The translations under genes and the position numbers were made by a program. This document shows positions 1 through 64,000 of a DNA stretch of 64,000 nucleotides, piece by piece. The DNA is taken from IMG/VR virus record IMGVR_UViG_3300027733_000039, positions 1 through 64,000 of that record; one strand, written 5' to 3'. This stretch comes from a virus. Numbering within the stretch: the first letter of the stretch is position 1; every line of letters begins with the position of its first letter. The notes under the pieces are model-generated. The model did no database searches. It was not told the origin of the DNA and was given only the letters and a program-made list of their open reading frames with translations.

Positions 1-810
1 ACTCCGAACGGTCTTCGTGGCATTCCAACGGGGTTCTTTGGTCTTGATCGGATCACTGCTGGTCTTCGGCCTCAGCAACTTGTCACTTTTGTGGGTGAAG
101 CGAAAAAAGGAAAATCGCTAATCACTCTTATCATGGCACAAGCCGCACACAACCACGGCATTGTTCCCATGTACGTTTCCTTTGAAATGAGTATTGAAGA
201 GCAAGCGGCTCGTTATGACGCCATCATCTCAGGTATTCCGCACACACGCATTATCCGTGGTGACTTAACAGCCCAAGACATGGACAAGTTAAATAAGGTA
301 CTGGGACTTCGTAAAAACATGCAACCGTTTATCATGACGGAAGATACACACTCCCTCACTACAGTGAGCGCTCTTGCTGGCAAAGTGCAACAGCACAGAC
401 CACGACTCCTCATTGTTGACGGTGTTTATTTGATGGACGATGAGAACGGCGAGCCAAAAGGCTCACCCCAGGCTCTTACCAACATCACTCGTTCACTTAA
501 GCGTCTTGCCCAGCGCTTTGACATTCCAATCATTGGAACCACACAGGTGCTGTCTTGGAAACTTGGTAACAAGAAGTCAAGGCAAATCACCGCAGAGGCG
601 ATAGGTTACACCTCTTCATTCGCACAAGACTCCGATCTTGTGTTGGGTGTTGAGTCAGATCCAGATATAGACAATCAAGCAATTATCAGAGTAGTGCTTT
701 CCCGATCTTCACCTAAAGGAGAAGTTCGTATTAAGTGGGATTGGGACACGATGAACTTTACGGAGGTAGACGAAAATGCTGACGGCGACAGTGACAACTG
801 GTACTACTAA
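1..810 (+). CDS. dnaB: DnaB-like replicative helicase, C-terminal part (5' truncated)
   Basis: Frame is open from base 1: GIPTGFFGLDRITAGL, Walker A GEAKKGKS, SFEMS, Walker B LIVDGVYLM, LKRLA, QDSDLVL. Confidence 0.92.
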   Translation, partial: TPNGLRGIPTGFFGLDRITAGLRPQQLVTFVGEAKKGKSLITLIMAQAAHNHGIVPMYVSFEMSIEEQAARYDAIISGIPHTRIIRGDLTAQDMDKLNKVLGLRKNMQPFIMTEDTHSLTTVSALAGKVQQHRPRLLIVDGVYLMDDENGEPKGSPQALTNITRSLKRLAQRFDIPIIGTTQVLSWKLGNKKSRQITAEAIGYTSSFAQDSDLVLGVESDPDIDNQAIIRVVLSRSSPKGEVRIKWDWDTMNFTEVDENADGDSDNWYY

Positions 811-1699
811 TATCGCAGACGTCCTAATGGAACTTGGCGTGGATGTACGCCGCACAAGTGGTCGTGAGATTTCGGGGTGTTGCCCTGTACACGAGAAGCG
901 CACAGGGCGTGCCGATGGTTCCCCATCATGGTCAATGAACTCAGAGAGTGGTCTTTGGATTTGTCACTCGTGCGGTGCCAAAGGCACGCTTGCTTCACTT
1001 GTTTCTGAGTTGACAGGAAATCCTGACAGTGTTGCTGCTGTTAATCAGTTGCTCATTGAGACAGGTATGAATCGTCTTACTGCACCTGAGCGAGTGGAGT
1101 ACCAACCTGAAGTTGACTGGATTTCCTACAGTCGCTTTGAGCAAGTCCCTTCTTCAGTTTTACGCTCTCGCCATTTAGACGCTGATGTTGTTTTGGCACA
1201 CGGAGTTAAATGGAACATGCTTAAGAAGGCATGGGTCATTCCAATTGTGTCACCACTTGGTGAACTTCTAGGGTGGCAGGAAAAAGGTCCAGACTGGTTT
1301 AAGAACAATCCAGTGGGTATTAAGAAGAGTAGTACCTTGTTTGGCATTGAGCGCTTTCAAGCACGCACTGCCATCCTTGTTGAGTCTCCTCTAGATGTAG
1401 TTCGCTTTGCATCTACCTTTGAAGGTATCCAGGCTCTTGCAACTTTTGGAGCGCACGTTAGCAAAGAACAGATGACGATTGCCTCTAATGTTGCAGAGCG
1501 CATCATCATTGCTATGGATCATGACAAAGCAGGCACCGAGTCCGCCAAGACACTTCTGAAGTCTTTACCTCGTTTTCGTAACGGTATTTACTTCTTGCAC
1601 TACGCACACACTGATGCTAAAGACATAGGTGACATGACAGACGATGAGATTGACATTGCAGTTACCAAATCCTCAGTAGTTCCTTGGTGGCTTGCATGA
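776..1699 (+). CDS. dnaG: DNA primase (Zn finger + TOPRIM)
   Basis: CPVH...SWS...WICHSCG CHC2-type finger; TOPRIM LVESPLD and DHDKAG; KDIGD. Start codon uncertain. Confidence 0.9.
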   Translation: MLTATVTTGTTNIADVLMELGVDVRRTSGREISGCCPVHEKRTGRADGSPSWSMNSESGLWICHSCGAKGTLASLVSELTGNPDSVAAVNQLLIETGMNRLTAPERVEYQPEVDWISYSRFEQVPSSVLRSRHLDADVVLAHGVKWNMLKKAWVIPIVSPLGELLGWQEKGPDWFKNNPVGIKKSSTLFGIERFQARTAILVESPLDVVRFASTFEGIQALATFGAHVSKEQMTIASNVAERIIIAMDHDKAGTESAKTLLKSLPRFRNGIYFLHYAHTDAKDIGDMTDDEIDIAVTKSSVVPWWLA

Positions 1700-3243
1700 C
1701 CTTTAATGGCACCCTTTATCCTTTTCAACAGGAAGCGATGGAAAGAATGGCTGACCGTGGTCAGATGCTTCTTGCCATGGTCATGGGTGCTGGTAAGACT
1801 CCAACAACTTTGTCAGCATTAGAGAAACTCATGGCGGATGGAGAAGTCAAACTTACAGCCATTGTTGTTCCATCTTCATTGAAATACCAGTGGCTTCATG
1901 AGATTAAAAAGTTCACAGACTCTAAAGCCATTGTCATTGATGGTTCTAAAGCCGCCCGTGCTCCCCTCTGGCGTATGGCAAAGATGTGTAAGTACGTCAT
2001 TGTTAACTCAGAGTTACTTGTCAAAGACGAAGCAGAGTTCAAAGCACTCTCTTGTGATGCAATGGTGATTGACGAAGCAACTATTATTAAATCACCCCGT
2101 GCAAAACGTTCTCGCTTACTTAAGCGCCTAGGTGCTCGTTGTCATTACCGCTTTGCTTTAACAGGACAACCTATTGAGAACAAACCAGAAGAGTTGTTTT
2201 CTATTATGGAATTTGTTGACAAAACAGTGCTTGGTCGTTTTGACATCTTTGACCGCACTTTTATTGCTAGAGATCATTACGGCAAACCTGTTCGGTACCG
2301 CAACTTAAAGCAACTGCAAGACAGTCTTACGGAGTCCATGGTTCGCAAGACCCGTGCAGATATTGCAGACCAATTGCCTCGTGTCATCCACCAAGTTGTT
2401 CCTGTTTCTTTTGATACCGCAGGCTCCATTGCTTACCAATCCATTGCTCGTGACCTGCTTAACGAGATTCAAAAAGCCATCACATCACATGGTCGTGGTT
2501 TTGACTTGTGGTCTCATTACAACGGCAGCGACAAAGGTGGAGAAGCCCAAGGTCAGATTATGGCTCGCCTCACTATCCTTCGTATGCTTTGTGATAACCC
2601 TTCGTTGGTATTTGAGTCCGCACGCCAGTTTAGAGAAACCAGGGGTAGCGCAGGAAGCATGTATGCCAACAAGGTAACTACAAACGGTTGGCTCTCTGAA
2701 AGTACAAAAGCCCCCAAACTAAATGCAGTAATTGAATACATGACGGACATCTTGTCAGGAGAACCTGACAGTAAGATTGTGTTGTTCTCCTTCTTTAAAC
2801 GTAACTTGAGGCTCATTCAGGAGGCTATGAACTCCACTACCAATAGCGTTCTTTTCATGGGCGGTATGAATGCTGAGGAACGAGATGCCGCTAAACAGCA
2901 GTTTGCCAAAGACCCCAATACCCGTCTATTCCTCTCTTCAGACGCTGGTGGTTATGGCGTGGACTTGCCTAACGCCAATTACCTAATCTCCTATGACCTG
3001 CCATGGAGCGCTGGAAAACTGGATCAGCGAGAAGCCCGAATCATCCGTCTATCTTCGGTACACCCCCACGTTACAATTGCATCCTTCGTTATGAAAGGAT
3101 CCATTGAAGAGCGCCAATACGAAATGCTTCAACAGAAGCGTGGGATTAATGAGGCTTTCATTGATGGAAACTACGACAGTCAAGGTAAGTTTGAATTAAC
3201 TATCGGGACTCTTTCAGACTTTTTATCAACATCACAAATATAA
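1696..3243 (+). CDS. SNF2-family (SF2) helicase
   Basis: LYPFQ, MGAGKT, IDEA, LTGQP, GGYGVDL, QREARIIR. Confidence 0.9.
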   Translation: MTFNGTLYPFQQEAMERMADRGQMLLAMVMGAGKTPTTLSALEKLMADGEVKLTAIVVPSSLKYQWLHEIKKFTDSKAIVIDGSKAARAPLWRMAKMCKYVIVNSELLVKDEAEFKALSCDAMVIDEATIIKSPRAKRSRLLKRLGARCHYRFALTGQPIENKPEELFSIMEFVDKTVLGRFDIFDRTFIARDHYGKPVRYRNLKQLQDSLTESMVRKTRADIADQLPRVIHQVVPVSFDTAGSIAYQSIARDLLNEIQKAITSHGRGFDLWSHYNGSDKGGEAQGQIMARLTILRMLCDNPSLVFESARQFRETRGSAGSMYANKVTTNGWLSESTKAPKLNAVIEYMTDILSGEPDSKIVLFSFFKRNLRLIQEAMNSTTNSVLFMGGMNAEERDAAKQQFAKDPNTRLFLSSDAGGYGVDLPNANYLISYDLPWSAGKLDQREARIIRLSSVHPHVTIASFVMKGSIEERQYEMLQQKRGINEAFIDGNYDSQGKFELTIGTLSDFLSTSQI

Positions 3244-3252
3244 AGGAACAAC

Positions 3253-3684
3253 ATGGCAACTGTAAAACGAGAAAAACCTGAGACATCTATCATCGCAGAC
3301 TTTGATGAAATGCATTTAGAGCGTCTTGCTGAAGAGTTCAAGAAGTCCAAGGAGACTCTTGAAATCTTAGAGAAGCGCCACAATGAAATGAAGAAGCAAC
3401 TTAGTGAAGCCGTAGACACCTTTGGGTACTCTGACGATAAAGGACATAAGTGGCTAAAAGTTGGTAGCGCAGAACTTAAACGTGAGCGCCGTGTTTCTCG
3501 TTCCTTGGATGTCACCGCCGTAGAGCAATGGGCACGAGAAGGTGAGTACTGGGATGACATCAAAAAAGTGATTGAAGTTGTAGACGAAGATAATCTTGTT
3601 AAGTTTGCATGGGAGCACAAAGATCAATCCGATGTTGTAACTGCTTTCTATGTAGAGAAAGAGACATGGGCATTTAAAGCATGA
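3253..3684 (+). CDS. Hypothetical coiled-coil protein (Gam/Gp157-like, tentative)
   Basis: AAGGA RBS; coiled-coil N-terminus; lies in the replication operon. Confidence 0.6.
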   Translation: MATVKREKPETSIIADFDEMHLERLAEEFKKSKETLEILEKRHNEMKKQLSEAVDTFGYSDDKGHKWLKVGSAELKRERRVSRSLDVTAVEQWAREGEYWDDIKKVIEVVDEDNLVKFAWEHKDQSDVVTAFYVEKETWAFKA

Positions 3685-4118
3685 AAGATAAAGCCCTAGA
3701 AATGTTTGGTGAGTTGCCTGACTTTCCAGGTAATCGTGCGCCCAAGAATAGACCCGATTCTAAGAAGCCCACAGATTCAAACATCACTGACCGCCTTCAA
3801 GGCGCCAAATCAAAGTCTTATCGTATCAATGGTGAACAAATAGAAATGTTTACTATTGGTCAGTTAAGTAATGCATTAAACCGTAAACCTGTAACCATTC
3901 GTATGTGGGAATCTCGTGGCTGGATACCAAAAGCCACGTACCGTACGCCTAAACCAAGGGCTGCACAAATTCCTGATAAAAACATAAAAGGTCGTAGGCT
4001 TTACAGCAGAGTGCAGGTAGAGTTCCTAATCCAAGCAATACACGATTTCGCTCTAGACACTGCTACCGCAGACTGGATCGGATTCGCAAAACATACAGCA
4101 AACAACTATCCAAAATAA
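3681..4118 (+). CDS. MerR-like HTH DNA-binding protein
   Basis: FTIGQLSNALNRKPVTIRMWESRGWIP...RRLYS. Confidence 0.75.
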   Translation: MKDKALEMFGELPDFPGNRAPKNRPDSKKPTDSNITDRLQGAKSKSYRINGEQIEMFTIGQLSNALNRKPVTIRMWESRGWIPKATYRTPKPRAAQIPDKNIKGRRLYSRVQVEFLIQAIHDFALDTATADWIGFAKHTANNYPK

Positions 4119-4144
4119 ACACACAGAACAAAGGAAAAACAGAC

Positions 4145-4873
4145 ATGCCATTCAATGAATTTGAAGACGACGAGCAAGAATTCCAACCAGTAGTACGCAA
4201 GAAACCTTCCCAAGCAACTGGGAATACAGAAGTTACACGCAAACCACGTCCAACAATCGTTCTTGAAGAAGACGGTGAGACTGCACCAAAAGCCCGCAAG
4301 GTAGTTCGCAGCGGGTGGAGCGGTGTTGACTCCGTTAAGACTGGTGGCACCGACTACGCTGTTCGCCTTAAGTTGAGCGAAGAGACTCAGATCATCAAGT
4401 TCATTGGTGATGCACCCTACGCTTCCTACGGTCAACACTGGTTGGAGCGCTCAGGACAGAAGTCATTCGTTTGCATTGGCGAAGATTGCCCACTATGCAA
4501 AGCAGGCAATCGTCCATCCAAGCGCCACGCTTTCAACGTTGCCCTCCTTACCGAAGGCGAAGACACTGTGCTTCGTTCCTTGGAAGTTGGTCCTCGTGTC
4601 ATTGACCAGTTGAAGAACTTCCACAACTCGGAGCGCACGGGTCCTTTGGACAAGCACTACTGGGCGATCTCTCGCACAGGTAAGGGCGCCACTTCATCCA
4701 CACTTCTTCAGATGGTGAAAGCCGCTGACCTTGAAGAATGGAACTTGTCCGCTATCACTGAGGCAGAAGCCATTGAGTTCAATGAGACTGCTTACAACGA
4801 GGACATTATCCAAGTGCCAACTAAGCGTGACTTGATGCAAATTGCATCAGAAGAACTCGGCTACGACAACTAA
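4145..4873 (+). CDS. Probable ssDNA-binding protein (gp32-like, Zn-binding)
   Basis: HW...C...CPLC motif, ISRTGKG, acidic C-terminus, immediately upstream of PolA. Confidence 0.6.
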   Translation: MPFNEFEDDEQEFQPVVRKKPSQATGNTEVTRKPRPTIVLEEDGETAPKARKVVRSGWSGVDSVKTGGTDYAVRLKLSEETQIIKFIGDAPYASYGQHWLERSGQKSFVCIGEDCPLCKAGNRPSKRHAFNVALLTEGEDTVLRSLEVGPRVIDQLKNFHNSERTGPLDKHYWAISRTGKGATSSTLLQMVKAADLEEWNLSAITEAEAIEFNETAYNEDIIQVPTKRDLMQIASEELGYDN

Positions 4874-4876
4874 GCC

Positions 4877-6958
4877 GTGACTTTCCTTACTGAAACACTC
4901 ACGGGGCGCCCAGCGCCCCGTGTTGTGTCTACCCTTGATGAGATACAAACCATCATTACAACTTGCCAAGAGGCAGGTGCTTTTGCCTTTGACATTGAGT
5001 CTCGTGGCATCCTTTCTCGCCATCCCGATGTGCTTGAGCATATTGAGAAGGATTGGAAACAGCACATCGCCAAATTGAAGAACCCTAGTCCTGACATCTC
5101 ACGCAAAGCACGAGAAAAGGTAGAAAGCGATTACCTTAAGATGCTTGCCTTAGATCCTTTGCGTAACGAAGTCTTTTGGATTGGCATTGCTACCACAGGT
5201 ATTTCTTGGGCTATCCCTATGGGGCATAGCCAAGGTTTCTTAGTTAGCCCCGAGGAAGTTGGTGATGGTACAACTACACCACCCGAGGGCTACCGCAAGA
5301 TACTAAAGAACGGGCAAGAGTCCACAGCAAAGGCTCGTTACTTCATTCCTGCTGTATATGAAGAACCACCAACTCAATTATCTCGTTCTGTTGTGTTTGA
5401 GGCTTTGAAGCCTCTCTTCTTTAGTGACCTTACCAAGATTGGTCACAACGTAAAGTTTGATGCCCGTTCTATCAGCAAGTACTACGGTGAAGTACCCCCA
5501 GGCCCATATCGGGACACAATGTTGCTTCAGCATGCCATCAACGAGAACCTGATGTCTTACTCGTTAGAGAACTTGATTAAGCACAATTATGACAACCTAA
5601 ACCCATACGCCAGCGAAGGCAAGTTGGGTAAGATTATTGATACTGTTCCCTTTGATATGGCTGCACGCTACGTGCACTTAGATGCACGCTGGACATGGAT
5701 GCTCTACGAGCGCTTGGCTGGGTACGTCAAAAGTCAAGATGATCTGACCCGAGTAGTAGAGCAAGATTCCAAAGTACTTCGTGTGTTGATGCAGATGGAA
5801 AACGAAGGCATCCCAGTTGACTCTCAACGCCTTAAGCACCTTGGAACAGAGTTGGACGGCAAGATGCGAGACACCTTGCTTGCTTTGTCCAAGTATGCAC
5901 CCATTGGCTTTAACCCTGACTCCACAAAACATAAGCAGGCTTTTTTGTTTAACAAGAAGCGTGAAGGTGGGCTTGGCTTAAAGCCCTTTAAAGAAACCAA
6001 AGGTGGCGCTCCTTCAGTAGATGAAGAGTCATTGCATCGGCTGGAGTCAAAGCATCCTGCAATTACCTTACTCCTGGATTGGTCTGAAACGCAGAAACTT
6101 AAAACAACATATGTAGATGGTCTACTACCTAAGTTGACCAACGGACGCTTGCACCCTTCCTTCCACTTGCATCGCACCGCTACTGGTCGCTTGTCTGCGT
6201 CCAACCCAAACCTTCAGAACATTCCACGAGAGTCCAGTATCCGAAGTCTTTTTACTGCCCCCGACGGATACACCTTGATGGTTGCTGACTATGACCAAAT
6301 TGAACTCCGTGTTATGGCTATGTTTTCTAAAGACCCTGAACTTATTCACATCTTTAACAACGATATTGACATTCATGCTGGTGCTGCTGCACTTCTCTTT
6401 GGAAAGCCCGTAGAAGATGTAACCAGTGAGGAACGTCAGATCGGTAAGGGCGTTAACTTCCTTACTGCCTACGGCGGTGGTTATCAGAAGTTATCCCGTA
6501 CCACGGGTATTACCGAAGAACGGGCTAAGTACATGATTAACCGCTATTACGAGCAGTTCTCGGGACTTACGCAATGGAAGCGCCATGTCATATCCCAAGC
6601 CCGTGGTAAAGGCTACGTAAAGACCCTGACAGGGCGCAGGCGCCGTTTACCCGACATTAAGTCCTTAGACGATGAGAAGCGCTCCAGAGCCGAGAGACAG
6701 GCTATTAATGCTGTGGTGCAGGGGAGTGCCGCAGACATTTGCAAAGTAGCCATGATTGACATTGAAAAAGCCTTAGAAGGAACTGGTACTAAGATGTTGC
6801 TTCAGGTACACGACGAAATCGTGACCGCAGTACCAGAAGATTCTTGGGAGATAATTATGCCGCAATTTATAACAGCCATGGGAGACGGGGTAGTCCTGCG
6901 TGGGGTGCCCTTACGAGTGTCTTGCAATGTTGCCCACAACTGGGCAGACGCTAAGTGA
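4877..6958 (+). CDS. polA: Family A DNA polymerase with 3'-5' exonuclease domain
   Basis: FDIE, GHNVKFD, TATGRLSASNPNLQNIP, DYDQIELR, KGVNFLTAYG, QGSAAD, QVHDE. Confidence 0.97.
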   Translation: MTFLTETLTGRPAPRVVSTLDEIQTIITTCQEAGAFAFDIESRGILSRHPDVLEHIEKDWKQHIAKLKNPSPDISRKAREKVESDYLKMLALDPLRNEVFWIGIATTGISWAIPMGHSQGFLVSPEEVGDGTTTPPEGYRKILKNGQESTAKARYFIPAVYEEPPTQLSRSVVFEALKPLFFSDLTKIGHNVKFDARSISKYYGEVPPGPYRDTMLLQHAINENLMSYSLENLIKHNYDNLNPYASEGKLGKIIDTVPFDMAARYVHLDARWTWMLYERLAGYVKSQDDLTRVVEQDSKVLRVLMQMENEGIPVDSQRLKHLGTELDGKMRDTLLALSKYAPIGFNPDSTKHKQAFLFNKKREGGLGLKPFKETKGGAPSVDEESLHRLESKHPAITLLLDWSETQKLKTTYVDGLLPKLTNGRLHPSFHLHRTATGRLSASNPNLQNIPRESSIRSLFTAPDGYTLMVADYDQIELRVMAMFSKDPELIHIFNNDIDIHAGAAALLFGKPVEDVTSEERQIGKGVNFLTAYGGGYQKLSRTTGITEERAKYMINRYYEQFSGLTQWKRHVISQARGKGYVKTLTGRRRRLPDIKSLDDEKRSRAERQAINAVVQGSAADICKVAMIDIEKALEGTGTKMLLQVHDEIVTAVPEDSWEIIMPQFITAMGDGVVLRGVPLRVSCNVAHNWADAK

Positions 6959-7314
6959 TGACCGATATTGATAAGCGTAATTTCTATTTGATGCTTTCAG
7001 TTTCTGAAGGACAGACTTACGCCCACCAAATGGGGTTTTCACCACCATCAGTAGATGTTGAAGACGTAGAACTCGCAGACGTAATGTCACGTTGGGGAGT
7101 GCTAATGGCTACAGATGTCTACAGTGAAATTACCGAAGGTTCCCTTTGGTTTGCTGATTTTCTAGAAAAGTCCGATAAACTAATATCTCCCAAAGAAGAG
7201 ATCATTTCGGTGTTCACTGTCTTTGGAATGGCTTTGCTAAATAAATTAATAGAGTCAGAAAAGATCCTACTCATGCTGGATCAGTTTGAATTAGAAGGAG
7301 AAGAATATGAGTGA
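6955..7314 (+). CDS. Hypothetical protein
   Basis: Translationally coupled ORF between polA and the next gene. Confidence 0.65.
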   Translation: MMTDIDKRNFYLMLSVSEGQTYAHQMGFSPPSVDVEDVELADVMSRWGVLMATDVYSEITEGSLWFADFLEKSDKLISPKEEIISVFTVFGMALLNKLIESEKILLMLDQFELEGEEYE

Positions 7315-7705
7315 TTGGTGGGCAAAAAAGATTGCAGGAGAAAAACCAACTCCTGAACGCACTTACGCAACACCACCTACTACTCCAGCCTTGCGCTTTA
7401 CAACGCCCGAGGCACCACCACACAGACCTTTACAAGAGGGTGAGCGTCAAGCACTACTTGACCCACAACGACAACCTACAGAACAAATTGGAATGGGCGA
7501 TGCCATCAGACTTTGGAAAGGCGGAGAAGCCGCACGAAAAGAAGGAAACATGTCGTGTCCTGAATGCGGAAGTAAAAACGTTTTTAGTCGTGTGGGACGT
7601 GGTTCAAACAGTATGATCAACGGGGCACAGCCAGCACCACGTTGTTTTGAATGTGGCTGGAATGGTAAGTACGGACAAGCCGATCAATCAAGTTGGAGCG
7701 TTTAA
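7307..7705 (+). CDS. Hypothetical Zn-ribbon protein
   Basis: CPECG...CFECG at the C-terminus; AGGAG RBS. Confidence 0.7.
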   Translation: MSDWWAKKIAGEKPTPERTYATPPTTPALRFTTPEAPPHRPLQEGERQALLDPQRQPTEQIGMGDAIRLWKGGEAARKEGNMSCPECGSKNVFSRVGRGSNSMINGAQPAPRCFECGWNGKYGQADQSSWSV

Positions 7706-8722
7706 ATGTCAGACTACGAGAGCCTCAGATCAATCATCAATGCCATGAACAAGAAGTATGGCGAAGGACATATCGTAAAAGGAAGTGATGTTCGCCAAGA
7801 AATGCCACGCATTACATCGGGTATTCTTGCTTTTGACTTGATGCTTGGTGGTGGTTGGCCTGCTAACCAGTGGAGTGAAATCATTGGAGAAGAATCGTCA
7901 GGTAAGACCGCTCTTGCGTACAAGACCATTGCGGCTAACCAAGCACTCAACCCTGACTTCTGCGCTCTTTGGGTTGCTGCTGAAGAGTACGTCCCTGACT
8001 ACGCCAAATCTCTTGGTGTAGACCTTGATCGCTTGTGGGTTGTTGAGTCCAACATCATGGAACACGTTTACGATCTCGTTATCAAGACGCTAGACAATCG
8101 TGCTGTAGACCTCATTGTTATTGACTCCCTTCCAGCGCTAGTTCCTGGTGATGAGTCAGAGAAAATGATGGAAGAGTTCACTGTTGGTTTAGGTGCACGA
8201 CTCACAGGTAAGTTCTTCCGTAAGTCTTCTAAAGCACAAAAGCGTTCGTTGATCCATGATGAACGAGAGTGCACAGGCTTGATGATTAACCAGTGGCGTG
8301 AAAAGATTGGCGTGATGTACGGAGATAATCGTACGACCCCAGGTGGCAAGGCTAAGAACTTCCATTACTTCACTCGTGTAGAAGTAAAGCGTGACGAGTG
8401 GATTAAAACCAAAGATGAGACCGTAGGTCAAACCATCAAGGCTCGTACCATTAAGAACAAGACTTACCGACCACAACAAGTGGCTGTCGTGGATTACTAC
8501 TTTGCGCCAACGCAAGGATTTGATCGTGGTGACTTTGACACTACAAAAGACGTTGTGAATATTGCCATTGCATACGATTTGATTACTCGTGCAGGCGCTT
8601 ACTACTCTTATGGCGAACAGCGTTGGCAAGGTAAAGACGCAGTCCTACAGTCCGTGCGAGAAGACACAACCCTTCGTGAAGGGATCACCAAAGCCGTCTT
8701 TGAGAAGTTTGGATTGGCGTGA
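7706..8722 (+). CDS. recA: RecA recombinase
   Basis: GEESSGKT, VIDSL, INQWREKIG, TTPGGKA, KNK, GAYYSY. Confidence 0.96.
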   Translation: MSDYESLRSIINAMNKKYGEGHIVKGSDVRQEMPRITSGILAFDLMLGGGWPANQWSEIIGEESSGKTALAYKTIAANQALNPDFCALWVAAEEYVPDYAKSLGVDLDRLWVVESNIMEHVYDLVIKTLDNRAVDLIVIDSLPALVPGDESEKMMEEFTVGLGARLTGKFFRKSSKAQKRSLIHDERECTGLMINQWREKIGVMYGDNRTTPGGKAKNFHYFTRVEVKRDEWIKTKDETVGQTIKARTIKNKTYRPQQVAVVDYYFAPTQGFDRGDFDTTKDVVNIAIAYDLITRAGAYYSYGEQRWQGKDAVLQSVREDTTLREGITKAVFEKFGLA

Positions 8723-9060
8723 TCTTTGGTGGGGACAGCACAGACCGCAAAGCGATCAACAAGAAGTCCAAGCGCCAAGAGCAACGCTCTGCCAAGTCCT
8801 ACAAGGGATCACGCAACGCTGGCTCAGGATCAGGTTGGCTTCGTAAGAATGACGTTCGCACTGCTGACATCCTCATTGAAAACAAGTTTACGACTAATGA
8901 AACTCAGATAACTCTTAAGCACAAAGATCTTGCAGAACTCATTGAGCGTGCCATTCTGGAAGATAGGCTCCCTGTATTACAGTTTGACCTACATAACCGA
9001 CGTTATGTTGTTCTTACTGAAGATGACTTCCTAGAAATGAGTGGTTTAAATAATGACTGA
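8719..9060 (+). CDS. PD-(D/E)xK nuclease, resolvase-like
   Basis: QEQR...GSGSGWLRKND...IENKFT. Confidence 0.7.
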   Translation: MIFGGDSTDRKAINKKSKRQEQRSAKSYKGSRNAGSGSGWLRKNDVRTADILIENKFTTNETQITLKHKDLAELIERAILEDRLPVLQFDLHNRRYVVLTEDDFLEMSGLNND

Positions 9061-10093
9061 AACACCATGGCACCTTCAAGAGTACAAGAAGGCGCTTACT
9101 GCTAAAGGTAAGGTTGTGCCTCTCGTACAAGGTTTGCTTATTCAGCAACGCCTTGATTCCAACCGTGATACTCTGCATCTGCACCCTAGTGAAATCTCTA
9201 AAAAAGATTGGTGCCCACGCTCATCTTGGTACACCATCAAAGGCTACAAAGGCATTGAAGACAAGTTTGGCTTTCAGCGTTTAAACGTATTTGCTGAAGG
9301 TCATTCCATCCACTCCAAGTGGCAGAACTGGATTAAAGACTTAGGTTTTCTTAAAGGTATGTGGCAGTGCTCAAGTACTGTGTGTAACCACAAGTGGGAA
9401 GACACCTCCCCTAAAGCCTGCCCAAGTTGCGGTATCCCTTATCCGCTATATCGGGAAGTGCCCGTCACTAATGAATACCATCGGATCCTTGGACATGCTG
9501 ACGGTATTGTGGACACAGGTAAAGAGCCACCATTCTTGATTGAACTAAAGAGTGTGGGCGCTGGCACCGTGCGTTACGAAAGTTATGACATCTTTAAAGA
9601 TGCTGACGGCAACCCCGATGAGATGTGGAAGCGCATTAGGCAACCCTTCCCGTCACATGTCCGACAAGCCATGCTCTACATGTACTGCACGGGCATACAC
9701 ACCATGGTTTTTATCTATGAATGGAAAGCCACCCAGGACGTAAAAGAGTTTGTAGTGCATTTCCAGCAAGAGTTAGTAGATCCTATTTTGACCGCTTGCG
9801 AAACGGTTACCAAGGCGCTAGATTCATCTATCCCACCTATGCGTCCTGCATGGGTGAACGATTCAGACCACAAAACATGCAAGACATGCCCACACAAAAA
9901 GACATGCTGGAAGGAAGACAATGACAACACGAACTATTACACGACCAGAGCCACTGACACAGACAACACCGACACAATCACAATCACAAACGACAGCGCA
10001 AGCGCAGTTCAGCAAGAAGTTCACACTGCCACCACGCCCGACATCGGAGATTCCACAGTTACCCGAATACCTGGACGAGTTATCCGACGCTGA
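9053..10093 (+). CDS. Cas4/RecB-like exonuclease
   Basis: HPSE...WCPR, GHSIH, GHADG, IELKS, QAMLYM, CKTCP....CW. Confidence 0.85.
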   Translation: MTETPWHLQEYKKALTAKGKVVPLVQGLLIQQRLDSNRDTLHLHPSEISKKDWCPRSSWYTIKGYKGIEDKFGFQRLNVFAEGHSIHSKWQNWIKDLGFLKGMWQCSSTVCNHKWEDTSPKACPSCGIPYPLYREVPVTNEYHRILGHADGIVDTGKEPPFLIELKSVGAGTVRYESYDIFKDADGNPDEMWKRIRQPFPSHVRQAMLYMYCTGIHTMVFIYEWKATQDVKEFVVHFQQELVDPILTACETVTKALDSSIPPMRPAWVNDSDHKTCKTCPHKKTCWKEDNDNTNYYTTRATDTDNTDTITITNDSASAVQQEVHTATTPDIGDSTVTRIPGRVIRR

Positions 10094-10457
10094 ACTTATG
10101 TCCCTTTACGGGGAACTCATGGCGTGGGTTTCTTACGCTAAAGCCGAGTTAGTTACAGCAGAGATTGACGAAGAGCGCCAAGCCAACAACTGCCGCATCA
10201 TTGAAGCACAGATACTGATCGGTCAATGGGGAGATAACGCTAAAGGTGACACCGTCACACTTGCTAAAGCACGCCGTGATGTTGACCCCCGTGTGATTGA
10301 GCAACAAGAAGCGCACCTCACTACTCGTGCTTACCGCAAGATGGTGGATTCAGTATTTGAAAGATGTGAGCGAAGCGCCCAAGTGCTCTCCCGAGAACTT
10401 AGTAGACGTATCAGTGTGGCTCCACAAGAGCGCCGTCAAGCCCGTTACCTCCCATGA
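9921..10457 (+). CDS. Hypothetical helical protein (possible recombination accessory)
   Basis: AGGAAG RBS; coiled-coil ending in LSRELSRR; coupled to the next gene. Confidence 0.65.
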   Translation: MTTRTITRPEPLTQTTPTQSQSQTTAQAQFSKKFTLPPRPTSEIPQLPEYLDELSDAELMSLYGELMAWVSYAKAELVTAEIDEERQANNCRIIEAQILIGQWGDNAKGDTVTLAKARRDVDPRVIEQQEAHLTTRAYRKMVDSVFERCERSAQVLSRELSRRISVAPQERRQARYLP

Positions 10458-11239
10458 CCATTGCCCTTCTTCAACATCAATACCTTGGGCACATCCCCCC
10501 AACGCCTTTGGTGCCTGTGTTATCGGATTCGGTTACACCTACAGCACATGAACTTTTGTTCAATATTGCTCATGTCCTTGGGCACCCCGTTGGGTACCTG
10601 CAAGAACAGCAAGGAAGTATTGTTCAAAACATTCTTCCAAATCAAAAAACCGAGTATTCACAGATTTCTACATCTTCTAAAATCAATTTAGATTTGCATA
10701 CTGAAACATGCTTTCATCCATATCTTCCAGACTACGTTTTACTCTTGTGTTTACGAGGTGACCCTGCTGCTGCAACCACTTACGCTGATATTGAAGACAT
10801 ACTTCCTGATCTAAGCGCCGACTGCATACACCTACTTAAACAACCTTGGTTCCGCACATCTGTTGATGAAAGTTTTAGAACTAACGGAGAACCAGACCAA
10901 CCAAAAGATATTGCCATTTTGTACGAACGTCCAGATGGTACTCACCAACTAAAATACGATAAATCTGTCATGGTAGGACTTTGGAAAGATGCTGTTGGTG
11001 CACTAGAAGAACTAAACAAAGCCATTGAGAAGCACACCAAAGAAGTTATCCTTCAAACAGGAGACTTACTTATCATTGACAACGCTACAACTGTGCATGG
11101 ACGCAAACCTTTTCAAGCCCGTTATGACGGGACAGACCGCTGGCTACAACGTGTTCTCGTGCGTAAAAGTGTTAAGAATATGCCTCACAAACATTGCACA
11201 AAAACAGGTTACCTAATCATTACTAAATACACGGAGTAG
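10454..11239 (+). CDS. TauD/clavaminate-synthase-like Fe(II)/2OG dioxygenase
   Basis: LHTE, PDYVLLLCLR, GDLLIIDN..TVHGR, DRWLQR. Confidence 0.88.
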   Translation: MTIALLQHQYLGHIPPTPLVPVLSDSVTPTAHELLFNIAHVLGHPVGYLQEQQGSIVQNILPNQKTEYSQISTSSKINLDLHTETCFHPYLPDYVLLLCLRGDPAAATTYADIEDILPDLSADCIHLLKQPWFRTSVDESFRTNGEPDQPKDIAILYERPDGTHQLKYDKSVMVGLWKDAVGALEELNKAIEKHTKEVILQTGDLLIIDNATTVHGRKPFQARYDGTDRWLQRVLVRKSVKNMPHKHCTKTGYLIITKYTE

Positions 11240-11241
11240 AT

Positions 11242-11418
11242 ATGTCCGAACACGAAATGCCACTAAGTGAAACTGTCCGCCTTATGGCTGATGTTATAAG
11301 AGAAGGAAAAGGCAGAGTGCAAGTTAATTTTGAGCCATCCTTCCTCTACGAAATTGCTAATGTCTTGTCACATTACGAAGATTGGGAATGGGAGTTTGGT
11401 AATGGGAAACAAGAATAA
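11242..11418 (+). CDS. Small hypothetical protein (58 aa, not in the ORF track)
   Basis: GGAG RBS, MSEHEMPL...GKQE*; fills the gap. Confidence 0.5.
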   Translation: MSEHEMPLSETVRLMADVIREGKGRVQVNFEPSFLYEIANVLSHYEDWEWEFGNGKQE

Positions 11419-11767
11419 AGCCAAAGGTACTTCCTATGAGGTCCTGGTTCGTGATCACTTCATCACTAACGGTTTTCCCAATACTCACAGGACAGCCCTT
11501 GCAGGTGGTCTAGATGCTGGAGACTTGCATGGAATACAGCGACCAGACACTCAAAGGAAAGTTTGCGTTCAGTGCAAGAATGACAAGTCCTTCAATATCA
11601 GTGGGTGGCTCAACGATACTGTAGAACAAGCAAAGCGCTTAAATGACGCTGTTCCTGCGCTGGTTGTGAAGAGGAAAGGTAAAGGGGAAAAAGCACTGGG
11701 TGATTCGTACGTTGTGATGCGTTTAGATGACCTGATTGAACTCTTAAAGGAAGCAAACTACTCCTAA
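11402..11767 (+). CDS. Holliday junction resolvase (Hjc-like)
   Basis: KNKAKGTSYE...GDLHG...VQCKN...YVVMRLDD. Confidence 0.8.
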   Translation: MGNKNKAKGTSYEVLVRDHFITNGFPNTHRTALAGGLDAGDLHGIQRPDTQRKVCVQCKNDKSFNISGWLNDTVEQAKRLNDAVPALVVKRKGKGEKALGDSYVVMRLDDLIELLKEANYS

Positions 11768-11812
11768 ACTTTGTGAACAATATAAATACCTTGTTCTATT
11801 AGGAGTCCTACA

Positions 11813-12103
11813 ATGTCACAAGAATTACATACACCTATTGACGATATCTTAAAAGTCTCAGGAAGTAGTAACCCACAAAGTGTTGGTTCTATTCTTGCTC
11901 GTGCGGTAAACGCAGGACAAGCACCTAAGATGCGTGCTATCGGCGCCAGCGCTGTTAATCAAGCAGCCAAAGCAGCAGCAATCGCCCGAGGCTTTGTTGC
12001 TCCACGTGGTGTTGATCTTACTTATATTATTGGCTTTGATGATATTATTGGAGACAACGGAGAAGCCATTTCGGCTATCTCATTTAAACCAATCGTGAGG
12101 TAG
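11813..12103 (+). CDS. spoVS: SpoVS-family (Alba-like) nucleic-acid-binding protein
   Basis: LKVSGSSNPQSV...RAIGASAVNQAAKAAAIARGF. Confidence 0.9.
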   Translation: MSQELHTPIDDILKVSGSSNPQSVGSILARAVNAGQAPKMRAIGASAVNQAAKAAAIARGFVAPRGVDLTYIIGFDDIIGDNGEAISAISFKPIVR

Positions 12104-12720
12104 TGATGGCTCGTAAAGACCACTTTAATGCTGGCACCTCAGCAGCACCCTCTTTCAAAATTTGGGACATGCCAAACATGTCACGAGGCAGTGAAGAACC
12201 TACAGAGAAAATAGTTCCTGAAGTACATACTCCTGCACGAGCACCTGGAACTAACGGTCCAGATGACAAAGGTTACGAAGCAAAACTCACCAGCAGTGTA
12301 AAGATAGAGAGCAGTAAACCTATGACTGTCCGCCGTCTTGGCGAAGTAGGCAGTGTTCGTATTGCTCTCCGACAACCAAACTCAAACGCAGTTGAGGAAC
12401 TTGCAGGGGAAGGGATAACTGACCGTAACCCTGAAAAAACGCACCCATACGCCATTGGATCTGGTACACAACTTAGCCCCGAAGATGGGCAAGCCCGCCT
12501 AGATGCTTACTTCACAGAACGTGACGTTTCACTTGCAGCAGAGAAGAGCAAGAAGGCAAAAGCACGAACACAAGCCCGTGCTGCACGAAAACAAGAACTA
12601 TTACCTAATGCAAAGCCTTCCAAGCGAACAAAGCGGATTGCTAACCCTATGGTGGCAACAGGTGAATACCCTAAACCTACTATTCCTAATCCTAAAGCGC
12701 CAAAACGCAAAGAGAAGTAA
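12103..12720 (+). CDS. Hypothetical basic protein
   Basis: ORF with a Lys/Arg-rich C-terminus. Confidence 0.6.
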   Translation: MMARKDHFNAGTSAAPSFKIWDMPNMSRGSEEPTEKIVPEVHTPARAPGTNGPDDKGYEAKLTSSVKIESSKPMTVRRLGEVGSVRIALRQPNSNAVEELAGEGITDRNPEKTHPYAIGSGTQLSPEDGQARLDAYFTERDVSLAAEKSKKAKARTQARAARKQELLPNAKPSKRTKRIANPMVATGEYPKPTIPNPKAPKRKEK

Positions 12721-12722
12721 CT

Positions 12723-12890
12723 ATGGCTTCCAAGAAGAAGCCTCGTAAGCCCTCAGTAGGGCGTACTCCTGCACAACACACTGGCGAGCGTAATGGTGCT
12801 CGTTACCACCTTCATCCAATTGAACCAACTGGAGGAGGTACAATGGGGGGTCTACTTAGTCCAAGTGGACAAGGTCAGGTGGGCGTGTGA
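12723..12890 (+). CDS. Small basic protein (55 aa, not in the ORF track)
   Basis: MASKKKPRKP...GQVGV*; GTGA overlap with the next ORF. Confidence 0.5.
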   Translation: MASKKKPRKPSVGRTPAQHTGERNGARYHLHPIEPTGGGTMGGLLSPSGQGQVGV

Positions 12891-13378
12891 GTAAGAATAC
12901 TTTTACATCATGGATGAGTCCTTCGGCACCCCCAGGCGGAAACACGCAAGGTGAGTTTGGTCCATCACCTGTATTTCGCAATCAAAAAGACTGGCAACTC
13001 TCGGGGTACCAGACAGGCGCTGACACACAGTATCCAGACGGATACCTAGGAACGATGTCGGCTAACCGCCGACAAGACAAGATCCTTGGCTCATTGAGCC
13101 GTATGAATGCTCGTCAGTACTCCCGTGGTGTGCACAAAGGTGAACGGATTAATGCGGGCGATTACATCTGGCCCGATGAGTTTAACTTGTACACTGGACT
13201 TCAATTACAAGCACAAGGTAAGAAGTTTGCCCCACCTGGAGCCGAGCCTATTCGGCTTACCAATGACGGCAAAGTCGGACCTCGTGGCATTTCCCGTGAC
13301 CAAAAGCGTGATGAGGCAACAGAGTTAAGCCTTCAGCGCCAGTCACAACTTAAATCACTAGCACCACCTTGGAGATAA
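12887..13378 (+). CDS. Hypothetical protein
   Basis: Coupled ORF; YPDGYLG and RGVHKGERI segments. Confidence 0.7.
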   Translation: MSKNTFTSWMSPSAPPGGNTQGEFGPSPVFRNQKDWQLSGYQTGADTQYPDGYLGTMSANRRQDKILGSLSRMNARQYSRGVHKGERINAGDYIWPDEFNLYTGLQLQAQGKKFAPPGAEPIRLTNDGKVGPRGISRDQKRDEATELSLQRQSQLKSLAPPWR

Positions 13379-13381
13379 CTC

Positions 13382-13612
13382 ATGGCTGACGGACTTAAAA
13401 ACTACCGAACCTACACGGGCGAAGGCGAAGAGCCTTCAGAGAATACCTACGAAGTACAGTCACGTAAAAATAAAGGTGGCAAGTACCAAACACACTTGAC
13501 TACTAACAAAGAAAACCAAGCCATGATGCATTACCAAGGTCGCAACGTAGGCGCTGGTTACACCAAGCGCATGATGGTTAACGGAAAACTATTCAAAAGG
13601 ACGTTTGGCTGA
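13382..13612 (+). CDS. Hypothetical protein
   Basis: GGAG RBS; tightly packed ORF. Confidence 0.6.
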   Translation: MADGLKNYRTYTGEGEEPSENTYEVQSRKNKGGKYQTHLTTNKENQAMMHYQGRNVGAGYTKRMMVNGKLFKRTFG

Positions 13613-13614
13613 TC

Positions 13615-13986
13615 ATGGCACGAGGTAATGAATCAGGCAGAGACCCACGCCGTAAAGTTGGTCGTGGCGATATGCGTAACTTTGGTTGGATGAGTAGTGC
13701 ACCAGCACCAACAGGTGGCATGACAATGACAGAGATGTCAGACAACCCTGCTAATCGTAGAGTAGACATTGGTTCTAAACCAGACGCAGAACGAGGCAAA
13801 GGACACGCCCCAGTAGTGGAGTTTCCAGCAGGTAATGAGCATGGTGTAAAACGCATCACGGGTCTTACAAACCATAAAACAAAGATGGGTGCGAGGCGTG
13901 CCGCTAAAGACATGGTGCGAGGTAACTCAGATCTTTTGCATAAAGATGAGTGGGGCAAAAGCCCTGAAGAGTGGGAAGTAAAGTAA
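13615..13986 (+). CDS. Small protein with MARGNESGRDPRR N-terminus
   Basis: N-terminus is almost identical to that of 15970..16290. Confidence 0.7.
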   Translation: MARGNESGRDPRRKVGRGDMRNFGWMSSAPAPTGGMTMTEMSDNPANRRVDIGSKPDAERGKGHAPVVEFPAGNEHGVKRITGLTNHKTKMGARRAAKDMVRGNSDLLHKDEWGKSPEEWEVK

Positions 13987-14255
13987 TGGCACGGGGGGTA
14001 GATTCAGGCGGTGACGGCGCACGTGTCGTAGACATGCAGGCGTGGAAGAACCGTAAGCGAGCAGAGATGATGCAAGGTCATCCATCCACAATGACTGGTG
14101 GCGGTGGTAAGAAGCCACCTAAAAAGCCAAGAACTCGTACAGGCGATGACGGTCATTATGAGAGTGCCGACGGTGGAATGTACTACAACACCAAGAATGA
14201 TGACGCTAACCCATACGGCATGAAGCGCCCTAACTCAGATTGGTACAAAGATTAA
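13986..14255 (+). CDS. Small protein with MARGVDSGGD N-terminus
   Basis: TAATG coupling; related N-terminal peptide. Confidence 0.65.
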   Translation: MARGVDSGGDGARVVDMQAWKNRKRAEMMQGHPSTMTGGGGKKPPKKPRTRTGDDGHYESADGGMYYNTKNDDANPYGMKRPNSDWYKD

Positions 14256-14257
14256 TT

Positions 14258-14662
14258 ATGGCTAGTGAATACGACGACGATCCACTTGCAAGCAGCCCAA
14301 GTCCGTCTACAAGGTCTAGTAGGCGTGGTTCATTATTTAGTGGCATGAAAGATCATGTGTCTAACGCAGTGTCACAGCACCTTCAACCACTTGCTCAAAA
14401 CACTATGGATGCGGCTAAACCTCTTGCAGAGAATGCGTGGGCTAATGCTTCAGAGTATGCAAGCAATAACCCTGACAAGGTAGAAAATATGGCAGGGAAG
14501 GCTGGTGGGTTACTTGGTGCCTCCATGGGAGGACCACTCACCGCTAAGTTAGGTAGTAAAGCAGGAAGAAAACTAGGGCGTGCGCTTTCTAAGAAGGCTC
14601 AAGAAACACAACAGACTCAGAGTGGTTCATCTGAGACCGATAACTGGGATCCGTTCTCTTAA
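14258..14662 (+). CDS. Hypothetical protein (glycine-zipper-like segment)
   Basis: GKAGGLLGASMGG...GSKAGRKLG. Confidence 0.6.
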   Translation: MASEYDDDPLASSPSPSTRSSRRGSLFSGMKDHVSNAVSQHLQPLAQNTMDAAKPLAENAWANASEYASNNPDKVENMAGKAGGLLGASMGGPLTAKLGSKAGRKLGRALSKKAQETQQTQSGSSETDNWDPFS

Positions 14663-14664
14663 AT

Positions 14665-14979
14665 ATGTCACAAAGTATTCCTAACGCCAAGCCATGGCAG
14701 TCACACACAGAGACTCTGGTTGATAACGCCTTGAGGTCGGCTATCTCTGATCCAGAGAGCATTCGCCAAATTCGCCCTAACCATCCTCACCAGTTATTTG
14801 CTCCACGAGAAGGATACGCAAAGCAAACAATGGGTATAATGGATGTGTTAAACATTGACCGCTACACAGCCTCTAACCGTTCTTGGGTTTCAGGGGCACC
14901 TGTAATGTTCCGTGATGGCACGTTTATGGAAGAGAATTTCTCTAGTTCCAGCCGATATTCAATGCAGAGTTTGGGGTAA
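14665..14979 (+). CDS. Hypothetical protein
   Basis: Tightly packed ORF. Confidence 0.6.
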   Translation: MSQSIPNAKPWQSHTETLVDNALRSAISDPESIRQIRPNHPHQLFAPREGYAKQTMGIMDVLNIDRYTASNRSWVSGAPVMFRDGTFMEENFSSSSRYSMQSLG

Positions 14980-14981
14980 GT

Positions 14982-15731
14982 ATGGCAGACAACGATTACA
15001 TTGGCAACATCCAAGCCAACCGTTGGAACTCAATGAACCAAGGGTTCCTATCACGTACCCCTTCGTGGATGAGTAGTGATTTCAAACAAGGTTCTTCTGT
15101 CCAACAAAACCGTTACCAACCAGCAAACGCTGGTACTCGCCAATCGTGGAGTGGTGGCGAAATTAGAGACACTCGCACAGCGTCTGTTATGCCTTCGCTT
15201 TTAAAGGCTACTCGTAATATTGCTGATGCACGACGCACCAACGCAATTGACAAGGAACAGCAGGCACAAGCAGGTCAGCAATTTGCTACAAACTGGCAGA
15301 ATATGTATACACAAGGTGTGAACCAAGCAAAGATTGCACCTTTGCAACAAGCCTACCAAAACGCTTTTAAACCAGCCGCTCCTGGTCCTTCATCATCCTT
15401 GACTACAGGTGCTGGAGCAATCAATCAAAATCTTGCTCGTTGGCAAACGCCTACCCCTAAACCCAATCTCAATCCTGTGTTAACGGGGTACCAGAATGCC
15501 ATGGGTCAAGCCGCTGTTGCGCCACTAAAAAAGCAATATACAAATCCAGGCACTCCCCCACGTACTTTTAACCCAACTCCACTACAGCAACAAGCGATTA
15601 CTGGCGTACAACAAATGAAAGCAGCACGCCAACCTGCACCATCAACTAAACCAGCAAAAACCCGTGCACAAAAACGTGGAATTGCTGAAGCGGCTTTTGC
15701 TAACATTCGTCAATCTTTAGGTAACCAATAA
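14982..15731 (+). CDS. Hypothetical Gln/Pro/Ala-rich protein
   Basis: Low complexity; internal repeat IAPLQQAYQN / VAPLKKQYTN. Confidence 0.65.
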   Translation: MADNDYIGNIQANRWNSMNQGFLSRTPSWMSSDFKQGSSVQQNRYQPANAGTRQSWSGGEIRDTRTASVMPSLLKATRNIADARRTNAIDKEQQAQAGQQFATNWQNMYTQGVNQAKIAPLQQAYQNAFKPAAPGPSSSLTTGAGAINQNLARWQTPTPKPNLNPVLTGYQNAMGQAAVAPLKKQYTNPGTPPRTFNPTPLQQQAITGVQQMKAARQPAPSTKPAKTRAQKRGIAEAAFANIRQSLGNQ

Positions 15732-15756
15732 CTCTCATAAATGATAGGATTGTATT

Positions 15757-15960
15757 ATGGCTGTAAATGACACTCGCTCAATGAACAATGATCTCCGCCT
15801 TGGCGCCAAGGACGGTAAGTTTAAGAGCACTACACCTAACCGTGGCGGTGACCTTGACCCAACTGACGCCAGTGTTCGTGCTATGGAACTCCAAGCACAA
15901 TACGGCGTTGTAGAGCGCACACCCTTGGCTAACGCCCCCGAAGCACATCTACACCGATAA
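15757..15960 (+). CDS. Small hypothetical protein (leaderless)
   Basis: TAGGAT-N6-ATG start. Confidence 0.65.
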   Translation: MAVNDTRSMNNDLRLGAKDGKFKSTTPNRGGDLDPTDASVRAMELQAQYGVVERTPLANAPEAHLHR

Positions 15961-15969
15961 GGACTAACC

Positions 15970-16290
15970 ATGGCACGAGGTAACGAATCAGGCAGAGATC
16001 CACGCCGTCAAGTTGACCGAGCAAGTCGTGGTCTATCGGGAACAGGACAATCAGATCTTCCTAGACTTTCCCGACTAATTGCTTCCAATTTGGAAGACAA
16101 AGCCCTCAACGAAACAGTTTTCGTACCCGATTATTCGGGAGCCGTACAGTCTCGCTTGCACAATTACCGTCAAGATCGCAATGGCAGTATGCAAGATGGC
16201 GAACCTATGGATGACCTGACCAGTGACACTGCACGGGAAGTAAATGCTCGTTTTAAGAACCGTCGTAGAGGTGGAGACGGATCCTACTAA
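15970..16290 (+). CDS. Small protein with MARGNESGRDPRR N-terminus
   Basis: AAGGA RBS; shares about 50 nt of 5' sequence with 13615. Confidence 0.7.
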   Translation: MARGNESGRDPRRQVDRASRGLSGTGQSDLPRLSRLIASNLEDKALNETVFVPDYSGAVQSRLHNYRQDRNGSMQDGEPMDDLTSDTAREVNARFKNRRRGGDGSY

Positions 16291-16332
16291 ATATGTAGTA
16301 GGCTTCGGCTAGACCGAAGTTAGGAGTACAAC

Positions 16333-16794
16333 ATGGCAGCAGACGACCACCGTCTTTTAGTATGCAAGACCCACGCCGTTATGTGGAAAATGAAACCATA
16401 TGATGGACCCGCCGAGTACGACCAAGAGTTGCGTGAACTCTGTGATCGCCACAACGCACAAGTACCTGACCCGCAGAACTGTAACGCTGTCATTTATCGC
16501 ACAGACGCAGAGACCGCTAAGAAGTTGGACTCAGAGACCGCCATCAAGAGTGACTTGGCAAAGAATGATGTGTTCATTCGTGACACCCGAGACGAACTTA
16601 AAGTAGACGCTCTCAAATGCTTCAGCCGACATAACCGACCTAAAGATGGTTGCATTGACTGGTGCATTGACTCCAAAACTATTGGACGCAAGACAGGCAT
16701 CGCCAAAGACAAGAGACAGTACCTTTGCATGTATTGCCCAGCCGCCGAACACTATGCCCACCGTGAGCGCATTGAGATGGGTCTCTACGACTGA
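16333..16794 (+). CDS. Cys/His-rich putative Zn-binding protein
   Basis: AGGAG RBS; CKTH, CDRH, C..HNRP..GC, LCMYCP. Confidence 0.7.
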   Translation: MAADDHRLLVCKTHAVMWKMKPYDGPAEYDQELRELCDRHNAQVPDPQNCNAVIYRTDAETAKKLDSETAIKSDLAKNDVFIRDTRDELKVDALKCFSRHNRPKDGCIDWCIDSKTIGRKTGIAKDKRQYLCMYCPAAEHYAHRERIEMGLYD

Positions 16795-17276
16795 TGATCA
16801 TTGTGGCACTTGACGTTCTGTCATTGCCTAGTCGTGTAAGTGATGACGTTGGCGCAAGACAACCCATCCCTGAAGGCAGGAAACTATGGAGCACACTGTT
16901 CACTGCGTACAGCGGTCGCATGTCTGTATTCGCTCCAGGTATTACCAACCAAGATGGATGCCTCAGTTGGTTAAAACGTGAAGGCTTTAAAGCGTCCACC
17001 GTTGATTTCATTTCTGAAAATACAGTTGAAGATAAAGTTGCAAGAATTCAGAACTTACACGCCGCATATGGTCGTATCAATTGGTACATTGATGTTGATC
17101 CCAAGGTCGTAGCACGGGTAGCCCATAATGGAATACCCACACTACTAATGACAGTGCCTGACACTGTTAGACCCGAATGGTCTGAGTCTCGTTTCAAAAG
17201 GGAATGGGGCGCAATCGTAGAAGAATCAGATGCACAGGCTCTAGCAAGAGCGGAAAGGAACTGGACAGATGTCTAA
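16794..17276 (+). CDS. HAD-fold-like protein, apparently degenerate
   Basis: IIVALDVL, PIPEG, WL...G, YIDVDP, GIPTLL; no canonical DxD. Confidence 0.5.
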   Translation: MIIVALDVLSLPSRVSDDVGARQPIPEGRKLWSTLFTAYSGRMSVFAPGITNQDGCLSWLKREGFKASTVDFISENTVEDKVARIQNLHAAYGRINWYIDVDPKVVARVAHNGIPTLLMTVPDTVRPEWSESRFKREWGAIVEESDAQALARAERNWTDV

Positions 17277-17535
17277 AGATAATGTGGAGATGGATTTTGA
17301 TGAATGGCTTTCTTTTGGTATGGATCATAAGTTTGTAGGACCTCCAGTGTGTTCCACACACGATGGGATACCGACCACTGAGGACGAAGACGGAGTATGG
17401 GACGAAGGCGGAGACCCTTGTATCCATATTCTTCGCTTGTATGTAGACAAATTGGAAGCCCTCCTCGTAGAGCAAAACCACAGCCCGTCAGTATGGCGCA
17501 AGGCTGGCTGGGAAGAACTACCAACCCAAGAATGA
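17269..17535 (+). CDS. Small hypothetical protein
   Basis: CSTHDG...DPCIH. Confidence 0.6.
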   Translation: MSKDNVEMDFDEWLSFGMDHKFVGPPVCSTHDGIPTTEDEDGVWDEGGDPCIHILRLYVDKLEALLVEQNHSPSVWRKAGWEELPTQE

Positions 17536-18968
17536 AGATCTTCTTTGGCGGAGCGGAGAAGGGGTCATACCGAAAGATGCTCGTGAATGCGGGCGTGCAA
17601 CGCTATGCCCTCAATTTGACTCACTTCCCCATCCCCAAGAAGAAAGAACTAGATCTATCTGCACTCTTTAATGGTGGGGACATCCTTGTCTACACCTCTG
17701 AGAATGACGAAGACATGAATCGTTTTGATACCTTTGTCAGGGACTTCGCAGACTCGCTGTACATGGTCATCGGGCGCCCTGATTATGATGGCGCATGGCT
17801 GGGTGAGAAGTACTACCCATTATGGAATGACGAGAATGATTTAGAGCGCTTGGCTTGGCTCTGTCAGAAGTATGGGCGAGCGGCAGTCAGCGACAAGGCA
17901 GTCACAGGAAAGAATGTGGCTCGTATCGCTTCTATTGCTACTCGCTGGAGCGCCAAGTTAGTGGGCATTACGTCTAAGCCCGACCTCATTGAACGTATCC
18001 AATGGGATACCGTCATCGTAGGCTCTTGGACGAGCGCCATACGCTATGGAGAGACACAGGTATGGGATGGACACGGGTTGCGCAGGTATCCAGCACAACA
18101 AAAGGAATCCGCTCGCAGAAAACATCGTGCTGACATCACCAGACTTGGGATTGATTTTGATGCTGTAATGGATGACAATGTATCCGCCGTTGGAACCCTT
18201 GCGATTGCCTCATGGCAACAATGGGAGACACATACTTTTGGGGGCTATGACCCGATGAATACCGATGATGAGCAAGAATTCAACTCACCTGAAACAGATC
18301 AAACAATTGCTATTCACCCTGATACGCATACCCCCACTTTTCTGGCTTCTGGGGGGTCAACTATTGCTATCAACACCCCAAACAAGCGGCACGAGAATGA
18401 CCGTGTATTGCTACCCGTAATGGGCATAGAAGCGGTCACATCCTTTGGCTCGCAAACCGTTGATACTGAAGGGGAATCAATAGAAATTGACCCTGAAAGA
18501 GTGAACGTAATTCGTTACAATGCTGACCCTTTACGACAGTGCGACAATTGCTATTTGAGTAACAGATGTCCTCAATTCAAGGAACATTCAGAATGCGCAT
18601 TTAGATTGCCGATTGAGATCCGCACAAAGGATCAATTACAGTCCGCTATGAGAGCGCTTATTGAGATGCAAGTAGGACGTGTTATGTTCGCACGCTTTGC
18701 TGAAGAACTAGAAGGACAGGGTCTTGATCAATCCCTATCCCATGAGATGGACAGGTTCTTTAATCTCGTAGATCGCTTTAAAGACATCAATGACACCCGA
18801 GACACCATCCGCCTAGAGATGGAAGCCCGAGGCTCTAGTGGTGTGCTGTCTCGCTTGTTTGGTGCCAAGGCTGGAGAGACTAACCGCATGCTGGATGGTG
18901 GCGGTATGGGCAGTAGCGCAACCAACGCTCTATATTCTGAGATACTGGATTTGTCCGAAGATAATTGA
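17532..18968 (+). CDS. Degenerate TGT/DpdA-like barrel fused to a Cys4 Zn finger and a helical domain
   Basis: MKIFFGGAE, SW...RYG..QVWDG; CDNC....RCP.......C; ATGA coupling at 17532. Confidence 0.55.
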   Translation: MKIFFGGAEKGSYRKMLVNAGVQRYALNLTHFPIPKKKELDLSALFNGGDILVYTSENDEDMNRFDTFVRDFADSLYMVIGRPDYDGAWLGEKYYPLWNDENDLERLAWLCQKYGRAAVSDKAVTGKNVARIASIATRWSAKLVGITSKPDLIERIQWDTVIVGSWTSAIRYGETQVWDGHGLRRYPAQQKESARRKHRADITRLGIDFDAVMDDNVSAVGTLAIASWQQWETHTFGGYDPMNTDDEQEFNSPETDQTIAIHPDTHTPTFLASGGSTIAINTPNKRHENDRVLLPVMGIEAVTSFGSQTVDTEGESIEIDPERVNVIRYNADPLRQCDNCYLSNRCPQFKEHSECAFRLPIEIRTKDQLQSAMRALIEMQVGRVMFARFAEELEGQGLDQSLSHEMDRFFNLVDRFKDINDTRDTIRLEMEARGSSGVLSRLFGAKAGETNRMLDGGGMGSSATNALYSEILDLSEDN

Positions 18969-18993
18969 CAAGACCAAGAATTGAAGGTATTTT
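18965..18993 (+). promoter_or_regulatory. Sigma-A-type promoter
   Basis: TTGACA-17-TATTTT. Confidence 0.55.
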
Positions 18994-19141
18994 ATGTTGA
19001 AACGTCGCATGGTGTGGGCGTACCAGTACGAGACAGAAACAATGGACGAAAGAGGGCGAGCGGTCAAGGGCACAACGCTTGAATTAGAACCCAACGATAC
19101 AAAGCCAATCCGTACCGCTTGGTACTTTGCGAAGGAAATTA

Positions 19142-19732
19142 ATGGACAAGATTACGGATGTAGCAATTGATCTAGACGGGGTTCTTTATCCGTTTGCAGA
19201 CGCTTTCCGTAAATATTGTATAGATGTTGTAGGTCTATCTTCTTCTAAGTTACCTTCCCCAACCACTTGGGAGTTCTACAAAGAGTGGGGAATGCACAAA
19301 GAAGAGTTTGAAGAACATCTGCGTGTTGGTTCTCGTGACCACAACCTCTTCAATAGCATGCCCGCAGCATACAACGCCGACTATGCATGGAAGCGCTTTC
19401 GTGAAATGGGACTCACCATTCATGTGATGACATACCGACCTGTGGAAGCCCACGAGCAAACACGTCAATGGTTAGACACTCACGGACTTACACCCGATCA
19501 CTTGTGGTTCCCTACAAATAAAGGTGACGCCATCCGAGAACACGGTGGCAAGTTCATGGCAATTGATGACCATGTTAACAATTACCTAGACATGAAGAAC
19601 GCTGGCGCTGTATCAGTTCTCCACACGCAACCATGGAATACCCATCACCTAGATGCACTTCGTGTTTCTAACATGCGCAACTTCGTTATCCTTTTAGACA
19701 TCTACAACACAGACACAGAGGTATACCTATGA
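19142..19732 (+). CDS. 5'(3')-deoxyribonucleotidase (HAD family)
   Basis: AIDLDGVL, MTYR, K...IDD, QPWN. Confidence 0.82.
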   Translation: MDKITDVAIDLDGVLYPFADAFRKYCIDVVGLSSSKLPSPTTWEFYKEWGMHKEEFEEHLRVGSRDHNLFNSMPAAYNADYAWKRFREMGLTIHVMTYRPVEAHEQTRQWLDTHGLTPDHLWFPTNKGDAIREHGGKFMAIDDHVNNYLDMKNAGAVSVLHTQPWNTHHLDALRVSNMRNFVILLDIYNTDTEVYL

Positions 19733-20067
19733 TGAAGCCACCCGTATTCAACAACCGCACTGACGTGCTCACTGAAGCAGACATGCTTATTAATGGTGAA
19801 CGTAATGACAGTTACGGTGACCCCATTGATGACTTCTCTACAACAGCAGACTTCTGGACAACTTACTTGCGCCGTGTCATTGACCGCCGTCAAGAGTTCA
19901 GTCTAAAACCACATGACGTTGCCATCATGATGATGCTCCTAAAGACATCACGTCTTTCATGGAGTCCTGAGAAGCGAGACCATTGGACAGACAGCATTGG
20001 CTACAGCGCTTGTGGTTGGGACTGTGTCGTTCGTGAGGAGGGCTTGCCTGATGCAACACAACTATAA
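19729..20067 (+). CDS. DUF6378-like protein (putative dNTP hydrolase superfamily)
   Basis: GERNDSYGDP..F...W, DVAIMM.LLK.SR, D.W.D.IGY. Confidence 0.75.
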   Translation: MMKPPVFNNRTDVLTEADMLINGERNDSYGDPIDDFSTTADFWTTYLRRVIDRRQEFSLKPHDVAIMMMLLKTSRLSWSPEKRDHWTDSIGYSACGWDCVVREEGLPDATQL

Positions 20068-20455
20068 CGCTTACACCGAATGGCTTGAAGAGAAGAAAGC
20101 AGAAGACTCACGTCACGCCCGCCGTATGGGCATGATGGACATAGAACTGGAGCGAGAGCGCCAGCGCCTTAGCAACGCTTTGAGTGCTATTCCGCAGATG
20201 CTGGTGCAAGATAGAGCACCCACCATTGCTGAGTTTGCAGACAAGGCAGAATTGTCCATGGCTGAGGTGCTCCTAGACAATTGGGATCAAGTGCTTCAAC
20301 TTGTTGTAGTCAACGAGAAACTTAAAGGTGAAGTTAGTAAGTTGTTGCATCAAATAGAACAGATGAGTACAACTATTTATAAAGCAGTTGAGTCCGCTAT
20401 CCGTCCGATGCGAGATAACCGCATCAATGACGCCTCACCGTCAGCCGATTTCTAA
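20051..20455 (+). CDS. Hypothetical coiled-coil protein
   Basis: GAGG RBS before MQHNY. Confidence 0.55.
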   Translation: MQHNYNAYTEWLEEKKAEDSRHARRMGMMDIELERERQRLSNALSAIPQMLVQDRAPTIAEFADKAELSMAEVLLDNWDQVLQLVVVNEKLKGEVSKLLHQIEQMSTTIYKAVESAIRPMRDNRINDASPSADF

Positions 20456-20872
20456 TTGCCTCAGTTTGAAGATGATTGGAGAGAGCAAGCGCTCTGCAAA
20501 GATCGTCACATTGACTTATGGTACCCACCACTAGACACAGATGTCCCCGAGAACTATTATCTTGTATCTCGTGTTGTGTGTAGACAGTGCCCCGTCTGGA
20601 AAGAATGCTTAGACGATGGTCTTGAAGAGAAGTGGGGCATGTGGGGAGGACTCACACCACAAGAGCGCACCGCATTAGTAGTTGAACACCCGAAGGCAAG
20701 CGTCTTGCGTCCGCATGGAACATGGATGCGGTACAGACAGAGTTGCAGGTGTACAGAATGTGTGGATGCTGAGTCAAAAGAGATTAATAAAATAAATATT
20801 GAGGAGATCCCTAAAATGGGGACAACCCCGATTGACTTGGAGATGCTTAAGTTTAGGTTGATTCCCTCTTAA
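20456..20872 (+). CDS. whiB: WhiB-family transcription factor with an extra C-terminal Cys motif
   Basis: W...ALC, CRQCPV..EC, GMWGGLTPQER; HGT...Y...CRC..C. Confidence 0.9.
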   Translation: MPQFEDDWREQALCKDRHIDLWYPPLDTDVPENYYLVSRVVCRQCPVWKECLDDGLEEKWGMWGGLTPQERTALVVEHPKASVLRPHGTWMRYRQSCRCTECVDAESKEINKINIEEIPKMGTTPIDLEMLKFRLIPS

Positions 20873-20892
20873 CGCAGGTAAACTAGAAGGGT

Positions 20893-20937
20893 AACGCCCA
20901 TAGAGTTCTTCACAGAATACTGTGGGCGTTTTGCTTT
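20893..20937 (+). terminator. Terminator/attenuator-like hairpin between a TAAACT -10 box and the transglycosylase gene
   Basis: AACGCCCATAG...CTGTGGGCGTT followed by TTGCTTT; TAAACT at 20879-20884. Confidence 0.55.
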
Positions 20938-20960
20938 ATCCGCCTATCAAGGAGAGACTA

Positions 20961-21458
20961 TTGTTAGATCGCACGCTAGTTATTATTGGACTTACCTTTA
21001 CCTCCATCATCACAATGCTGTTGGGGTTAGCACCAAAAGAACCAACGCCCGAAGTAGCAAAGATTACCTTTATTGACGTAACACCATTCCTCATACTGCC
21101 ACCGAGCACTACGAGTACCACCTCTACATTGCCTGAGGTAGTTCCAGCAGGAATATCAACCGATCACACACAACGGTGCCCCAAGTGGGAAGCCAAGTTT
21201 CGTGAATACGGACTACCCGTGCAGGCTTTCTCATACATCGCCTTTAGGGAAAGTCGTTGTAATCCCGAAGCATGGAATCGTTATAAGAACAGCAACGGCT
21301 CACAAGACCTCGGACTCGTACAGATCAACTCCAGTTGGAAGACGATCACTCGCAAAATCTGCGGTACCGACATTAAAGGACTCTTTGATGTTGATTGCAA
21401 CCTGTCGGTTGCCAAGTACCTTTATGACAATGGTGGACTCGGTCACTGGAGCCTTTAA
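20961..21458 (+). CDS. Membrane-anchored lytic transglycosylase (SLT/lysozyme-like)
   Basis: N-terminal TM segment, Thr linker, IAFRESRCNPEA, GLVQIN, GHW; AAGGAG RBS with TTG start. Confidence 0.85.
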   Translation: MLDRTLVIIGLTFTSIITMLLGLAPKEPTPEVAKITFIDVTPFLILPPSTTSTTSTLPEVVPAGISTDHTQRCPKWEAKFREYGLPVQAFSYIAFRESRCNPEAWNRYKNSNGSQDLGLVQINSSWKTITRKICGTDIKGLFDVDCNLSVAKYLYDNGGLGHWSL

Positions 21459-21465
21459 AGGGTAG

Positions 21466-21494
21466 TAGACACATCGTACACAAACCTGTAGGAT
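21466..21494 (+). promoter_or_regulatory. Promoter giving a leaderless transcript
   Basis: TAGACA-17-TAGGAT, 6 nt before ATG 21501. Confidence 0.6.
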
Positions 21495-21500
21495 GTACCC

Positions 21501-21707
21501 ATGACAACAAACCTACAACCTGAGCACCTCTTGGGCACCAGCGAACTCGCTGTTGTTCTCGGTGTTAGCAAACAGCGTATTCACGCCCTACGCAAGAACA
21601 AGAAGTTCCCACAGCCCATTGCTAACCTTGCCTCCTCACCTATTTGGGATAAACGAGAAGTCATAGTATTTCTAAAGGAATGGCGTCCATGGAAGGTCAC
21701 ACAATGA
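21501..21707 (+). CDS. AlpA/excisionase-like HTH regulator
   Basis: LLGTSELAVVLGVSKQRI...FPQP...PIW. Confidence 0.8.
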   Translation: MTTNLQPEHLLGTSELAVVLGVSKQRIHALRKNKKFPQPIANLASSPIWDKREVIVFLKEWRPWKVTQ

Positions 21708-21850
21708 GTACGGACAAGAAGATCAAACGAAACTATAAGTGTGACACCTGCGGTGATGAACTCACCCTCTTTGTAAACCCTTCAGTACCCCCTGTTCATG
21801 TCTGCAAGAAGCAGGCGAACCGCTCAGTTGAGTTTACGGAAGTCCAATGA
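21704..21850 (+). CDS. Small Zn-ribbon protein (48 aa, not in the ORF track)
   Basis: YKCDTCG...HVC; ATGA overlaps at both ends. Confidence 0.55.
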   Translation: MSTDKKIKRNYKCDTCGDELTLFVNPSVPPVHVCKKQANRSVEFTEVQ

Positions 21851-22911
21851 GGATCGGGGTTGCCAGTGGTGACTTCCTGTCCGCTCAGAAGTCCGCAGAT
21901 GGTGAACACCATTGGGGAGGTTCGGGCTGGGCACGGTATGGTCAGTACATCGGGCGCATTGACTACGAAGTAGTTGTCGGTGTACTCACATGGAAGACCG
22001 ATCACTTCTTTATCAGAGACGAACACGACAACTTGGTAGATGTTGATTGGGTCTTTATGCAACGCTTAATGCATGAGAATCTTCCCGAGCACATTCTTAA
22101 GGCACGTCAATATGGGCAGGTCATTGTGAATGATCTAGACGATTGGTACTGGGGTCTTGACCCATCCAATGACGCATTTATCTCTTCTCACCCAAAGTCC
22201 AACCCCAAAGAGAATCGTAATCATTATAAAGCCGTGCTTGCTTCTAGTACAGCCGTGACCGTGTCTACTCCCTACCTTGCTGATCGCATCAAGTCATGGG
22301 TTCGTTGTCCAATAGTTATATTGGAGAATACGGTGGAAGTCAATCGCTTTACTCCACATATTCACACGGATAGTTCTGTACCTGTAGTCGGGTGGGTTGG
22401 TGCCACGAGCCATCGCTCAGGAGACCTAGAGATCCTAAAAGGTGTTGTGAACCCGCTCATTGTTTCAGGTGACATCAAGTTTCAACATAGCGGTCACTAC
22501 GCTCACGCAAATACTGTTGCCAGCAAGTTGGGGTTACATGATGATCAGGTGAGTGTCCTGCCAGCCGTTGATGCTGTTCAGTACCCATTACTGCTCAACA
22601 TGGATGTCGGTGTTGCACCATTGCGGGACACGCCATTTAACCACGCTAAGAGCGACATCAAACTTCTTGAGTACTCTGCCTCGGGCATTCCATGGATTGC
22701 TTCCTCGTTGTCGGCGTACGAGGGGTTGCGTAAAAAGTGGGGGATTGGTAGGACTGCGAGTAAACCTCAGCAGTGGCTCAAGCATCTAGCGGATCTTCGT
22801 GACCCTGCTAGGCGAGCGTATGAAGGTGAAGCCTTAAGAGAAGCGGTGTGGGCACGAGACATTGAACTCGGCACACACCGCCTCAACTCATTTATTGAAA
22901 GTATCCTTTAG
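21847..22911 (+). CDS. GT-B (GT4-like) glycosyltransferase
   Basis: DLDD, VSTPYL, VGWVG..SH..DL, APL...FN.AKS.IKLLEY...GIP.IAS. Confidence 0.88.
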   Translation: MRIGVASGDFLSAQKSADGEHHWGGSGWARYGQYIGRIDYEVVVGVLTWKTDHFFIRDEHDNLVDVDWVFMQRLMHENLPEHILKARQYGQVIVNDLDDWYWGLDPSNDAFISSHPKSNPKENRNHYKAVLASSTAVTVSTPYLADRIKSWVRCPIVILENTVEVNRFTPHIHTDSSVPVVGWVGATSHRSGDLEILKGVVNPLIVSGDIKFQHSGHYAHANTVASKLGLHDDQVSVLPAVDAVQYPLLLNMDVGVAPLRDTPFNHAKSDIKLLEYSASGIPWIASSLSAYEGLRKKWGIGRTASKPQQWLKHLADLRDPARRAYEGEALREAVWARDIELGTHRLNSFIESIL

Positions 22912-23241
22912 TTTCGTTCGTTGCTCAGTGGTCATGGATGTCATGCTCTTGCCACCCCATATTCCATACTGGATGTCGTTCTTGATGGCAAAACGAAGGC
23001 ACTGGATCTGCACAGGACAGCCTTTGCATATCTCTTTGGCTTGCTTCTGTGCTTCTATGACAGTCTTAGTCCTGCGTTCGTAAAGCCCAGCAAACCATTT
23101 GTCGGTGCCTTCTTTACGACAGAGAGCGAACTCTCTCCAGTCACCTACTTCAGGGAACTTCAACCCAAGAGTGTCTGAACGCCACCAAGAGTCAGGCAAG
23201 GTGTTAGTGGGGGATTGCTCCCCCACTGCTACCTCGGACAT
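22888..23241 (-). CDS. whiB: WhiB-family transcription factor
   Basis: WREFALC, AKEICKGCPVQIQCL, GIWGG. Confidence 0.9.
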   Translation of the reverse strand: MSEVAVGEQSPTNTLPDSWWRSDTLGLKFPEVGDWREFALCRKEGTDKWFAGLYERRTKTVIEAQKQAKEICKGCPVQIQCLRFAIKNDIQYGIWGGKSMTSMTTEQRTKLKDTFNK

Positions 23242-24281
23242 TATGCCATCACCACATCGTGGAGCGTACGGATGACTTGGCGATCAAACTCATCGCCCTT
23301 GCCATTGAGTGCATTGAGTGCATTGCGCTCAACACGGCTCTCCATCTTGCCTACATAGTGTTGCTGGTAGGTGTTGAATGCCTGCAACACACCGAGACCC
23401 GTTCCGATCCATGGTGCCACCCGTGGATCGTATTTGTACAGGTGTCGTACGGCTTCTTGCTTGTTCTGAGCACGGCTGACCGACTGTGGTCGTGCATCGG
23501 TGCCCACAACAGTTGGCATGAGGCGCTCTACAATGGCGTCCCACTCTGATGCAGTAACAACCATGCTGGACAGACGCTCAATCTCGGCGCTGAAGTCCTC
23601 TGCCATGGTGTGAATGATGCCGAGGGCGTCACGGATGCTCTGCACACGACCGTTGCTGTTCTTGCTGTGGCGTGTCTTGAACTGGCTACCGTCCTCGGAG
23701 AGCGCTCCAGCAAGCGTGTTATCACAAACTACCGCAGTGATGCACCGTTTGAAGGTGGTGGCAAGAGTGCCGTTGTGGCTCGTTGTTGCCAACAAGTGTG
23801 GACGGAAGTCAAAGCCAGCCGAAGTGCTGATGCTCTCAGGCATCTCAATGCTGACCCAAGCGACTCCACCATTGCGGAGCAAGCCCGCAGAACCGATCTG
23901 CAAGTTGCTGTCATCAATGACGTTGGACACGGTGTCCAGCAACCATTCATCGTATTGGTGGATGGCGTAGGTGTCCTTGAAGAGACCGAGAGTCTCGTAG
24001 GTGTCGTTGCGCACGATTGCCTTGCGATCATCTTGTGGGATGAACTTCATGGCACCTTCAGTGTCACTCTTCAAGTCAGGGACTTGCACGAACACTGGTG
24101 CTTCAATTGCCTTCCAATGGAAGAGACGGCGCCGTACATCGGACACAGGAATCGCTCCCGTGTAATGGTTCGGCTCGCCATGCTGGAGTTCCTTCTTTGA
24201 CCACCATGCCTCGCCACGCTTCTCTGTGAACCCCACGAGGATGTTCCCCGAGTTGAGGTATTCGTATGTTTCTTTGCTCAT
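23241..24281 (-). CDS. DUF932-family phage/plasmid protein
   Basis: SAGLLRNGG, LLATTSHNGT, VVCDNTL, RHSKN. Confidence 0.85.
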   Translation of the reverse strand: MSKETYEYLNSGNILVGFTEKRGEAWWSKKELQHGEPNHYTGAIPVSDVRRRLFHWKAIEAPVFVQVPDLKSDTEGAMKFIPQDDRKAIVRNDTYETLGLFKDTYAIHQYDEWLLDTVSNVIDDSNLQIGSAGLLRNGGVAWVSIEMPESISTSAGFDFRPHLLATTSHNGTLATTFKRCITAVVCDNTLAGALSEDGSQFKTRHSKNSNGRVQSIRDALGIIHTMAEDFSAEIERLSSMVVTASEWDAIVERLMPTVVGTDARPQSVSRAQNKQEAVRHLYKYDPRVAPWIGTGLGVLQAFNTYQQHYVGKMESRVERNALNALNGKGDEFDRQVIRTLHDVVMA

Positions 24282-24332
24282 TTCATGCTCCTTGTTAGTT
24301 TGATTTGTTTGGATATTCGTACCACGAGGATA

Positions 24333-24361
24333 AATCTACCTTCGTGTATTGCTATTCACAA
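24333..24361 (-). promoter_or_regulatory. Promoter for DUF932-whiB
   Basis: Minus strand TTGTGA-17-TAGATT. Confidence 0.55.
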
Positions 24362-24377
24362 CTTTTATTTAATTTAT

Positions 24378-24668
24378 TTATGGTTTACTTTTGAGGTTGA
24401 TGACCTGCCCAATTTGTAAGAGCGTCCCGTACTCATCTACGAGGTCATCCACGGCTGTGGAGATATTGCCCCAGCAATGCTGGACGGCAATCTGCCACAG
24501 GGTGTCACCCTGATAGACGATTACTGGCTCCGTGTCACACGAGTAGGTGTTCATCCTTTTGTCGTAGTCACGGTAAGCCCACACGGCGAAGCATGCCCCT
24601 GCTACTACGAGCAGAGTAATGAATCCTCGTGTGACTCTTTGATTAAGGGCTTCATAGTTGTTTCTCAT
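24378..24668 (-). CDS. Membrane-anchored LysM-domain protein
   Basis: TM helix, then VYQGDTLWQIA...LQIGQVINL; GGAG RBS. Confidence 0.8.
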   Translation of the reverse strand: MRNNYEALNQRVTRGFITLLVVAGACFAVWAYRDYDKRMNTYSCDTEPVIVYQGDTLWQIAVQHCWGNISTAVDDLVDEYGTLLQIGQVINLKSKP

Positions 24669-24919
24669 ATCGTGTTCTCCATCTCTCGGTGTCTGAGTGC
24701 TTCTTTGGCTTCTTCTTGTTGCCACAGGTAGTCGGCGTAGTCGGTACCCGATGCCACCAAGGCTCCACAAGTACATGTGGCTTCACCTTCGGTGTCATCG
24801 GGGTACATGGTTACGGTTTCATTCCATAAGCGACCGCATCCAGTTTCACAAAAGAATGCGAGTTCTTGATCTATCTCATCCCACGGTGTCCACCCACCTA
24901 ACGGTCTACGCCGACTCAT
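24665..24919 (-). CDS. Small Cys-containing hypothetical protein
   Basis: CETGCG...CTCG; coupled ORF. Confidence 0.6.
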   Translation of the reverse strand: MSRRRPLGGWTPWDEIDQELAFFCETGCGRLWNETVTMYPDDTEGEATCTCGALVASGTDYADYLWQQEEAKEALRHREMENTI

Positions 24920-25467
24920 GACAGAGCCTCGTAGAGTTCGTCAAACTCGGTGTCCAGCCATTCTTTGAATGCTTTTGGCTCAGGTGTGAGCACCGAGATG
25001 CCCATGCTGAACACATTGCTCGTGGGATCAGCCACGATGGCTACAGCCACTGGTGGTATGACATCACCAACAAGGACTGATTCAGCCCACTGGTTGAATG
25101 TTGCTTTACGATCAGCGATGGGATCACCCCAAGACCCAGTTGTCCAGCCGTTCATGACGTCTGTCCAACCTTCAATGGTGGTCTCATAGTGCCCACGCCA
25201 CGCATCACTGTGGATGTACTCACGATTGATTGTGATTTTAGATCGGTACATGTCATCGCCGTATTCATCCATGCGAATATGATCTCCGATGTAGTACTTG
25301 CGTACTACGCCGTCATCCACAAGTTGCACAGTTGAAGAATGATTCTGATCTGACTCGTAGCAACCCCAGCAGAGGTAATCCTCTTTGACGGTGCTCCATC
25401 CGAAGTCACCTTCGGCGTCCACGATCTCCTCGCATTCACAGCACTTATTCTCTGTGTCTTCGCTCAT
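24916..25467 (-). CDS. Hypothetical acidic protein with an N-terminal Zn finger
   Basis: CCEC...LCWGCYE; DAWRGHY. Confidence 0.7.
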   Translation of the reverse strand: MSEDTENKCCECEEIVDAEGDFGWSTVKEDYLCWGCYESDQNHSSTVQLVDDGVVRKYYIGDHIRMDEYGDDMYRSKITINREYIHSDAWRGHYETTIEGWTDVMNGWTTGSWGDPIADRKATFNQWAESVLVGDVIPPVAVAIVADPTSNVFSMGISVLTPEPKAFKEWLDTEFDELYEALS

Positions 25468-25811
25468 TATTCTGCTCCTTCTCCATAGGTGTCTACTTTG
25501 ATTGTGATGTCTTCATCAAACTCACATGGAATTGCTGTAATGAAGTAACCGATGCGGTTGACCATGTGCCAACCATCAACGATGTATGAGCCATCATTAC
25601 CATCTACCCATGTCCACACCTTGTGTGGCTGGACGCTGGCAACCTTCATGACGTAGTCGTACTCGGCTCCGTAGGTCTCGTACATGACTCCACCTTCATA
25701 TCCACTTTCATCTGATGTCCCCCACGATGCATCTTTGTCAAGATGATTCATGACGGGCTTGTACTTCTCTTCCCATTGCTCTACTGACATTGTTATTGCT
25801 GTCTTATTCAT
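25467..25811 (-). CDS. Hypothetical protein
   Basis: ETYG.E..YV, VWTWVDG, GWHMVNRIGYFIT; hairpin-SD leader. Confidence 0.75.
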   Translation of the reverse strand: MNKTAITMSVEQWEEKYKPVMNHLDKDASWGTSDESGYEGGVMYETYGAEYDYVMKVASVQPHKVWTWVDGNDGSYIVDGWHMVNRIGYFITAIPCEFDEDITIKVDTYGEGAE

Positions 25812-25813
25812 TT

Positions 25814-25933
25814 GAACCTCCTCAGATTCTTTAACTCAGGGGTGTGACACAGTGTCTTCACCCCGTGGATGCTCTACCCCGATCAGTGAGCAGAGCATCC
25901 ACGGGATGACACCAGCCGAGGCTGATGGCACCC
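25814..25933 (-). ncRNA. Cassette leader L1: type-A structured element (divergent) + SD hairpin
   Basis: Minus strand: P1 CATCAGC/GCTGGTG, long P2 CCCGTGGATGCTCTGCTC/GGGTAGAGCATCCACGGG, P3 GACA/TGTC; GAATCT-GAGG-AGGTTC. Confidence 0.7.
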
Positions 25934-25956
25934 TATTACTGGCTCGTACAAGCCTC

Positions 25957-26223
25957 TCAGGACTCGTTTAACGACTCTTTAATCCAATCTAAGTCAATGC
26001 TGTAGAGAAACACAAAGTGTCCCTCGGGTGCACGAAACTTAATGTAACCACCCGAGAAGTCATCTTCAAACTGCTCGTTGACATTGCCGATGTGCTTGAG
26101 TTTGGCTACTTCTTCAACCCCGTAGTACTCGTTGGTATTGACGGAGGGGATCAAGAGACCCGACTCCACCAAGTCCTTACGAACGGTGTAGTACCCGCTC
26201 CCTATTTGAACGAATCGGATCAT
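25957..26223 (-). CDS. Hypothetical protein
   Basis: GGAGG RBS; coupled ORF. Confidence 0.6.
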   Translation of the reverse strand: MIRFVQIGSGYYTVRKDLVESGLLIPSVNTNEYYGVEEVAKLKHIGNVNEQFEDDFSGGYIKFRAPEGHFVFLYSIDLDWIKESLNES

Positions 26224-26420
26224 TGCTCACCTCCGCATCGGCAGTTGCCATTGCATGGAGCGAACTGTGTTTGCCGAGAGTCCCAGCCATTCTCAGTGCA
26301 CTTGACACACCTCCACTCATCTGAAGGTAGGTCAGGTGCTGGTCTGAAGTCATGATTACACATGATCACCACTGTCGGCACCGATCCCTCGGTTTTGAAG
26401 TGTTCCATGACGCTCTTCAT
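26220..26420 (-). CDS. Small Cys-rich protein
   Basis: CNHDF...WRCVKC...CNGNCRC. Confidence 0.55.
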   Translation of the reverse strand: MKSVMEHFKTEGSVPTVVIMCNHDFRPAPDLPSDEWRCVKCTENGWDSRQTQFAPCNGNCRCGGEQ

Positions 26421-26629
26421 ACGAACACCTCTGCTTTAATGATCTTGGCGAAAGGCACTTCAATTTCACGGAACTCACCTTCGCCATGGTGCGGGCTGTC
26501 CTCGGTGAAGATCACCACTGATGTGTCAGTGATGTCCATGACATCTCCGATGTACACCCACTGCTCTTGTGGGTATATCTGCACAAGGAGTTCAACCTGA
26601 TCACCGATGTTGAGACTCAGTGTGTCCAT
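26417..26629 (-). CDS. Small beta-rich hypothetical protein
   Basis: GGAGG RBS; TGATG coupling. Confidence 0.6.
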   Translation of the reverse strand: MDTLSLNIGDQVELLVQIYPQEQWVYIGDVMDITDTSVVIFTEDSPHHGEGEFREIEVPFAKIIKAEVFV

Positions 26630-26916
26630 CAGTAGTCCTCCCCATCGTCAATGAATGACTCAAGATGATGCGAGTCCACGATTGCCCACGCTGGAGCCAG
26701 TGGTTGCCCACGCCACAACACACCTTCAGGGAGTGTGATGTTGACATCGGTATTTCCTGCACTCACATTCTCAATCGCCAGTACGCACACATCAAGCATG
26801 CTCAATGGTACGGGTGGGTAGTGATTGGATGTTAGGTGCCACGAGAGCGCCTGTCGTAGTTCAATGAGACCGTCCACGACAGCATCATTCATTCCTATTG
26901 CATTCATGCTTCCCAT
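26629..26916 (-). CDS. Hypothetical protein
   Basis: HLTSNHYPPVP...IVDSHHLESF; TAATG coupling. Confidence 0.7.
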   Translation of the reverse strand: MGSMNAIGMNDAVVDGLIELRQALSWHLTSNHYPPVPLSMLDVCVLAIENVSAGNTDVNITLPEGVLWRGQPLAPAWAIVDSHHLESFIDDGEDY

Positions 26917-27098
26917 TACTTTGCCTCCTCGGCTGTCCATGGTGCCTCAAAGCCCACGCTCTCTTTCCATTTGAGCGCAACTTCTAGTTCGTCCTCATCA
27001 AGGTGATAGAACTTGTCAAAGGCTTCTGCCTCGGATCTCGCTTCCACCTCGTATCCATAGTCAATGGTTTCATTGACTCTTACTATCCACTTGCTCAT
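26916..27098 (-). CDS. Small acidic protein (VEARSEAEA motif)
   Basis: Directly follows leader L2. Confidence 0.65.
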   Translation of the reverse strand: MSKWIVRVNETIDYGYEVEARSEAEAFDKFYHLDEDELEVALKWKESVGFEAPWTAEEAK

Positions 27099-27102
27099 AA
27101 CT

Positions 27103-27217
27103 GACCTCCTCAGGTCTTAGGGATTAATTAATGTATCGGGCATTGAGTGCCCTCACAACCCACAAACAATGTCTGTGGGCTGTGAGCGCACCATGGCGTG
27201 AGCCATGATGCACCCGA
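27103..27217 (-). ncRNA. Cassette leader L2: type-A element + SD hairpin
   Basis: P1 GCATCATGGC-TCAC-GCCATGGTGC; P2 CTCACAGCCCACAGAC/GTTTGTGGGTTGTGAG; P3 GGGCA/TGCCC; GACCT-GAGG-AGGTC. Confidence 0.8.
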
Positions 27218-27469
27218 TCAGGATGCGTCCTCCAGTTGGTATGAGACAACGATAAAGTCTTCACCGTTGTTGCCCATGAGTCCCTTCAGTTGCTCCTCGC
27301 CATCCTCGCAGTAGAAGAAGATCCGATCATCTCGCTGTCCGAGAGAATCAAAGTCCTCACTGATCTCGTTGTCGTATGAGCCGAACGAGAAGTACCGTTC
27401 GTCCTCCACGCCTGAGTCAAACCACTTGATGACTGCCCATGCACCCATAGGTGCTCCGATGTTGCTCAT
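27218..27469 (-). CDS. Hypothetical acidic protein
   Basis: GGAGG RBS; DDRIFFYC. Confidence 0.65.
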   Translation of the reverse strand: MSNIGAPMGAWAVIKWFDSGVEDERYFSFGSYDNEISEDFDSLGQRDDRIFFYCEDGEEQLKGLMGNNGEDFIVVSYQLEDAS

Positions 27470-27471
27470 TG

Positions 27472-27669
27472 CTATTCCTCCGTTTCTTTGTCAATTTCAA
27501 TCATTTCGTACAACACTTGCTCTAGCACTTCGTTGCCGAGTTCCACGATTCTCTCGTGTACATACCCTTCAACTTCTTCCATTGCTTCAATGGCTTCTTC
27601 TTTTGTCCAGTGTGGGTACATTGCTTTTGCATCTTCCCACGACCACTTCACGACAACTTCAGTTGCCAT
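27472..27669 (-). CDS. Small acidic protein
   Basis: AGGAGG RBS; TAATG coupling. Confidence 0.65.
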   Translation of the reverse strand: MATEVVVKWSWEDAKAMYPHWTKEEAIEAMEEVEGYVHERIVELGNEVLEQVLYEMIEIDKETEE

Positions 27670-27911
27670 TAGAAGCCTCCTTCTTCTTCATTAATTGATT
27701 GGTACAGGTTATTCCAAACCTCTTCGTTCACTGAGTCATACCCGCCTTCGGCGTCAAACTCTTGAATGGCTTTGAGCCATTCGTCTGAGTCTGCCGACAA
27801 TGGTTCTTCAGGTGTACCTGTAGAGAATAAGTCTGATTCCCACCAAGAGATAGCGATCTCTTCGTCAGGATTGATCTCACTCAACAGTTCAATTGCTTTG
27901 CTTACCTTCAT
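27669..27911 (-). CDS. Hypothetical protein, paralog of 28087..28446
   Basis: MKVS..I..L...PDEE.AI.W...W.KAI. Confidence 0.65.
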   Translation of the reverse strand: MKVSKAIELLSEINPDEEIAISWWESDLFSTGTPEEPLSADSDEWLKAIQEFDAEGGYDSVNEEVWNNLYQSINEEEGGF

Positions 27912-28087
27912 TGCTGTTCTCCTTTGTAGGTTGCTTCTAATGTTCTTTCATCCCATCCAATGATGGATGCTTCGCTTGCTGTTGTGATGTAATCCATTGC
28001 ACACACCATGTCATTGTTATCGCTGTATGTTTCTATTGCTAGGACGAGTGTGACCTCAACCAGTTTGGTTGTTGCTAATGCTTTCAT
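27908..28087 (-). CDS. Small hypothetical protein (59 aa, not in the ORF track)
   Basis: MKALATTK...GEQQ*; AGGAGG RBS; coupled at both ends. Confidence 0.55.
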   Translation of the reverse strand: MKALATTKLVEVTLVLAIETYSDNNDMVCAMDYITTASEASIIGWDERTLEATYKGEQQ

Positions 28088-28446
28088 TACTTGCCCTCCT
28101 TTGGGCTTTTGATCTCTGACACGATGTCAGACATCCACTTGATGTTGTATGCGTTGATCTTCTCAATGGTGCTGAGAACATCGGGCACGACTTCGCTTAC
28201 TGGCTCACTGTGTTCCTTCAAGCATTCAAGGATGTCATAGAGCGTCTCGTTGGCGTATTCATCCAACAGTTGAAGCCAAGACATCTGATTGATTGCTTCG
28301 CTCCAGTGGTCTGCCGATGGGGCTTCTTGATACCCAGTCTCTTCGTCAGGAACAGTGAAGTCATTGCGATCAAGCCACCTGATGAGCAATTCATCATCGG
28401 GCTGGTACACAGCATTCAACACATTGATTATTGCACTTACTTTCAT
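28087..28446 (-). CDS. Hypothetical protein, paralog of 27669..27911
   Basis: MKVSAII.VL...PDDELLIRW...WSEAI; follows leader L3. Confidence 0.7.
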   Translation of the reverse strand: MKVSAIINVLNAVYQPDDELLIRWLDRNDFTVPDEETGYQEAPSADHWSEAINQMSWLQLLDEYANETLYDILECLKEHSEPVSEVVPDVLSTIEKINAYNIKWMSDIVSEIKSPKEGK

Positions 28447-28449
28447 GGC

Positions 28450-28553
28450 GCCTCCTCAGGCATTACTTAATTGAACATCGGATGATGTTCTGACAATACA
28501 TTATCGGTGTGACAATGTACTGTCAGAACACCACGGACTTGCGCCCGTGATGC
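28450..28553 (-). ncRNA. Cassette leader L3: type-A element + SD hairpin
   Basis: P1 GCATCACGGGC-GCAA-GTCCGTGGTGT; P2 TCTGACAGTACATTGTC/GATAATGTATTGTCAGA; P3 GAACATC/GATGTTC; GCCT-GAGG-AGGC. Confidence 0.8.
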
Positions 28554-28556
28554 ACT

Positions 28557-28638
28557 GATGGTGTACCTCCATGAGGACAGAGGCACCCCGATAGTCGCTA
28601 CTGGCGCCGACCATGATGGCGCCGAGCGCCAATGATCA
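28557..28638 (-). ncRNA. Reduced type-B element plus a relic SD hairpin with no ORF
   Basis: TGATCAT-TGGCGC...GCGCCA-GTAG-CGA(CTA)TCG, then GTCCTCATGGAGGTACACCATC. Confidence 0.55.
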
Positions 28639-30165
28639 ACCGCCGTTACCGACAATCCCATCAATGAGTGACTGGGTGATGCTTCCACCCTCGGCACCCA
28701 TGTCCTCACCGTATCCCGTTAGTACTGCGGATACCGCTTCGTGCTTTGCATTCAACAATGCCCACATACGATCATCAATCGTAGGTGTCGCATCGCTGTT
28801 GCTGTCTACAGCCAAGAGCCACCACGCCACGACAGAGTTGACCTGTCCAATGCGGTGTGCTCTATCTTCCGCCTGTGTGGCGGACGATGGTGTCCACGGC
28901 ACCTCAGCCATCACGACATGGGACGCACTCGTAAGAGTGAGACCCACACCAGCGCTGTCGTAGTTGCCGATGAACACCTTGGCGTCACCTGTCATGAAGT
29001 CATCTACTGACTTCTGCTTCTCAGCATCACTCATGCCACCGACTACCTTGACCACTCCGTGCTGTTGTAATGCATCGGAGAGACCACTGATGACATCCCT
29101 GTGATGACCGAACACGATGACCTTCTCGCCTTGAGCGACAAGTTCTTCTACATGCTCAACCACATAGGGGATCTTTGCGATACCGAGTTGGTGACGTAGT
29201 GCATTGAGCCGTGTGATGACCTCTGCTTTGGATGCCTTCTGCCATGCTTCAACACCGCCATTGGCGATGACAAAGTCACGGAAGTCATTCTCAGCATGTC
29301 GGTATGCCTTGAGGTCAGTCTCGCTGATCTCTACAGCAACCTGCGCACGGCGCTTGGCTGGGAGTTCCGTCAACACATCTGTTTTGTTACGCCTCACATA
29401 GCAGGTGCCACGCAATTTGTCATTCAATTCAGTTGTGTTAGTCGCTCCGTTGTACACATAACCCCAACCATTGTGGATGGGTTCGCAGTAACGAAAGAGG
29501 AACGCTGACTTGCCACCGAACACTCGGTCAAGTCTGCCAATCAATGACAGAGGTGACACCAGTTCGTTGGGTCTGTTCACGATGATCGTGCCCGAGAGCA
29601 ACAGCACATACCCTTCAGTCGGAATTGACTTTGCGATGTATGCCACGCCCTTGGTGCGTCCACTCTTAGCGCTCTTCAAGCGATGTGCTTCATCAACGAT
29701 GAGGCAACCAAACTTACCCGTGAACTTCATTGCCCATGCATTGATGATTGAGTCACCAACGATCACGACATCAGTTTGAGGTAGAGCGCCAACCTTGTTG
29801 CCCTTCACGATGGCTACAGTGAGCCATGGTGCGAACATCTTCAGCGAGCGCTCCCAGTTTGTGCGAAGAGATGCAGGTACAACGATGAGGACTTTGTGCC
29901 CTTCGTTGTGCGCATTCACTGCGACTGCGATTGCTTGTGGAGTCTTACCGAGACCCATCTCGTCACCCAAAATACAACGCTTCTGCTTGATCGCATAAGC
30001 GACACCAGCACGCTGGAATGGATAGAGAGGCTCGGCGAGGTCTACAAGGGTCTCGCTGTCATGTGCACTGCTCAGAGCATGTAATGAAGCGTCAGGCAAA
30101 ATTGCTGGCGCCACACGATCAAGCCCCGAGAGTAACGCACTCAGTTCTTCTAATTGTGTATTCAT
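28636..30165 (-). CDS. SNF2-family helicase (SMARCAL1/HARP-like)
   Basis: LYPFQRAGV, GDEMGLGKT, VDEAH, LSGT, GVGLTLT, QAEDRAHRIGQ. Confidence 0.92.
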   Translation of the reverse strand: MNTQLEELSALLSGLDRVAPAILPDASLHALSSAHDSETLVDLAEPLYPFQRAGVAYAIKQKRCILGDEMGLGKTPQAIAVAVNAHNEGHKVLIVVPASLRTNWERSLKMFAPWLTVAIVKGNKVGALPQTDVVIVGDSIINAWAMKFTGKFGCLIVDEAHRLKSAKSGRTKGVAYIAKSIPTEGYVLLLSGTIIVNRPNELVSPLSLIGRLDRVFGGKSAFLFRYCEPIHNGWGYVYNGATNTTELNDKLRGTCYVRRNKTDVLTELPAKRRAQVAVEISETDLKAYRHAENDFRDFVIANGGVEAWQKASKAEVITRLNALRHQLGIAKIPYVVEHVEELVAQGEKVIVFGHHRDVISGLSDALQQHGVVKVVGGMSDAEKQKSVDDFMTGDAKVFIGNYDSAGVGLTLTSASHVVMAEVPWTPSSATQAEDRAHRIGQVNSVVAWWLLAVDSNSDATPTIDDRMWALLNAKHEAVSAVLTGYGEDMGAEGGSITQSLIDGIVGNGG

Positions 30166-30170
30166 GGTTA

Positions 30171-30262
30171 TACCTCCTCAGGTAATTGTTATGGACTTGC
30201 GTCCTCACAGCACACGAGCATACCCGTGTACTGTGAGCACGCCACACCGTGAGGTGTGACGC
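30171..30262 (-). ncRNA. Cassette leader L4: type-A element + SD hairpin
   Basis: P1 GCGTCACACC-TCAC-GGTGTGGCGT; P2 CTCACAGTACACGGG/CTCGTGTGCTGTGAG; P3 GGAC-GCAA-GTCC; TACCT-GAGG-AGGTA. Confidence 0.8.
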
Positions 30263-30269
30263 CCTCGGG

Positions 30270-30995
30270 CTAGAAGCCCAACCTGCTTGCGCAGTCATTG
30301 CCGATGCCACGCTTGCGTGTCACCTCATCAGTGAGATGCCGACCGCACGCACCACACTGTCCAATCTCTTGACCGAACAGCGCCTGTGCTTGCTTACGAC
30401 CCTCGTCCGTGAGACCTGCAATGCGCTTGATCGCATGCAGAGCACGCTCACCCGACAACTTTGCATCCTTGTGACCACCAACGACCATGTAAATGCTTCG
30501 CTGACCCTTCATGGAAGGATTATGGAAGCCCTTGTTGGTCTTGATGGCGTAGAACACGAGGTCATTGGTGCCCGATGATGTCATCGCATAGAAGCCATCA
30601 GCAATGGTGCCGAAGGATTCATTGGTCAACTTGTCGGGGACGATAGCGCTCTCCGCAGAGCAGTCACCTTGCTTGTGGTAGGTAGCCCACTTGCCTGCAT
30701 TGAGCAATGCGTGACCAGTACCTGTCCGCACTGGATGCCCACAGAGGGCACACGGGTTGGCGTACTTGTTTACGATGATGCGCTCTGCTTTGGGCAAGTG
30801 ATCTGTGCCCACACGCTTGACTTCAATCTTGCGAATGGCGTCAATGGCGAATGATGCTGACTTGGCAGTGAGTTCATTGAGTGTGTTATCGGTGATGTAC
30901 TGATCCACTTGCTCTTCGTTGAGACCAAGTGTTGAAGCACGCTCCAATAACAGCGTCTTAATGAACGCCTGTTGCTTTGGTGTTATTGCACCCAT
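30270..30995 (-). CDS. DUF6011-like Zn-finger protein
   Basis: TPKQQAFI N-terminus, NKY..PC..CG, C-terminal CGACGRHLTDEVTRKRGIGNDC. Confidence 0.75.
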   Translation of the reverse strand: MGAITPKQQAFIKTLLLERASTLGLNEEQVDQYITDNTLNELTAKSASFAIDAIRKIEVKRVGTDHLPKAERIIVNKYANPCALCGHPVRTGTGHALLNAGKWATYHKQGDCSAESAIVPDKLTNESFGTIADGFYAMTSSGTNDLVFYAIKTNKGFHNPSMKGQRSIYMVVGGHKDAKLSGERALHAIKRIAGLTDEGRKQAQALFGQEIGQCGACGRHLTDEVTRKRGIGNDCASRLGF

Positions 30996-30999
30996 GGTG

Positions 31000-31112
31000 A
31001 GAACCTCCTCAGATTCTGTTTTGTATGTGTAGGTGGACTTGCGTCCTCGTGATGCATCAGTTGGGGGAACCGATGTACCACGAGCACGCCACGACTCACG
31101 CCGTGACTGCCC
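31000..31112 (-). ncRNA. Cassette leader L5: type-A element + SD hairpin
   Basis: P1 GTCACGGC-GTGA-GTCGTGGC; P2 CTCGTGGTACATCGGTT/AACTGATGCATCACGAG; P3 GGAC-GCAA-GTCC; AGAATCT-GAGG-AGGTTCT. Confidence 0.8.
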
Positions 31113-31124
31113 ATTGCTGATTAC

Positions 31125-31379
31125 TCACGCATTGGCGAGTTGGGAAGTGATGTTTGCAATTGCTTGCCACAGCACTGTCTCCATGTCAACGGTGTCACTG
31201 ACGAACAGCGTGATCGTTGACTCCAACTTTGCGTAACCGAATGACTCTTTGTCCTGCTCCCACTGGGGACGGCTGAACGCCAAATCTTCGTACTCAATCA
31301 CGAGATCAATCGTCTTGAGACATGGGTTATCGGACTTCTCAATCCGTAACCCAGTTACTTTGTGAATACTTGCATCCAT
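31125..31379 (-). CDS. Hypothetical protein
   Basis: Single-gene cassette after L6. Confidence 0.7.
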   Translation of the reverse strand: MDASIHKVTGLRIEKSDNPCLKTIDLVIEYEDLAFSRPQWEQDKESFGYAKLESTITLFVSDTVDMETVLWQAIANITSQLANA

Positions 31380-31382
31380 GGT

Positions 31383-31483
31383 GCCTCCTCAGGCTTTGTT
31401 AGTTGGGCACATTGTATGCCCTCACAATGCACGAGCCAACGCCCATGCACTGTGAGGACACCACGAGTTCACACTCGTGATGC
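31383..31483 (-). ncRNA. Cassette leader L6: type-A element + SD hairpin
   Basis: P1 GCATCACGAGT-GTGA-ACTCGTGGTGT (the loop contains the upstream stop codon); P2 CTCACAGTGCATGGGC/GCTCGTGCATTGTGAG; P3 GGGCAT/GTGCCC; GCCT-GAGG-AGGC. Confidence 0.8.
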
Positions 31484-31945
31484 ATCGGTCAGCCTCCACT
31501 GACCTGATTGAAGTTGGAAACGCTCGTACAAGGTGTGCAGTAGTGATGCATGCTGTATTGAGATGTGATCTCGCACGATGTTCACGAACGCATGACGCCA
31601 GCACTCATTGTGCCCACGCTCGCCACATACAATGTGAGCAAGTTCGTGAGCCAGTGTGAGCACTGTCGTACTGGAGCCACTGATGCCGATGATACTTCGC
31701 TTCTCATCAGCGACACCTGCCCACTTGGTGGAGCGTATGCGATCAACCACGGGCGTATTCCAGCCCTCGGTCTCACACACACGATCCAGCCAAGCGTATG
31801 CATCCTTGGTGGCGATCACTTGCGATGGCAAGTAACGAGACACCACATGCTCTATTGCGTACACCGTGGCTTGATGCTCGGGCATCTTGGGAGAGCGCTT
31901 CTCAACGCTCCCCCGTACCTCGTCAATGTAGGCGTGAATGCTCAT
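31469..31945 (-). CDS. HExxH metallohydrolase (TIGR04338/SprT-like)
   Basis: VYAIE, LAHELAH...GH...W. Confidence 0.75.
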   Translation of the reverse strand: MSIHAYIDEVRGSVEKRSPKMPEHQATVYAIEHVVSRYLPSQVIATKDAYAWLDRVCETEGWNTPVVDRIRSTKWAGVADEKRSIIGISGSSTTVLTLAHELAHIVCGERGHNECWRHAFVNIVRDHISIQHASLLHTLYERFQLQSGQWRLTDASRV

Positions 31946-32631
31946 CGTCCGAGCGCTCCAGCGACACCGTTACCGATGCCACCACTGGAGAACGAAAGAC
32001 CAGCACTACGACCAGCCGAGTACCCACTGCCCGATGAATATCGGGAGTAGCCAGCAGACTTGAGCGATACTTTCGCACGCATCTCAGTGTCTGCACGCTT
32101 GAACTTGTCAGCGAGTACCAAACCAGTGCCAACACCTTGCTCTGCGATCACTTCGTTCTTGGACTTGGTCAACACTTCACGCACACCCGCCGAGAATCCC
32201 AGCCACCACGCACTGCGGAATGACCGATCACCCTTGGGGATCACACGAGAAGCGAGCAAGTCTGCCGATGCGAACAGCGTCCTGACAGCGAAGATGTCAC
32301 CTGCGGTGCCATACACCACCAGCGACAACACCTTCTTACCATCTTTCCACGATGTGGAGCGATAGCAAGCGACTGAGTTGGCTTTGGCGATCGCTCCAGC
32401 GAGTGCTAGACGGCGAAGTTGCCATTTGCCACCAACTTCAATGATGTTGGTCACGATGTTCTCATTGCGATCTTGAGCCTTGGCGAATGCGGACTCTTCA
32501 AGACCGTGCTTCATCATCAACTTCTGTGCCATGGCGAGAGCCGTTTCGGCTTCCGCTTGTGGCGTGTTGGGATGATTGGCACGATCAAGGATTGCCTGCA
32601 CCTTGTCATAGATTGCTTCTGATTTATTCAT
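31942..32631 (-). CDS. DUF2786-domain protein
   Basis: KVQAILDRA..PNTPQAEAETALAMAQKLMMKHGL; R.AWWLGF; SGYSAG. Confidence 0.85.
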   Translation of the reverse strand: MNKSEAIYDKVQAILDRANHPNTPQAEAETALAMAQKLMMKHGLEESAFAKAQDRNENIVTNIIEVGGKWQLRRLALAGAIAKANSVACYRSTSWKDGKKVLSLVVYGTAGDIFAVRTLFASADLLASRVIPKGDRSFRSAWWLGFSAGVREVLTKSKNEVIAEQGVGTGLVLADKFKRADTEMRAKVSLKSAGYSRYSSGSGYSAGRSAGLSFSSGGIGNGVAGALGR

Positions 32632-32635
32632 GGTT

Positions 32636-32736
32636 ATACCTCCTCAGGTATCTAGATTGGGCAAATGCCCACACTGATCACCGACTCACGCCGATGAACA
32701 CTGTGGGCACCACGAGATCGCTCCCGTGATGCTCCC
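32636..32736 (-). ncRNA. Cassette leader L7: type-A element + SD hairpin
   Basis: P1 GCATCACGGGA-GCGA-TCTCGTGGTGC; P2 CCACAGTGTTCATCGGC-GTGA-GTCGGTGATCAGTGTGG; P3 GGGCA/TGCCC; ATACCT-GAGG-AGGTAT. Confidence 0.8.
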
Positions 32737-32752
32737 GACTACCAGTCGCTGT

Positions 32753-33070
32753 TTACTCGCTGTCCTCCTCGTCCTCTTCCGAGTATCCCTCGGGCATTGA
32801 GATCGTAGGGAAGTACACGATGACCGAGTCACGACCCATGCTGTCCGAGCGCACACATCGGAGCAAGATCGTCCCGAGAGTTTGTGCGTTCGCATCAGCC
32901 AATTCAAGACCGAGAATCAAGAATGTTGAAGCCTCGTCCTCGGTCACAATGCCGAAGCACTGGTCTCCGTACATCGCACGACCCGAGTACTGCATGACAG
33001 TGCCCGCTTCGTGTTGATCCAGTATCTCGGTGATCAATTCAAGATCATCTACTGTTAGTTGATATGCCAT
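32753..33070 (-). CDS. Hypothetical protein
   Basis: YSGRAMYGDQCFG...DSMG...IVYFP; single-gene cassette. Confidence 0.75.
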   Translation of the reverse strand: MAYQLTVDDLELITEILDQHEAGTVMQYSGRAMYGDQCFGIVTEDEASTFLILGLELADANAQTLGTILLRCVRSDSMGRDSVIVYFPTISMPEGYSEEDEEDSE

Positions 33071-33073
33071 GGT

Positions 33074-33180
33074 GACCTCCTCAGGTCTGTTACTTGATTG
33101 GGCGAAATGCCCTCACGATGCACCGATCACTTGACCGATGCACCGTGAGGACATCACGAGGTTGCCCCCGTGATGCTCCC
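33074..33180 (-). ncRNA. Cassette leader L8: type-A element + SD hairpin
   Basis: P1 GCATCACGGGG-GCAA-CCTCGTGATGT; P2 CTCACGGTGCATCGGTC/GATCGGTGCATCGTGAG; P3 GGGC/GCCC; GACCT-GAGG-AGGTC. Confidence 0.8.
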
Positions 33181-33182
33181 GA

Positions 33183-33401
33183 TCACGCACTGTGATCAAC
33201 TGAATGGTCGTACCCCTCGGGGTACCACGCATCACCGCAGGTCGCACAGGTGTAGCCATCGGGGTATCCGATGTCCCACGCTTCAGCGAACTCCAGTGCC
33301 TTACCTTCTCGTAAGGCTTCTGCTTGGTAGTAGTCGGCGCACACAAGGCACACCAATTCTCTATCGTCCATCACTTGACCAATTACGACTATGTCCCTCA
33401 T
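33183..33401 (-). CDS. Small Zn-finger protein
   Basis: CLVC...CATCG; ATGA coupling. Confidence 0.6.
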   Translation of the reverse strand: MRDIVVIGQVMDDRELVCLVCADYYQAEALREGKALEFAEAWDIGYPDGYTCATCGDAWYPEGYDHSVDHSA

Positions 33402-33913
33402 GATGCACTCACCTTGAACTTGGCAACGATCGCCTCAAGTAGAGGCTCACCCTGTCGGGCAGTTGCCATGTCCACACCGAGCAGTGCCGAGACTTGCTCT
33501 ACGAGCGAGTCGTAGTGCGCATCTCGGTCACGCTCTTCGGTGAACGATTCCATCATGCGAATCTGCTCCTCTTCAAGGAACTCATTGAGCGACATCGTGG
33601 TGTAAACACCAGCGATGTCCTGCGGACGCAGTCGGTAGTTGAGACCACTGTTCACCTTCATTGATGGAAGGCGCTCAGGAATGATGTCACCGTTGTACTG
33701 CAATCCTTGTTGACGCCCACGATCTCTTGTGATCGTGCGACCTTTCAACTTGGTGACTTTGCGGGTCTTCGTAGATGAAGTCCTCCACGAGGTGCCCACC
33801 TCCACTTGCTCTTCAAGCACTTCGTCAATGATGAAGTACCCATTGAACTTGGCGCTCATGAAGACCGCTTCGGGACTGACACTCAGAATTGCTCTGATTT
33901 CATTTGCTTTCAT
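33398..33913 (-). CDS. Hypothetical protein
   Basis: Follows leader L9. Confidence 0.7.
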   Translation of the reverse strand: MKANEIRAILSVSPEAVFMSAKFNGYFIIDEVLEEQVEVGTSWRTSSTKTRKVTKLKGRTITRDRGRQQGLQYNGDIIPERLPSMKVNSGLNYRLRPQDIAGVYTTMSLNEFLEEEQIRMMESFTEERDRDAHYDSLVEQVSALLGVDMATARQGEPLLEAIVAKFKVSAS

Positions 33914-33917
33914 GGTT

Positions 33918-34011
33918 GACCTCCTCAGGTCTTATCGTCACGACACGGGATGTGTCGCTAGTCCCCAGTGCTCATTGAAGAGCCACGCCCTAGGCGCTGG
34001 GGGAATGATCA
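33918..34011 (-). ncRNA. Cassette leader L9: type-B (tRNA-elbow-like) element + SD hairpin
   Basis: TGATCAT-TCCCCCAG-CGCC(TAG)GGCG-TG-GCTC(TTCAAT)GAGC-A-CTGGGGA-CTAG-CGACAC(ATCCC)GTGTCG; GACCT-GAGG-AGGTC. Confidence 0.8.
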
Positions 34012-34527
34012 GCCGTATGTGACCTCACCGAGCAGGATGAACTGCACGATGGCATCAGCCACGATGGCGTCACAATCGCACTCAAACTCGTCAATGGCAT
34101 TCTCACCGAACAGGTAGCACCCTGCTAGAGCGCTCACTCGCTTGACTGGTAGTTGACCGTAGTCAGGCACGCTGTCCTGATTGAACTCACCCGTGCCGAT
34201 CTTCTCAATGAAGTCAGCAATGATGGACTCACTGATCACGAGTGGCGTGCCGAAGCGGTAGAACCCGCCCCAACCGTTGAAGCCATCGTCATCGGTCAAC
34301 TTCGCCAATTCGGCTTCGTCTTCCACCAATTCACACGCTTCCATGTCGTACAGAGTGACCGATGCGAAGTGTTCGTTGCCGTCCAATTCGCTTTCGCCCA
34401 GTTCCGTGCCCCATGTGTAGGTGCTGTTGGCAACCGCCCACGATGCGATCCCGTAGGAACCGCCCTCGTACGCAGTGCTCAGGATGCTTGCCCCGAGATT
34501 GAGTAGTTGTTGTCTTGTTGCTTTCAT
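34009..34527 (-). CDS. Hypothetical acidic protein
   Basis: TAYEGG...W; DAIVADAIVQ..LLGEVTYG C-terminus. Confidence 0.75.
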   Translation of the reverse strand: MKATRQQLLNLGASILSTAYEGGSYGIASWAVANSTYTWGTELGESELDGNEHFASVTLYDMEACELVEDEAELAKLTDDDGFNGWGGFYRFGTPLVISESIIADFIEKIGTGEFNQDSVPDYGQLPVKRVSALAGCYLFGENAIDEFECDCDAIVADAIVQFILLGEVTYG

Positions 34528-34530
34528 GGT

Positions 34531-34621
34531 GTGCCTCCTCAGGCATATTCACGACACTTGCGTGTCGCTAGTCCCCAGTACCGATTGAACGGTCACGCCT
34601 GAAGCGCTGGGGGATTGATCA
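34531..34621 (-). ncRNA. Cassette leader L10: type-B element + SD hairpin
   Basis: TGATCAA-TCCCCCAG-CGCT(TCA)GGCG-TG-ACCG(TTCAAT)CGGT-A-CTGGGGA-CTAG-CGACAC(GCAA)GTGTCG; ATGCCT-GAGG-AGGCAC. Confidence 0.8.
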
Positions 34622-34626
34622 CGCAC

Positions 34627-34863
34627 TCAGCCGATCGTGAGCAACGCTGACAGGTACGGCAACTTGACGCCCCTGTTGGCAAGTTCGCTTGCGCAGATCT
34701 CTGCGATTGCATCCTTGATGATCTCTGAGCGGGTGTTGAGACCGTCCGATTTCTTCAGAATGTGCAGGAGTTCTGCATCGCTAAGTGCCCGTACATCGGC
34801 GCTGTAGTGAGCGATGTATTGCTCTCGCTTGCGAATGTTTGCGGGTGTGTTCTTGTATGTCAT
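34627..34863 (-). CDS. Hypothetical protein, first gene of the leftward block
   Basis: Follows leader L11. Confidence 0.65.
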   Translation of the reverse strand: MTYKNTPANIRKREQYIAHYSADVRALSDAELLHILKKSDGLNTRSEIIKDAIAEICASELANRGVKLPYLSALLTIG

Positions 34864-34868
34864 GGTGT

Positions 34869-34993
34869 GTCCTCCTCAGGACTGCACTGGCAGTGAGCCA
34901 GTGGAGCGTGGTGCGCTCAATCAGGACTGGAGCGGGGGAGAACCTCCAGCCCTCATTGAGCGCCACGAGCAAGCCGAAGCAAGCCCGTGACGC
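34869..34993 (-). ncRNA. Cassette leader L11: type-A element + SD hairpin
   Basis: P1 GCGTCACGGGC/GCTCGTGGCGC; P2 CTCAATGAGGGCTGGAG/CTCCAGTCCTGATTGAG; P3 GAGCG/CGCTC; extra CACTGGC/GCCAGTG stem; GTCCT-GAGG-AGGAC. Confidence 0.75.
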
Positions 34994-35072
34994 TGAGGAA
35001 TTTATTGAACCATGTTTTGATTCTTCAGTTGTCAGGAGCGCATGAGCGCCAAGCCAAGCAATCGGCAGAACG

Positions 35073-35096
35073 ACAAAGAGCGACCCGAAGGTCGCT
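35073..35096 (-). terminator. UUCG hairpin with a weak U-tract in the leader of the leftward block
   Basis: AGCGACC-TTCG-GGTCGCT-CTTTGT. Confidence 0.45.
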
Positions 35097-35154
35097 TTCC
35101 GTGTGAGCCGATTGTCAAGGAACCTGCGAAGGAAGCGGTACCGCCTTCACAAAT

Positions 35155-35184
35155 AGTCTTCCACATGGAGGGTACATCTGTCAA
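35155..35184 (-). promoter_or_regulatory. Candidate early promoter for the leftward block
   Basis: TTGACA-18-AAGACT with a TGN extension and an AT-rich upstream tract. Confidence 0.45.
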
Positions 35185-35604
35185 TAGGCAATTGAATAAT
35201 TCTTGAGAATCTTTTGAGCCATGCCCCATGGGCTGGAGCGGGCTGGGGGCTGGAATATGGCGCCCCAAGCGACAGCCATCCATCGGATGGAGGAGGAGAT
35301 AGAGGCATTGGAGGGTAGATCAGGAGATGCCCTGAGAAGCGTCAGGATGCGCTGTGGTGCGATGTACAGCGATATGGAGCGATGGTGCAGTGGATAGCAA
35401 TACAGGCGATTGTGGGGTACGTTGTACACCTACCTATACCCCGCATCCCCTTACCCAGCAAGGGTTATAGCCCTATTCCTAAGCCACTTAGATGCCTCAG
35501 GATGCGTTTAAACGCTGAGAACGCCTCATTGTGCCAAAACGCCTCTGCGCCTCTTAGAACGGCTTAGGAAGCGAGGGCACATGGGTGGGCACCTTGTCAA
35601 CTAT

Positions 35605-35668
35605 TGTGACGAATGTCACACGATTGTTACACATGGTGTGACGAACGACACATGTGACGAACGACACA
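35605..35668. promoter_or_regulatory. Three CRP/GlxR-type boxes in a 16-bp register
   Basis: TGTGA-CGAATG-TCACA at 35605; TGTGA-CGAACG-ACACA at 35637 and 35653. Confidence 0.65.
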
Positions 35669-35691
35669 TGGGGATAAGGCGCCCCTAACTA

Positions 35692-35790
35692 TGTTCCACA
35701 GGATGTTCCACAGATATCCACAGGCATATACACAGGCACCTGTGGATAACCCAGCAAAGCCTTATGGGTGATGGCGAGGGCTGTGGATAA
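35692..35790. promoter_or_regulatory. DnaA-box cluster
   Basis: Perfect TGTGGATAA at 35741 and 35782; oppositely oriented TGTTCCACA (35692, 35704), ATATCCACA (35714), ATATACACA (35726). Confidence 0.7.
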
Positions 35791-35927
35791 CCCCCCATGG
35801 TTAAGTGAGGGCGAACGGGTGTTCGGGGGGTAGGCTCCACCTGGCACCCGAACGGCTCCACCCAAATAGCCCCATTCCAAAATCCGACCGACCACCCAAC
35901 TCGCCCAAATAGCCCTATACTTGATTC

Positions 35928-36185
35928 ATGCAAGACAAGGTAAGTATTGACCAGTTCAGGAGTGTTCTCTATCGTCCTACTCCACGTCTCAATGCCAAGA
36001 TTGTTGACTACGAATTGTCTATCCGTACCCCCCAGAACTCCACTCATCACTCCATCCCACGGGAAGAACTATCGGAAATGGCACAGAACGCCGTCAATCG
36101 CTACCGTTCAGAACGTGACGCTGGTCCCGAGGGTATTGCGGATAAAAAAGCGGGAATCATTAAGTCTGCTCTGCGTCGTAACTAA
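35928..36185 (+). CDS. Hypothetical protein (leaderless)
   Basis: TATACT-N6-ATG. Confidence 0.65.
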   Translation: MQDKVSIDQFRSVLYRPTPRLNAKIVDYELSIRTPQNSTHHSIPREELSEMAQNAVNRYRSERDAGPEGIADKKAGIIKSALRRN

Positions 36186-36202
36186 CCATCTATACTAGAT
36201 TC

Positions 36203-36919
36203 ATGGCACGATACTACCGAGGTAGCAACTTCAACAGACTCAAAGAAGACGGTGACAGGGTTAACTATGTCGCTATGAGTGACAAGTACCAGAATGGTAA
36301 AGAGTCAGAAAACGGAAGCATTAAAGACGATTATGAGGGTGGCTACCCCGTTGCTCGTGTTAAATTAAGTTATGAGCAAGGCAAAGGAACCACCCCTAAC
36401 TTTGACAATAGTGAATTTACTGAAAGAGTATATGGTGGACATTCTGAAGAGCACTACTACCGTACTCGTGGTTCTGGTAAAGCCCCAACGGAACTGTTCC
36501 ATTCTGATCCTGATCGGGTAGTAGTTGACAGCGCTTACTCACACCCAGAGATGCGTAGGCATGTTCCACATTTACTAGCCATTGCCCAAATGGATAACCC
36601 AAGTATGAAACTGACAGCATCCGATGATCTATCAGGGTACTCCAGTAGACTATCAAAAAATGCCGCTAAGAAGGGTTTAGTCCTCCCACACCCTAATAAC
36701 CCAAAAATGCATGGGGATAAAGCGGATATAAGCGCTGATTCAGATGAATACCAGCGCAGAACAATGGTGTCCGACCGTGTCATGGATGAATCAACCCGTA
36801 TCCCAGAGCATGCCATCTTGAACGGTAAACAGTTTCTACGTGAAGCACTCGGTCGTAAGCCGAGAACAGAGCAGATGAAAGCACCCAAATCCGAACAATT
36901 GACACTTCCAGGGATCTAA
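36203..36919 (+). CDS. Divergent GNAT-like protein with C-terminal QLTLPGI; paralog of 37715
   Basis: TATACT-N6-ATG; TELF...V..AY.HP.MR...SDDLS.YSS.LS.NA.K.GL. The fold call is tentative. Confidence 0.5.
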   Translation: MARYYRGSNFNRLKEDGDRVNYVAMSDKYQNGKESENGSIKDDYEGGYPVARVKLSYEQGKGTTPNFDNSEFTERVYGGHSEEHYYRTRGSGKAPTELFHSDPDRVVVDSAYSHPEMRRHVPHLLAIAQMDNPSMKLTASDDLSGYSSRLSKNAAKKGLVLPHPNNPKMHGDKADISADSDEYQRRTMVSDRVMDESTRIPEHAILNGKQFLREALGRKPRTEQMKAPKSEQLTLPGI

Positions 36920-36952
36920 GTGGCAGAAGACCACAAGGAATAACTAAGTCTT

Positions 36953-37291
36953 TTAACCTAGTTCTTTCATAGTTTTACGCCCAAATTGGGTAATTAGACA
37001 CGTTCTTGCTGGTTTACCCCTACTAGAAGTCCGTTTTCCTACTTCTTGCACGTACCCACTCTTGACTAAAGTGGTGATGTACCGCCATGGACTAGACAGA
37101 TCCAGTTCGGGGAACAATTCTTGGGCGATTGTATAAACTTCTTCGTCCAACTTTGGTTTATCTATGTCAAAGCGATACGTTTCTAACAGTTTCCAGTGTG
37201 GGGTGTCACGCTCAATAACCAAAAAGGCTTCTTGATCCATATGTTCTTTGGCATTGAAGTGATGTTGGCAGTGCGGGCAAGTGGTGAGCAT
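36953..37291 (-). CDS. Winged-HTH protein with an N-terminal CPHC motif
   Basis: WRYITTLVKSGYVQEVGKR...CLITQFG. Confidence 0.6.
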   Translation of the reverse strand: MLTTCPHCQHHFNAKEHMDQEAFLVIERDTPHWKLLETYRFDIDKPKLDEEVYTIAQELFPELDLSSPWRYITTLVKSGYVQEVGKRTSSRGKPARTCLITQFGRKTMKELG

Positions 37292-37354
37292 ATGTACGAA
37301 GTGTAATAGCATATTTTTTCGGTGACAACCTGAAGAACAGTCTATAATTGACCG

Positions 37355-37711
37355 ATGGCTGCACACGAGAACTTAAGCGGGCAATTGTCCATGTTCATCC
37401 CTGCACGGGAACTAATGAACTACACCGCAGGGCATACCGAGGGGATCAACAAGGACTACCTTCCATTGTCTAAGTCTCCTGGAGTCATTAGAAAGAAGTT
37501 GCAAGAATCTAAGGAAAAGTCAGCGGCAGGTCAATACTTTGTAAAAAAAGGAAAAGATAGCCTTCATGACAGTATTAGAAAAGAAGGCGTTAAAAGCCCT
37601 GTAAATTTACGTATCCGTACAAATGACGTACAAATCAACGACGGACACCACCGACTCGTGTCAGCACACGACATTGATCCAAATATGGAAGTACCAGTAA
37701 GGTATTCTTGA
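37355..37711 (+). CDS. ParB/Srx N-terminal-domain-like protein
   Basis: L.DSIRKEGVKSPV...INDGHHRL; TATAAT-N6-ATG. Confidence 0.8.
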   Translation: MAAHENLSGQLSMFIPARELMNYTAGHTEGINKDYLPLSKSPGVIRKKLQESKEKSAAGQYFVKKGKDSLHDSIRKEGVKSPVNLRIRTNDVQINDGHHRLVSAHDIDPNMEVPVRYS

Positions 37712-37714
37712 GAC

Positions 37715-38368
37715 ATGGCACGCTACTTTAAAGACTTGGGTAAAGGATACGCTCATGGAGGCAGTTTCCCTGGCTACAGCGTTCTAGCCGACACCCCAGA
37801 TTCAGAAGGGTATGGCGGTACAACAGTACATGCTATGGGTTATGTAAACATGCATCACGTACCAGCCAGCGAAACCCCTAACCGCTTTGAGCCAAAGTCA
37901 GAAGGTTCATTTGACGGCAATAAAACGGAGTTGTTTACTCACACCCCTGCGGAGTTAACTGTTAACACCATGTATGCAGACAAGCGTGTCCGCCCGCATA
38001 TGATGACTTTGATGGCACTTGCCAAAATGGATCATCCTGACGCTGAGATTGTGGCGAGCGATACACTCTCTCATTTTAGTAGCAAACTTTCACAAAATGC
38101 CCACAAACGGGGGTTAGTAAAAGCAAACTATGATAATCCTGACATGCTTTCGTCAGGTGGTTCTCGTGATTCTCACAGTGTATACACAGGGACAGTAGCA
38201 GACGCTCGTAGAGCCACAGGGGCAGACACATGGCAAGGCATTAAAGAAATACCACATTCTGAGGTCATGGCAGGTAAACAATTCCTCAAACAGATGTTGC
38301 GACCTGGCACTACGAGAAAACAAACTCCAAGAGTTGAGTCAGAGCAACTAAAACTTCCAGGAATTTAA
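37715..38368 (+). CDS. Divergent GNAT-like protein with C-terminal QLKLPGI; paralog of 36203
   Basis: MARYF; TELF; MDHP..EIVASD.LS.FSSKLS.NA..RGL; GKQFL. Confidence 0.5.
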   Translation: MARYFKDLGKGYAHGGSFPGYSVLADTPDSEGYGGTTVHAMGYVNMHHVPASETPNRFEPKSEGSFDGNKTELFTHTPAELTVNTMYADKRVRPHMMTLMALAKMDHPDAEIVASDTLSHFSSKLSQNAHKRGLVKANYDNPDMLSSGGSRDSHSVYTGTVADARRATGADTWQGIKEIPHSEVMAGKQFLKQMLRPGTTRKQTPRVESEQLKLPGI

Positions 38369-38446
38369 AGATTCTTTAGTCAAACTCTTGACAAGCAGCA
38401 CACCTATGTGCCAAACTGGTATTAGGGGATACTGTACAATAAATGC

Positions 38447-38680
38447 ATGGGCATGCAGACACCTAGAAAAGAACCAGCGAAGCCGCTGACTCAGACCGCT
38501 AAAGAGCGCATTCATAACCAAGGGTACATCTCTACAACTGTAGATAATGCTCCATCGGGTCGCCTACCTCATATCGCAGCCTTCTTTCGGGCAGTTCACC
38601 CTGATCCAAACCATTGTGAAGATTGCAAGAATCGCAATGAACTTGCGAACATGCTGGACAACCCAGGTTCCGAATACTAA
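38447..38680 (+). CDS. Small hypothetical protein (leaderless)
   Basis: TACAAT-N6-ATG; H....HCEDC. Confidence 0.6.
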   Translation: MGMQTPRKEPAKPLTQTAKERIHNQGYISTTVDNAPSGRLPHIAAFFRAVHPDPNHCEDCKNRNELANMLDNPGSEY

Positions 38681-38692
38681 TTTAAGCCCTGT

Positions 38693-39313
38693 ATGGCTGC
38701 GCCACTTAACCAATATTTATTTGGGGACCACTTCAAAGCCGTTCATGGCATGACTGTTGATGAAGCCCTCTCAGGCAAGGTTGCCAAAATAAATAGCACC
38801 TTGATGTCCGCAGAAGAGTACGACGATAATTGGAAAGGCACACGTATTGGTAAAGGAATGCGCCCTTTTGCGGAAAGTCATGCTGACTTGATACAACCAA
38901 CTAACGTGGGTGAGACAGTACGTTCTTGGCAAAGAAGTCCAGGTAATATACTTGTTGGTGACTCCCATCGTGTTGCTGCTGTCTTACGAGACCTTACGCA
39001 GGCTGTGCGTACTACTAGTCGTGCAAATGATGCCCCCCTATATCGGGGAGCAACTCGTGCCCCATCAGAGGATGTTGGTGCTTCTAGAGACACCGCCCTC
39101 TCTTTTACCTCAGATAGGCATGCTGCTCGCTCTTTTACCGCTTCACAGGGGCGTGGTCGTGGAGCAATCTTTAAAGCCGCCCCAGGTTTAGTTCGTGGAG
39201 TTCCTTTAGAGGAACTTGGTGGACGACCAATGACAGTCGGTAAAAACAGACGACCTGAAGCAGAGTGGCTCATTGATCCACAATCTGTACCAACTGAATG
39301 GCCTAAGAAGTAA
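38693..39313 (+). CDS. Putative R-S-E ADP-ribosyltransferase
   Basis: PLYRG, LSFTSD..AARSF, GAIFK, EAEWL. Confidence 0.7.
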   Translation: MAAPLNQYLFGDHFKAVHGMTVDEALSGKVAKINSTLMSAEEYDDNWKGTRIGKGMRPFAESHADLIQPTNVGETVRSWQRSPGNILVGDSHRVAAVLRDLTQAVRTTSRANDAPLYRGATRAPSEDVGASRDTALSFTSDRHAARSFTASQGRGRGAIFKAAPGLVRGVPLEELGGRPMTVGKNRRPEAEWLIDPQSVPTEWPKK

Positions 39314-39708
39314 TGGCTAAAAAGAAGCACGTCCTTAACGAAGATCAACTGGCTATGTTCATCCCTGCAAAAGACCTGATGGATGCCATCCCACTAGACC
39401 AACCCGCTTCAAGAAGGCCCCTTACATTACGGAATCTTCCTGATGTTACTTCTCGTAAAGTAAAAGAAGCAAAACGAGATGGTTTGTATAATGAAATTAA
39501 AAGTGAGGGCGTACAAACGCCTATCACCATAGGACAACATCCTCTGCGTGCTAGGTCTGGTCGTGTTTACGATTACTTCCCAGGAGCAAACTACAAAGGG
39601 CCTGTTATTGAGGACGGTCATCATCGCATCTCTGTAGCAAACAGTATTGACCCAAAAATGGAGATTCCAGTAAAGTACGCCGCACCCAACGATGATCTTT
39701 CTGATTAG
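39313..39708 (+). CDS. ParB/Srx N-terminal-domain-like protein, paralog of 37355
   Basis: QLAMFIPA..LM; LYNEIKSEGVQTPI; IEDGHHRI; IDP.MEIPV.Y. Confidence 0.8.
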   Translation: MAKKKHVLNEDQLAMFIPAKDLMDAIPLDQPASRRPLTLRNLPDVTSRKVKEAKRDGLYNEIKSEGVQTPITIGQHPLRARSGRVYDYFPGANYKGPVIEDGHHRISVANSIDPKMEIPVKYAAPNDDLSD

Positions 39709-39717
39709 AATGGCACA

Positions 39718-39891
39718 ATGCCTACGTATCAATACAAGTGCCCCAATGGACACATACATGAAGAAGAGCGCAGTATCCGAGAAGCACAGAGCGTAGAGCA
39801 CTGTCTAGAGTGTCACGAGCCTCTCAAGCCCGTGTACTACGCCCCAGCCGTCAATCTCGTCGGTCGTGGTTTTTATTCCAACGGAGGGTGA
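39718..39891 (+). CDS. FmdB-family zinc-ribbon protein (57 aa, not in the ORF track)
   Basis: MPTYQYKC..GH...C..C...GRGFYSNG; TAGAAT-N6-ATG. Confidence 0.75.
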   Translation: MPTYQYKCPNGHIHEEERSIREAQSVEHCLECHEPLKPVYYAPAVNLVGRGFYSNGG

Positions 39892-39894
39892 TTC

Positions 39895-40089
39895 ATGACT
39901 AAATCGGTTATACTTAAAAGTTCTATGGTCTACCTACTTATCACCGCCATCATCATTGCTGTACGTTACTTTCATAAGGCTCTTATGAACGCCGTTGAAG
40001 AGCATGGTCATGCGCCTGTAGAGAAGACGTACCGAGGGTACATGTTTGACGTTCATCATGACTTTAAACGTCGTGAGCATATTAAATAA
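39895..40089 (+). CDS. Small membrane protein
   Basis: Hydrophobic YLLITAIIIAV segment; start uncertain. Confidence 0.5.
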   Translation: MTKSVILKSSMVYLLITAIIIAVRYFHKALMNAVEEHGHAPVEKTYRGYMFDVHHDFKRREHIK

Positions 40090-40106
40090 TCATCTATAAT
40101 CTGTAG

Positions 40107-40379
40107 GTGCAAAAACTAAATCAAATCCTACTTCGTATCCTTGCAGCCTTTGCAGCGTCAGGTCTTGGCGTTATTGGAGCAGGCACCCTCGCAGGCGTGC
40201 AACTTTGGAAAGCCATGCTTATGGCAGGTGTTGCTGCGGTAGCCACCGTTGTAGAACGGCTTGCTCGTCTATACCTAGAAGATGGCAATCTTTCTGCTAA
40301 AGACATTGATGTTGCTTTTGGAGTAGCGGCTAAAGAAGAAACTCCAGCAAAGTTACCTGTTTCTGCAAAGAAACGCTAA
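40107..40379 (+). CDS. Two-TM membrane protein, holin-like
   Basis: TATAAT-N6-GTG; two hydrophobic helices, DG.LS..DID, basic tail. Confidence 0.6.
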   Translation: MQKLNQILLRILAAFAASGLGVIGAGTLAGVQLWKAMLMAGVAAVATVVERLARLYLEDGNLSAKDIDVAFGVAAKEETPAKLPVSAKKR

Positions 40380-40931
40380 CTGCCAGTAATACTTGCCTAC
40401 AACAGGCCATTCAATCTGGTTCTTTTCGTCAAACCATGATTTACCTTCTGGATCATTAGGTATTGCATCAAACACATTAGTAAGGTTCTTGAAGTCCAAA
40501 GAGTTCAGTAACTTCTCAACTCTTGTTTCATGGCAGTTCCAATGATGATGTGCACCATCCCACCATTCCAAACCAGGAACATGGGTGCTAGGAACATCTA
40601 GGTGTTCCATAACTGACTCCACCATCCACCATGGCTCTTGTCCTTCTTTCCATCGCTTAATAGTTTTATGAACGTCTGGTCCAACAACAAGCATTGGTGC
40701 ATTTGGTTTAGCAATACGTTGCATGTCTTTAAGGAATGTAGATACTTCTAGCCATGGAATGTGCTCCAAGACATGACCCATGTATATGGCATCAAATGTA
40801 TTGTCTTCAAAAGGGTACGGTTGACCAGGAGTTACCTTGACATCTGGTTTAGTGTCATCTGTTTCCCACGTGTCTGCGTTTACCCAACCTTGTGCGTAGT
40901 GTGTTCCACAACCAACATTTAAAAGTTTCAT
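40353..40931 (-). CDS. SAM-dependent methyltransferase
   Basis: LNVGCG..GW.NAD; PFEDNTFDAIY..HVLEH. Confidence 0.85.
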   Translation of the reverse strand: MKLLNVGCGTHYAQGWVNADTWETDDTKPDVKVTPGQPYPFEDNTFDAIYMGHVLEHIPWLEVSTFLKDMQRIAKPNAPMLVVGPDVHKTIKRWKEGQEPWWMVESVMEHLDVPSTHVPGLEWWDGAHHHWNCHETRVEKLLNSLDFKNLTNVFDAIPNDPEGKSWFDEKNQIEWPVVGKYYWQLAFLCRNR

Positions 40932-41692
40932 TAGACAGTGCCTCCATCAATTGGGAAATACCAGCCACCACCATGTTGTAACGCTGTTGGCATATCATGT
41001 CGGTGATTAACTCCTGAGTAATGTGCGATTAAAGACTTACGCACCATTCCTTCAATCTTTGGTTCGGAACCACGGTGCAACAAACGACCATGCCAAAAAA
41101 GAACATCACCTCGTTTTGGAAGATATGTAACAACTTCTGCATTGCGCTTTTCAATCTCTGCTTCAAACAATGGAGTTAATATGCGCTCACTATATTTAGG
41201 CCAGCGATGGTCTTGTTCTTCTGGTGAAAGCGCTGCAAGGATCTTTTCTCGTGTAACCACGGGCCAACGGTGTGATCCAGGGATGAATTGAAAAGGACCA
41301 GAATCAGGATGTATATCTTCTAAAGCAATCCAAATAGCGGCGTAGTAGTCACCCACGTGCTCAGGATTAAGGTAGGTGTCTTGATGCCAATTACGACGAG
41401 TTGTTACCCAACCCGTTAGGTTTAAATGGACAGCCGCTGGTTCACCAATCAAACGCTCTAGCGTGTCATTAATGTTGTGATGCGTCAGGATGCTCATTAC
41501 TTCTGGGTGACGGCGATATGGGGTGCAATCAGGCCAGCCACCAGGTCGGTCTTCATTATGCTCAATCCAGCACTGCTCATAAGCAACTAATAGATCTTCT
41601 GGAAGAAAGCCTTTCTTAATAACAAACCCATCGTCATTCCAATCGGCTGGTCCTGGTGTTGGTGCTGGGATAGTTAATTCGGCTAGTTCCAT
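40931..41692 (-). CDS. PhyH-family Fe(II)/2OG dioxygenase
   Basis: WHQD, WIALED...GP...PGSH, GDVLFWHG.LLHRG. Confidence 0.88.
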   Translation of the reverse strand: MELAELTIPAPTPGPADWNDDGFVIKKGFLPEDLLVAYEQCWIEHNEDRPGGWPDCTPYRRHPEVMSILTHHNINDTLERLIGEPAAVHLNLTGWVTTRRNWHQDTYLNPEHVGDYYAAIWIALEDIHPDSGPFQFIPGSHRWPVVTREKILAALSPEEQDHRWPKYSERILTPLFEAEIEKRNAEVVTYLPKRGDVLFWHGRLLHRGSEPKIEGMVRKSLIAHYSGVNHRHDMPTALQHGGGWYFPIDGGTV

Positions 41693-41708
41693 GATGTAAA
41701 CTATAGCC

Positions 41709-41867
41709 GTGATTGTCACTTACCCAATACATACCCCGTCTATGCAGGACGCTATTGATCAAGCAATGCGCCTTGCCAAAGCCCATGGCTACAAAACATC
41801 TATTTTACTTAATATTAAGTCTGTAGGTTCTGGTGCATGGGAAGTCAAACTCCAAGTCCTCAAGTAG
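41709..41867 (+). CDS. Small hypothetical protein (52 aa, leaderless)
   Basis: TAAACT-N6-GTG. Confidence 0.5.
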   Translation: MIVTYPIHTPSMQDAIDQAMRLAKAHGYKTSILLNIKSVGSGAWEVKLQVLK

Positions 41868-41980
41868 CCGACTGTAGTGAACAGTGTGTTCACTGCGGCG
41901 CTCGCATGCGTCCTGAGCATGCCCACTATCGCTGCCCTCAATGTGGAAGCCGTGATGCTTGCTGCGAAGGGGTATATTAA
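41837..41980 (+). CDS. Small Zn-finger protein (47 aa)
   Basis: CVHCG..M.PEHAHYRCPQCG.RDACCEG. Confidence 0.55.
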   Translation: MGSQTPSPQVADCSEQCVHCGARMRPEHAHYRCPQCGSRDACCEGVY

Positions 41981-42045
41981 ATGGTTTATATACTAAGTAT
42001 TGAGTACGATGTTCAAAATCGTGTATAATGTAATACCGAGACTCA

Positions 42046-42082
42046 ACGAAGACGGGTTGCTTGCGAGCGATCCGTCTTTCGT
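42046..42082 (+). terminator. Terminator/attenuator-like hairpin between a TATAAT box and the Thr-rich gene
   Basis: ACGAAGACGGGTTGC/GCGATCCGTCTTTCGT; TATAAT at 42024-42029. Confidence 0.5.
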
Positions 42083-42096
42083 ATCTACGGAGGCAT

Positions 42097-44097
42097 ATGA
42101 AACTGCGTAAAGGTTTCTGGATCTATCTCCCTGTAGCGATCTTTGCTTGGATCACTCCTTTTACTACTTCTGTTAAGGCAGACACACTTGGTGAGTGGAC
42201 ATACAGCCAATCACAAGCATGCGGTGGATCTGTTGAGTTAATCGGTGATGCGATCACTTTACACGGTCCTGACTATAACGGATGTAGCGGTGCTGCTCAT
42301 TGGGTAAAAATAGAAGCAACCATTCCTCAAGGTGTAAGCACAGTGGACTTTACTTGGGCCTACCAAACCCTTGATGGTGCTTACTACGATCCCCCTCAGT
42401 ACGCAGTAAATGGTGTCTATGTTCAGTTGACTTATGCAAATACTGCAACAGGAACTAAATCAATACCCGTTCAAGTGGGTGACATCTTTACATTCCGACA
42501 ATATTCAATAGATACTTGCTGTCAACCTGGTCATTTAACAATCAGTAATTTGTCGCTTTGGAATGGCTTTGTTGAAGCAACGACGACTACTTCTACCACT
42601 TCCACTTCTACAACTACCACTTCTACCACTTCTACCACTTCCACAACCACCACTACAACAACAACAACAACAACAAGTACTACGACTACAACAACTGTTC
42701 CAACTACCACAACAACCACGACTACTATTTCTCCCGATACTACAGTATCGGTTACGACCACAATAGATATTCCAATATCTACAACTACTTCTTTCGTACC
42801 CCAAACAACATTGCCCCAATCAACAACGACCACGTCAACAACACCAGAAATTCCGACATCTACTGTTCCCGTCTATATTTCTCCAATAATAGAAGTACCA
42901 ACGGGGACGACATCCACAACCATGCCAGAAGTAACCATCCCAGCGACGCTTCCTGAAGAAATACCAGTAATAATCCCAGAAGAGATCCCAACTGAGATAA
43001 CAGACCCAACAACATATGAAACATACCCAGACACTACCGTTGACACAGACCAAACACTACCTTTCACACCTATTCCGACTTCGGAAGACTTGTGTAATGG
43101 GTCAAACGCTACTGTTTGTCCAGACCAAACGCTACCGTCTGTCGGTGAGGTTATATCGGATGCGGTATTAACGAACATCCTTGAGAACACCTTTACCCCT
43201 GATGCTTCAACAGAAGAGATAACGGCTGCACTTGATGAGGTTCTAAGCGCCGACCTTTCTACAGAACAATTTACTGCCGTAATGAATGCCGTACTTGCCG
43301 ATACATCTGATACCGAGCAAGTGTCTGAAGTCTTAGTTTCTTTGCTGAGTTCTAATCTTTCAGCCCAAGAACTTACAATTGTGATGGATACCGTCTTTAG
43401 CGCAGAAGCAAGCGTGGAAGAGATGGGGGCAATTGTTGAGAACTTGCTGGATTCCAATCTTTCCTCGGCAGAACTAGAGGCGGTCTTTACGGCTGCTTTT
43501 GACGGTGACTTGTCTGACGCAGAAACAGTTGCCCTTGCCACCCAGATTCTTGACAGCCCTCTTGATGACAAAGAGTTTGGCACGGTTATTAACGCCATCT
43601 TTGACGAAAAGGTATCTGACGAAGTCTTGACACAGACCTTTGCTGCTATTTTGACTCCTGAACTTTCTGACAACAAGTTTGCTGAAGTGGTGAATGTTCT
43701 TGAAAATGCCACCATTACAAACGATCAGGTTGCTCAAGTAGTGGATTTGGTCATTTCCCAAGAAGGTGGTGTAAGTGAAGGGCAAGCCACCGAACTGGCA
43801 ATGAGCGCTAAAGTTCTGGAAAGCGTTTCAGGGGAGCAAGCGGCTGAGGTGTTTGATGCGATTGTGGCTTCAGCGGTAACCCCAGAGGATGGTCTTGCCA
43901 TTGTCAATGCGGTACAGGATGCCCCTAAAGCCGTTAAGAAATCCTTTGAAAAGAAATTAAATATCTACGAGGGTGTCTTTGACACCTATACCGCAATTGG
44001 ATCAGTGATACCTGTCAGTGGACGCAGAGTTATCATCGCCATAACTACGGTATCATTTATATTGCCCGCACCAGTCGTTTCTAGACGTAGACAATAA
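42097..44097 (+). CDS. Secreted/membrane-anchored Thr-rich (mucin-like) protein with acidic helical repeats
   Basis: Signal-like N-terminus, beta domain, poly-Thr stalk, ~16-aa repeats (LS..E...V...), hydrophobic C-terminus ending RRRQ; GGAGG RBS. Confidence 0.75.
   Translation: MKLRKGFWIYLPVAIFAWITPFTTSVKADTLGEWTYSQSQACGGSVELIGDAITLHGPDYNGCSGAAHWVKIEATIPQGVSTVDFTWAYQTLDGAYYDPPQYAVNGVYVQLTYANTATGTKSIPVQVGDIFTFRQYSIDTCCQPGHLTISNLSLWNGFVEATTTTSTTSTSTTTTSTTSTTSTTTTTTTTTTTSTTTTTTVPTTTTTTTTISPDTTVSVTTTIDIPISTTTSFVPQTTLPQSTTTTSTTPEIPTSTVPVYISPIIEVPTGTTSTTMPEVTIPATLPEEIPVIIPEEIPTEITDPTTYETYPDTTVDTDQTLPFTPIPTSEDLCNGSNATVCPDQTLPSVGEVISDAVLTNILENTFTPDASTEEITAALDEVLSADLSTEQFTAVMNAVLADTSDTEQVSEVLVSLLSSNLSAQELTIVMDTVFSAEASVEEMGAIVENLLDSNLSSAELEAVFTAAFDGDLSDAETVALATQILDSPLDDKEFGTVINAIFDEKVSDEVLTQTFAAILTPELSDNKFAEVVNVLENATITNDQVAQVVDLVISQEGGVSEGQATELAMSAKVLESVSGEQAAEVFDAIVASAVTPEDGLAIVNAVQDAPKAVKKSFEKKLNIYEGVFDTYTAIGSVIPVSGRRVIIAITTVSFILPAPVVSRRRQ
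42583..42730 (+). repeat. ACN/TCN low-complexity poly-Thr tract
   Basis: ACTTCTACC and ACAACA runs. Confidence 0.8.
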
Positions 44098-44124
44098 GTT
44101 GAAACGTGACGACTTAGGAGCCTT

Positions 44125-44292
44125 GTGAAGAAACTTATTAATGAACTGCATAGCCTTGCTTGGACACTCAGCGGAACGGGCATGGTTTTAATTACCCTTA
44201 GTGGACAAACCCTTAAATGGGGTATTTGGATTTCTATTGCTTCTTTGGCAGTACATCTTGCTGGAGCACTCTTAAAGGGTGACGAATCATAG
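44125..44292 (+). CDS. Small two-TM protein (55 aa, not in the ORF track)
   Basis: AGGAG RBS; LAWTLSGTGMVLITLSG...GIWISIASLAVHL. Confidence 0.65.
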   Translation: MKKLINELHSLAWTLSGTGMVLITLSGQTLKWGIWISIASLAVHLAGALLKGDES

Positions 44293-44306
44293 AGTAAACT
44301 AAGTGT

Positions 44307-45014
44307 ATGGCCCATACCGTTAACTACAACATCACTCGTGGGCTTCCATGGGAACGACTCATTATCCTCAAGGATAGGCGCACTCACAGACAAATTAAAC
44401 CCACTGAGGCTCGTTCTTTTATCCAGACTACTGGCTTGTCTAAAAAAGAATTAACTGTTGATTTAACAAGCGAAAATGGCATTATGTTGTCGCTAAGTGC
44501 CGAAGAAACCCAGGATCTACCGTTGGGAGAACTTTCCTATGATGTTCTTGCAACTATCAATGAAGTTCAGAGACCAGTAGCAAAGGGTACAATCGTTGTA
44601 TCGGCTCTTGACAATATTACTCCGTGGGAGGATTCACAAGCAATGGAAATCCGCTTTAAGCAACGTGTGGACTTCCGCCGCACTTTCACATGGAAAGATG
44701 CTGATGGAGACATACTCACCGTACAGAACGCCTACATGCAGGCAAAGAACACCGCAGGTGTTACTGTCCTAGACCTTCGTTGGTATGCGTCCACCCCTTC
44801 AGAAGCCACCGTTATTGCTCTTCCAGTAGAGCGACGTGGTTATCTTGCCCCGATTGCTGGTGGAACACTAGAAATGCACATCTCAGATAAAAACACAGTG
44901 TCTGCGGGTGCTTACAACTTTGACTTGTTTGTTCAGGACTCCGCTGGAGACTGGGACTGCTTGGCGAGTGGGACGGTCGTTGTAGAGGCTGCTATCTCTG
45001 CACCGCCTGCATGA
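44307..45014 (+). CDS. Virion structural protein, two tandem BppU-like beta domains (tentative)
   Basis: LSLSAEET..L...YDV...GTI and YNFDL...GTV; TAAACT-N6-ATG. Confidence 0.6.
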   Translation: MAHTVNYNITRGLPWERLIILKDRRTHRQIKPTEARSFIQTTGLSKKELTVDLTSENGIMLSLSAEETQDLPLGELSYDVLATINEVQRPVAKGTIVVSALDNITPWEDSQAMEIRFKQRVDFRRTFTWKDADGDILTVQNAYMQAKNTAGVTVLDLRWYASTPSEATVIALPVERRGYLAPIAGGTLEMHISDKNTVSAGAYNFDLFVQDSAGDWDCLASGTVVVEAAISAPPA

Positions 45015-45439
45015 GCACAAAAACCGTTGAGGTAACTAAGCAACCGAACAAGTACGTTACGGTTACACAGAAAAAGACAGTCTCTGTCGTAACTGAACCT
45101 GCTGATCAAGTACTTGAAGTCCATGATCCAGGTGTTGCGGGTCCTCCTAATGTTCTCAGCATTGGCACAGTCACCACAGGTACGGCAAGTGCAAACATTA
45201 CGGGTATTGCCCCAAACCAAGTCCTTAATCTTGTTTACCCCGTAGCGGCTAGGCACATTCATACACAGGGTGCTGCTGCTACAACTTGGACAATCACACA
45301 TGCTTTGGGTGGTTACCCGTCTATTACAGTCGTTGATAGTGGTAAAACTGTTGTATTTGGGGAAGTAAATTATGTTTCTACCGCACAAGTTGTAGTAAAC
45401 TTTACATCAGCGTTCTCTGGTTTCGCATACCTCACGTAA
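45011..45439 (+). CDS. Tail-associated protein
   Basis: HTQ.AAATTWTITHALG.YPSITVVDS...FSGFAYL. Confidence 0.7.
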   Translation: MSTKTVEVTKQPNKYVTVTQKKTVSVVTEPADQVLEVHDPGVAGPPNVLSIGTVTTGTASANITGIAPNQVLNLVYPVAARHIHTQGAAATTWTITHALGGYPSITVVDSGKTVVFGEVNYVSTAQVVVNFTSAFSGFAYLT

Positions 45440-45448
45440 GGAAGTTCA

Positions 45449-46741
45449 ATGGCTCAAAAGTTTCTAACTAATATTGACCTCAACCAGAATCAACTGGTTA
45501 ACGCCAAATTTGAGGTTCTGGGCACTGACCCGTCAAGTAGCAACTTTGAAGGCCGCCTCATCTATAACAGTACCGAAGACACCATCAAGGTGTACTCAGG
45601 TAGCGCATGGCGCAAAATGCTCCACGCCGTGCAATCCAGTGGTACATATGCCACTGCTCTTACTGTCAGTGAATCTAATGGCACAGTAAGCCTTACCTTA
45701 AACCTTGCTGACACCAGCAACGCAGGTTTGTTGTCTACCACTTTCTGGCAGATGCTTACAGATGCAACTGATGCTGCAACTGCTTCCAAGTTGGCAAAAC
45801 GTGATGGTAACGGCAACATCAGTGTTGCTGCCCCAACTGCTGATGGACATGCTGCAACTAAACTATATGTAGACGCAGCCCGTACTGGTCTTGATGTTAA
45901 AGCCTCTGTAAGAGTAGCCACCACAGTTGCTGGAACTTTGAGTTCAAGTTTTGTTAATGGTTCTGTTGTTGATGGTGTAACTCTAGTAACTGGTGACCGT
46001 ATCTTGATCAAGGATCAAGTATCAGGTTCTGAGAATGGTATCTACACTGTTAATGCTTCAGGGTCACCAACCCGTGCAACCGACTGTGATGCTTCTGTTG
46101 AAGTTACAGCAGGATTTTTTACATTTGTTGCTGAGGGTACAGCATACGCAGATAGTGGTTGGGTACTTACAACTAACGATACTATCGTTCTTGGAACTAC
46201 ATCCCTTGCTTTTGCTCAATTCTCTGGTGCTGGTCAAGTTATTGCAGGTACTGGTCTTACTAAGACTGGAAACTCTCTTGACGTTATTGGCACTACTAAC
46301 CGCATTACAGCAAATGCCGACAGCATTGACATTGCTTCTACATATGTTGGTCAGTCAAGCATTACAACACTTGGCACAATTACCACAGGTGTTTGGAACG
46401 GTACAGATGTTGCTGTTACAGACGGTGGTACTGGTGCATCTACTGAAGCGGTTGCTCGCACTAACTTGGCATCGGCTTCAGGTGAAGCATCAGGTCGCAC
46501 AACTAGCACTCCTTCCCTTGCTCGTACAGCAAAACAGGGTTGTGCCGCCAGCATTGCAGGAGTTTCAACTACCACTGTTACTCACAACTTTAGTACAACT
46601 GATGTAAACGTAGGAATTTATGAAGTATCAACTGGTGCAACCGTTATTGGTGATGTAACCCGTTCTAATAGCAACACACTCTCAGTGGTGCTTTATGGGA
46701 CTATTGCCGCTAACGACTACACCATTGTTGTAGTAGGTTAA
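45449..46741 (+). CDS. Tail fibre / collar-like structural protein
   Basis: HAATKLYVD, VKASVRVATT, GDRILIKDQ...ENGIY, YVGQSSITTLGTI. Confidence 0.8.
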   Translation: MAQKFLTNIDLNQNQLVNAKFEVLGTDPSSSNFEGRLIYNSTEDTIKVYSGSAWRKMLHAVQSSGTYATALTVSESNGTVSLTLNLADTSNAGLLSTTFWQMLTDATDAATASKLAKRDGNGNISVAAPTADGHAATKLYVDAARTGLDVKASVRVATTVAGTLSSSFVNGSVVDGVTLVTGDRILIKDQVSGSENGIYTVNASGSPTRATDCDASVEVTAGFFTFVAEGTAYADSGWVLTTNDTIVLGTTSLAFAQFSGAGQVIAGTGLTKTGNSLDVIGTTNRITANADSIDIASTYVGQSSITTLGTITTGVWNGTDVAVTDGGTGASTEAVARTNLASASGEASGRTTSTPSLARTAKQGCAASIAGVSTTTVTHNFSTTDVNVGIYEVSTGATVIGDVTRSNSNTLSVVLYGTIAANDYTIVVVG

Positions 46742-46789
46742 GAATTAAATAGACCTTGCGGGGTCACAACATAGGAAGCGATTGAGGTC

Positions 46790-48046
46790 GTGGCACAGAA
46801 ATTTACAGTACCTATTACTGTCAAGCAACTTGTTTCTGCTGGTTCTGATGCCGTAACCGTTTTTGTTGATGCTGATACCCAGGCTCGCTTAAAGATTGAA
46901 GCAGGTGGTCGTCTTACTTGGGGTTCAGGTGCTTCTGCTGGTGACGTAAACCTCTATCGTGATTCTGCTGACGTCTTAAAAACAGACGACACTCTCAAAG
47001 TTCCTACTCTTTTTGTAGACAACATTGAGATTGATACCACAGGTGCAGCCCTCAATGACATCTTAGTATTTAATGGTACTAAATTTGGATCTGCCTCAGC
47101 ATCTTTTGGTGGTGGAGCAAGCCTCAAAGTTGCAGCAACTGCTCCAGCATCCCCAAACTCTGGTGATCTTTGGTTTAACTCAACAACACTAGAAACATAC
47201 ATTTATTATGATGGTGGTTGGCTCCAAGCAAGTGGTGAGCCAGATCTTGTAGAAGACTTAACTGATCTTTCTGATGTTGTTCTTACAACTCCAGTTAATG
47301 GTCAATTCTTAAAGTTTGATGGAACTCGCTGGATTAACGGAACTATTCCAACCATTAATACCTTGGATGACATTGGTGACGTTTCTGTAGCATCACCATC
47401 GTCTGGGCAATTCTTAAAGTGGAACGGTAGTGCTTGGGTTGCTGAAACCATTATTGGAGGCGCAACTATCTCTGATACAGCCCCTGCATCACCTTTGGCT
47501 GGTCAACTATGGTTCCAGTCAACTAATGGTAAAACATTTGTTTACTATGACTCATCTTGGATTGAAGTCGGTGGAATTGGTACAGGCGCACGAATGGTGT
47601 CTAGTTCTTCCGCACCAGCCTCTCCACTTGAAGGAAGTATGTGGTTTAATACCAATACTGCCCAAACATTTGTTTATTACGATTCTTCGTGGATTGAAAT
47701 CGGTGCATCGGGCGTAACTGCCAGTGTGCAGGATTCCGCCCCAGCATCACCTGTTTCTGGACAAATCTGGTTTAACTCCCTCACGGGTGGTACATATGTC
47801 TATTACGGAACTACATGGGTAGAAGTTGGCGCTTCACCTTTTAGCGCTCTCGTAAACACTATTAATGCTAAAGGTGACCTTCTTGTAGGAACCGCAGATA
47901 ACACCATTGGTGGGCTTACAGCAGGTTCAGCCAATCAGGTTCTTACTGTAGATTCTTCTACAGCAACTGGTCTAAAATGGGCTACCCCAACAACATATGC
48001 AACAACAGGAAAGGCAATTGCAATGGCAATTGTATTCGGAGGATAG
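46790..48046 (+). CDS. Tail fibre protein with repeats
   Basis: Four APASP..G.LWF.S....YYD..W repeats; L.DL.DV....GQFLK repeats; GKAIAMAIVFG end. Confidence 0.8.
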   Translation: MAQKFTVPITVKQLVSAGSDAVTVFVDADTQARLKIEAGGRLTWGSGASAGDVNLYRDSADVLKTDDTLKVPTLFVDNIEIDTTGAALNDILVFNGTKFGSASASFGGGASLKVAATAPASPNSGDLWFNSTTLETYIYYDGGWLQASGEPDLVEDLTDLSDVVLTTPVNGQFLKFDGTRWINGTIPTINTLDDIGDVSVASPSSGQFLKWNGSAWVAETIIGGATISDTAPASPLAGQLWFQSTNGKTFVYYDSSWIEVGGIGTGARMVSSSSAPASPLEGSMWFNTNTAQTFVYYDSSWIEIGASGVTASVQDSAPASPVSGQIWFNSLTGGTYVYYGTTWVEVGASPFSALVNTINAKGDLLVGTADNTIGGLTAGSANQVLTVDSSTATGLKWATPTTYATTGKAIAMAIVFGG

Positions 48047-48049
48047 ATT

Positions 48050-48403
48050 ATGGCAGCACCAAACATTGTAGGAGTAGCAACAATCACAGGCAAGACAGCA
48101 GTTCTTGCACTTACCGCTTCGGCAGTTGCAATTGTTACAAACTCAGCAGCCAGTGGACAAGTCTACAAAGTCAACTCATTGTATGTTGCTAACGTAGATG
48201 GTGCTACTGCTTTCACGGTAACTATTGATTTGTTTCGTTCATCTACGGCTTATCGTCTTGCCTATCAAGTATCGGTACCTGCGGGCGCAACACTAGATGT
48301 TTTGTCTAAAGCAATCTATCTTGAAGAAGGTGACTCTATTAGGGCACTTGGTAGCACAACTCTTAAATTAGAGGCTATTTGTTCTTACGAGGTGATTAGT
48401 TAA
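48050..48403 (+). CDS. Small beta-sandwich virion protein
   Basis: VANVDG, IYLEEGDSI; precedes a Gly-rich gene. Confidence 0.7.
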   Translation: MAAPNIVGVATITGKTAVLALTASAVAIVTNSAASGQVYKVNSLYVANVDGATAFTVTIDLFRSSTAYRLAYQVSVPAGATLDVLSKAIYLEEGDSIRALGSTTLKLEAICSYEVIS

Positions 48404-49188
48404 TGGCTAGAGGTAACGGTGGATTTCTAGGAGCAAAGAAGGTTATCAGTAATTCTGCTGCGTCTGGTTTTTACACTTTTGCTGATGCTCAAAGGGAAAG
48501 AGGAGCAAGTAACTGGCCCACACCGCCTCTTCCTCTTACATATCTAGTTCTTGGTGGAGGTGGTGGTGGTTCTGGTGGAACAAGCAGCGTCAACTATGGT
48601 TCTGGTGGTGCTGGAGGAACCATTCGCACTGGTTCTGCTAATGCTCTCTTTGGAACCCAATACACGATTACTGTTGGTGGTGGGGGTGCTTCTTCTATTA
48701 CAAATGCTTCCTCTGGTGAATCTTCAAGTGCTTTTGGCATTACTGCTACAGGGGGTGGTGGTTCTGGACAAGGCATGACTGGTGGAAGTAACGCCGATTA
48801 CTCAGGTGGTAACGGCGGGTTCTATGGTGGTAGTGGTGCTGGTTCGGGCGGCAACGGAAGTGGTGGGTCTGGCGGTTCTTCTACTGATTCGTCAATTTCT
48901 GGAAGTACGGTTTCCTATGGCGGCGGTGGCGGTTCTCAGTTTGGTAGTAGCGGTGGTGGAGGCGGAGCCATCGTGACGTATGGCTCCTCTGGTGCTGCCA
49001 ACCGAGGCGGTGGCGGTAGTGGTGGTCAAGCCAACGGGTCAAATGGTTCTGGCGGTTCTGGTGTGGTGATTATTCGTTACCTAGACACATTCTCATTAGC
49101 AACATCAACTACTGGTTCACCAACGATAACAACAACAGGTGGCTACAGGATATATACTTTTACTGCATCAGGCAGCATAACCTTCTAA
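48403..49188 (+). CDS. Gly-rich-domain virion protein 1
   Basis: YLVLGGGGGG...GGSGVVIIRY...YTFTASG. Confidence 0.8.
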   Translation: MARGNGGFLGAKKVISNSAASGFYTFADAQRERGASNWPTPPLPLTYLVLGGGGGGSGGTSSVNYGSGGAGGTIRTGSANALFGTQYTITVGGGGASSITNASSGESSSAFGITATGGGGSGQGMTGGSNADYSGGNGGFYGGSGAGSGGNGSGGSGGSSTDSSISGSTVSYGGGGGSQFGSSGGGGGAIVTYGSSGAANRGGGGSGGQANGSNGSGGSGVVIIRYLDTFSLATSTTGSPTITTTGGYRIYTFTASGSITF

Positions 49189-49200
49189 GGAGAAATAAAC

Positions 49201-49569
49201 ATGGCACATTTTGCTGAAATTGGCGAAGACAACATTGTATTGCGAGTCATCGTGGTATCTAATGATGATTGCAAAGATGGCGCAGGAAGCGAATCAGAGG
49301 CTGTAGGCGCTGAATTCTGTCGTAATCTGTTGGGTGGAACGTGGAAGCAGACCTCGTACAACGGCACCATTCGTGCTCGCTATGCAGGTATTGGTTACAA
49401 GTATGATTCCGCTCTAAATGCGTACATCGCCCCTAAACCTTTCCCTTCTTGGACTCTTAACGAAGACACCACTGAATGGGAAGCACCAGTTGCTCGTCCA
49501 GCAGAGGGTATGTACAGTTGGGACGAAGAAGAGCAAGAGTGGGTGGAAATCGTTATTCCTTCGGAATAA
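49201..49569 (+). CDS. Tail-fibre-associated/assembly-like protein
   Basis: MAHFAEI, WKQTSYN, PKPFPSW, Y.WDE...W. Confidence 0.75.
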   Translation: MAHFAEIGEDNIVLRVIVVSNDDCKDGAGSESEAVGAEFCRNLLGGTWKQTSYNGTIRARYAGIGYKYDSALNAYIAPKPFPSWTLNEDTTEWEAPVARPAEGMYSWDEEEQEWVEIVIPSE

Positions 49570-49572
49570 TAG

Positions 49573-50763
49573 ATGTCCCTTACTTTTCCCGCCTCTCCAA
49601 GCGTTGGTGATACCTACACTGTAGGTGCACGTACTTGGACATGGTCAGGAACAATTTGGGAAATCACAGGAACTGTTGCGGCGGCTGGTTCTATTGGAAC
49701 TACTGAACTAGCGGCAAGTGCGGTAACAGCCGCCAAAATTGCCGACAGTACAATAACTTCAGCCAAACTTGCTTCTACTGTCCCTGTAGTTACGGTCTGT
49801 ACTTCGTCAACAAAACCTGCATCACCTTTTACAGGTCAAACGATTTTTGAGACTGATACCAATCTCATGAAAGTCTATATAACAGGTGGTTGGAGCAACG
49901 GTACATCACATTTCCGAAGTCTTTCTGTTGACTATCTTGTTGTCGCAGGTGGCGGAGGCGGCGGTCATGGTTATCCACCTGGCAGTAGCACCGATGGATA
50001 TGGTGGCGGCGGAGGCGGTGGTGGACTACGAAGCACAGTAGCGGCGACTAGCAATAGTGGAACATTAGAAGCAGCATTAGCACTTACGCCTGCAACTTAT
50101 ACAGTTACGGTTGGTGCTGGTGGTGCTGGTGGCAATATCTCCAATGGTTCCAATGGTCAAAACTCAGTATTTTCGTCTATTACAGCAACGGGTGGCGGTG
50201 GTGGCGGTGCAGGTGGAACAGCAGCAAACTCTAGTGTCGGCTTAAACGGCGGTTCGGGTGGCGGTGGCGGTGGTCGTGGCGCAAAGGCTGGTGGAACGGG
50301 AATTAGTGGACAAGGCAATAACGGTGGCGCTTCACTTGCTGGAGATGGTTATTACGGCGGTGGCGGCGGTGGCGGTTCGTCTGCCGCTGGTACAGGTTCT
50401 GTGGCATATGTTGGTGGCGCAGGTGGTAGTGGAACAACAAATTCAATAACTGGTTCTTCTGTTGTTTACGGTGGTGGCGGTGGAGGTTCATCTTTAACTG
50501 GTGGTGCTGCGGGTTCGGGTGGTGGAACAGCAGGCACCAGTGGTATAGGGAACTCAAGTTCTGCTTCAGCAAACACTGGTGGTGGTTCGGGTGGTGGCGG
50601 TGGCGGAACTGGACCAACTGGGGCTGGTGGTTCAGGCGTAGTAATTGTTCGTTACCTAACCGCAGACGCTACTGGTTTAACAATTACAGGCGGAACCGCA
50701 ACAACCTCTGGCTCGTACACAGTTCGTACATTTACTGCATCAGGAAGCCTAGTAATATCTTAG
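49573..50763 (+). CDS. Gly-rich-domain virion protein 2
   Basis: FPASP head, CTSSTKPASPFTGQTIFETDT module, Gly-rich domain. Confidence 0.8.
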   Translation: MSLTFPASPSVGDTYTVGARTWTWSGTIWEITGTVAAAGSIGTTELAASAVTAAKIADSTITSAKLASTVPVVTVCTSSTKPASPFTGQTIFETDTNLMKVYITGGWSNGTSHFRSLSVDYLVVAGGGGGGHGYPPGSSTDGYGGGGGGGGLRSTVAATSNSGTLEAALALTPATYTVTVGAGGAGGNISNGSNGQNSVFSSITATGGGGGGAGGTAANSSVGLNGGSGGGGGGRGAKAGGTGISGQGNNGGASLAGDGYYGGGGGGGSSAAGTGSVAYVGGAGGSGTTNSITGSSVVYGGGGGGSSLTGGAAGSGGGTAGTSGIGNSSSASANTGGGSGGGGGGTGPTGAGGSGVVIVRYLTADATGLTITGGTATTSGSYTVRTFTASGSLVIS

Positions 50764-50764
50764 T

Positions 50765-52144
50765 ATGGCTATAGATTTTCCAAACTCACCAGCCACAAAT
50801 GATTCTTTCACGTCAGGTGGAAAGAAGTGGATCTTTAACGGCACCACTTGGAACCTCATTACTGCTAACTCTTATACTATTCCTACAAGTGAAGTAACAG
50901 CGGCAAAAATTGCTTCTAATGCTGTTACTGAGGTAAAGATTAACGATGGGGCAGTAACCCAAGCCAAACTTGCTTCTGGTCTTTCAGGAATTACGGTTAC
51001 TACTACGGCTAACCGCTCGGCTGTTATCCCGTCACCTTTTGCTGGTCAATTCATTTTCCTCACTGACACAAGCCAACTACAACGATGGGACGGTAGTGCT
51101 TGGGTTGTTGCTATTACTACAGTGCCAACAGGTGCACCTACGTCTGTAGCAGTCTCAGGTTCACCTACATCTAGCACGGTCACACTTACGTTTTCTGCTG
51201 GTGGTGATGGTGGTTCAGCAATCACCAACTACCAATATGCTCTTTCCACGAATGCTGGCTCAACATACGGTTCATACACGGCACTTTCTCCCGCCGATGG
51301 AACTAGTCCGATAACAATTACGGGTCTTGCCCTAGGCACAACTTACTACGTAAAACTTAAAGCAGTAAACGCTTTGGGTGCTGGTACATCAGAATCCTCT
51401 GCTATTTCCTTTACTACGTCAAGCCTTTCTGTTGATTATATTGTCGTTGCGGGTGGAGGTGGTGCTGGCGGAAACCGTGGTGGTGGAGGCGGCGCAGGCG
51501 GAATGTTGGTATACACAAACCAAAGTGCTTCTGTTGGAACCTATGCTTTTGTTGTCGGCGGCGGAGGTGGTGGACAAACATCTGGAGTTGAGTCCGTACA
51601 AGGGCAAAGTTCTTCTGCTTTTGGAAATACCGCTACTGGTGGAGGTAGGGGCGGTGGCAACTTGGGTGGTTCTAGCAATGGCGGTTCAGGCGGTTCGGGT
51701 GGCGGTGGCGGTTCCAATAATGGCGCTACTGGTGGTGCTGGTACGGCTGGTCAGGGCAATAGTGGAGGAAGTTCTGATGGCGGTGGCGGTGGCGGCGGAG
51801 GAAAAACTGGTGCTGGTGCAAATAGCGTTGGTGGTTTAGGTGCTGGCGGTGCTGGTTTGGCTAGTTCAATAACTGGTTCATCTGTCACTTACGCTACTGG
51901 CGGAATAGGCGGTGCTTCTGGAGATAGTTCAAATCCTGCTGTCAATGGTACTGCAAACACTGGCAATGGTGGTGTAGGTGGTGCAGGAAACGTAGCAGGT
52001 GGTGTTGGCGGTTCTGGTGTAGTTATTGTCCGTTATTTAACAGCCGATGGTTCAGGTGCCACTATTACAGGTGGCACTGTTACTACATCAGGTTCCTACA
52101 CAGTCCGTACATTCACAGCATCAGGAAGTTTGGTTATCGCATAA
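50765..52144 (+). CDS. Gly-rich-domain virion protein 3 with an FN3 domain
   Basis: MAIDFPNSP; GAPT...DGGSAITNY...TYYVKLKAVN. Confidence 0.8.
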   Translation: MAIDFPNSPATNDSFTSGGKKWIFNGTTWNLITANSYTIPTSEVTAAKIASNAVTEVKINDGAVTQAKLASGLSGITVTTTANRSAVIPSPFAGQFIFLTDTSQLQRWDGSAWVVAITTVPTGAPTSVAVSGSPTSSTVTLTFSAGGDGGSAITNYQYALSTNAGSTYGSYTALSPADGTSPITITGLALGTTYYVKLKAVNALGAGTSESSAISFTTSSLSVDYIVVAGGGGAGGNRGGGGGAGGMLVYTNQSASVGTYAFVVGGGGGGQTSGVESVQGQSSSAFGNTATGGGRGGGNLGGSSNGGSGGSGGGGGSNNGATGGAGTAGQGNSGGSSDGGGGGGGGKTGAGANSVGGLGAGGAGLASSITGSSVTYATGGIGGASGDSSNPAVNGTANTGNGGVGGAGNVAGGVGGSGVVIVRYLTADGSGATITGGTVTTSGSYTVRTFTASGSLVIA

Positions 52145-52458
52145 TGGCTATAGATTTCCCTAACTCACCATCTAACAACGATCAATACACTGTTGGAGCA
52201 ACAACATGGATGTATAACGGCACAGCATGGGTTATCGTCTTAGGCGAATCCTCAATTGCTACGGGTGCAGTAACTACTGATAAAATTGCTACTAACGCTA
52301 TAACGGCGGCAAAATTGGCAACAGGTGCAACTAATGCTTATGTGTTAACGGCGGATTCCACCACCACAGCAGGCGTTAAATGGGCATTTATTCCACCATC
52401 AGGTGGTTTATCTACCAGCACAGAAGGTGCCATAATGACAATGAGTATTGGAGCGTAA
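52144..52458 (+). CDS. Short fibre-like protein
   Basis: MAIDFPNSP head; VLTADS....GVKW. Confidence 0.7.
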   Translation: MAIDFPNSPSNNDQYTVGATTWMYNGTAWVIVLGESSIATGAVTTDKIATNAITAAKLATGATNAYVLTADSTTTAGVKWAFIPPSGGLSTSTEGAIMTMSIGA

Positions 52459-52459
52459 T

Positions 52460-52795
52460 ATGGCATCAGGCGACAGAGCAGAAGCACGTTTAGGCGGCCC
52501 AACACAGTTAGGTACATCCACCACTACCTTATGCACCGTAACAGCGGGTCATACCTATGTAGTGAAACAGATCATCATTTCTAATACAGATACTGTGGAT
52601 CGTAATGTGACTTTGGCTATTGGTTCGGCGGCTACAGGTGCAAACCAAATCATGTCAGCGCTACCTATTGGCGCAAACGATCTCATGGTATGGGATACCG
52701 CCCTCGTTCTTAACACAACGGAGACATTACAAGGTTTATCAGATACAGCATCTAAAGTTACGGTCACGGTAGTCGGCTGGGATAAGACAAACTAA
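52460..52795 (+). CDS. Small beta-sandwich virion protein
   Basis: VVKQIIISNTD; similar in size and role to 48050. Confidence 0.7.
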   Translation: MASGDRAEARLGGPTQLGTSTTTLCTVTAGHTYVVKQIIISNTDTVDRNVTLAIGSAATGANQIMSALPIGANDLMVWDTALVLNTTETLQGLSDTASKVTVTVVGWDKTN

Positions 52796-52798
52796 TCT

Positions 52799-53746
52799 AT
52801 GGGATTCTCTGAAGGTCTCGGCATTGGCTCGTTGAAGCCTGGGGTGTGCACTAGTACTACACGCCCTGCCGCACCCTATGTTGGTCAAACTATCTTTGAG
52901 ACTGATACAAATAAAATGAAAGTGTATTTATCTACTGGTTGGTCTGACGGTACAACACATAGCCGATCTCTTTTTGTTGAGTATCTAGTTATTGCTGGTG
53001 GTGGAGCGGGTGGTAGTAGTTACGGAGGTGGCGGTGGTGCTGGAGGCTACCGTACGAATGTTGTAGGTGCTACCTCTGGTGGTGGTGCTAGTGCCGAAGC
53101 GGCAATGGGGCTTGTTACTGGTACATATACGGTGACTATTGGTGCTGGTGGAGTAGGTAATGCCACAAGTGGTTCTAATTCGGTTTTTTCTACGATTACA
53201 GCACTTGGTGGTGGTTATGGAGGCCCATCCGAAAATAATGGCTTTACTGGAGGTTCTGGTGGTGGAGCGGGTGGAACAGGGAACAGCGGCACTAAAGACT
53301 CTGGATCGGGCACTGCAAATCAAGGTTTTGCTGGTGGTCAAGAATTCCCACAAGATGGGTATGGTCCTGCTGGCGGTGGAGGTGGCGCAGGCGCTGTTGG
53401 TGGAAATGCTTCTTCCCTTACTGGAGGCACTGGCGGTGTTGGTTTAGCAAGTTCAATCACAGGTACAGCAGTAACTCGTGCTGGTGGCGGCGGCGGTGCA
53501 ACTATCAGTGGAACCCAAGGAAGTGGTGGTTCGGGTGGTGGCGGAGCCGCTGTATGGGGTAGTGGTGTTGCGGGTACAGCCAACACTGGTGGTGGCGGTG
53601 GTGGTTCATTGGGGAGCGGTGGTTCAGGTGTCGTTATTGTTCGCTATTTAACGGCAGATGGTTCTGCAACAGGGGGGACCATTACCACATCAGGTTCTTA
53701 TAGAATCCATACTTTCACAGCCTCTGGTAGTTTGGTAGTTGCATGA
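52799..53746 (+). CDS. Gly-rich-domain virion protein 4
   Basis: KPGVCTSTTRPAAPYVGQTIFETDT + Gly-rich domain. Confidence 0.8.
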   Translation: MGFSEGLGIGSLKPGVCTSTTRPAAPYVGQTIFETDTNKMKVYLSTGWSDGTTHSRSLFVEYLVIAGGGAGGSSYGGGGGAGGYRTNVVGATSGGGASAEAAMGLVTGTYTVTIGAGGVGNATSGSNSVFSTITALGGGYGGPSENNGFTGGSGGGAGGTGNSGTKDSGSGTANQGFAGGQEFPQDGYGPAGGGGGAGAVGGNASSLTGGTGGVGLASSITGTAVTRAGGGGGATISGTQGSGGSGGGGAAVWGSGVAGTANTGGGGGGSLGSGGSGVVIVRYLTADGSATGGTITTSGSYRIHTFTASGSLVVA

Positions 53747-54345
53747 CAATCTCAGCAACTTCTAAAGGGCTAAAGAATGGGGTTTGCACCTCATCTAATC
53801 GCCCAGCGAACCCGTTTGACGGCATGGTCATTTATGAAACGGACACCGACAAGATTGCTGTATATGACTCATCGGCTTGGGTGTATAAAACTGGCACTGC
53901 TGCGCCCGTAACTGGATATAAGTTAAATGTTACAGCCACCGCTGGAACATCCATTAGTGATTCTACAGCAACAACAATTTTAAGTGGCTCAGTAACTGTT
54001 GTCCCAGGACGTGTATACCAAGTCTATGGTTCTTGTGCGGCTCAATCTGGAAGCACAATTACATGGAGAGCGCTATGGATTGCCCAATCTAGTTCTGGTT
54101 TTGTTCGGGGACTCTATCAGTCTCCACATACAACTACCGCCAACCTTCCAATTTCTATGCAAGGAACTACAACTTTCCTTGCATCAGATGTTGGTGTAAC
54201 TACGGGTAGTGGCACTGCACTCACTTTTGATTTACGTATGCGAATGAACGGTGGTATCACTGGACTGAATACGAACCCTGATGGCATTATTGGTGCAAAC
54301 TCTTTTCCACAAGTTTTAACAATCATTGATATAGGAGCAATTTAA
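53743..54345 (+). CDS. Virion protein with a GVCTS..RP module and a distinct C-terminal domain
   Basis: GVCTSSNRPANPFDGMVIYETDT; ends IDIG. Confidence 0.75.
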   Translation: MTISATSKGLKNGVCTSSNRPANPFDGMVIYETDTDKIAVYDSSAWVYKTGTAAPVTGYKLNVTATAGTSISDSTATTILSGSVTVVPGRVYQVYGSCAAQSGSTITWRALWIAQSSSGFVRGLYQSPHTTTANLPISMQGTTTFLASDVGVTTGSGTALTFDLRMRMNGGITGLNTNPDGIIGANSFPQVLTIIDIGAI

Positions 54346-55304
54346 TGCCCCTCTCTTCTGTTATCGGCGCACAATCGTTGATTAAACCTGGTGTCTGCAC
54401 ATCTACAACTCGCCCTGCATCACCTTACACAGGGCAAATGATTTATGAGAGTGATACAAACAAGTTACGTTTGTGGAACGGTACTGCGTGGTCAAATGTG
54501 ACGCACAGTATTGGTTTATCTATTGAGTATCTAGTTATTGCTGGTGGTGGTGGTGGTGGTTGGGACGTTGGTGGTGGCGGTGGCGCAGGCGGTTTCAGAA
54601 CTAACGTAAGTGGTGCTACTTCTGGCGGTGGAGGGCCTTCTGAAGCGGCAATGATTCTTGTTCCAAATACCTACACTGTTACCGTTGGTGCTGGTGGCGC
54701 AACAACAAGCGGACCATCGCCAAGACTTTCATTTAGCGGTAATGATTCTGTGTTTTCTACAATCACTTCGGTGGGCGGTGGAGGTGGCGGAAACTGGATT
54801 GCTTCAGGTAGCAGTGATACAAACAAAAACGGAAAATCTGGTGGCTCTGGTGGCGGAGGTGGTGGTTACCAAATGGTTTCAACTGGTGGCGCTGGTACTA
54901 CGGCACAAGGATACGCTGGTGGAGCGTCATCGGTTAATAGCACAGAAGCAACTGGCGGTGGTGGTGGAGGTGCTGGAAGCGTAGGTGCTGTTGGAATTTC
55001 TAGTGGCAGTGGTTTTGCCGCTGGCGGTACAGGTTTAGCATCAAGCATTACAGGAACCTCTGTCACTTACGCTACTGGCGGTAAAGGCGGAGGAGATAGT
55101 TGGACTGGGGGTGTTATTGGAGCCAGCAATACTGGTAACGGCGGGGATGGTCAAGGCTCTTCTGCCAACACTACGGGTGGTTCGGGAATAGTTATTATCC
55201 GCTACCTGATTGGCGCTGGGTCGGCAACAGGCGGAACTATTACAACTTCTGGTGTATATACAGTTCACACGTTTACATCCTCAGGAAATTTGGTTATCAC
55301 ATAA
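54345..55304 (+). CDS. Gly-rich-domain virion protein 5
   Basis: KPGVCTSTTRPASPYTGQMIYESDT + Gly-rich domain. Confidence 0.8.
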   Translation: MPLSSVIGAQSLIKPGVCTSTTRPASPYTGQMIYESDTNKLRLWNGTAWSNVTHSIGLSIEYLVIAGGGGGGWDVGGGGGAGGFRTNVSGATSGGGGPSEAAMILVPNTYTVTVGAGGATTSGPSPRLSFSGNDSVFSTITSVGGGGGGNWIASGSSDTNKNGKSGGSGGGGGGYQMVSTGGAGTTAQGYAGGASSVNSTEATGGGGGGAGSVGAVGISSGSGFAAGGTGLASSITGTSVTYATGGKGGGDSWTGGVIGASNTGNGGDGQGSSANTTGGSGIVIIRYLIGAGSATGGTITTSGVYTVHTFTSSGNLVIT

Positions 55305-55483
55305 TGCCTGCACCAATTGATTTCCCTAACTCTCCATCTTCTGGAGATGAATACGTAGCAGGCGGTATGGTTTGGCGCTATCTTAATGGTGTTTGGAAGC
55401 GCTTCCCACAAACTGTTTCTGATAGCGGTTTTTCTGATACACCTCTCAACGCTTATTTTGTAGATGATGGTGGAGGCGCATAA
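55304..55483 (+). CDS. Stand-alone IDFPNSP module (59 aa, not in the ORF track)
   Basis: MPAPIDFPNSP...W.Y..GVW...DGGGA*; TAATG coupling at both ends. Confidence 0.65.
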   Translation: MPAPIDFPNSPSSGDEYVAGGMVWRYLNGVWKRFPQTVSDSGFSDTPLNAYFVDDGGGA

Positions 55484-56268
55484 TGGCATATCGCCGCATT
55501 CTTATTCGCCGTGACACGGCTGCGAACTGGACAGCGAACAACCCAACGCTTGCCGCTGGTGAGTTTGGACATGAGACCGATACAGGCAAACTTAAACTTG
55601 GTACAGGCGCAATAGCGTGGAACAGTTTGGGTTACCAAAATAATGTTACTTCTGTAAACGGTTCTACGGGTGCAGTAACGGGTCTTGCCCCAACTGCTAG
55701 CCCAACCTTCACAGGCACTGTCTCTGGTGTCACTAAAGGGATGGTCGGACTTGGCAATGTGGATAACACAAGTGACGCAAATAAACCAGTATCCACTGCA
55801 CAGCAAACCGCTCTTGATCTTAAATCAAACCTTGCTTCCCCAACTTTCACGGGCACTGTAGTTTTACCTAACTCTACAGTCACGGCTACGATGATTGCAT
55901 CAGATGCTGTAACGCAAGCAAAGATCGCTGACAGGGCTGTTGGTTCTGCCGAACTTACAAACTTAACTTTAAATGCCCAAACTGGAACTACATACACCTT
56001 GGCGCTTACGGATGCACAAAAATTAGTCACATTAAATAATGCGTCTGCAATTTCTTTAACCGTGCCTACAAATGCAACTGCTGCTTTTACTATTGGTGAT
56101 CAAGTTAACTTATTGCAGTTAGGTGCTGGGCAGGTAACAGTGTCTGGCGCTGGCGTTACTTTCCGTTCTGAAGGCTCAAAACTTAAATTAAAAGCCCAAT
56201 ACGCAATAGCCACTCTTATCAAAGTTGGAACAGATGAATGGGTTGTTGTCGGAAACTTGGCGGCGTAA
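55483..56268 (+). CDS. Fibre protein with an Mtd N-terminal-like domain
   Basis: RRDTAANWT.NNPTLA.GE.G.ETDTGKLKLG; VGLGNVDNTSD.NKPVS. Confidence 0.8.
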   Translation: MAYRRILIRRDTAANWTANNPTLAAGEFGHETDTGKLKLGTGAIAWNSLGYQNNVTSVNGSTGAVTGLAPTASPTFTGTVSGVTKGMVGLGNVDNTSDANKPVSTAQQTALDLKSNLASPTFTGTVVLPNSTVTATMIASDAVTQAKIADRAVGSAELTNLTLNAQTGTTYTLALTDAQKLVTLNNASAISLTVPTNATAAFTIGDQVNLLQLGAGQVTVSGAGVTFRSEGSKLKLKAQYAIATLIKVGTDEWVVVGNLAA

Positions 56269-57029
56269 TGCAAGTATTAGCAAATGTTGCTGCAAGTGCA
56301 TTTGAATCCACAGGTGGAACAATAACCGCCTACTCAACGTACCGTGTGCATTCTTTTACGGCGTCTGGAACTTTTACAATATCTGAAACAAAGACTGTGG
56401 ACATGCTCGTAATCGGCGCAGGTGGAGGTCGTGGGGGTCAAGACGGTGGAAATAACTATGGAAGCGGTGGAGGCGGTGCGGGAGCGATGAACGAGGTAAC
56501 CTCCTACTCGTTGGCGGCAGGAACATACGCCGTAACAGTTGGCGGTGGCGGCAACGGCTCACTATCAGACGGAAGTCCCAGCAGTTTTGGTTCTTTGTAC
56601 TCAGCGCAAGGTGGTGGTGGAGGTGGTTATCCTAACGGTTTTGCATCCACAGGCGGCAGAACTGGTGGTTCGGGTGGTGGCGGAGGAAGCCGTGGCGGTG
56701 GTGGAACTGACCCTGGTGGTGGCGCTTCTGGCCCAAACACCAATGTTGGCGGTTATGGTGTCCATAGCCCAGGACAGTACCACGCAGGCGGTGGCGGAGG
56801 TGGAGCAGGTGGCGCAGGCAGTGACGCAGGACAAACAGGTGGTGCTGGTCGTGCAAACTCTATTCGCACTGGTTCTTCAGTTACTTACTGTGTTGGTGGT
56901 TATGGAAAGTACAATAATAGTGATGGTGGTCCAGATCCAGCAGCAAATAGCGGAAGTGGCGCATCTGGAACAGCAGCACCAAGCCGTGGTGCGGATGGTA
57001 TTGTAGTTATACGTTTAATCCCAACGTGA
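56268..57029 (+). CDS. Gly-rich-domain virion protein 6 (permuted)
   Basis: TGG...YRVHSFTASG at the N-terminus; GIVVIR at the C-terminus. Confidence 0.8.
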   Translation: MQVLANVAASAFESTGGTITAYSTYRVHSFTASGTFTISETKTVDMLVIGAGGGRGGQDGGNNYGSGGGGAGAMNEVTSYSLAAGTYAVTVGGGGNGSLSDGSPSSFGSLYSAQGGGGGGYPNGFASTGGRTGGSGGGGGSRGGGGTDPGGGASGPNTNVGGYGVHSPGQYHAGGGGGGAGGAGSDAGQTGGAGRANSIRTGSSVTYCVGGYGKYNNSDGGPDPAANSGSGASGTAAPSRGADGIVVIRLIPT

Positions 57030-57048
57030 CCCTAATTGGAGATGACCA

Positions 57049-57573
57049 ATGACAACTAGACGAATACTGATTCGTAGGGACACGGCGGCGGCTTGGACTG
57101 CGGCTAACCCTACCCTTGCGTCTGGCGAACTGGGCGGAGAAACCGATACAGGAAAACTCAAACTTGGAAATGGCTCAACCGCATGGAACAGCCTCGCCTA
57201 CCAAGGTGGCGTTACCTCAGTTAACGGCAATACGGGTGTAGTGACTGGTCTTGCTCCGACTGCTAGCCCAACTTTCACTGGAACAGTTGTTTTGCCCGCA
57301 ACAACATCTATTGGAACAATCACCAATACTGAGTTGTCGTATGTAGACGGAGTCACTTCTGCTATCCAAACTCAATTAGATACCAAAGCCCCTACAAGCA
57401 ATGCTTCATTTACGGGAACTTTTAGCGCCCCAGCAGGAACCATTACTAGCACTATGCTTGCTGATGGTACTATCGTCAACGCAGACATTGATGCTTCGGC
57501 TGCTATTGCAACAACAAAAATCACTGGCTGGGAAAATGACCAAGTTGTTTTGAACAACAGAATATTTAATTAG
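57049..57573 (+). CDS. Fibre protein with an Mtd N-terminal-like domain, paralog of 55483
   Basis: RRILIRRDTAAAWTAANPTLASGE. Confidence 0.8.
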   Translation: MTTRRILIRRDTAAAWTAANPTLASGELGGETDTGKLKLGNGSTAWNSLAYQGGVTSVNGNTGVVTGLAPTASPTFTGTVVLPATTSIGTITNTELSYVDGVTSAIQTQLDTKAPTSNASFTGTFSAPAGTITSTMLADGTIVNADIDASAAIATTKITGWENDQVVLNNRIFN

Positions 57574-57581
57574 GAGACATC

Positions 57582-57941
57582 ATGGCAACATTTAGCAAAA
57601 CAATTCTTAGCGGTTCAACAGATGGTAAAGGTGTTCTTGTAGCGGCAACTGCTACAGCAGGAACATTGGTTCATACTGGTTCTGCAACTGCGGCAACCTT
57701 GCATGAGGTTTGGCTGTATGCAGTTAACACTTCGGCTTCAGATGTTAAGTTGACAATTGAATGGGGCGAGGCTACTGCACCTAACGGTAATATTGAGTAC
57801 ACGGTTAAGGCTGAAAACGGTTTGTATCTAATCGTTCCAGGTCTACTGCTGAAAGGCAATGCGTCAGCACTTACAGTAAAGGCTTTTGCCGCAACAACAA
57901 ACGTAATCGTTGTTCACGGATACGTCAACGTAATCGCCTAG
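57582..57941 (+). CDS. Small virion protein, paralog of 60360
   Basis: LSGSTDGK, EVWLYA.N, KLTIEWG, GYVN.I. Confidence 0.75.
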   Translation: MATFSKTILSGSTDGKGVLVAATATAGTLVHTGSATAATLHEVWLYAVNTSASDVKLTIEWGEATAPNGNIEYTVKAENGLYLIVPGLLLKGNASALTVKAFAATTNVIVVHGYVNVIA

Positions 57942-57952
57942 GTCTTAAATAC

Positions 57953-58894
57953 ATGGGCCTAATTAATAACTTTATGAGCGGTGGACGCTCTATTTCTGCT
58001 GGGTCACTAAATCCACGAGCCAATCGTGGTTCCACAAATCAGGCTGATGGGTATTGGCGTGGTGGTCTTTCTGGTTTTGCCGCAGTGGGAGCAACTGGTA
58101 GTTATGCATTGTCAACACTAGGTGGTTTCAAGTATTTGACCTTCACGGCTGGTGGAACAATGAACGTCACCGATGGTGGGACTGCTGATGTCTTGGTGGT
58201 AGCGGGAGGTGCCGCTGGAGGATATGGTGGCGCAGGCGGTGGTGGTGGTGGCGGTGTGCGAGTTTCTGCTGGAACAATTTTGACAACACTTACTTTTAAT
58301 TCTGGAGTAAGCACAATAACAATTGGTAACGGTGGCAGTTCTGGGGCAGACGGTTCATCGGGTTATGGCGGCAGTGGAGGCACATCAAGCATTACACATG
58401 CTGCGGGGACTTTCTCAGCAACGGGTGGCGGTGGAGGCGGTACTGGTGGTGCTAGTTCTGGTGGTTCTGGTGGCGGTGGAATAGGTTCCTATGGATCAGG
58501 AAACGCTGGTGGATATACACCAGCGGAAGGAAAAAATGGTAGCGGAAGCGGTGCTGCTGGCGTCGGTGGTGGTGGAGGTTGGTCAGCCGCTGGTGATGGC
58601 TCAATGGGTTACGGAGGAGAAGGTCTTGCTGTGAATACAGCCGACTCAAACCTTTCAACTGTCATTGGCTACTCGGTTGTTGGTTCTGGTGGCGGTGGTG
58701 CAGGAAACTGTAACAACGGTGGTTCAGGAAACATTTATGGTGGTACTGGTGGGGGTAAAGGCTCATACGGAAATGATGCACAAAACGCAACTAGTTACGG
58801 TTCTGGTGGCGGCGGTGGCGGAAACTGTTTTGGTTCCCTATATCACGGTGGTGCTGGCAGGTCTGGAATTATTGTGATCAGGTGGGCGGCATGA
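57953..58894 (+). CDS. Gly-rich-domain virion protein 7 (permuted)
   Basis: KYLTFT, VLVVAGG, SGIIVIRW. Confidence 0.8.
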   Translation: MGLINNFMSGGRSISAGSLNPRANRGSTNQADGYWRGGLSGFAAVGATGSYALSTLGGFKYLTFTAGGTMNVTDGGTADVLVVAGGAAGGYGGAGGGGGGGVRVSAGTILTTLTFNSGVSTITIGNGGSSGADGSSGYGGSGGTSSITHAAGTFSATGGGGGGTGGASSGGSGGGGIGSYGSGNAGGYTPAEGKNGSGSGAAGVGGGGGWSAAGDGSMGYGGEGLAVNTADSNLSTVIGYSVVGSGGGGAGNCNNGGSGNIYGGTGGGKGSYGNDAQNATSYGSGGGGGGNCFGSLYHGGAGRSGIIVIRWAA

Positions 58895-59166
58895 AAAATG
58901 TTGCAATAATGGATGGAAATGTTGTTGTCAATGTTACATTGTGTGGTGATGACTATGTTTTATCTGAAAACGAAATAGAATACTTTGATGACAAACCTGC
59001 TTTCATAAATGGAGATTATGTTGACGGCTATTTTTATGGTGTTCAACCATTTCCTTCTTGGACAAGGTATGAGGGTGTTTGGATACCGCCAGTTCCCCGA
59101 CCAGAGACAAGGGACAATTGGTATTGGGATGAAGAGAAACGAGAGTTTTCTATATACAACGGATAG
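58891..59166 (+). CDS. Tail-fibre-associated protein related to 49201
   Basis: QPFPSW...W.PPVPRP...W.WDE. Confidence 0.7.
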   Translation: MKNVAIMDGNVVVNVTLCGDDYVLSENEIEYFDDKPAFINGDYVDGYFYGVQPFPSWTRYEGVWIPPVPRPETRDNWYWDEEKREFSIYNG

Positions 59167-59175
59167 GTTTGTTCG

Positions 59176-59700
59176 TTGATTTACGATAATCTTTTACCTG
59201 AAAACGATTTGGTGAAACTATTAGATTTAATTGAATCAGTGAATTTTCCCTTTTATTGGCAGGAAGACATTGATTACGGAAACAAAATCACGAACGACAT
59301 TTATAATTATGGTTTTGCTCATCTTTTCTTTGATGAGGGCAATCGGCTATACAGCCCATTTTTAGATCAGATTGAACCAGTTGTTTCAGCGATGTGTGAG
59401 CGCATAGGTAAACCTTTAAAGCAGTTGCTTCGGATCAGGGCTGTTCTGTTAACAAATGTTGGTTGTGAACATAGGAATGTGAAACATGTTGATTTGGATG
59501 AGTACCCCAATTCTCTTACTGGTATTTTTTATCCGAACAAAACTGATGGGGATCTATATGTTTATGACGGAGATATGATGAGTTCTATTGAACCAATCAG
59601 AAATAGGTGTGTGGTGTTAGGTGGAGCGGTTCCTCATCATGGTTCAAATCCTACAAAACATAAAAGGAGAGTTGTAGTAAATGTTAACTTCATTGTTTAA
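59176..59700 (+). CDS. 2OG-Fe(II) oxygenase
   Basis: HVD, H.G..P....R.V.NVNF. Confidence 0.8.
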   Translation: MIYDNLLPENDLVKLLDLIESVNFPFYWQEDIDYGNKITNDIYNYGFAHLFFDEGNRLYSPFLDQIEPVVSAMCERIGKPLKQLLRIRAVLLTNVGCEHRNVKHVDLDEYPNSLTGIFYPNKTDGDLYVYDGDMMSSIEPIRNRCVVLGGAVPHHGSNPTKHKRRVVVNVNFIV

Positions 59701-60286
59701 TGGAAAACCAAGAATAGAACAATGGTTCCCAAAGCCTATTTACATACATAATAACTTTTATGCCGATGGGCATTCTGAACTCCACAAATGGTTGTTGGAC
59801 TATTTTGGTCAAGGGGCAGAGGTCAAAAGGACACCAGAACTAAACGTGTCCTCAACACACATGGTTAACAACTTTAATAATGAACCAATTTTTCAGCCTT
59901 TGATTGAAGCGATCCGTGAAGAAGTCTTAAACTTTGCTACAACCTTGGGTTATGACATATCAATTTTTCATCTTCCGTTGCTGAATATTTGGGCAAACTT
60001 AAGTGAAACTGGCGACCATTTGTTTCCCCATAATCACCCTGGGAGTTTTATAAGTGGTGCTTACTACATAGAGTGTGATAGTGACCTTGATGTCATAAAG
60101 TTTTATAGTGATACAAACAACATGATTACCCCATCCCCCTTCCCCAATAAGTACTCATTTGAGGATGCTTCCTATGTTTGTGAGCCAAAACGTCTTTTGT
60201 TGTTTAAGAGCAATTTCATACACGGGTGCCCTGCTATTAAAGGAAAAAGGAAGATTGTTGTTTCCTTTAATTTCAATTTATTGTAG
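59681..60286 (+). CDS. 2OG-Fe(II) oxygenase (TIGR02466-like)
   Basis: WAN...HNHP.S.ISG.YY, LLLF.S...H, IVVSFN. Confidence 0.82.
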   Translation: MLTSLFNGKPRIEQWFPKPIYIHNNFYADGHSELHKWLLDYFGQGAEVKRTPELNVSSTHMVNNFNNEPIFQPLIEAIREEVLNFATTLGYDISIFHLPLLNIWANLSETGDHLFPHNHPGSFISGAYYIECDSDLDVIKFYSDTNNMITPSPFPNKYSFEDASYVCEPKRLLLFKSNFIHGCPAIKGKRKIVVSFNFNLL

Positions 60287-60359
60287 TTGGTAGGTTATAC
60301 AGGTACCCACCCCAATAAATTAGGTAAACTAGGGCAATACAGATTTCTAAGGAGAACTA

Positions 60360-60716
60360 ATGGCTTCATACACTAAAAACAAACTATCGGGTTCAACTAA
60401 CGGTAAAGCAGTCAGAGTTAGTGGCACCTCAACGGGTACAGCCGTTACTGTCCATCAAGCAGTTACAGGTACTGCAAACTGGGATGAGATTTGGGTATAC
60501 GCAAATAACACCAGCGCCACTGCTGCCAAACTAACTTTGGAGTGGGGAACCACTACTGCTATTGATGGCAACATTGAACTCACTGTCTCCGCTGAATCTG
60601 GACTGGTTCTAGTTATTCCTGGCATTATCTTGCAGAACTCTTTGTTAGTTAAGGCTTTTGCCGCTACTGCCGATGTCATTCTTTTGACTGGGTACGTTCA
60701 TAACATCACGGCATAA
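60360..60716 (+). CDS. Small virion protein, paralog of 57582
   Basis: LSGSTNGK, DEIWVYA.N, KLTLEWG; AAGGAG RBS. Confidence 0.75.
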   Translation: MASYTKNKLSGSTNGKAVRVSGTSTGTAVTVHQAVTGTANWDEIWVYANNTSATAAKLTLEWGTTTAIDGNIELTVSAESGLVLVIPGIILQNSLLVKAFAATADVILLTGYVHNITA

Positions 60717-60718
60717 CT

Positions 60719-61603
60719 ATGCCAACCTTTTGGGATAAGAGAAATAACGTAAGTCAAACCGTTGTTAGTACACCCACCTCTATAAAAACACGCCCATCAA
60801 CAACTGTTGCTTCTTGGTTTAACCCTCTAAACAATAAATTAGTTGCTACAGGTGGAAGCATCCTTGACGTTAGTGGTTACCGTGTGCACACCTTTCAAGC
60901 ATCTGGATCTTTCATCGTTACTTCTGGTTCTGCAACTATTCAAATAGGTTTGCTTTCTGGAGGAGGTGCTGGAAAAGGAGATGGCAACGGAGGTGGCGGT
61001 GGCGGTGGAGGAGGCTACAAAGAATTTACAATTACTGGTGTTGGCGTAGGTACATACAGTGTGGCTGTTGGTGGAGGTGGTCCAGCAAATACAATTGGTG
61101 GTGCTTCCTATATGCCCGAGTTTTATATAAATAGCACAGGTGGTGGACCAGGTAGTGGATTTGCCACTGTCGGTGGCGTTGGCGGCAACGGAGGTGGTGG
61201 TGGCGCTTTTGCCGCTGGTGGGTCATCCTACCCAGATGAAGGTAACGCTGGTGGTGCTGGAAACTTTTACAATGGTGGAGGTGGCGGCGGCAGAGGAAGT
61301 GCGGGTAGTGCGGGTGGAGCCAACCCAGTAGAAACTGGTGGTAATGGTGGTACTGGCGCTTTACTTCCTTGGGCAAACATCCCATCTATACAAGTAATGA
61401 GTGCGGGTGGCGGTGGAGGAGGCGGTGGCGGTGGAGGTGGTGTTTCCACTGGTGGAGCAGGCGGTGGCGGAAACGGAGCAGGTTACGCTGGCGGTGCTAA
61501 TGGTGTTGCAGGAACACAATTTATTGGAGGTGGTGGAGGTGGCGGATACTTCGCTGGAGGAAATGGTGGTAGTGGAACGGTGTGGATTAGGTATGTCCTC
61601 TAG
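60719..61603 (+). CDS. Gly-rich-domain virion protein 8 (permuted)
   Basis: ATGG...YRVHTF..SG; GGSGTVWIRY. Confidence 0.8.
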   Translation: MPTFWDKRNNVSQTVVSTPTSIKTRPSTTVASWFNPLNNKLVATGGSILDVSGYRVHTFQASGSFIVTSGSATIQIGLLSGGGAGKGDGNGGGGGGGGGYKEFTITGVGVGTYSVAVGGGGPANTIGGASYMPEFYINSTGGGPGSGFATVGGVGGNGGGGGAFAAGGSSYPDEGNAGGAGNFYNGGGGGGRGSAGSAGGANPVETGGNGGTGALLPWANIPSIQVMSAGGGGGGGGGGGGVSTGGAGGGGNGAGYAGGANGVAGTQFIGGGGGGGYFAGGNGGSGTVWIRYVL

Positions 61604-61620
61604 TGGTGTAAAATAATGCC

Positions 61621-62196
61621 ATGACAAAAATGACCTGGCCTGTAGTCCCAATCAAATTCTGTGAACACCTTAAAGGCAAGAAGCCTTCGGAAATCACCCC
61701 AGCAATGCTTCGCAAATTGTCGTGTGGTGGTCAACTGCACCATTGCGCCGCCCGTGCTTTTGAAGCAATGAAGGCAGCCGCAGCAGTTGATGGTGTTGTC
61801 TTGGCTCCGACTAGCGTCGGTGACACTTTTAGAAGTATTGGCGCCCAAAAGGCAGGATTCCTACAAAGATTTCAGTTAGAAGTTATTCCAGGTGCCCAGA
61901 CACGCACCTATGACGGCAAGACGTGGTACTTGAAGAAAGGCATGGCAGTGCTTGCCAGCCCAACAGATGACGCCGCTAAATGTTCAAAGCACATGCTTGG
62001 CATTGCCATTGATATTGCTAACACAGGCAACAAGAAGATCATGGATTGGCTATTGGCTAACGAACAGAAGTTTGGTTTTAGTCATGAAGTTGTAGATATG
62101 CCAGGCGCCGAGAGTTGGCACATTCGTTTCACTGAGGGTCAGGCTATGCCACAATCCGTTCTTGACTACGAGGCAACACTTCCTCCAAAGGCGTAA
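61621..62196 (+). CDS. M15-family Zn peptidase (endolysin candidate)
   Basis: FRS...Q, SKH..GIAID, ESWH; TAAAAT-N6-ATG. Confidence 0.82.
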   Translation: MTKMTWPVVPIKFCEHLKGKKPSEITPAMLRKLSCGGQLHHCAARAFEAMKAAAAVDGVVLAPTSVGDTFRSIGAQKAGFLQRFQLEVIPGAQTRTYDGKTWYLKKGMAVLASPTDDAAKCSKHMLGIAIDIANTGNKKIMDWLLANEQKFGFSHEVVDMPGAESWHIRFTEGQAMPQSVLDYEATLPPKA

Positions 62197-62205
62197 CATA
62201 GCCAT

Positions 62206-62661
62206 ATGGCACCACGACCTAAACCAGGATTAAACAAGTCGGCAAGAGAACGTTTTGCTGAAGGTTTAAACTATTATTCAGGTCAAGGTCTCATCCAAGA
62301 AGAGCGTGCTCGTACTCGTGCAAACGAGAGAACATTCACACCCAGCACATTAACTCCTATTCCGTGGGACCCTAACACCACCTACTACCATCCACCTGAT
62401 GAAAGTAGTCGTGTAGAAGCCTTTCGTTATGTTGCTTTAGAAGGAACCTCTGGCGCTGTTGGTTACAACGGCACTCTCTTTGTTCGTTTTATTAAACATG
62501 GCACCCCATGGAAATACTTAAATGTTCCCGCACATATTTACCAATCATTTGCGTCGGCTCAGTCAAAAGGGCGCTATATTAACTCGGTACTCAATAACTT
62601 TCCAAACAGTAGGGCATCGGGCGATGAAGAGAGCACGTTTTTCGTACAATCTCAAATGTAA
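62206..62661 (+). CDS. KTSC-domain protein
   Basis: SSRV...Y...LFVRF...Y.NVP..IY..F..A.SKGRYIN; TAACAT-N6-ATG. Confidence 0.75.
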   Translation: MAPRPKPGLNKSARERFAEGLNYYSGQGLIQEERARTRANERTFTPSTLTPIPWDPNTTYYHPPDESSRVEAFRYVALEGTSGAVGYNGTLFVRFIKHGTPWKYLNVPAHIYQSFASAQSKGRYINSVLNNFPNSRASGDEESTFFVQSQM

Positions 62662-62663
62662 GC

Positions 62664-62930
62664 ATGAATAAGGTCCATGGCGCTGGGCGCTTGTATTGGA
62701 TCATTAGAGATTTTGTAGATCTGCGTACACCTCTGATGTGTATGGGTTTCATGAAAGAAACTGACTATCCATGGCGACACGGTAAGGGTATTCAAATTAG
62801 AACATCTAAATACACCATTCAAATAGGATTGTGTAAGCGCCTTAAGGTAGTTACTGAAACAGACGGTATATTACAAGCCATAGGAGGGCGTGACATGGAT
62901 ACGCCCGCACGAGAGATAGGGATGTGGTGA
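62664..62930 (+). CDS. Hypothetical protein
   Basis: ET..PWR.GKG...IGLC. Confidence 0.65.
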   Translation: MNKVHGAGRLYWIIRDFVDLRTPLMCMGFMKETDYPWRHGKGIQIRTSKYTIQIGLCKRLKVVTETDGILQAIGGRDMDTPAREIGMW

Positions 62931-63163
62931 TGGGTTTTTTCGTTAAGAAGACAGAGCCAAAAGAGATAAAGATTCCACAGAGGATTCGTAACTTAGATCG
63001 TGTCTCCTTGCTCCAGTGGTTTGATAACAGTATTATGAGTCTTGGAGCCAGTTTTGATAAATGGCGGTATCACGATGGTCCCATCGGAGAAGTAGACGAC
63101 GCCCTTATAGCCCTCAACAATATTTGGGAAGAATTACAGGGAAGGGTTGACGCTCACAACTAA
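62924..63163 (+). CDS. Hypothetical protein
   Basis: Coupled small helical ORF. Confidence 0.6.
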   Translation: MVMGFFVKKTEPKEIKIPQRIRNLDRVSLLQWFDNSIMSLGASFDKWRYHDGPIGEVDDALIALNNIWEELQGRVDAHN

Positions 63164-63467
63164 GCCTGATACCCTCACATCTATGACAAACAACACGGAC
63201 ACCAAACCAATAATTACCAATCTAGAAAAAAGTGATAAGCGCCGCCTTACTAACGCTATTAATGACCTTTTCATGCTCACTGAATCGTATGCCTCTAAGG
63301 TATTTACAACATCTCCTGATGATGCAGAAGCCACCCTTGTGGACATCAAAAACCTCACGATGCTCCTTGAAGATGTTGCTGCTCTCATTGCAGAAGTTCG
63401 TCCAGCCAGAATTAGCCAACCAGGCCCTGACCAAGGTCAGATGAAGTTTGATAACGACTCCTATTAA
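63147..63467 (+). CDS. Hypothetical protein ending QGQMKFD
   Basis: ORF upstream of the terminase; start may be 63183. Confidence 0.55.
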   Translation: MTLTTKPDTLTSMTNNTDTKPIITNLEKSDKRRLTNAINDLFMLTESYASKVFTTSPDDAEATLVDIKNLTMLLEDVAALIAEVRPARISQPGPDQGQMKFDNDSY

Positions 63468-63484
63468 TCGTCTATGCTAGGTCT

Positions 63485-64000
63485 GTGCTTACAGACGACG
63501 AACTAGACGAAAACCTTTTAGCCGAAGACGTAGCCGAAGAGTTAGACGAGACTTCGGCAGAGTTTCTTGACGAACTGGTTAAACGCATTATTGTTTTTAC
63601 TGAAGAGTTTTGCGATATTGAACTCTTTCCATACCAAGTTCCTATTGCTTATCGCTTAATTGAATCTGTCATTCTTGGTGACGGCGAAGAAATAACTGTT
63701 GTAGCAACACGTCAGAGTGGTAAGTCTGAAGTGCTCTCTAATGTCATGGCTTCTATGATGGTTATCTTGCCTAAGTTGGCAAAGGTGTACCCAACATGGT
63801 TAGAGAAGTTTGAACGAGGTTTTTGGTGTGGAGTGTTTGCTCCTGTGGAAGACCAAGCCGACACTGTCTTTAGTCGTATCGTTGGCAAGTTAACAAGTGA
63901 GCATGCTCTTGACTTCCTCTTAGACCCTGAGATTGATGACAAAGCCACATCAGGTGGAGCACGAGGTAAGGGACGCATCATCACTCTGAAGCACTCAGGT
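63485..64000 (+). CDS. terL: Terminase large subunit, N-terminal part (3' truncated; not in the ORF track)
   Basis: TATGCT-N6-GTG; LFPYQ, Walker A ATRQSGKSE, VFAPVEDQA; open to the end of the window. Confidence 0.85.
   Translation, partial: MLTDDELDENLLAEDVAEELDETSAEFLDELVKRIIVFTEEFCDIELFPYQVPIAYRLIESVILGDGEEITVVATRQSGKSEVLSNVMASMMVILPKLAKVYPTWLEKFERGFWCGVFAPVEDQADTVFSRIVGKLTSEHALDFLLDPEIDDKATSGGARGKGRIITLKHSG

Follow-up and report, generated by a model that had tools for sequence, protein, structure and literature searches.

Candidate structured RNA families of two types in the intercistronic gaps of an actinobacterial myophage gene array

In the genome of a ~97-kb myophage, all gaps between the gene cassettes of a minus-strand operon (35.0 to 25.8 kb) are built in the same way: in 11 of 11 gaps, a stop codon is followed by a structured element, an A-rich linker, a hairpin containing the SD sequence, and AUG. 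This grammar is far beyond chance, and the elements are under selection as RNA structure. The unit of the array is an SD hairpin with its ORFs and a 3' structured element, not an element with the ORFs that follow it. The elements are of two architectures, type A and type B, both of which appear from covariance-model and Rfam searches to be new RNA families. We give an even chance to the explanation that the elements combine intercistronic processing or stability punctuation with a context-insulating, regulatable ribosome-binding site, and, as part of the same reading, that the block is a single cotranscribed polycistronic, non-structural operon of a lytic actinobacterial phage.

The window, that is, the whole stretch of DNA analysed, comprises 64,000 nt of a phage genome of 97,131 bp, in which the array is confined to the minus-strand block. 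The host is placed in Actinobacteria because the phage carries a WhiB gene, and the setting is probably that of freshwater actinobacteria; the phage itself is uncultured, and all functions discussed here are read from its sequence.

Layout of the array and distribution of its elements

The first-pass annotation of this DNA had described one grammar for every minus-strand gap and cassettes of one to five translationally coupled ORFs whose internal members lack the element. Both descriptions hold, and the ORFs within cassettes are coupled via ATGA or TAATG overlaps. Apart from the three ORFs named below, the cassette ORFs match no known family.

24378–34863, minus strand: coding part of the array, 11 cassettes with 1, 1, 2, 1, 2, 1, 1, 1, 5, 5 and at least 4 ORFs
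31942–32631, minus strand: DUF2786/DUF7168 ORF
30270–30995, minus strand: DUF6011 ORF
28636–30165, minus strand: SNF2 helicase ORF
34904–34996, minus strand: element 1, A-like (H1, long H2, H3); type A model 28.7 bits, z −6.9
34546–34614, minus strand: element 2, type B (three-way-junction core 34571–34614 plus P4 hairpin); type B model 66.1 bits, and fold
33932–34004, minus strand: element 3, type B (core 33961–34004 plus P4 hairpin); type B model 64.0 bits, z −3.1
33098–33179, minus strand: element 4, type A (H1, H2, H3); 76.8 bits, z −7.6
32656–32735, minus strand: element 5, type A; 72.3 bits, z −5.4
31407–31486, minus strand: element 6, type A; 80.2 bits, z −6.5
31032–31112, minus strand: element 7, type A, H3 being GGAC-GCAA-GUCC; 65.6 bits, z −4.1
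30190–30265, minus strand: element 8, type A, preceding the cassette of the SNF2 helicase; 71.8 bits, z −6.0
28476–28635, minus strand: element 9, type A (28476–28556) preceded by extra hairpins (28557–28635); 74.5 bits, z −7.5
27138–27214, minus strand: element 10, type A; 75.9 bits, z −7.7
25849–25934, minus strand: element 11, A-like, its outer stem closing a multi-branch junction; 21.9 bits, z −6.7
25814–34884, minus strand: eleven SD hairpins, NNYCU-GAGG-AGGNN, 4–8 nt before ATG and after a 6–22-nt A-rich linker
25817, 27105, 28451, 30173, 31004, 31384, 32639, 33076, 33920, 34534 and 34871 (plus coordinates), minus strand: starts of the CTGAGGAGG 9-mer

Type A consists of three abutting hairpins and type B of a three-way junction whose UUCAAU loop is invariant. 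The covariance models recognise two type B and seven canonical type A elements (65–80 bits); of the nine type A elements originally counted, the other two are only divergent, A-like forms (28.7 and 21.9 bits). Relative to shuffled sequences, the z-scores range from −4.1 to −7.7 for the A and A-like elements and are −2.4 and −3.1 for type B. An extra type B element had been placed at 28589–28638, but the type B model gives no match there with filters off and E ≤ 10; this segment has TGATCATT and AGTAGCGAC in common with type B, but neither its junction nor its UUCAAU loop. Element 1 sits in the 5' leader of the operon, for which a conserved long-range helix is predicted, with an upstream UUCCUCAG and CAUGGU pairing with the first SD and AUG; this helix appears in the predicted folds of five of the seven distinct relative leaders folded (L009, L042, L033, L052 and L037), and not as such in those of L020 or of the window's own leader.

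The SD hairpin was found in 69 of 69 distinct leaders of the clade, across which it covaries, its flanking pairs 1, 2 and 3 being formed in 100%, 100% and 93% of the leaders with several pair types. At about −5.6 kcal/mol, it may have little effect on translation. A makes up 52% and G 7% of the linkers, compared with 26% A for the whole array. The invariance of CTGAGGAGG goes well past the needs of 16S pairing; the 97,131-bp genome contains 11 minus-strand copies, all in the array, and a single copy outside it (94111, plus strand), which is not at a gene start. Neither covariance model matches elsewhere in the 97-kb genome, and these models and the 9-mer scan together confirm the earlier impression that the leader grammar is limited to the array.

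The elements were found only in a clade of ~97-kb WhiB-encoding myophages, in which they are conserved across lineages with a helicase protein identity of only 79–80%, and were absent from the 185,579 prokaryote genomes searched. No described family in Rfam 15 fits either type: the search, which took in ribozymes, tRNA-like RNAs, Freshwater motifs and put/antitermination RNAs, returned nothing that reached the gathering score anywhere in the window. In the region of the array, the best match was PyrR at element 11 (35.7 bits, below its threshold of 54 bits; E = 0.06), the other matches had E > 0.4, and ribozyme families gave none even at E ≤ 10. ARAGORN recognised neither a tRNA nor a tmRNA anywhere in the window; type B was rejected on this basis as a tRNA-like gene with a cloverleaf, and it is similar only in its T-loop-like UUCAAU and its acceptor/T-arm-like stacking. 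A sigma-70-type promoter at each junction was likewise rejected, since promoter-like sites at the junctions are not enriched (8 versus 11.6 expected in shuffles); the only such site inside an element is located in element 6, in the loop of H3.

Selection on RNA structure and inheritance of the elements

The suggestion of a function at the RNA level is supported by covariation, strand asymmetry and RNA-type tetraloops. In type A, 96.6% of cells are paired and 17 of 26 pairs have changed on both sides; the observed covariation score was attained in none of 500 shuffles and the count of pairs changed on both sides in one of 500, and slid controls were 29–49% paired. In type B (44 distinct sequences), 99.7% of cells are paired and 8 of 13 pairs are compensatory; in both types, therefore, pairing has been kept while the sequence diverged, as had been claimed. 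The coding strand is the better folder in 39 of 39 type A and 28 of 28 type B cores because of G-U pairs, in agreement with the earlier remark that G-T wobbles favour this strand only; G-U pairs account for 14% of type A pairs and are conserved at some positions. For type A, the folding energy is −49.0 kcal/mol in the sense versus −33.5 kcal/mol in the antisense orientation, and, at the same sites, the model scores 55–82 bits on the sense strand versus 14–33 bits on the antisense strand. The commonest loops are, as first noticed, GNRA tetraloops (GCAA 34, GUGA 8, GCGA 3, GAAA 2), and the invariant unpaired nucleotides in the elements are UUCAAU, GUG and AC.

H2 of type A, a helix of 16–18 bp, can extend to at least 21 bp with one frequent mismatch by using the H1 lower stem and the H3 5' arm. 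The extension pairs covary (29–82 and 30–81 are 100% paired, the latter as UA in 24 and CG in 15 sequences), the competing H1 lower-stem pairs covary too, and the two folds are near iso-energetic, with a mean difference of 0.9 kcal/mol and a difference within 2 kcal/mol in 27 of 39 sequences. This covariation of competing helices rests largely on two sequence subfamilies, and the apparent switch might have arisen as a by-product of common descent.

Comparison of relatives revealed cassette gain, loss and reordering. Homology breaks cluster at the invariant CUGAGGAGG, with 50–57% of them falling between −150 and +30 of the SD motif versus 24% expected. The median identity of an element is 0.79 where, of the two flanking genes, only the upstream one is shared, versus 0.56 where only the downstream one is shared and a background of 0.44. 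The element is thus co-inherited with the upstream gene, indicating that it closes its cassette and does not, as the first-pass annotation had it, open the next. The idea that the elements serve as recombination joints stands insofar as the breaks lie at the junctions, but they lie on the invariant SD motif and not inside the folds; the elements need not promote exchange, because phages in any case often have mosaic joints where genes meet. Types A and B are interchangeable in that they fill the same slot.

Proposed mechanism and rival explanations

According to the explanation that we put forward, RNA signals would divide the operon into autonomous expression cassettes, each ordered as an SD hairpin, one to five coupled ORFs, a 3' structured element and an A-rich linker, and the 3' element would act as intercistronic punctuation within the transcript. 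The extended H2 of type A would be a likely target of a double-strand-specific endonuclease such as host RNase III. Once cut, the released strands could re-pair; the upstream message would then be capped at its 3' end by a long H1, and the downstream message at its 5' end by H3. Judged against a T7-type site, which is an irregular hairpin of about two turns, type A offers the H2 duplex (16–18 bp, to at least 21 bp) and type B offers no such duplex; therefore, one enzyme cannot account for both types. Type B fills the slot of type A with a tRNA-elbow-like three-way junction bearing the T-loop-like UUCAAU, after which comes the P4 hairpin; an enzyme that recognises structure (of the RNase P, Z or E class) may process it, or it may be a mere decay barrier. 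As the phage genome encodes no RNase III and yielded no detectable RegB-like protein in a search run without a positive control, any processing would most likely be performed by host enzymes. The single-stranded A-rich linker and the short SD hairpin would provide every cassette with the same self-contained initiation region, whatever lies upstream, and this uniformity would make the cassettes exchangeable and offer one common regulatory handle on the whole set. Cotranscription, cleavage, its timing and enzymes, regulation, and the separately stabilised units and early host-takeover genes of the first-pass annotation are inferences. Element 6 counts against this explanation: the H1 5' arm lies within the upstream ORF and the stop codon (31469–31471) is in the H1 loop, so terminating ribosomes must melt H1.

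Uncleaved elements could instead be passive insulators or regulator-binding sites, with folds that bar Rho, stop 3'-exonucleases and prevent upstream sequences from mispairing with the next SD, and with the SD hairpin as the operator of a trans-acting repressor, either a protein or an RNA. A conserved minus-strand RNA is predicted outside the window, at 94.03–94.15 kb; its internal loop ACCUCCUCAGG is an exact complement of the leader motif, its apical loop is rich in CCUCC, and its exposed loops presumably resemble the 3' tail of 16S rRNA. This candidate anti-SD RNA, the excess invariance of CTGAGGAGG within a covarying hairpin, and the occurrence of two unrelated architectures in one slot, as expected of a generic stable fold, all fit such a reading; generic stability nevertheless leaves the invariant unpaired nucleotides, the conserved G-U positions and the three hairpins with competing helices unexplained, and no RNA-binding protein was identified, such that we consider it unlikely. 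Terminators or attenuators, read through with a phage or host antitermination factor for graded or timed expression, would account for G+C-rich hairpins directly after stop codons, and U-tract-poor terminators have been proposed for Actinobacteria. Moreover, a stem-loop between genes 90 and 91 of the cluster K phage Adephagia has been suggested to be a terminator (PMC11373665). However, the 3' flank is A-rich and not U-rich, the minus-strand scan found no terminator-like site at any element and no U-tract after the elements, a three-way junction is unlike a terminator, and eleven terminators in series would silence distal genes, e.g., the helicase and WhiB, which makes this reading improbable.

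That the folds act in single-stranded DNA as attC-like sites driving cassette exchange seems very improbable. Promoterless, same-orientation cassettes that each end in a structured, sequence-variable element, and that are shuffled among relatives with breaks clustered at the junctions, are what such sites would produce; yet neither a tyrosine nor a serine recombinase (PF00589, PF00239) occurs anywhere in the 97-kb genome by a search whose positive controls do respond, the breaks centre on the SD motif, the coding strand pairs better whereas attC recombines as the bottom strand, the UNCG/GNRA loops and T-loop-like motif indicate RNA, and phages usually form mosaic joints at gene borders without a special site. 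Protein-free cutting of the polycistronic RNA by new self-cleaving ribozymes of one or both types would suit the location between phage genes, where several known small ribozymes occur, the compact junctions with few invariant nucleotides, and the adjacent hairpin and SD, an arrangement resembling the synthetic insulator design RiboJ. The lack of any match to ribozyme families, the very few conserved unpaired nucleotides available for an active site and the filling of one role by two unrelated folds render this hardly plausible. Selfish or neutral REP/MITE-like repeats without a role for the phage are barely credible: the elements are indeed repeated, palindromic and restricted to intergenic DNA, but there is exactly one per intercistronic gap in a single orientation, with compensatory evolution, strand-specific G-U pairs, retention across diverged lineages and no copies elsewhere in the genome or in prokaryote genomes.

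We also speculate, while regarding it as quite unlikely, that two new RNA classes punctuate the transcript and that the CUGAGGAGG hairpin is both the crossover point and the address for the 94.03–94.15 kb RNA, which would switch off the eleven cassettes together.

Relation to known systems and significance

The first-pass annotation recognised no known analogue with this architecture, which is fair, but the cluster K SAS/ESAS system is closer than it implied; together with the T7 RNase III sites, it appears to be the closest analogue. The sites of T7/T3 (and SP82/SPO1) are likewise structured hairpins between cistrons of a polycistronic early or non-structural phage transcript, use a host enzyme and yield separately stabilised messages with hairpin ends, as proposed here; they differ in that no sequence or model similarity exists, three abutting hairpins or a three-way junction precede a fixed linker and SD hairpin here, the host is an actinobacterium and cleavage is only inferred. 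In cluster K, the SAS is a 13-bp GGGATAGGAGCCC (≤2 mismatches) located 3–9 bp before the start codon, and the ESAS are imperfect inverted repeats of 17 bp in which departures fail to maintain RNA pairing (PMC3203893); the ESAS are now read as promoter-containing DNA sites (PMC11373665). Shared with these actinophages are an invariant, asymmetric SD-containing motif a few nucleotides before ATG with symmetric outer bases (GGG...CCC in SAS, YCU...AGG here), one orientation, restriction to non-structural genes of varied families, an inverted-repeat element that often precedes the motif, and a single extra reverse-oriented copy not at a gene start. Identity with either was rejected: the leader motif is CTGAGGAGG, 4–8 nt before ATG, rather than GGGATAGGAGCCC, though alike in position and logic, and unlike ESAS the elements show compensatory departures, strand-specific pairing and no promoter grammar or enrichment of promoter-like sites, and belong to the upstream gene.

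Integrons resemble the array in having promoterless cassettes that share one orientation and lie downstream of a single control region, each ending in a structure-conserved, sequence-variable, strand-specific fold, with content and order varying between relatives; here, however, there is no integrase, no attC core grammar was seen at the junctions, the coding strand is favoured and the exchange point is the SD motif. The PeSL (promoter-early stem-loop) cassettes of T4-type phages are also repeated regulatory modules on either side of small early genes, at places that match modular shuffling, but they combine an early promoter with a terminator-like stem-loop, whereas neither promoter signal nor U-tract is present here. 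T4 RegB and RegA control early mRNAs via SD regions (PMC1702504, PMC3014915), a regulon likewise set by a common SD-region feature and allowing collective shut-off; for the present array, an RNA instead of a nuclease is the candidate effector.

If our reading holds, the array would contribute two structured RNA families that are new, well supported and set in a clear genomic grammar, together with a natural counterpart of synthetic-biology insulators (processing element, hairpin and ribosome-binding site), and would show that a block of accessory genes can stay freely exchangeable with uniform expression. It would also offer a concrete hypothesis for the cluster K SAS, which has been unexplained since 2011 (still in 2024–2025), in cultivable mycobacteriophages; if the 94.03–94.15 kb RNA does address the hairpins, its anti-motif hairpin-loop logic would explain the SAS system as well.

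The minus-strand operon and its leaders

The virus record, rated complete at 97,131 bp and represented in the window by its first 64 kb, carries nearly all of its genes on the plus strand; the exception is a minus-strand block that extends from ~35.3 to 22.9 kb. With genes for a family A DNA polymerase, an SPP1-type portal, a tail sheath and a baseplate J protein, the phage is a myophage. Among the cassette proteins, an SNF2 helicase and the DUF6011 and DUF2786/DUF7168 proteins could be identified; the remaining ones gave no match or matched PHROGs of unknown function only. The block ends with a gene pair:

22888-24281, minus strand: WhiB-family regulator (117 aa) and DUF932 protein (346 aa), 3' end of the block

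The 96-nt gap before this pair holds no element and no copy of the leader 9-mer CTGAGGAGG. The WhiB family occurs in Actinobacteria and in phages of Actinobacteria.

Reading and folding of the minus strand gave the same order in all 11 intergenic gaps of the array, namely stop codon, strongly folded element, A-rich linker, short GAGG hairpin and ATG, in agreement with the single grammar that the first-pass annotation had claimed for every gap. Against dinucleotide shuffles, the fold z-scores are -4.1 to -7.7 for the type A and A-like elements and -2.4 and -3.1 for the type B elements, and the linkers contain 52% A and 7% G vs 26% A for the array. The cassettes comprise 1-5 ORFs each, joined via ATGA or TAATG overlaps, and none of the 11 elements lies inside a cassette, as had also been described. 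All 11 minus-strand copies of CTGAGGAGG are in array leaders; its single further copy in the genome, at 94111 on the plus strand, does not precede a gene, and the type A model finds no match elsewhere in the genome, which bears out the view that the grammar is confined to the array.

Among 69 distinct leaders, the pairs flanking the Shine-Dalgarno (SD) loop (CU/AG and the next) are formed in 100%, 100% and 93%, respectively, through AU, GC, UA and GU alternatives. The hairpin, usually 5 bp around the GAGG loop, has a mean folding energy of -5.6 kcal/mol and is followed by the ATG 4-8 nt downstream. The hairpin is thus real but weak, and because of this weakness its earlier description as "SD-occluding" may be an overstatement; its job could equally be to shield the SD from long-range mispairing.

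In the leader of the first cassette (34861-35012, minus strand), the upstream stretches UUCCUCAG and CAUGGU could base-pair with the first SD and with the ACCAUG of the start. The resulting long-range helix, enclosing the A-like element, is predicted in five of seven distinct relative leaders; in the window's own fold, GCUCCUG pairs with CCUGAGGAG instead, and the fold of one relative's locus (L020) gives the local SD hairpin instead. Another relative (L034) has a variant SD (CTTGAGGGAG) in its first leader. Just upstream of the first leader, at 35079-35096 (minus strand), lies a hairpin that resembles a terminator (UUCG loop, U-rich tail) and may separate the array from transcription arriving from 35.3 kb. 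On the antisense strand, at 33074-33087 (plus) and at the other junctions, the linker complement, rich in T, comes after the reverse complement of the SD hairpin, and such weak terminator-like sites at each junction could stop antisense transcription.

Structure and covariation of the type A and type B elements

Type A consists of three abutting hairpins: H1 (~10 bp, its loop usually GNRA or UNCG), H2 (16-18 bp) and H3 (4-7 bp, for example GGAC-GCAA-GUCC). In 39 distinct sequences, 96.6% of the cells of H1 and H2 pair and 17 of the 26 pairs are compensatory; at several positions most of the sequences have a G-U pair. Slid controls are 29-49% paired; no shuffle reaches the observed covariation score, and one in 500 reaches the observed number of pairs changed on both sides. 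Nine elements had been assigned to this type; seven are canonical copies, at 65-80 bits with the type A model, and two at the ends of the array are weak, A-like matches:

34904-34996: A-like element at one end of the array, 28.7 bits with the type A model
25849-25934: A-like element at the other end, 21.9 bits with the type A model

Two alternative pairings are open to the 4-5 nt that follow the H1 core. Pairing back with the 5' flank gives a long H1, and pairing forward with the 5' arm of H3 gives an H2 of 21 bp or more in which H3 is dissolved; the two folds differ by 0.9 kcal/mol on average. The pairs of either fold are conserved and covary, pair 30-81 as UA (24 sequences) or CG (15) and pair 7-30 as AU (24) or GC (15). 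This variation falls into two main subfamilies, so that shared descent could produce the pattern without a switch.

In element 6, the 5' arm of H1 (31469-31487, minus strand) is coding sequence of the upstream 158-aa ORF, whose stop codon lies in the H1 loop; judging from this arrangement, which is also found in the relative L022, a terminating ribosome must open H1. In the same element (31411-31439, minus strand), the H3 loop contains TACAAT (TATAAT in a relative, L009:8390-8410) with TTGGCT 17 nt upstream. This is the sole promoter-like match within an element, and the other elements do not share it.

Type B is a 43-nt three-way junction followed by a separate hairpin. P1 comprises CCC and three variable pairs, and P2 has 4 bp and a 3-nt loop. 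P2 is followed by the invariant linker nucleotides U and G, with the conserved GUG taking in its closing G. P3, whose 3-4 pairs are all fully variable, ends in an invariant UUCAAU loop; then come one or two purines, the 3' strand of P1, AC and the hairpin P4, which exists in several interchangeable versions. Among 44 distinct type B sequences, pairing reaches 99.7% of cells, with changes on both sides at 8 of 13 pairs; slid controls are only 25-47% paired. The claim that pairing is kept while primary sequence diverges therefore holds for both types. The type B covariance model matches array sites only, at 48-69 bits with none weaker, and gives two matches in the window:

34571-34614: type B core
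33961-34004: type B core

An additional type B element had been proposed at 28589-28638. With filters off, nothing besides the two cores scores above 8 bits in 24.0-35.4 kb, and the proposed member is therefore rejected. The region 28557-28638 (minus strand), after the helicase stop, holds extra hairpins ahead of a type A element, and relatives retain a hairpin here. Its first part has TGATCATT and AGTAGCGAC in common with type B leaders and no junction, and, from these sequence matches, may be a decayed type B.

We take the UUCAA of type B to fit the T-loop consensus and its P1/P3 stack to resemble a tRNA acceptor/T-arm; ARAGORN called no tRNA in the window. A reading of UUCAAU as a -10 hexamer (TTCAAT also occurs upstream of leader 1) was rejected, because of the T at position 2 and because a promoter would leave the covarying helices around it unexplained.

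Relatives, cassette exchange and a candidate RNA at 94.1 kb

A helicase search recovered 14 related IMG/VR loci with 79-97% protein identity, and in each of the 14 the helicase strand carries an array of this kind. Scans with the type B motif and with type B plus SD added further viral and metagenome contigs, among them roughly 45 metagenome contigs, and several were 95-98 kb. In 185,579 prokaryote genomes, the type B-plus-SD pattern gave 13 isolated matches scattered over unrelated taxa, roughly as many as chance predicts, and all 13 fail the type B model. The system therefore belongs to a single clade of uncultured phages. No match to the array was obtained by megablast among 50,697 phage records, and the helicase protein finds relatives in cultured phages at 35% identity or less only, with the best-covered top rows mostly from Arthrobacter phages and also from Bacteroides and Thermus phages. 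Rfam searches of the whole window at gathering score and of the region at E<=10 returned nothing usable, so that neither search yields an already described family.

Gene order among the relatives differs widely and many families come and go. The cassette gain, loss and reordering that the first-pass annotation had anticipated are thus seen; family 2, for instance, precedes the DUF2786 pair in the window and follows it in two relatives (L022 and L052). Across junctions of 16 loci, the median identity of the element is 0.79 where only the upstream gene is shared vs 0.56 where only the downstream gene is (background, 0.44); its first 40 nt, middle and last 25 nt all show this linkage. Because element identity follows the upstream gene, the cassette is to be read as SD hairpin, ORFs, and 3' element and linker; contrary to what had been assumed, the element does not open the cassette. 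Breakpoints had been expected at the elements. They do cluster at junctions, with a concentration near the SD motif: 36% of BLAST homology blocks end within 0-30 nt after the motif start and 21% start in the 30 nt before it, vs 4% expected in each case. Phage mosaic joints are generally located at gene borders, and the clustering therefore does not show that the SD motif promotes exchange. The genome encodes neither a tyrosine integrase nor a resolvase.

Outside the window, conservation and folding point to a further structured RNA:

94,030-94,150 of the genome (L068:10030-10150, its 94-kb region), minus strand: candidate structured RNA

The region is conserved in four lineages at 68-75% identity, with UCCUGAGGAGGU (plus strand) invariant. 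The minus-strand fold has a 17-bp outer stem and an inner hairpin, with six compensatory pairs among four sequences, and several G-U pairs would be A-C on the plus strand. An internal loop contains ACCUCCUCAGG, which is exactly complementary to the leader motif, and CUUUCCCUCCUUUCU forms the apical loop; both loops, we presume, resemble the 3' tail of actinobacterial 16S rRNA. No Rfam family matches it. A TANNNT -10-like hexamer lies just upstream in each lineage. Since a gene starts ~20 nt downstream in three lineages, the RNA may belong to a 5' leader instead of being a free small RNA, and as a candidate trans partner of the leaders it is a lead, not a result. On the plus strand, the gene starting at 94241 has CCTGAGGAGCG before its ATG (about 94,225-94,243), a near copy of the leader motif with no hairpin.

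Level of action and relation to described systems

Sense RNA folds better than antisense in 39 of 39 type A sequences (mean -49.0 vs -33.5 kcal/mol) and in 28 of 28 type B cores, G-U pairs make up 14% of type A pairs, and the type A model scores the same sites at 55-82 bits in sense and 14-33 bits in antisense. This strand asymmetry, together with the GNRA/UNCG loops, places function in the transcript, in line with the RNA-level role first proposed; single-stranded DNA of the coding strand is formally possible as its place. N4-type DNA hairpin promoters were rejected: the better-pairing strand is the coding one, and Pfam scans, covering the array proteins and about ten large ORFs rather than every ORF, revealed no phage RNA polymerase. 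A scan of the junctions found no promoter or terminator grammar, so that promoters and terminators for each cassette were likewise rejected and a single transcript is the simplest reading.

We give roughly even odds to the elements being processing/stability punctuation combined with an insulated ribosome-binding site. Stable, strand-specific, covarying intercistronic folds and single-stranded A-rich spacers are in keeping with known processing/stability elements, T7 RNase III sites among them. The long H2 form would be the only plausible RNase III substrate; once H2 was cleaved, long H1 would cap the upstream 3' end and H3 the downstream 5' end, a re-pairing that would fit the competing helices. 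Type B would need a different enzyme or would act as a barrier only. RNase III is absent from the phage genome, and a RegB-like search of the genome, run without a working positive control, gave no match. Insulation or regulator binding with no cleavage is improbable, and attenuation, DNA-level recombination, ribozymes and selfish repeats are more improbable still. The array has one aspect in common with each of four systems: T7-type RNase III sites, T4 RegB/RegA control, integron attC cassettes and PeSL modules. It lacks defining features of the last two, and probably of the first two as well.

The nearest described grammar is that of the SAS/ESAS of cluster K mycobacteriophages. The SAS is an invariant SD-containing motif with symmetric ends, a few nucleotides before the ATG of non-structural genes only; it is often preceded by an inverted repeat and has a single reverse-oriented copy away from gene starts (PMC3203893). 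Unlike in the array elements, RNA pairing is not preserved in the ESAS repeats, which are nowadays interpreted as sites that bear a promoter. In Mycobacterium phage Anaya, genes 96 and 97 are separated by 385 bp devoid of genes, in which the reverse SAS is located:

L139:34850-34905 (about 59,850-59,905 of Anaya), plus strand: predicted reverse SAS hairpin

The reverse SAS is predicted to form the apical loop (CCUCCUAUCC) of this hairpin, which lies on the same strand as the SAS genes. Three other Anayavirus phages (Enkosi, MeaningOfLife and Urkel) retain the hairpin; it is lost in Yuna and altered in Shandong1, and its covariation is weak.

The pair of RNA motifs in the array is real, statistically strong and previously undescribed. 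It forms a regular punctuation system, whose function we infer, in an operon of shuffling cassettes, and the array is related to known kinds of intercistronic and start-associated signals.

Follow-up and report, generated by a model that had tools for sequence, protein, structure and literature searches.

What are the structured repeats that fill the long intergenic gaps of an operon in a 97-kb uncultured actinophage-like myovirus, and do they act as RNA or as DNA? In the window, the whole 64,000-nt stretch analysed here, the initial annotation had listed nine such type-A elements. All nine were confirmed at their listed positions, which are the low-coordinate (3') ends of elements to be read on the minus strand. 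This is the sense strand of the leftward operon at 22.9-35.3 kb, which is probably the early one. Each of the long gaps of the operon carries a type-A element, and the genes without gaps overlap one another. The element starts 8-30 nt past the upstream stop codon or spans it. Its end is 11-27 nt from the SD; an A/U-rich linker of 10-25 nt leads to the SD motif CCUGAGGAGG, located 5-8 nt before ATG. The flanks of this motif covary, forming a small SD hairpin; nine occurrences of the motif on the minus strand lie within the block, with a single further one in the rest of the genome. A scan of all nine sites yielded no promoter or terminator calls, U-tracts are absent too, and no Rfam match for the element was found.

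Structure and covariation of the type-A elements

Folding of the sense strand revealed three abutting hairpins (P1, P2 and P3) at 9/9 sites (Table 1), as had been proposed. The sense-strand MFE ranged from -39 to -67 kcal/mol (z = -4.5 to -9.2), with 0/200 shuffles folding equally well, and the antisense strand folded 10-22 kcal/mol more weakly. Seven copies constitute one covariance-model (CM) family (64-83 bits on the sense strand vs. <=34 bits on the antisense strand), and no further copies were detected by this model elsewhere in the 97-kb genome. The fold energies of copies 1 and 7 were -52 kcal/mol (z -8.2) and -51.9 kcal/mol (z -7.6), respectively; copy 1 is bordered by the stop codon of a 72-aa gene (33183) on one side and by the SD of a 105-aa gene on the other. 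The remaining two copies, at 25839 and 34885-34993, retain the architecture and the P1 core and are too divergent for the covariance model. The 25839 copy (-63.4 kcal/mol, z -7.8; no CM match at E<=1) has a P1 of CAUCAGC/GCUGGUG with a U.G pair and an outer 5-bp closing helix that creates a four-way junction. The 34885 copy lies in the operon leader (-66.8 kcal/mol, z -7.9), and its ortholog (L036:2274-2367) scores 42 bits.

Table 1 Type-A copies and their downstream SD motifs in the leftward operon, listed 5' to 3' on the sense strand within each group; the SD motifs of copies 1-7 span 27105..33084 (-)
Feature	Position	Strand	P1	P2	P3	CM score (bits)	SD motif CCUGAGGAGG (-)
Copy 1	33100..33178	-	33176-33151	33150-33111	33110-33102	81.3	33084-33076
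Copy 2	32659..32734	-	about 32732-32708	32707-32668 (core)	32669-32659	77	32647-32639
Copy 3	31405..31486	-	31483-31458	31457-31420	31419-31407	82.6	31392-31384
Copy 4	31035..31111	-	31105-31090 (short)	31089-31041 (extended fold)		63.8	31012-31004
Copy 5	30193..30266	-	30266-30235	30234-30207	30204-30193 (GCAA loop)	72.6	30181-30173
Copy 6	28473..28557	-	28553-28528	28527-28489	28488-28475	73.8	28459-28451
Copy 7	27138..27215	-	27213-27186	27185-27153	27152-27138	79	27113-27105
Divergent copy, operon leader	34885..34993	-	34989-34964 (UUCG-capped)	34963-34913	34903-34885 (third hairpin)		34879-34871
Divergent copy	25839..25933	-	25927-25910	25909-25858 (22 bp)	25856-25846		25825-25817

The covariation alignment drew on about 20 related viral contigs and comprised 63 distinct copies. 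In this set, 96.8% of cells were paired, compared with 30-45% in shifted registers, and 24 of the 29 pairs displayed double changes. G.U pairs are numerous in the helices, and near-identical copies exchange their tetraloops (C(GCAA)G, G(UUCG)C, C(UACG)G and GUGA), including replacements between GNRA and UNCG types. The CM scores, fold energies, G.U pairs and loop swaps indicate that the element exists at the level of RNA and on the sense strand only.

P1 contains a nearly invariant CAUC/GGUG box with a U.G wobble, and the box appears again in apical P2. The P1 wobble, described as near-invariant in the initial annotation, is U.G in 61/63 distinct copies and adjoins a C-G pair (63/63) and an A-U pair (62/63); the corresponding values for the P2 box are 45/63, 63/63 and 62/63. 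The box is likely a recognition site for a protein, although its invariance could instead reflect common descent combined with gene conversion among the repeats.

A conserved alternative helix

It had also been suggested that the 3' end of P1 can pair with the 5' arm of P3 and thereby lengthen P2, an idea that a lack of conservation in homologs would have undermined. This alternative helix is conserved: it is 93% paired across the 63 distinct copies and covaries at 4/5 pairs, with at least 10 sequence classes. Slid-register controls were 30-56% paired when the helix was pooled with P0, the weak closing helix, and 21-59% paired for the alternative helix alone, the latter in a smaller alignment. 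One of its pairs is U-A in 42 copies and C-G in 21, with no exceptions; another is C-G in 26, U-A in 26, U.G in five and unpaired in six. Both divergent copies possess the helix as well, as GUGUC/GACAC at 25839 and as GCGC/GCGC on both sides of P2 at 34885. P2 alone measures 13-17 bp (a hairpin of 32-42 nt), and 18-24 bp (mode 21) with the alternative extension.

The three-hairpin fold (A) and the extended fold (B) are nearly iso-energetic on average (ddG -0.5 +/- 2.1 kcal/mol). For copy 2, the MFE structure is the alternative fold, with P2 lengthened to 32710-32665 (-44.2 kcal/mol for fold A vs. -44.4 for fold B), and in copy 5 the two folds differ by <=0.1 kcal/mol; copy 4, with a P3 of the GGAC-GCAA-GUCC form, prefers fold B (p about 0.87). 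The balance between the folds is untuned: across copies, p(fold A) covers 0.03 to 0.99, and ddG spans about -4.8 to +3.5 kcal/mol. Fold B is closed by a weak helix (71% paired).

Cassette shuffling and distribution

The order of cassette families R4, R6, R7-R8 and R9 varies among relatives, including one whose helicase is 97% identical. The type-A elements are themselves mosaic, with breakpoints either at the P1-P2 boundary or within the linker/SD segment. Copy 3 is such a chimera: its P1 derives from the trailer of the upstream gene and its P2-P3 from the leader of the downstream 84-aa gene. The TGA of the upstream 158-aa gene (31471-31469) lies within the GUGA tetraloop of this P1, in agreement with the earlier observation of a stop codon in the P1 loop. 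Copy 5 is flanked by a DUF6011 gene and the SNF2 helicase gene. Copy 6 is the helicase trailer and stays intact in relatives although the gene that follows it varies (three start types in one alignment, four downstream flank clusters in another comparison). The element was found in 25 IMG/VR contigs belonging to one phage group, and no true type-A copy was present in 185,579 prokaryote genomes.

Weighing of alternative functions

The second fold raises the question of a switch that senses translation. A ribosome terminating upstream would hold the 5' arm of P1, and the freed 3' end of P1 would pair with the 5' arm of P3; P2 would be extended and P3 dissolved, with an effect on expression, termination or cleavage at the following cassette. 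The covarying alternative helix, present even in the divergent copies, and the near-equal mean energies of the folds are consistent with such a switch, as is the attenuator-like pairing topology (1:2, outer P1; 2:3, P2 extension; 3:4, P3). Moreover, in 50/79 copies the stop lies 8-10 nt before P1 or within it, where a terminating ribosome could reach. However, the stop is at least 17 nt (17-30 nt) upstream of P1 in 25/79 copies and hence beyond the reach of a terminating ribosome. The fold preference is untuned, the helix closing fold B shows poor conservation, and no output is visible, since P3 has neither a U-tract nor complementarity to the SD hairpin. Transcription attenuators of the trp type share the formal topology of exclusive helices directly after a translated frame, but here the 3:4 hairpin is devoid of a U-tract, segments 2 and 3 are separated by a 32-42-nt P2 hairpin, a full gene takes the place of the leader peptide upstream, and the fold balance is not tuned. 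A translation-sensing switch is unlikely. Of the conformational switch originally envisaged, the second fold is real and conserved, whereas a tuned balance and an output domain are not seen; the sensing of upstream termination is unsupported, with stop-to-P1 distances of -8 to -30 nt. It is likewise improbable that the element is an operator for the downstream gene, in which a phage or host protein bound to the CAUC/GGUG boxes and the SD hairpin would set or time initiation. The architecture resembles that of the start-associated and extended start-associated sequences (SAS/ESAS) of Cluster K mycobacteriophages and Cluster EF Microbacterium phages (PMC3203893, PMC7302621). In both cases an actinophage-type genome carries, in a single orientation, a conserved SD motif with self-complementary ends a few nucleotides before start codons, preceded by intergenic inverted repeats with variable spacers, restricted to one phage group and retained despite differing flanking genes. 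The sequences are dissimilar (CCUGAGGAGG here vs. GGGAUAGGAGCCC in Cluster K), and a single 17-bp inverted repeat there contrasts with three abutting hairpins of about 75-85 nt here, for which covariation, G.U asymmetry and tetraloops explicitly point to RNA as the selected form and which also include a conserved alternative helix. An operator would agree with a nearly invariant box inside covarying stems and with the P2-P3-linker-SD segment that accompanies the 84-aa gene downstream, whichever of five different genes lies upstream. Nevertheless, the helicase trailer is intact while its downstream gene switches four times, which shows that association with the following gene is not a general rule; the SD, 11-27 nt away, is not occluded; and no candidate binding protein was found among the phage proteins scanned.

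Hairpin clusters lacking U-tracts might alternatively act as terminators or attenuators, each stopping some RNA polymerases and so producing an expression gradient along the operon. Stable GC-rich hairpins directly after stop codons fit this idea, and clusters without a U-trail have been proposed as bacterial terminators, including in actinobacteria (PMC8355165). On the other hand, none of the copies is followed by a T-run, the terminator scan flagged none, and purified mycobacterial RNA polymerase does not terminate without a U-tract (PMC3993855). With nine terminators in a row and no internal promoters, the distal genes, among them the SNF2 helicase gene, would be silenced, and terminators require neither a conserved box nor three helices. 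Termination by such clusters is therefore quite improbable, and the possibility raised at the outset that these are only ordinary terminators is unlikely as well. The least probable explanation is a DNA-level element, in which single-stranded hairpins or cruciforms would serve a recombinase (in the manner of integron attC), replication or packaging, with the RNA structure as a by-product. The co-directional promoterless cassette array with a structured repeat at each boundary, and a cassette order that is permuted among close relatives and broken at the repeats, are what it would predict. It is contradicted by the strong strand asymmetry arising from G.U pairs, by RNA-type GNRA/UNCG tetraloops closed by C-G and, within the part of the proteome scanned, by the lack of an integrase or other recombinase. 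The breakpoints also fall at several positions in the repeat, which fits homologous exchange and not a fixed crossover point.

A proposed intercistronic mRNA module

We consider type-A to be an intercistronic module for mRNA punctuation, stabilisation or processing that doubles as a recombination joint, with a probability of about one half. It would act in cis on the polycistronic mRNA, filling the gap from the stop codon of one cassette to the ribosome-binding hairpin of the next. P1, P2 and P3 would fold successively during RNA synthesis into a compact, linker-free, tetraloop-capped cluster exposing no single-stranded RNA to Rho, RNase E or exonucleases. The upstream cistron would thereby gain a protected 3' end, and the downstream SD hairpin may be shielded from upstream sequence. 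The nuclease substrate proposed in the initial annotation is plausible as part of this module. The best candidate for the reader of the box is an RNase III-type double-strand-specific endoribonuclease, cutting as between the T7 early genes; an RNA-binding protein from phage or host comes second. Among the phage proteins scanned, none was recognised as an RNase or as RNA-binding. P2 alone falls below the usual length of a classical RNase III site, which counts against the module, but the extended P2 of the second fold, at about two helical turns, might be a better RNase III-like substrate. Simple stabilisers need neither three helices, nor the box, nor the alternative helix, and the anatomy is thus partly unexplained by this reading.

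RNase III sites are located between the T7 early genes (R0.3, R0.5, R1, R1.1 and R1.3), and Bs-RNase III sites occur in Bacillus phages SP82 and SPO1. Like type-A, these are structured elements between cistrons of polycistronic early mRNA, in which a hairpin is retained by the upstream transcript and stabilises its 3' end, with a short leader and the next SD coming after it. Each T7 site is one hairpin of about 20 bp interrupted by an internal loop, whereas type-A consists of three hairpins with a shorter P2 and its cleavage is predicted. In DNA, the shared repeat segments (the P1|P2 junction and the linker/SD) could serve as crossover points for swapping and permutation of cassettes. The conserved three-hairpin module with a second fold resembles ESAS, PeSL and the T7 RNase III sites and represents a phage element of a known kind. 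The PeSL (promoter-early stem-loop) cassettes of T4-type phages consist of a sigma-70 promoter and a terminator stem-loop (PMC2839356, PMC4122927). They are similarly repeated intergenic motifs among small accessory genes, where recombination between copies shuffles, inserts and deletes modules; type-A differs in having neither promoter nor U-tract terminator, its conserved part being a multi-helix RNA.

Architecture of the type-A element

On the minus (sense) strand, all nine type-A sites fold into three abutting hairpins, P1, P2 and P3, with 0–2 unpaired bases between neighbours. The P1 consensus on this strand is GCAUCACGG-loop-CCGUGGUGY, P2 rises from a CUCACAG...CUGUGAG base and is 13–17 bp long, and P3 occurs in three forms (GGGCA/UGCCC, GGAC-GCAA-GUCC and GAACAU/AUGUUC). 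An A/U-rich linker of 10–25 nt follows P3 and leads to the SD-containing motif CCUGAGGAGG, located 5–8 nt before the ATG start codon. The exact motif has nine minus-strand occurrences in the leftward gene block and only one elsewhere in the genome, and its flanks covary (GA..UC, UA..UA, G..C, GAAU..GUUC), giving a 4–6-bp SD hairpin with GAGG in the loop. Fold energies of the sense strand range from -39 to -67 kcal/mol (z-scores -4.5 to -9.2), and the complementary strand folds 10–22 kcal/mol less well. A plus-strand reading of the elements was ruled out, since the genes and the stable fold are both on the minus strand.

A covariance model built from the seven strict window copies recovered exactly these seven from the whole genome, at 64–83 bits, with antisense scores of at most 34 bits. 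The other two copies keep the plan and the P1 core, in a sequence too divergent for the model. In one of them, the 25839 copy, P1, P2 and P3 sit inside an additional 5-bp outer helix (GGGUG/CACCC), and the result is a cloverleaf-like four-way junction absent from the strict copies.

Positions of the type-A elements, associated repeats and neighbouring genes
Feature	Position	Strand	Remark
Leftward gene block	22888-35283	minus	
Type-A element, strict copies	33100, 32659, 31405, 31035, 30193, 28473, 27138	minus	
Type-A element, divergent copies	25839-25933, 34885-34993	minus	
Motif CCUGAGGAGG	nine sites within 25817-34879, e.g. 33086-33074	minus	
Type-B repeat	33914-34008, 34528-34626; reduced copy about 28558-28635	minus	intergenic
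DUF932 gene	23241-24281	minus	
SNF2 helicase gene	28636-30165	minus	
DUF6011 gene	30270-30995	minus	
DUF2786/DUF7168 gene	31942-32631	minus	
DpdA-like transglycosylase gene	17397-18968	plus	523 aa
Glycine-rich-domain protein genes	49573-52144		two proteins
phrog_2295 paralogues	52799-61603	plus	315, 319, 313 and 294 aa

Conservation of the structure among relatives

Relatives were gathered through the helicase (14 contigs, 79–97% identity) and through the DNA pattern (25 contigs). All of them carry five to eight type-A copies per 10–13 kb, always on the sense strand, and no copies were found in two contigs with a 31%-identical helicase. The alignment comprises 96 matches, 63 of them distinct. 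Standard pairs occupy 96.8% of cells in the 63 distinct copies, versus 81% in shuffles and 30–45% in shifted registers, an agreement somewhat inflated by fitting of the alignment to the model. Double changes were found at 24 of 29 pairs, although the copies are related and such counts are not independent events. Independently of the model, MAFFT/RNAalifold analysis of the seven window copies returned the same structure, with 17 covarying pairs. The strand asymmetry of the element comes from frequent G.U pairs; the loops C(GCAA)G, G(UUCG)C, C(UACG)G and GUGA are swapped between otherwise near-identical copies; and copies of the 'GGAC' class never depart from GCAA as the P3 loop, whose G and C join the alternative helix described below. 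All three observations point to selection on the RNA rather than on the DNA.

The window gave no match to Rfam 15 at gathering thresholds, and a permissive search of 25700-35300 yielded sub-threshold chance matches only, the best being PyrR on the divergent 25839 copy (35.7 bits versus a cutoff of 54). A host REP- or MITE-like origin was rejected, as none of 33 pattern hits in 185,579 prokaryote genomes matched the covariance model. Five pattern hits in actinobacterial MAGs (L048, L060, L063, L065 and L074), which are of freshwater origin and labelled Actinomycetota or Ca. Nanopelagicales, lie inside a conserved coding gene without a covariance-model match; the P1 pattern is matched there by chance.

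A sequence-constrained box occurs twice

Most stem positions covary, whereas a box of 4–5 bp does not. In P1 of the 63 distinct copies, the box consists of C-G, A/G-U/C, U.G (61/63), C-G (63/63) and A-U (62/63) pairs. The near-invariant U-G wobble of P1 had been correctly recognized in the initial annotation; the box, moreover, recurs in the apical half of P2, which repeats the 5'-CAUC/GGUG-3' arrangement (C-G 63/63, A-U 62/63, U.G 45/63). Stability alone has no need of such a box; its conservation suggests either that a protein or nuclease recognizes it or that concerted evolution is strong. No phage RNA polymerase, RNase or RNA-binding protein able to act on the element was recognized among about 60 proteins compared with Pfam and PHROGs.

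The apical P2 of strict copies (GUGCAUCGG-loop-CCGGUGCAU type, e.g. 31448-31430, minus strand) resembles P1 (GCAUCACGG-loop-CCGUGGUGC). P2 may thus be a hairpin of the P1 kind set on a CUCACA/UGUGAG stem, a hint either of internal duplication in its origin or of a single protein with two places to bind.

Two mutually exclusive folds

At its 3' end, the P1 3' arm has five bases that complement the five immediately after P2, which constitute the 5' arm of P3. Therefore, P2 can lengthen by five pairs while outer P1 and P3 open, converting the three-hairpin arrangement (fold A) into an alternative one (fold B). The five pairs of this alternative helix are formed in 93% of cases in the 63 distinct copies and in 91.9% in a set of 42, versus 21–59% in shifted-register controls for the helix alone and 30–56% when counted together with P0, a weak closing helix of fold B. 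Covariation is present at four of the five pairs: one is U-A in 42 copies and C-G in 21, without exception, and another is C-G in 26, U-A in 26, U.G in 5 and mismatched in 6. At least 10 combinations of the two arms were found, all but one compatible, and the divergent copies keep the complementarity in other sequences (GUGUC/GACAC and GCGC/GCGC). Outer P1 (94% paired) and P3 (100%) covary as well, so the sequences lend evolutionary support to both folds. Constrained folding places the mean energy difference at -0.5 ± 2.1 kcal/mol and favours fold A in 30 of 42 copies, with single copies spanning 99% fold A to 87% fold B; fold-B 'probabilities' above 1, artefacts of an enforced non-canonical pair, were left out. 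P0, which RNAfold adds to fold B, is not claimed as part of the structure (71% paired, one pair mostly unpaired).

Relationship to transcription and translation signals

A canonical intrinsic terminator consists of a GC-rich hairpin and an immediate U-tract of 7–9 nt; here the hairpins are present and the U-tract is absent. The sequence after P3 is instead A-rich (AAUCAAG, AACUAAC, AUAACAA and similar). The elements are unlikely to be ordinary terminators only: no T-run follows any of the nine copies, and a terminator scan flagged none of them. Purified mycobacterial RNA polymerase needs a U-tract (PMC3993855). A promoter scan found 8 sites versus 11.6 ± 3.6 expected, and no consistent sigma-70-like promoter was detected in or after the elements, linkers included; there was a single 9/12 match inside the 31405 copy. 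A search for tRNA or tmRNA was likewise negative. The elements are situated between a stop codon and the next SD in a co-directional block in which no internal promoters or terminators were found.

The distance from the first base of the stop codon to P1 was taken for the 79 copies whose upstream frame is clear: it was 8–10 nt in 42 copies, 12–14 nt in 4 and 17–30 nt in 25, and the stop lay inside P1 in the remaining 8. The upstream stop codon is indeed in the P1 loop of the 31405 copy, as had been noted, and its TGA is part of the GUGA tetraloop in 31405-type copies. Given these distances, outer P1 would be open to fraying by a terminating ribosome in roughly two of every three copies and beyond its reach in the others. 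The suggestion that the element senses translation termination upstream consequently lacks a consistent trigger.

Cassette shuffling at the elements

ORFs of the oriented loci were clustered into families by a simple heuristic, which included some spurious small ORFs. The order of families (R4-R5, R6, R7-R8, R9 and others) differs among relatives, including a contig with a 97%-identical helicase, and the DUF6011 and helicase families (R11 and R12) are fixed in place. Mosaicism was scored by labelling both flanks of each element, as well as its P1, its P2 and its P3 plus linker by sequence class, and recombination inside the element could be followed at nucleotide resolution. In the helicase trailer, P1–P3 stand intact before four different downstream gene clusters, with the break in the linker/SD, and the leader of an 84-aa gene keeps P2–P3 behind five different upstream genes. 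The 31405 copy combines P1 from the trailer of a 158-aa gene, overlapping the stop of that gene, with P2–P3 from the leader of the 84-aa gene. Crossovers therefore lie on either side of the P1–P3 unit as well as at the P1|P2 junction. The pattern is in keeping with homologous recombination among dispersed repeats, which PeSL repeats of T4-type phages have been shown to undergo (PMC2839356). Integron attC-type sites have a dedicated tyrosine recombinase encoded nearby. Among roughly 60 of the predicted proteins, scanned with Pfam and PHROGs, no integrase was found.

A second repeat, type B, consists of an outer stem (CCCCAG/CUGGGG) around two small hairpins, followed by another hairpin and the CCUGAGGAGG motif. 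In relatives it alternates with type A and likewise bounds cassettes.

Comparison with known systems and interpretation

Structured repeats are widespread between the small genes of phages (SAS/ESAS, PeSL, T7 R-sites), those of actinophages having been without known function since 2011. The closest layout is that of actinophage SAS/ESAS (PMC3203893, PMC7302621), which have a conserved asymmetric SD-containing motif 3–8 nt before start codons; CCUGAGGAGG is likewise such a motif, present in many copies that all point the same way and lie 5–8 nt ahead of the ATG. Nevertheless, the likeness is in layout only, as motif and repeat sequences differ from the Cluster K consensus GGGATAGGAGCCC, the Cluster EF consensus GGGAAAGGACCCC and the 17-bp inverted repeat. 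With PeSL, type A shares recombination between copies that shuffles gene modules between close relatives, but it lacks a strong sigma-70-type early promoter joined to the stem-loop. A T7-type RNase III site comprises about two turns (about 20–22 bp) of double-stranded RNA and is cleaved by RNase III at a defined position. Type A resembles it in its intercistronic position on a polycistronic, probably early mRNA. P2 has 13–17 bp in fold A, and the alternative helix lengthens it to 18–24 bp (mode 21); with so broad a spread, a molecular-ruler length is only suggestive.

The best reading, at a probability of about 0.5, is an intercistronic mRNA module that punctuates and protects the message, probably directs its processing, and also serves as the joint at which a cassette array recombines. 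The analysis establishes structure, strand, conservation, position and mosaicism; stabilization, insulation and cleavage are proposed from the parallel with T7 RNase III sites and with stable hairpins between cistrons at large. Insulation and protection of cistrons by the module, if real, would explain how phages plug in foreign genes without re-tuning of operon expression, and the element would then count as nature's counterpart to the insulators of synthetic operons. The family is unusually informative in offering 63 distinct copies with dense covariation, a box with a conserved U.G wobble present twice, and a second helix backed by covariation; therefore, concrete mutants (box, fold-A-locked and fold-B-locked) can be designed.

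The conformational switch proposed in the initial annotation appears unlikely as an account of the element. Its alternative helix, described there as open to refutation by non-conservation, is conserved in homologues, so the idea survives that test, and conserved, mutually exclusive helices are what type A has in common with trp-type attenuators and RNA switches. However, type A has neither a terminator nor an SD-sequestering output helix: P3 lacks a U-tract, the SD lies in its own separate hairpin 11–27 nt downstream, and no pairing of a released P3 strand with that hairpin was found. The proposal has no visible output and no consistent trigger. It is similarly doubtful that the element is a true bistable RNA junction, in which a partner would drive four-strand exchange between outer P1 and P3 and so decide whether the message is cut, stabilized or passed on; the partner would be the terminating ribosome, or a protein on the two CAUC/GGUG boxes. 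Were this the case, expression of each plug-in gene would be coupled to that of the preceding gene, and a modular, portable 'attenuator without a terminator' would serve as the standard connector of a phage gene-cassette array.

Genomic context

The whole record (97,131 bp, rated complete by CheckV; the window is its first 64 kb) belongs to a myovirus with structural genes including tail sheath, baseplate wedge, portal, major head protein and large terminase, and replication genes including family-A DNA polymerase, RecA, DnaB-like helicase, primase, two SNF2 helicases and a Cas4-like exonuclease. By protein similarity, the closest cultured relatives are phages of Streptomyces, Rhodococcus, Gordonia and Mycobacterium (35–42% identity), which makes an actinobacterial host likely; no near-identical or close relative was found among GenBank phages. 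Almost all genes are on the plus strand, except for one leftward block at 22.9–35.3 kb, in which SNF2 helicase, DUF6011, DUF2786/DUF7168 and DUF932 genes stand amid small genes of unknown function, many of them ORFans. Actinophages often carry domains of these types in their early or anti-defence regions, as plasmids do in their leading regions. From its gene content and divergent position, we infer that the block is 'early'.

Outside the block, the DpdA-like transglycosylase matches the PHROG family 'queuine tRNA-ribosyltransferase', which suggests 7-deazaguanine modification of the phage DNA. At least four paralogous genes match phrog_2295, and the two glycine-rich-domain proteins are encoded close to them; together they possibly form a diversified tail-fibre or receptor-binding set.

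Follow-up and report, generated by a model that had tools for sequence, protein, structure and literature searches.

The window, that is, the whole 64,000-nt stretch of viral DNA that was analysed, contains eleven Shine–Dalgarno (SD) hairpins of one shared class, and the chances are about even that they are the last element of a portable, standard mRNA leader, which acts in cis and opens each gene cassette. The DNA belongs to an uncultured freshwater phage with a 97-kb (97,131-bp) genome. The motif CTGAGGAGG has 11 exact matches in the window, all of them on the minus strand. Shuffled windows contain 0.44 on average and never more than 3, which makes the motif 25-fold overrepresented; 12 copies are present in the whole genome. 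Complementary bases flank each of the eleven copies and form stems of 4–7 bp, written in DNA letters as GACCT/AGGTC (three sites), (T)GCCT/AGGC (three), TACCT/AGGTA (two), GAATCT/AGGTTC (two) and GTCCT/AGGAC (one). The spacer from AGG to ATG is 4–8 nt, the start codon is ATG at all eleven sites, and CC stands immediately 5′ of it at nine. The sequence-only reading had already reported eleven SD hairpins of a single class, with the same stem counts and the same nine CC-ATG sites, and the recount agrees with these numbers; its limits of 25814 and 34882 are the outer ends of the hairpins (Table 1).

Table 1. SD hairpins and associated elements of the cassette module, in window positions.
Feature	Position	Strand	Start codon and first ORF	Remarks
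SD hairpin 1, GUCCU-GAGG-AGGAC	34869..34882	(-)	ATG 34863, 78 aa	
SD hairpin 2, UGCCU-GAGG-AGGCA	34532..34545	(-)	ATG 34527, 172 aa	P(stem) at least 0.97
SD hairpin 3, GACCU-GAGG-AGGUC	33918..33931	(-)	ATG 33913, 171 aa	
SD hairpin 4, GACCU-GAGG-AGGUC	33074..33087	(-)	ATG 33070, 105 aa	cassette order differs in relative L001
SD hairpin 5, AUACCU-GAGG-AGGUAU	32636..32651	(-)	ATG 32631, DUF2786 protein, 229 aa	
SD hairpin 6, GCCU-GAGG-AGGC	31383..31394	(-)	ATG 31379, 84 aa	P(stem) ~0.6
SD hairpin 7, AGAAUCU-GAGG-AGGUUCU	31000..31017	(-)	ATG 30995, DUF6011 protein, 241 aa	one U·G pair
SD hairpin 8, UACCU-GAGG-AGGUA	30171..30184	(-)	ATG 30165, SNF2-type helicase, 509 aa	
SD hairpin 9, UGCCU-GAGG-AGGCG	28449..28462	(-)	ATG 28446, 119 aa	one U·G pair; P(stem) 0.31 in full context
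SD hairpin 10, GACCU-GAGG-AGGUC	27103..27116	(-)	ATG 27098, 60 aa	
SD hairpin 11, GAAUCU-GAGG-AGGUUC	25814..25829	(-)	ATG 25811, 114 aa	one U·G pair
First-cassette leader element CAUGGU...UUCCUCAG	34993..35014	(-)		MFE structure and pairing probabilities
Eleven-cassette module	25812..35034	(-)		gene chain, gaps, leader folds

The placement of the motif follows the gene organisation of the module at 25.4–34.9 kb, which is non-structural and presumably early. It precedes all 11 genes that come after a gap of 89–189 nt, and none of the approximately 11 translationally coupled genes. A cassette consists of a structured intergenic leader filling this gap, the SD hairpin, the first ORF and sometimes coupled ORFs. 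Within the gap, serial stable hairpins (including GGGCA..UGCCC, GGAC-GCAA-GUCC and CGACAC-GCAA-GUGUCG), which hold sense-strand G·U pairs, are followed by an unstructured A/C-rich linker of 8–20 nt and then by the SD hairpin. No Rfam family matches the leaders, and the gaps are enriched neither in sigma-70 promoters (7 promoter-like sites against 10.9 expected, only one of the 7 falling within an intergenic leader) nor in canonical, U-tract terminators. Compared with a relative of about 95% identity, 9 of the 16 synteny-block ends have a hairpin no more than 36 nt away (p = 1.5e-7). One cassette, flanked by a hairpin on either side, is reordered in the relative. The hairpin site is also where cassettes recombine among related phages, and the leader end of about 20 nt, being common to all cassettes, provides a site for their exchange, insertion and reordering.

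That the stem itself is under selection, as had been claimed before, is borne out by 99 distinct sites in related uncultured phages. Stem positions 4–5 covary strongly, and positions 6 and 17 are paired in 93 of the 99 sites (AU 50, GC 24, UA 10, CG 7). The covariation score is 0.314, whereas shuffles give 0.108 ± 0.011, with none of 500 reaching the observed value, and a slid register gives 0.104 at most. Since G·U pairs occupy 17 cells of the stem alignment, it is as sense-strand RNA that the structure is read. At apparently the same genes on different contigs, the stem changes with pairing kept, for example UUACCU/AGGUAA and GUACCU/AGGUAC at hairpin 8. The loop had been described as an invariant GAGG, which is correct for this genome but not across the family, where loops such as AGAGG, CGAGGA, AGAGGAG and the UUAAGG type are found in hairpins that are nevertheless retained, and altered forms include CCU-AGAGG-AGG, GUCUU-GAGG-GAGAC and GGAGC-AGAGGAG-GCUCC. 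The fold with the SD inside a hairpin persists across the family despite the sequence change.

As for the energetics, the hairpins have energies of -5 to -9 kcal/mol, compared with -11.5 to -14.1 kcal/mol for pairing of the SD with the 16S tail. In the full intergenic context, the predicted probability of the hairpin is at least 0.93 at seven of the eleven sites and below 0.8 at four. Among the latter is hairpin 1 (P = 0.03), which loses to the upstream UUCCUCAG: the first-cassette element CAUGGU...UUCCUCAG, kept in all relatives, complements both CUGAGGAG (the SD) and ACCAUG (the start), so that a long-range cis anti-SD helix is predicted there. If the 5′ arm of the hairpin is made unavailable, the SD pairs with varied other partners (P 0.40–0.69). 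The hairpin pairs three of the seven bases of the SD, so that on the whole the SD is paired to about the same extent as it is in the alternative folds; what the hairpin offers is uniformity and not more exposure. The major head protein gene has an analogous conserved SD hairpin, and for this reason the design is not simply repressive and is compatible with high expression. The description of these SDs as "locked" is not supported, in view of the weak hairpins and the head gene of the same design, and the proposed competing hairpin between CC before ATG and the distal GG receives a pairing probability of at most 0.03 at all eleven sites.

In the cis model, the conserved purines GAGGAGG(U) constitute an extended 8-nt SD able to pair with the 16S tail ACCUCCUU, the 5′ half GAGG being displayed in the tetraloop and the 3′ half AGG(N) being held in the stem by the upstream CCU and 1–4 freely covarying pairs. 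The 30S subunit would nucleate on the open loop and then unzip the weak stem, so that the first ORF of each cassette, which would have to recruit ribosomes anew after long and heavily structured intergenic RNA, would obtain a uniform, context-independent start site. The hairpin may also shield the purine-rich SD from capture by the many upstream CCUC-containing arms, and we infer a contribution to mRNA stability as well as early timing of the module. Such insulation leaves two facts unexplained, namely that CCUGAGGAG is invariant at the SD of the replication initiator, which cannot form the hairpin, and that exactly one antisense copy of the motif is kept per genome.

Other functions of the hairpin have been weighed against translation in cis. 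It could be a 5′ mRNA stabiliser, arising after cleavage of a polycistron in the A/C-rich linker upstream of the SD hairpin, where the hairpin with bound 30S would guard the new 5′ end against the 5′-dependent RNase E and RNase J, while the message before it would be protected at its 3′ end by the upstream hairpins. In Gram-positive bacteria, stabilisers that join a 5′ stem-loop to a strong SD are well established (aprE leader, cryIIIA STAB-SD). In the phage, every gap contains the serial hairpins, the linker and then the SD hairpin, and gaps with neither sigma-70 promoter nor canonical terminator enrichment fit a single long transcript. But no RNase III is encoded by the phage, and the hairpin of the major head gene comes after a terminator-like hairpin and not after a leader of the cassette type. 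Stabilisation, which could operate alongside translation in cis, appears rather unlikely. The RegB family of nucleases (PF10715), of which T4 RegB cuts GGAG in early SDs, has no match in the phage. The sequence GGAG is contained in GAGGAGG. It is very improbable that the motif is a DNA-level signal alone (a recombination site or a protein-binding palindrome) with no RNA function: the coincidence of synteny breakpoints with the motif would suit such a signal, but the 17 G·U cells would turn into A·C mismatches if the opposite strand, or a DNA palindrome, were the functional form, the motif keeps strict sense orientation at a fixed 4–8 nt from ATG, and its core is an SD. A protein operator, at which SpoVS, the KTSC-domain protein or a CsrA-like factor would block or promote initiation, is hardly more credible. 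RNA hairpins bound by proteins typically combine a fixed loop with a stem that covaries, and SpoVS is a member of the DNA/RNA-binding Alba superfamily (PMC11621453), the phage protein matching PDB 2EH1. Both SpoVS and KTSC, the binders suggested earlier, occur in all four large relatives, but these are so close that the co-occurrence carries no weight; SpoVS is encoded within the replication module and KTSC among the genes for tail fibres, and nothing ties either to the hairpins. The SD and the pairing account for every conserved base, so that nothing is left which requires contact with a protein, and loop sequence and size differ among relatives. The analogy with CsrA/RsmA operators, to which the leaders are similar in having small GGA-containing hairpins at the SD that recur on several mRNAs, is likewise not supported. 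In a Pfam search over all six frames of the complete phage record, the CsrA family (PF02599) has no match, the host is probably actinobacterial, judging from two WhiB genes in the phage, and Actinobacteria are not known to have CsrA. In addition, GGA straddles loop and stem, the loop being GAGG and the A beginning the 3′ arm of the stem, and inspection of the folds reveals no second, consistently placed loop GGA in the upstream leader hairpins.

A shared switch of all cassettes is possible, and the sole concrete candidate found for it is an RNA, not a protein. The 12th copy of the motif lies outside the window, on the opposite strand and not at a gene start. The candidate RNA is a putative minus-strand transcript of genome positions ~94140 to 94040, the 5′ leader of a Dps-like operon, which shows AACCUCCUCAGG, the exact complement of CCUGAGGAGGUU, and also has a 15–17-nt loop mimicking the 16S 3′ tail. 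The hairpin SD may accordingly be a shared operator at which this anti-SD RNA would repress or time the leaders and the replication initiator together; this is a possibility well short of an even chance, and it does not conflict with the cis model. In each of five large genomes, a one-strand array is accompanied by exactly one opposite-strand copy (11+1, 6+1, 10+1, 4+1, 11+1), while the reversed-pattern control gives 0 in them. The antisense copy sits in a structured element of ~95 nt, for which RNAalifold predicts a minus-strand fold of -44.4 kcal/mol whose 30 pairs are all intact, whereas the plus-strand fold has 26 pairs, 7 broken cells (A·C and A·G) and an energy of -35.8 kcal/mol; compensatory changes are seen at five pairs, CCTGAGGAGGT is invariant across ~20 homologs with diverging flanks, and a TAnnnT hexamer lies upstream at a fixed distance on the minus strand in 11 of 11 distinct homologs. 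The 16S-like loop is predicted to be fully unpaired (P(unpaired) at least 0.98), and accessibility-corrected binding is predicted at -8 to -11 kcal/mol for 8 of the 11 leaders and -10.6 kcal/mol for the initiator gene, compared with -1.4 or weaker for controls. The initiator SD retains CCUGAGGAG though no hairpin can form there, and chaperone-independent sRNAs with C-rich loops in actinobacteria provide a precedent (6C, PMC6486639). However, the ranking of targets involves a circularity, the segment being the complement of the motif, and since the segment never varies, its co-variation with the targets cannot be shown. In the relatives G008 and G006, many leaders are altered (AGAGG loops and others) while the antisense segment is unchanged and the hairpin fold is kept, which means that the hairpin is selected independently of a perfect antisense match. 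The segment is also partly paired (P unpaired 0.09–0.22 at CCU and 0.01–0.49 at AGG), tetraloops are poor kissing partners, and the element could act solely in cis on its own operon. No relevant Rfam match to the RNA (e.g. 6C) was obtained at E up to 10. Expressed as a model, to be held tentatively, the 11-nt tag CCUGAGGAGGU (the hairpin SD) would mark the eleven exchangeable cassettes, and the replication-initiator gene would be marked by the 9-nt core of the tag, CCUGAGGAG, all under the control of one RNA. This conserved, promoter-proximal RNA, in which the tag complement is joined by a copy of the 3′ tail of host 16S rRNA, would bind the tagged leaders, and strong SDs generally, leading to shut-off or timing of translation. 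If this is true, a new cassette would become part of the regulon once recombination had placed it behind the tag.

Several known systems resemble parts of this arrangement. Small anti-SD RNAs with C-rich loops are represented in Gram-positive bacteria by the RoxS/RsaE type. Like 6C of Mycobacterium (PMC6486639), which likewise belongs to a host group without Hfq, the RNA at 94 kb exposes C/U-rich segments, unpaired in the predictions, that match the G-rich SDs of several mRNAs. It differs in being phage-encoded, in that one segment is exactly complementary over 11–12 nt to a leader tag specific to the phage and a second reproduces as much as 11 nt of the 16S 3′ tail, and in that it seems to be a 5′ leader and not a terminated sRNA.

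The SAS/ESAS motif of Cluster K mycobacteriophages (Pope et al. 2011, PMC3203893; survey of 188 genomes, PMC12699233) is similar in many respects: it is a short conserved motif with an SD core and symmetric outer bases (GGG...CCC in SAS), located 3–7 nt before the start, with a strong preference for ATG, and occurs in 11–19 copies per genome, in a single orientation and at non-structural genes only, also in phages of Actinobacteria. An inverted repeat lies upstream of about half of the SAS sites (PMC3203893; PMC12699233), and single reverse copies have likewise been reported (Pope et al., PMC3203893), just as eleven sense copies in one module and one opposite-strand copy away from gene starts are found here. 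The sequences are nevertheless unlike (CCUGAGGAGG vs GGGATAGGAGCCC), and the present motif does not match the SAS consensus GGGATAGGAGCCC (Cluster K genome) with up to 2 mismatches. Here the stem covaries and the upstream repeats behave as RNA hairpins with G·U pairs, whereas the ESAS arms show no support for RNA pairing and have been proposed as DNA-binding sites; no antisense partner has been described for SAS, and the present phage, with a 97-kb genome and myovirus-type baseplate genes, has no nucleotide similarity to any sequenced phage record. The element appears to work like SAS, whose function was still unknown in 2025, but it is not a SAS member. The PeSL (promoter-early stem-loop) cassettes of T4-type phages (Arbiol et al. 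2010, PMC2839356) likewise recur as regulatory units that separate small non-essential early genes and serve as junctions of modular shuffling, in agreement with the block ends and the reordered cassette described above. PeSL consists of a strong sigma-70 promoter and a terminator hairpin, neither of which is enriched here, whereas the conserved junction in the present phage is the ribosome-binding-site hairpin itself.

The motif CTGAGGAGG occurs 11 times in the window, 11/11 on the minus strand, whereas dinucleotide-preserving shuffles average 0.44 copies and never exceed 3; the whole genome contains 12 copies. Read on the minus strand, each window copy has complementary flanks and forms a hairpin N(1-4)CCU-GAGG-AGGN'(1-4) of 4–7 bp that holds the Shine-Dalgarno sequence (SD) and ends 4–8 nt before the ATG in each of the 11 cases; the stem-variant counts, the CC before ATG at 9/11 sites and the outer coordinates 25814 and 34882 of the sequence-only reading were all reproduced. 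For placement, the minus-strand ORFs were chained from 35283 down to 23241. In the 25.4–34.9 kb stretch, the hairpin stands at 11/11 genes that follow a true intergenic gap (89–189 nt), and about eleven internal genes that overlap or abut the stop codon before them have ordinary SDs with no such hairpin. The last two gaps at the downstream end of the chain are also without the hairpin. Since it is present after all 11 gaps and absent at coupled genes, the hairpin is the mark of the first ORF in each of eleven cassettes.

The stem was examined in a fixed-register alignment of 99 distinct sites, from which the sequences used in finding contigs were left out. Pair 6-17 is paired in 93/99 sites, where every Watson-Crick combination is represented (AU 50, GC 24, UA 10, CG 7), pair 5-18 is paired in 73/99 with six pair types, and pair 7-16 is C-G in 84 sites and U-G in 11. 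The covariation score was 0.314 versus 0.108 +/- 0.011 in shuffles, 0/500 of which reached the observed value, and it was at most 0.104 in slid registers. In addition, apparently the same genes on different contigs have changed the stem and kept the pairing (AUACCU/AGGUAU versus GUACCU/AGGUAC), so that the earlier proposal of a selected stem is borne out over the 99 sites. The structure belongs to the sense-orientation RNA, because its G.U pairs would become A.C mismatches on the opposite strand. The complete relatives G006 and G008 were taken as an unbiased view of the leaders, the structured intergenic RNAs before each cassette: in G008, five leaders have CCU-AGAGG-AGG and another has GUCUU-GAGG-GAGAC, and in G006 there are GGAGC-AGAGGAG-GCUCC, GACC-CGAGGA-GGUC and AAACUU-GAGG-AGGUUU. 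Therefore, the GAGG loop described as invariant is so among the window copies and not across the family, where loops of AGAGG, AGAGGAG and CGAGGA also occur, and the conserved feature, judged from these alignments, is an SD in a small hairpin, split between the loop and the 3' arm.

GAGGAGGU can pair over 8 positions with ACCUCCUU of the 16S tail GAUCACCUCCUUUCU, which we take to be the actinobacterial tail. This pairing of the SD and the stem together account for all invariant bases. The tail itself is widely conserved (PMC6288834). The hairpins have energies of -5 to -9 kcal/mol versus -11.5 to -14.1 kcal/mol for the SD:tail duplex, which speaks against the idea that the SD is locked. When the full intergenic region and 60 nt of coding sequence were folded, the hairpin was predicted at P >=0.93 at 7/11 sites with the loop unpaired, and the competing hairpin that had been proposed between the CC before ATG and the SD guanines fell away, with P <=0.03 everywhere. 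If the 5' arm is kept from pairing, the purines of the SD find a variety of other partners (mean P 0.40–0.69); in the free state, SD pairing with anything but the hairpin's own arm does not exceed 0.04 at seven sites or 0.18 at nine, the exceptions being 34863 (0.84) and 28446 (0.65). In the first cassette, the SD is predicted to be captured by an upstream CAUGGU...UUCCUCAG. This segment, whose bases complement the SD and also ACCAUG, lies ~120 nt upstream of the SD and is kept in all relatives; the hairpin P there is 0.03. At the major head protein gene (ATG at genome 72283), a perfect hairpin of 7 bp, UAAUCCU-AGG-AGGAUUA, contains the SD; it is kept in four relatives with the loop AGG or UAGG, and the hairpin-SD design is thus compatible with heavy translation.

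Each gap contains serial stable hairpins, including one of 15–20 bp with sense-strand G.U pairs, followed in order by a small hairpin, an A/C-rich linker and the SD hairpin. An Rfam search of the module, the minus-strand cassette region, gave no relevant family. Within it, neither sigma-70-type promoters (7 promoter-like sites versus 10.9 expected) nor U-tract terminators are enriched, and one promoter candidate in a good position precedes the entire module. This is most simply read as a single long transcript whose intergenic elements are at the level of RNA. When the module was compared with a relative ~95% identical in shared blocks, 9/16 synteny-block ends lay within 36 nt of a hairpin versus 6.5% expected (binomial p = 1.5e-7). 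The cassette with gene 32753-33070 has a hairpin on each side and a different order in the relative, and a 246-bp insertion starts directly after another hairpin. These cassette junctions are similar to those of PeSL-mediated shuffling (PMC2839356), but lack the promoter of PeSL.

The twelfth motif copy lies between a leftward operon (54-aa protein, 74-aa protein, DUF6321 protein and Dps/ferritin-like protein) and, to the right, a replication-initiator gene at 94241 with the SD CCUGAGGAGC. Here the minus strand is predicted to encode a structured RNA, the 94-kb element, with ~20 distinct homologs and no relevant family in an Rfam search. For the same ten homologs, RNAalifold gave 30 pairs, none broken, at -44.4 kcal/mol on the minus strand, and 26 pairs with 7 broken cells (A.C, A.G) at -35.8 kcal/mol on the plus strand; five pairs of the element show compensatory changes, and a TAnnnT hexamer stands upstream at a fixed distance on the minus strand in 11/11 distinct homologs. 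The predicted RNA has an outer stem of 16 bp, a junction segment AACCUCCUCAGG exactly complementary to the leader tag, and a hairpin with a loop predicted to be fully unpaired; the loop sequence is CUUUCCCUCCUUUCA in this genome and ACCUCCUUUCU in four relatives, copying 9 nt and 11 nt of the 16S tail, respectively. Five large genomes each have a one-strand motif array and exactly one opposite-strand copy (reversed-pattern control, 0); the more distant array-bearing contigs are 14–46% complete, too little for the lack of an antisense copy there to be informative.

The viral record, of which the window is the first 64 kb, is a single sequence of 97,131 bp rated complete by CheckV. Megablast found no match to the module in 50,697 phage records, and protein searches gave distant relatives only (identity <=36%), mostly actinophage; helicase relatives in IMG/VR (~97% and ~80% amino-acid identity) and many other contigs have the same arrays. 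The host is likely actinobacterial, since there are 2 WhiB-family genes, the DNA polymerase and helicase are closest to actinophage counterparts, and the sequencing runs listed as containing the phage are all freshwater or lake DNA metagenomes, with no RNA run among them. A protein atlas search for the host returned viral clusters only, and no tRNA genes were found. Six-frame Pfam searches of the phage gave no match to RegB, RNase III or T7-type RNA polymerase, the control genomes for the last being likewise without signal.

How, then, could the hairpins act? The reading to which we would give about an even chance is a structured-SD leader acting in cis: it would make de novo initiation, and perhaps 5' stability, uniform from cassette to cassette, and it also serves as the junction for cassette exchange. 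Another, possible but rather doubtful, is a tag-defined regulon that would be controlled by the conserved anti-SD RNA, the 94-kb element. With duplex energy and opening energies added together, its junction segment has a predicted binding energy of -8 to -11 kcal/mol for 8/11 leaders and of -10.6 kcal/mol for the leader of the initiator gene, with controls at -1.4 or weaker. As the segment complements the motif itself, this ranking of targets is circular; the cofold value of ~0 to -4 kcal/mol was discarded, as cofold forbids pairing of a segment inside the outer stem. The initiator SD keeps CAACCUGAGGAG invariant though it is unable to form the hairpin, which argues for such control. On the other side, relatives have changed many leaders with the antisense segment unchanged, yet the hairpin is kept, and no variant of the segment was found among 94-kb-type elements sought without requiring the motif, so that co-variation with targets cannot show.

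The CsrA/RsmA-type operator of the sequence-only reading is not supported: a six-frame Pfam search of the complete record found no CsrA, the host is likely actinobacterial and the CsrA family is not known from Actinobacteria, GGA straddles loop and stem, and there is no recurring second loop GGA upstream. Of the binders suggested there, SpoVS, an Alba-superfamily protein (PMC11621453), matches PDB 2EH1; SpoVS and the KTSC protein are both kept in four relatives, a co-occurrence that carries no weight because these are too close.

Among described systems, SAS/ESAS of Cluster K mycobacteriophages come closest. Start-associated motifs of this kind, repeated in the early regions of phages, have been known since 2011 with no mechanism to explain them, and the resemblance is one of behaviour and not of sequence or lineage (PMC3203893, PMC12699233). 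The present case is unusually clean, in that the motif is a selected RNA hairpin, contains the SD itself and is the cassette recombination point, and it offers a concrete candidate for a trans-acting factor, namely a predicted RNA that carries both the exact complement of the motif and a mimic of the 16S tail. If the anti-SD RNA link is true, one translational control would cover an ever-changing accessory gene set, and a compact portable RBS and antisense pair for actinobacteria would be at hand.

Positions of the features in the window and the genome; L135, L136 and L151 are further DNA pieces (this genome or contigs of relatives)
Feature	Position	Strand	Setting
SpoVS	window 11843-12085		replication module
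phrog_887 gene	window 17397-18968	+	
WhiB-family gene	20477-20677	+	
WhiB-family gene	22945-23139	-	
SD hairpins at coupled genes	window 27912-27925, 27671-27684 (-); L151:9880-9903 and homologs		internal genes
Three-way-junction leaders	window 33914-34011, 34528-34629	-	
CAUGGU...UUCCUCAG	window 34993-35014	-	first cassette
TGTGTCGTTCGTCACA/TGTGACATTCGTCACA repeats	window ~35600-35669	-	module head
TTATCCACA, two copies	window ~35741, ~35782		
Promoter candidate	36097-36068		upstream of module
KTSC protein	window 62458-62592		among tail-fibre genes
Major head SD hairpin	genome 72262-72278; L136:8262-8278	+	outside window
Extra ~130 nt	genome 93897-94035	-	between anti-SD element and 54-aa gene
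Structured RNA (94-kb element)	genome ~94040-94140; L135:1041-1145	-	
Twelfth motif copy	genome 94113-94121	+	divergent intergenic region
TATAGT	94146-94151	-	
TATAGT	~94179-94184	+	
TAGCAT	94196-94201	+	

Several minor observations concern the same regions. Some translationally coupled internal genes have small SD hairpins of their own (GCCC-AAAGGA-GGGC, AGAAG-GAGG-CUUCU and ACCUU-GAAG-GAGGU, the last kept in four relatives). Two leaders differ from the long-hairpin type of the other cassettes and have a common three-way-junction fold CCCCAG...CUGGGG around two hairpins; in one of these the UUCAAU loop is invariant and the stem covaries (CCG/CGG versus GCUC/GAGC). At the module head, two tandem copies of TGTGTCGTTCGTCACA and a related third one, TGTGACATTCGTCACA, adjoin a TTGACA hexamer and look like an operator-like inverted-repeat array; TTATCCACA is DnaA-box-like. 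One of the WhiB-family genes closes the minus-strand module, and the queuine tRNA-ribosyltransferase-like gene (phrog_887) suggests possible 7-deazaguanine DNA modification.

Near the 94-kb element, the extra stretch present here holds a 32-codon basic ORF (MCKTCGCG...KKK), and in those relatives whose outer stem is of the GGTTG type, the 54-aa gene has no SD and its ATG comes at most ~20 nt after the element. The -10-like hexamers TATAGT (minus strand) and TAGCAT (plus strand) stand back to back, and the two TATAGT copies, one on each strand, make up an inverted repeat (CACTATAC...GTATAGTG); the stretch 94146-94201 looks like a divergent promoter/operator region shared by the replication initiator and the anti-SD RNA.
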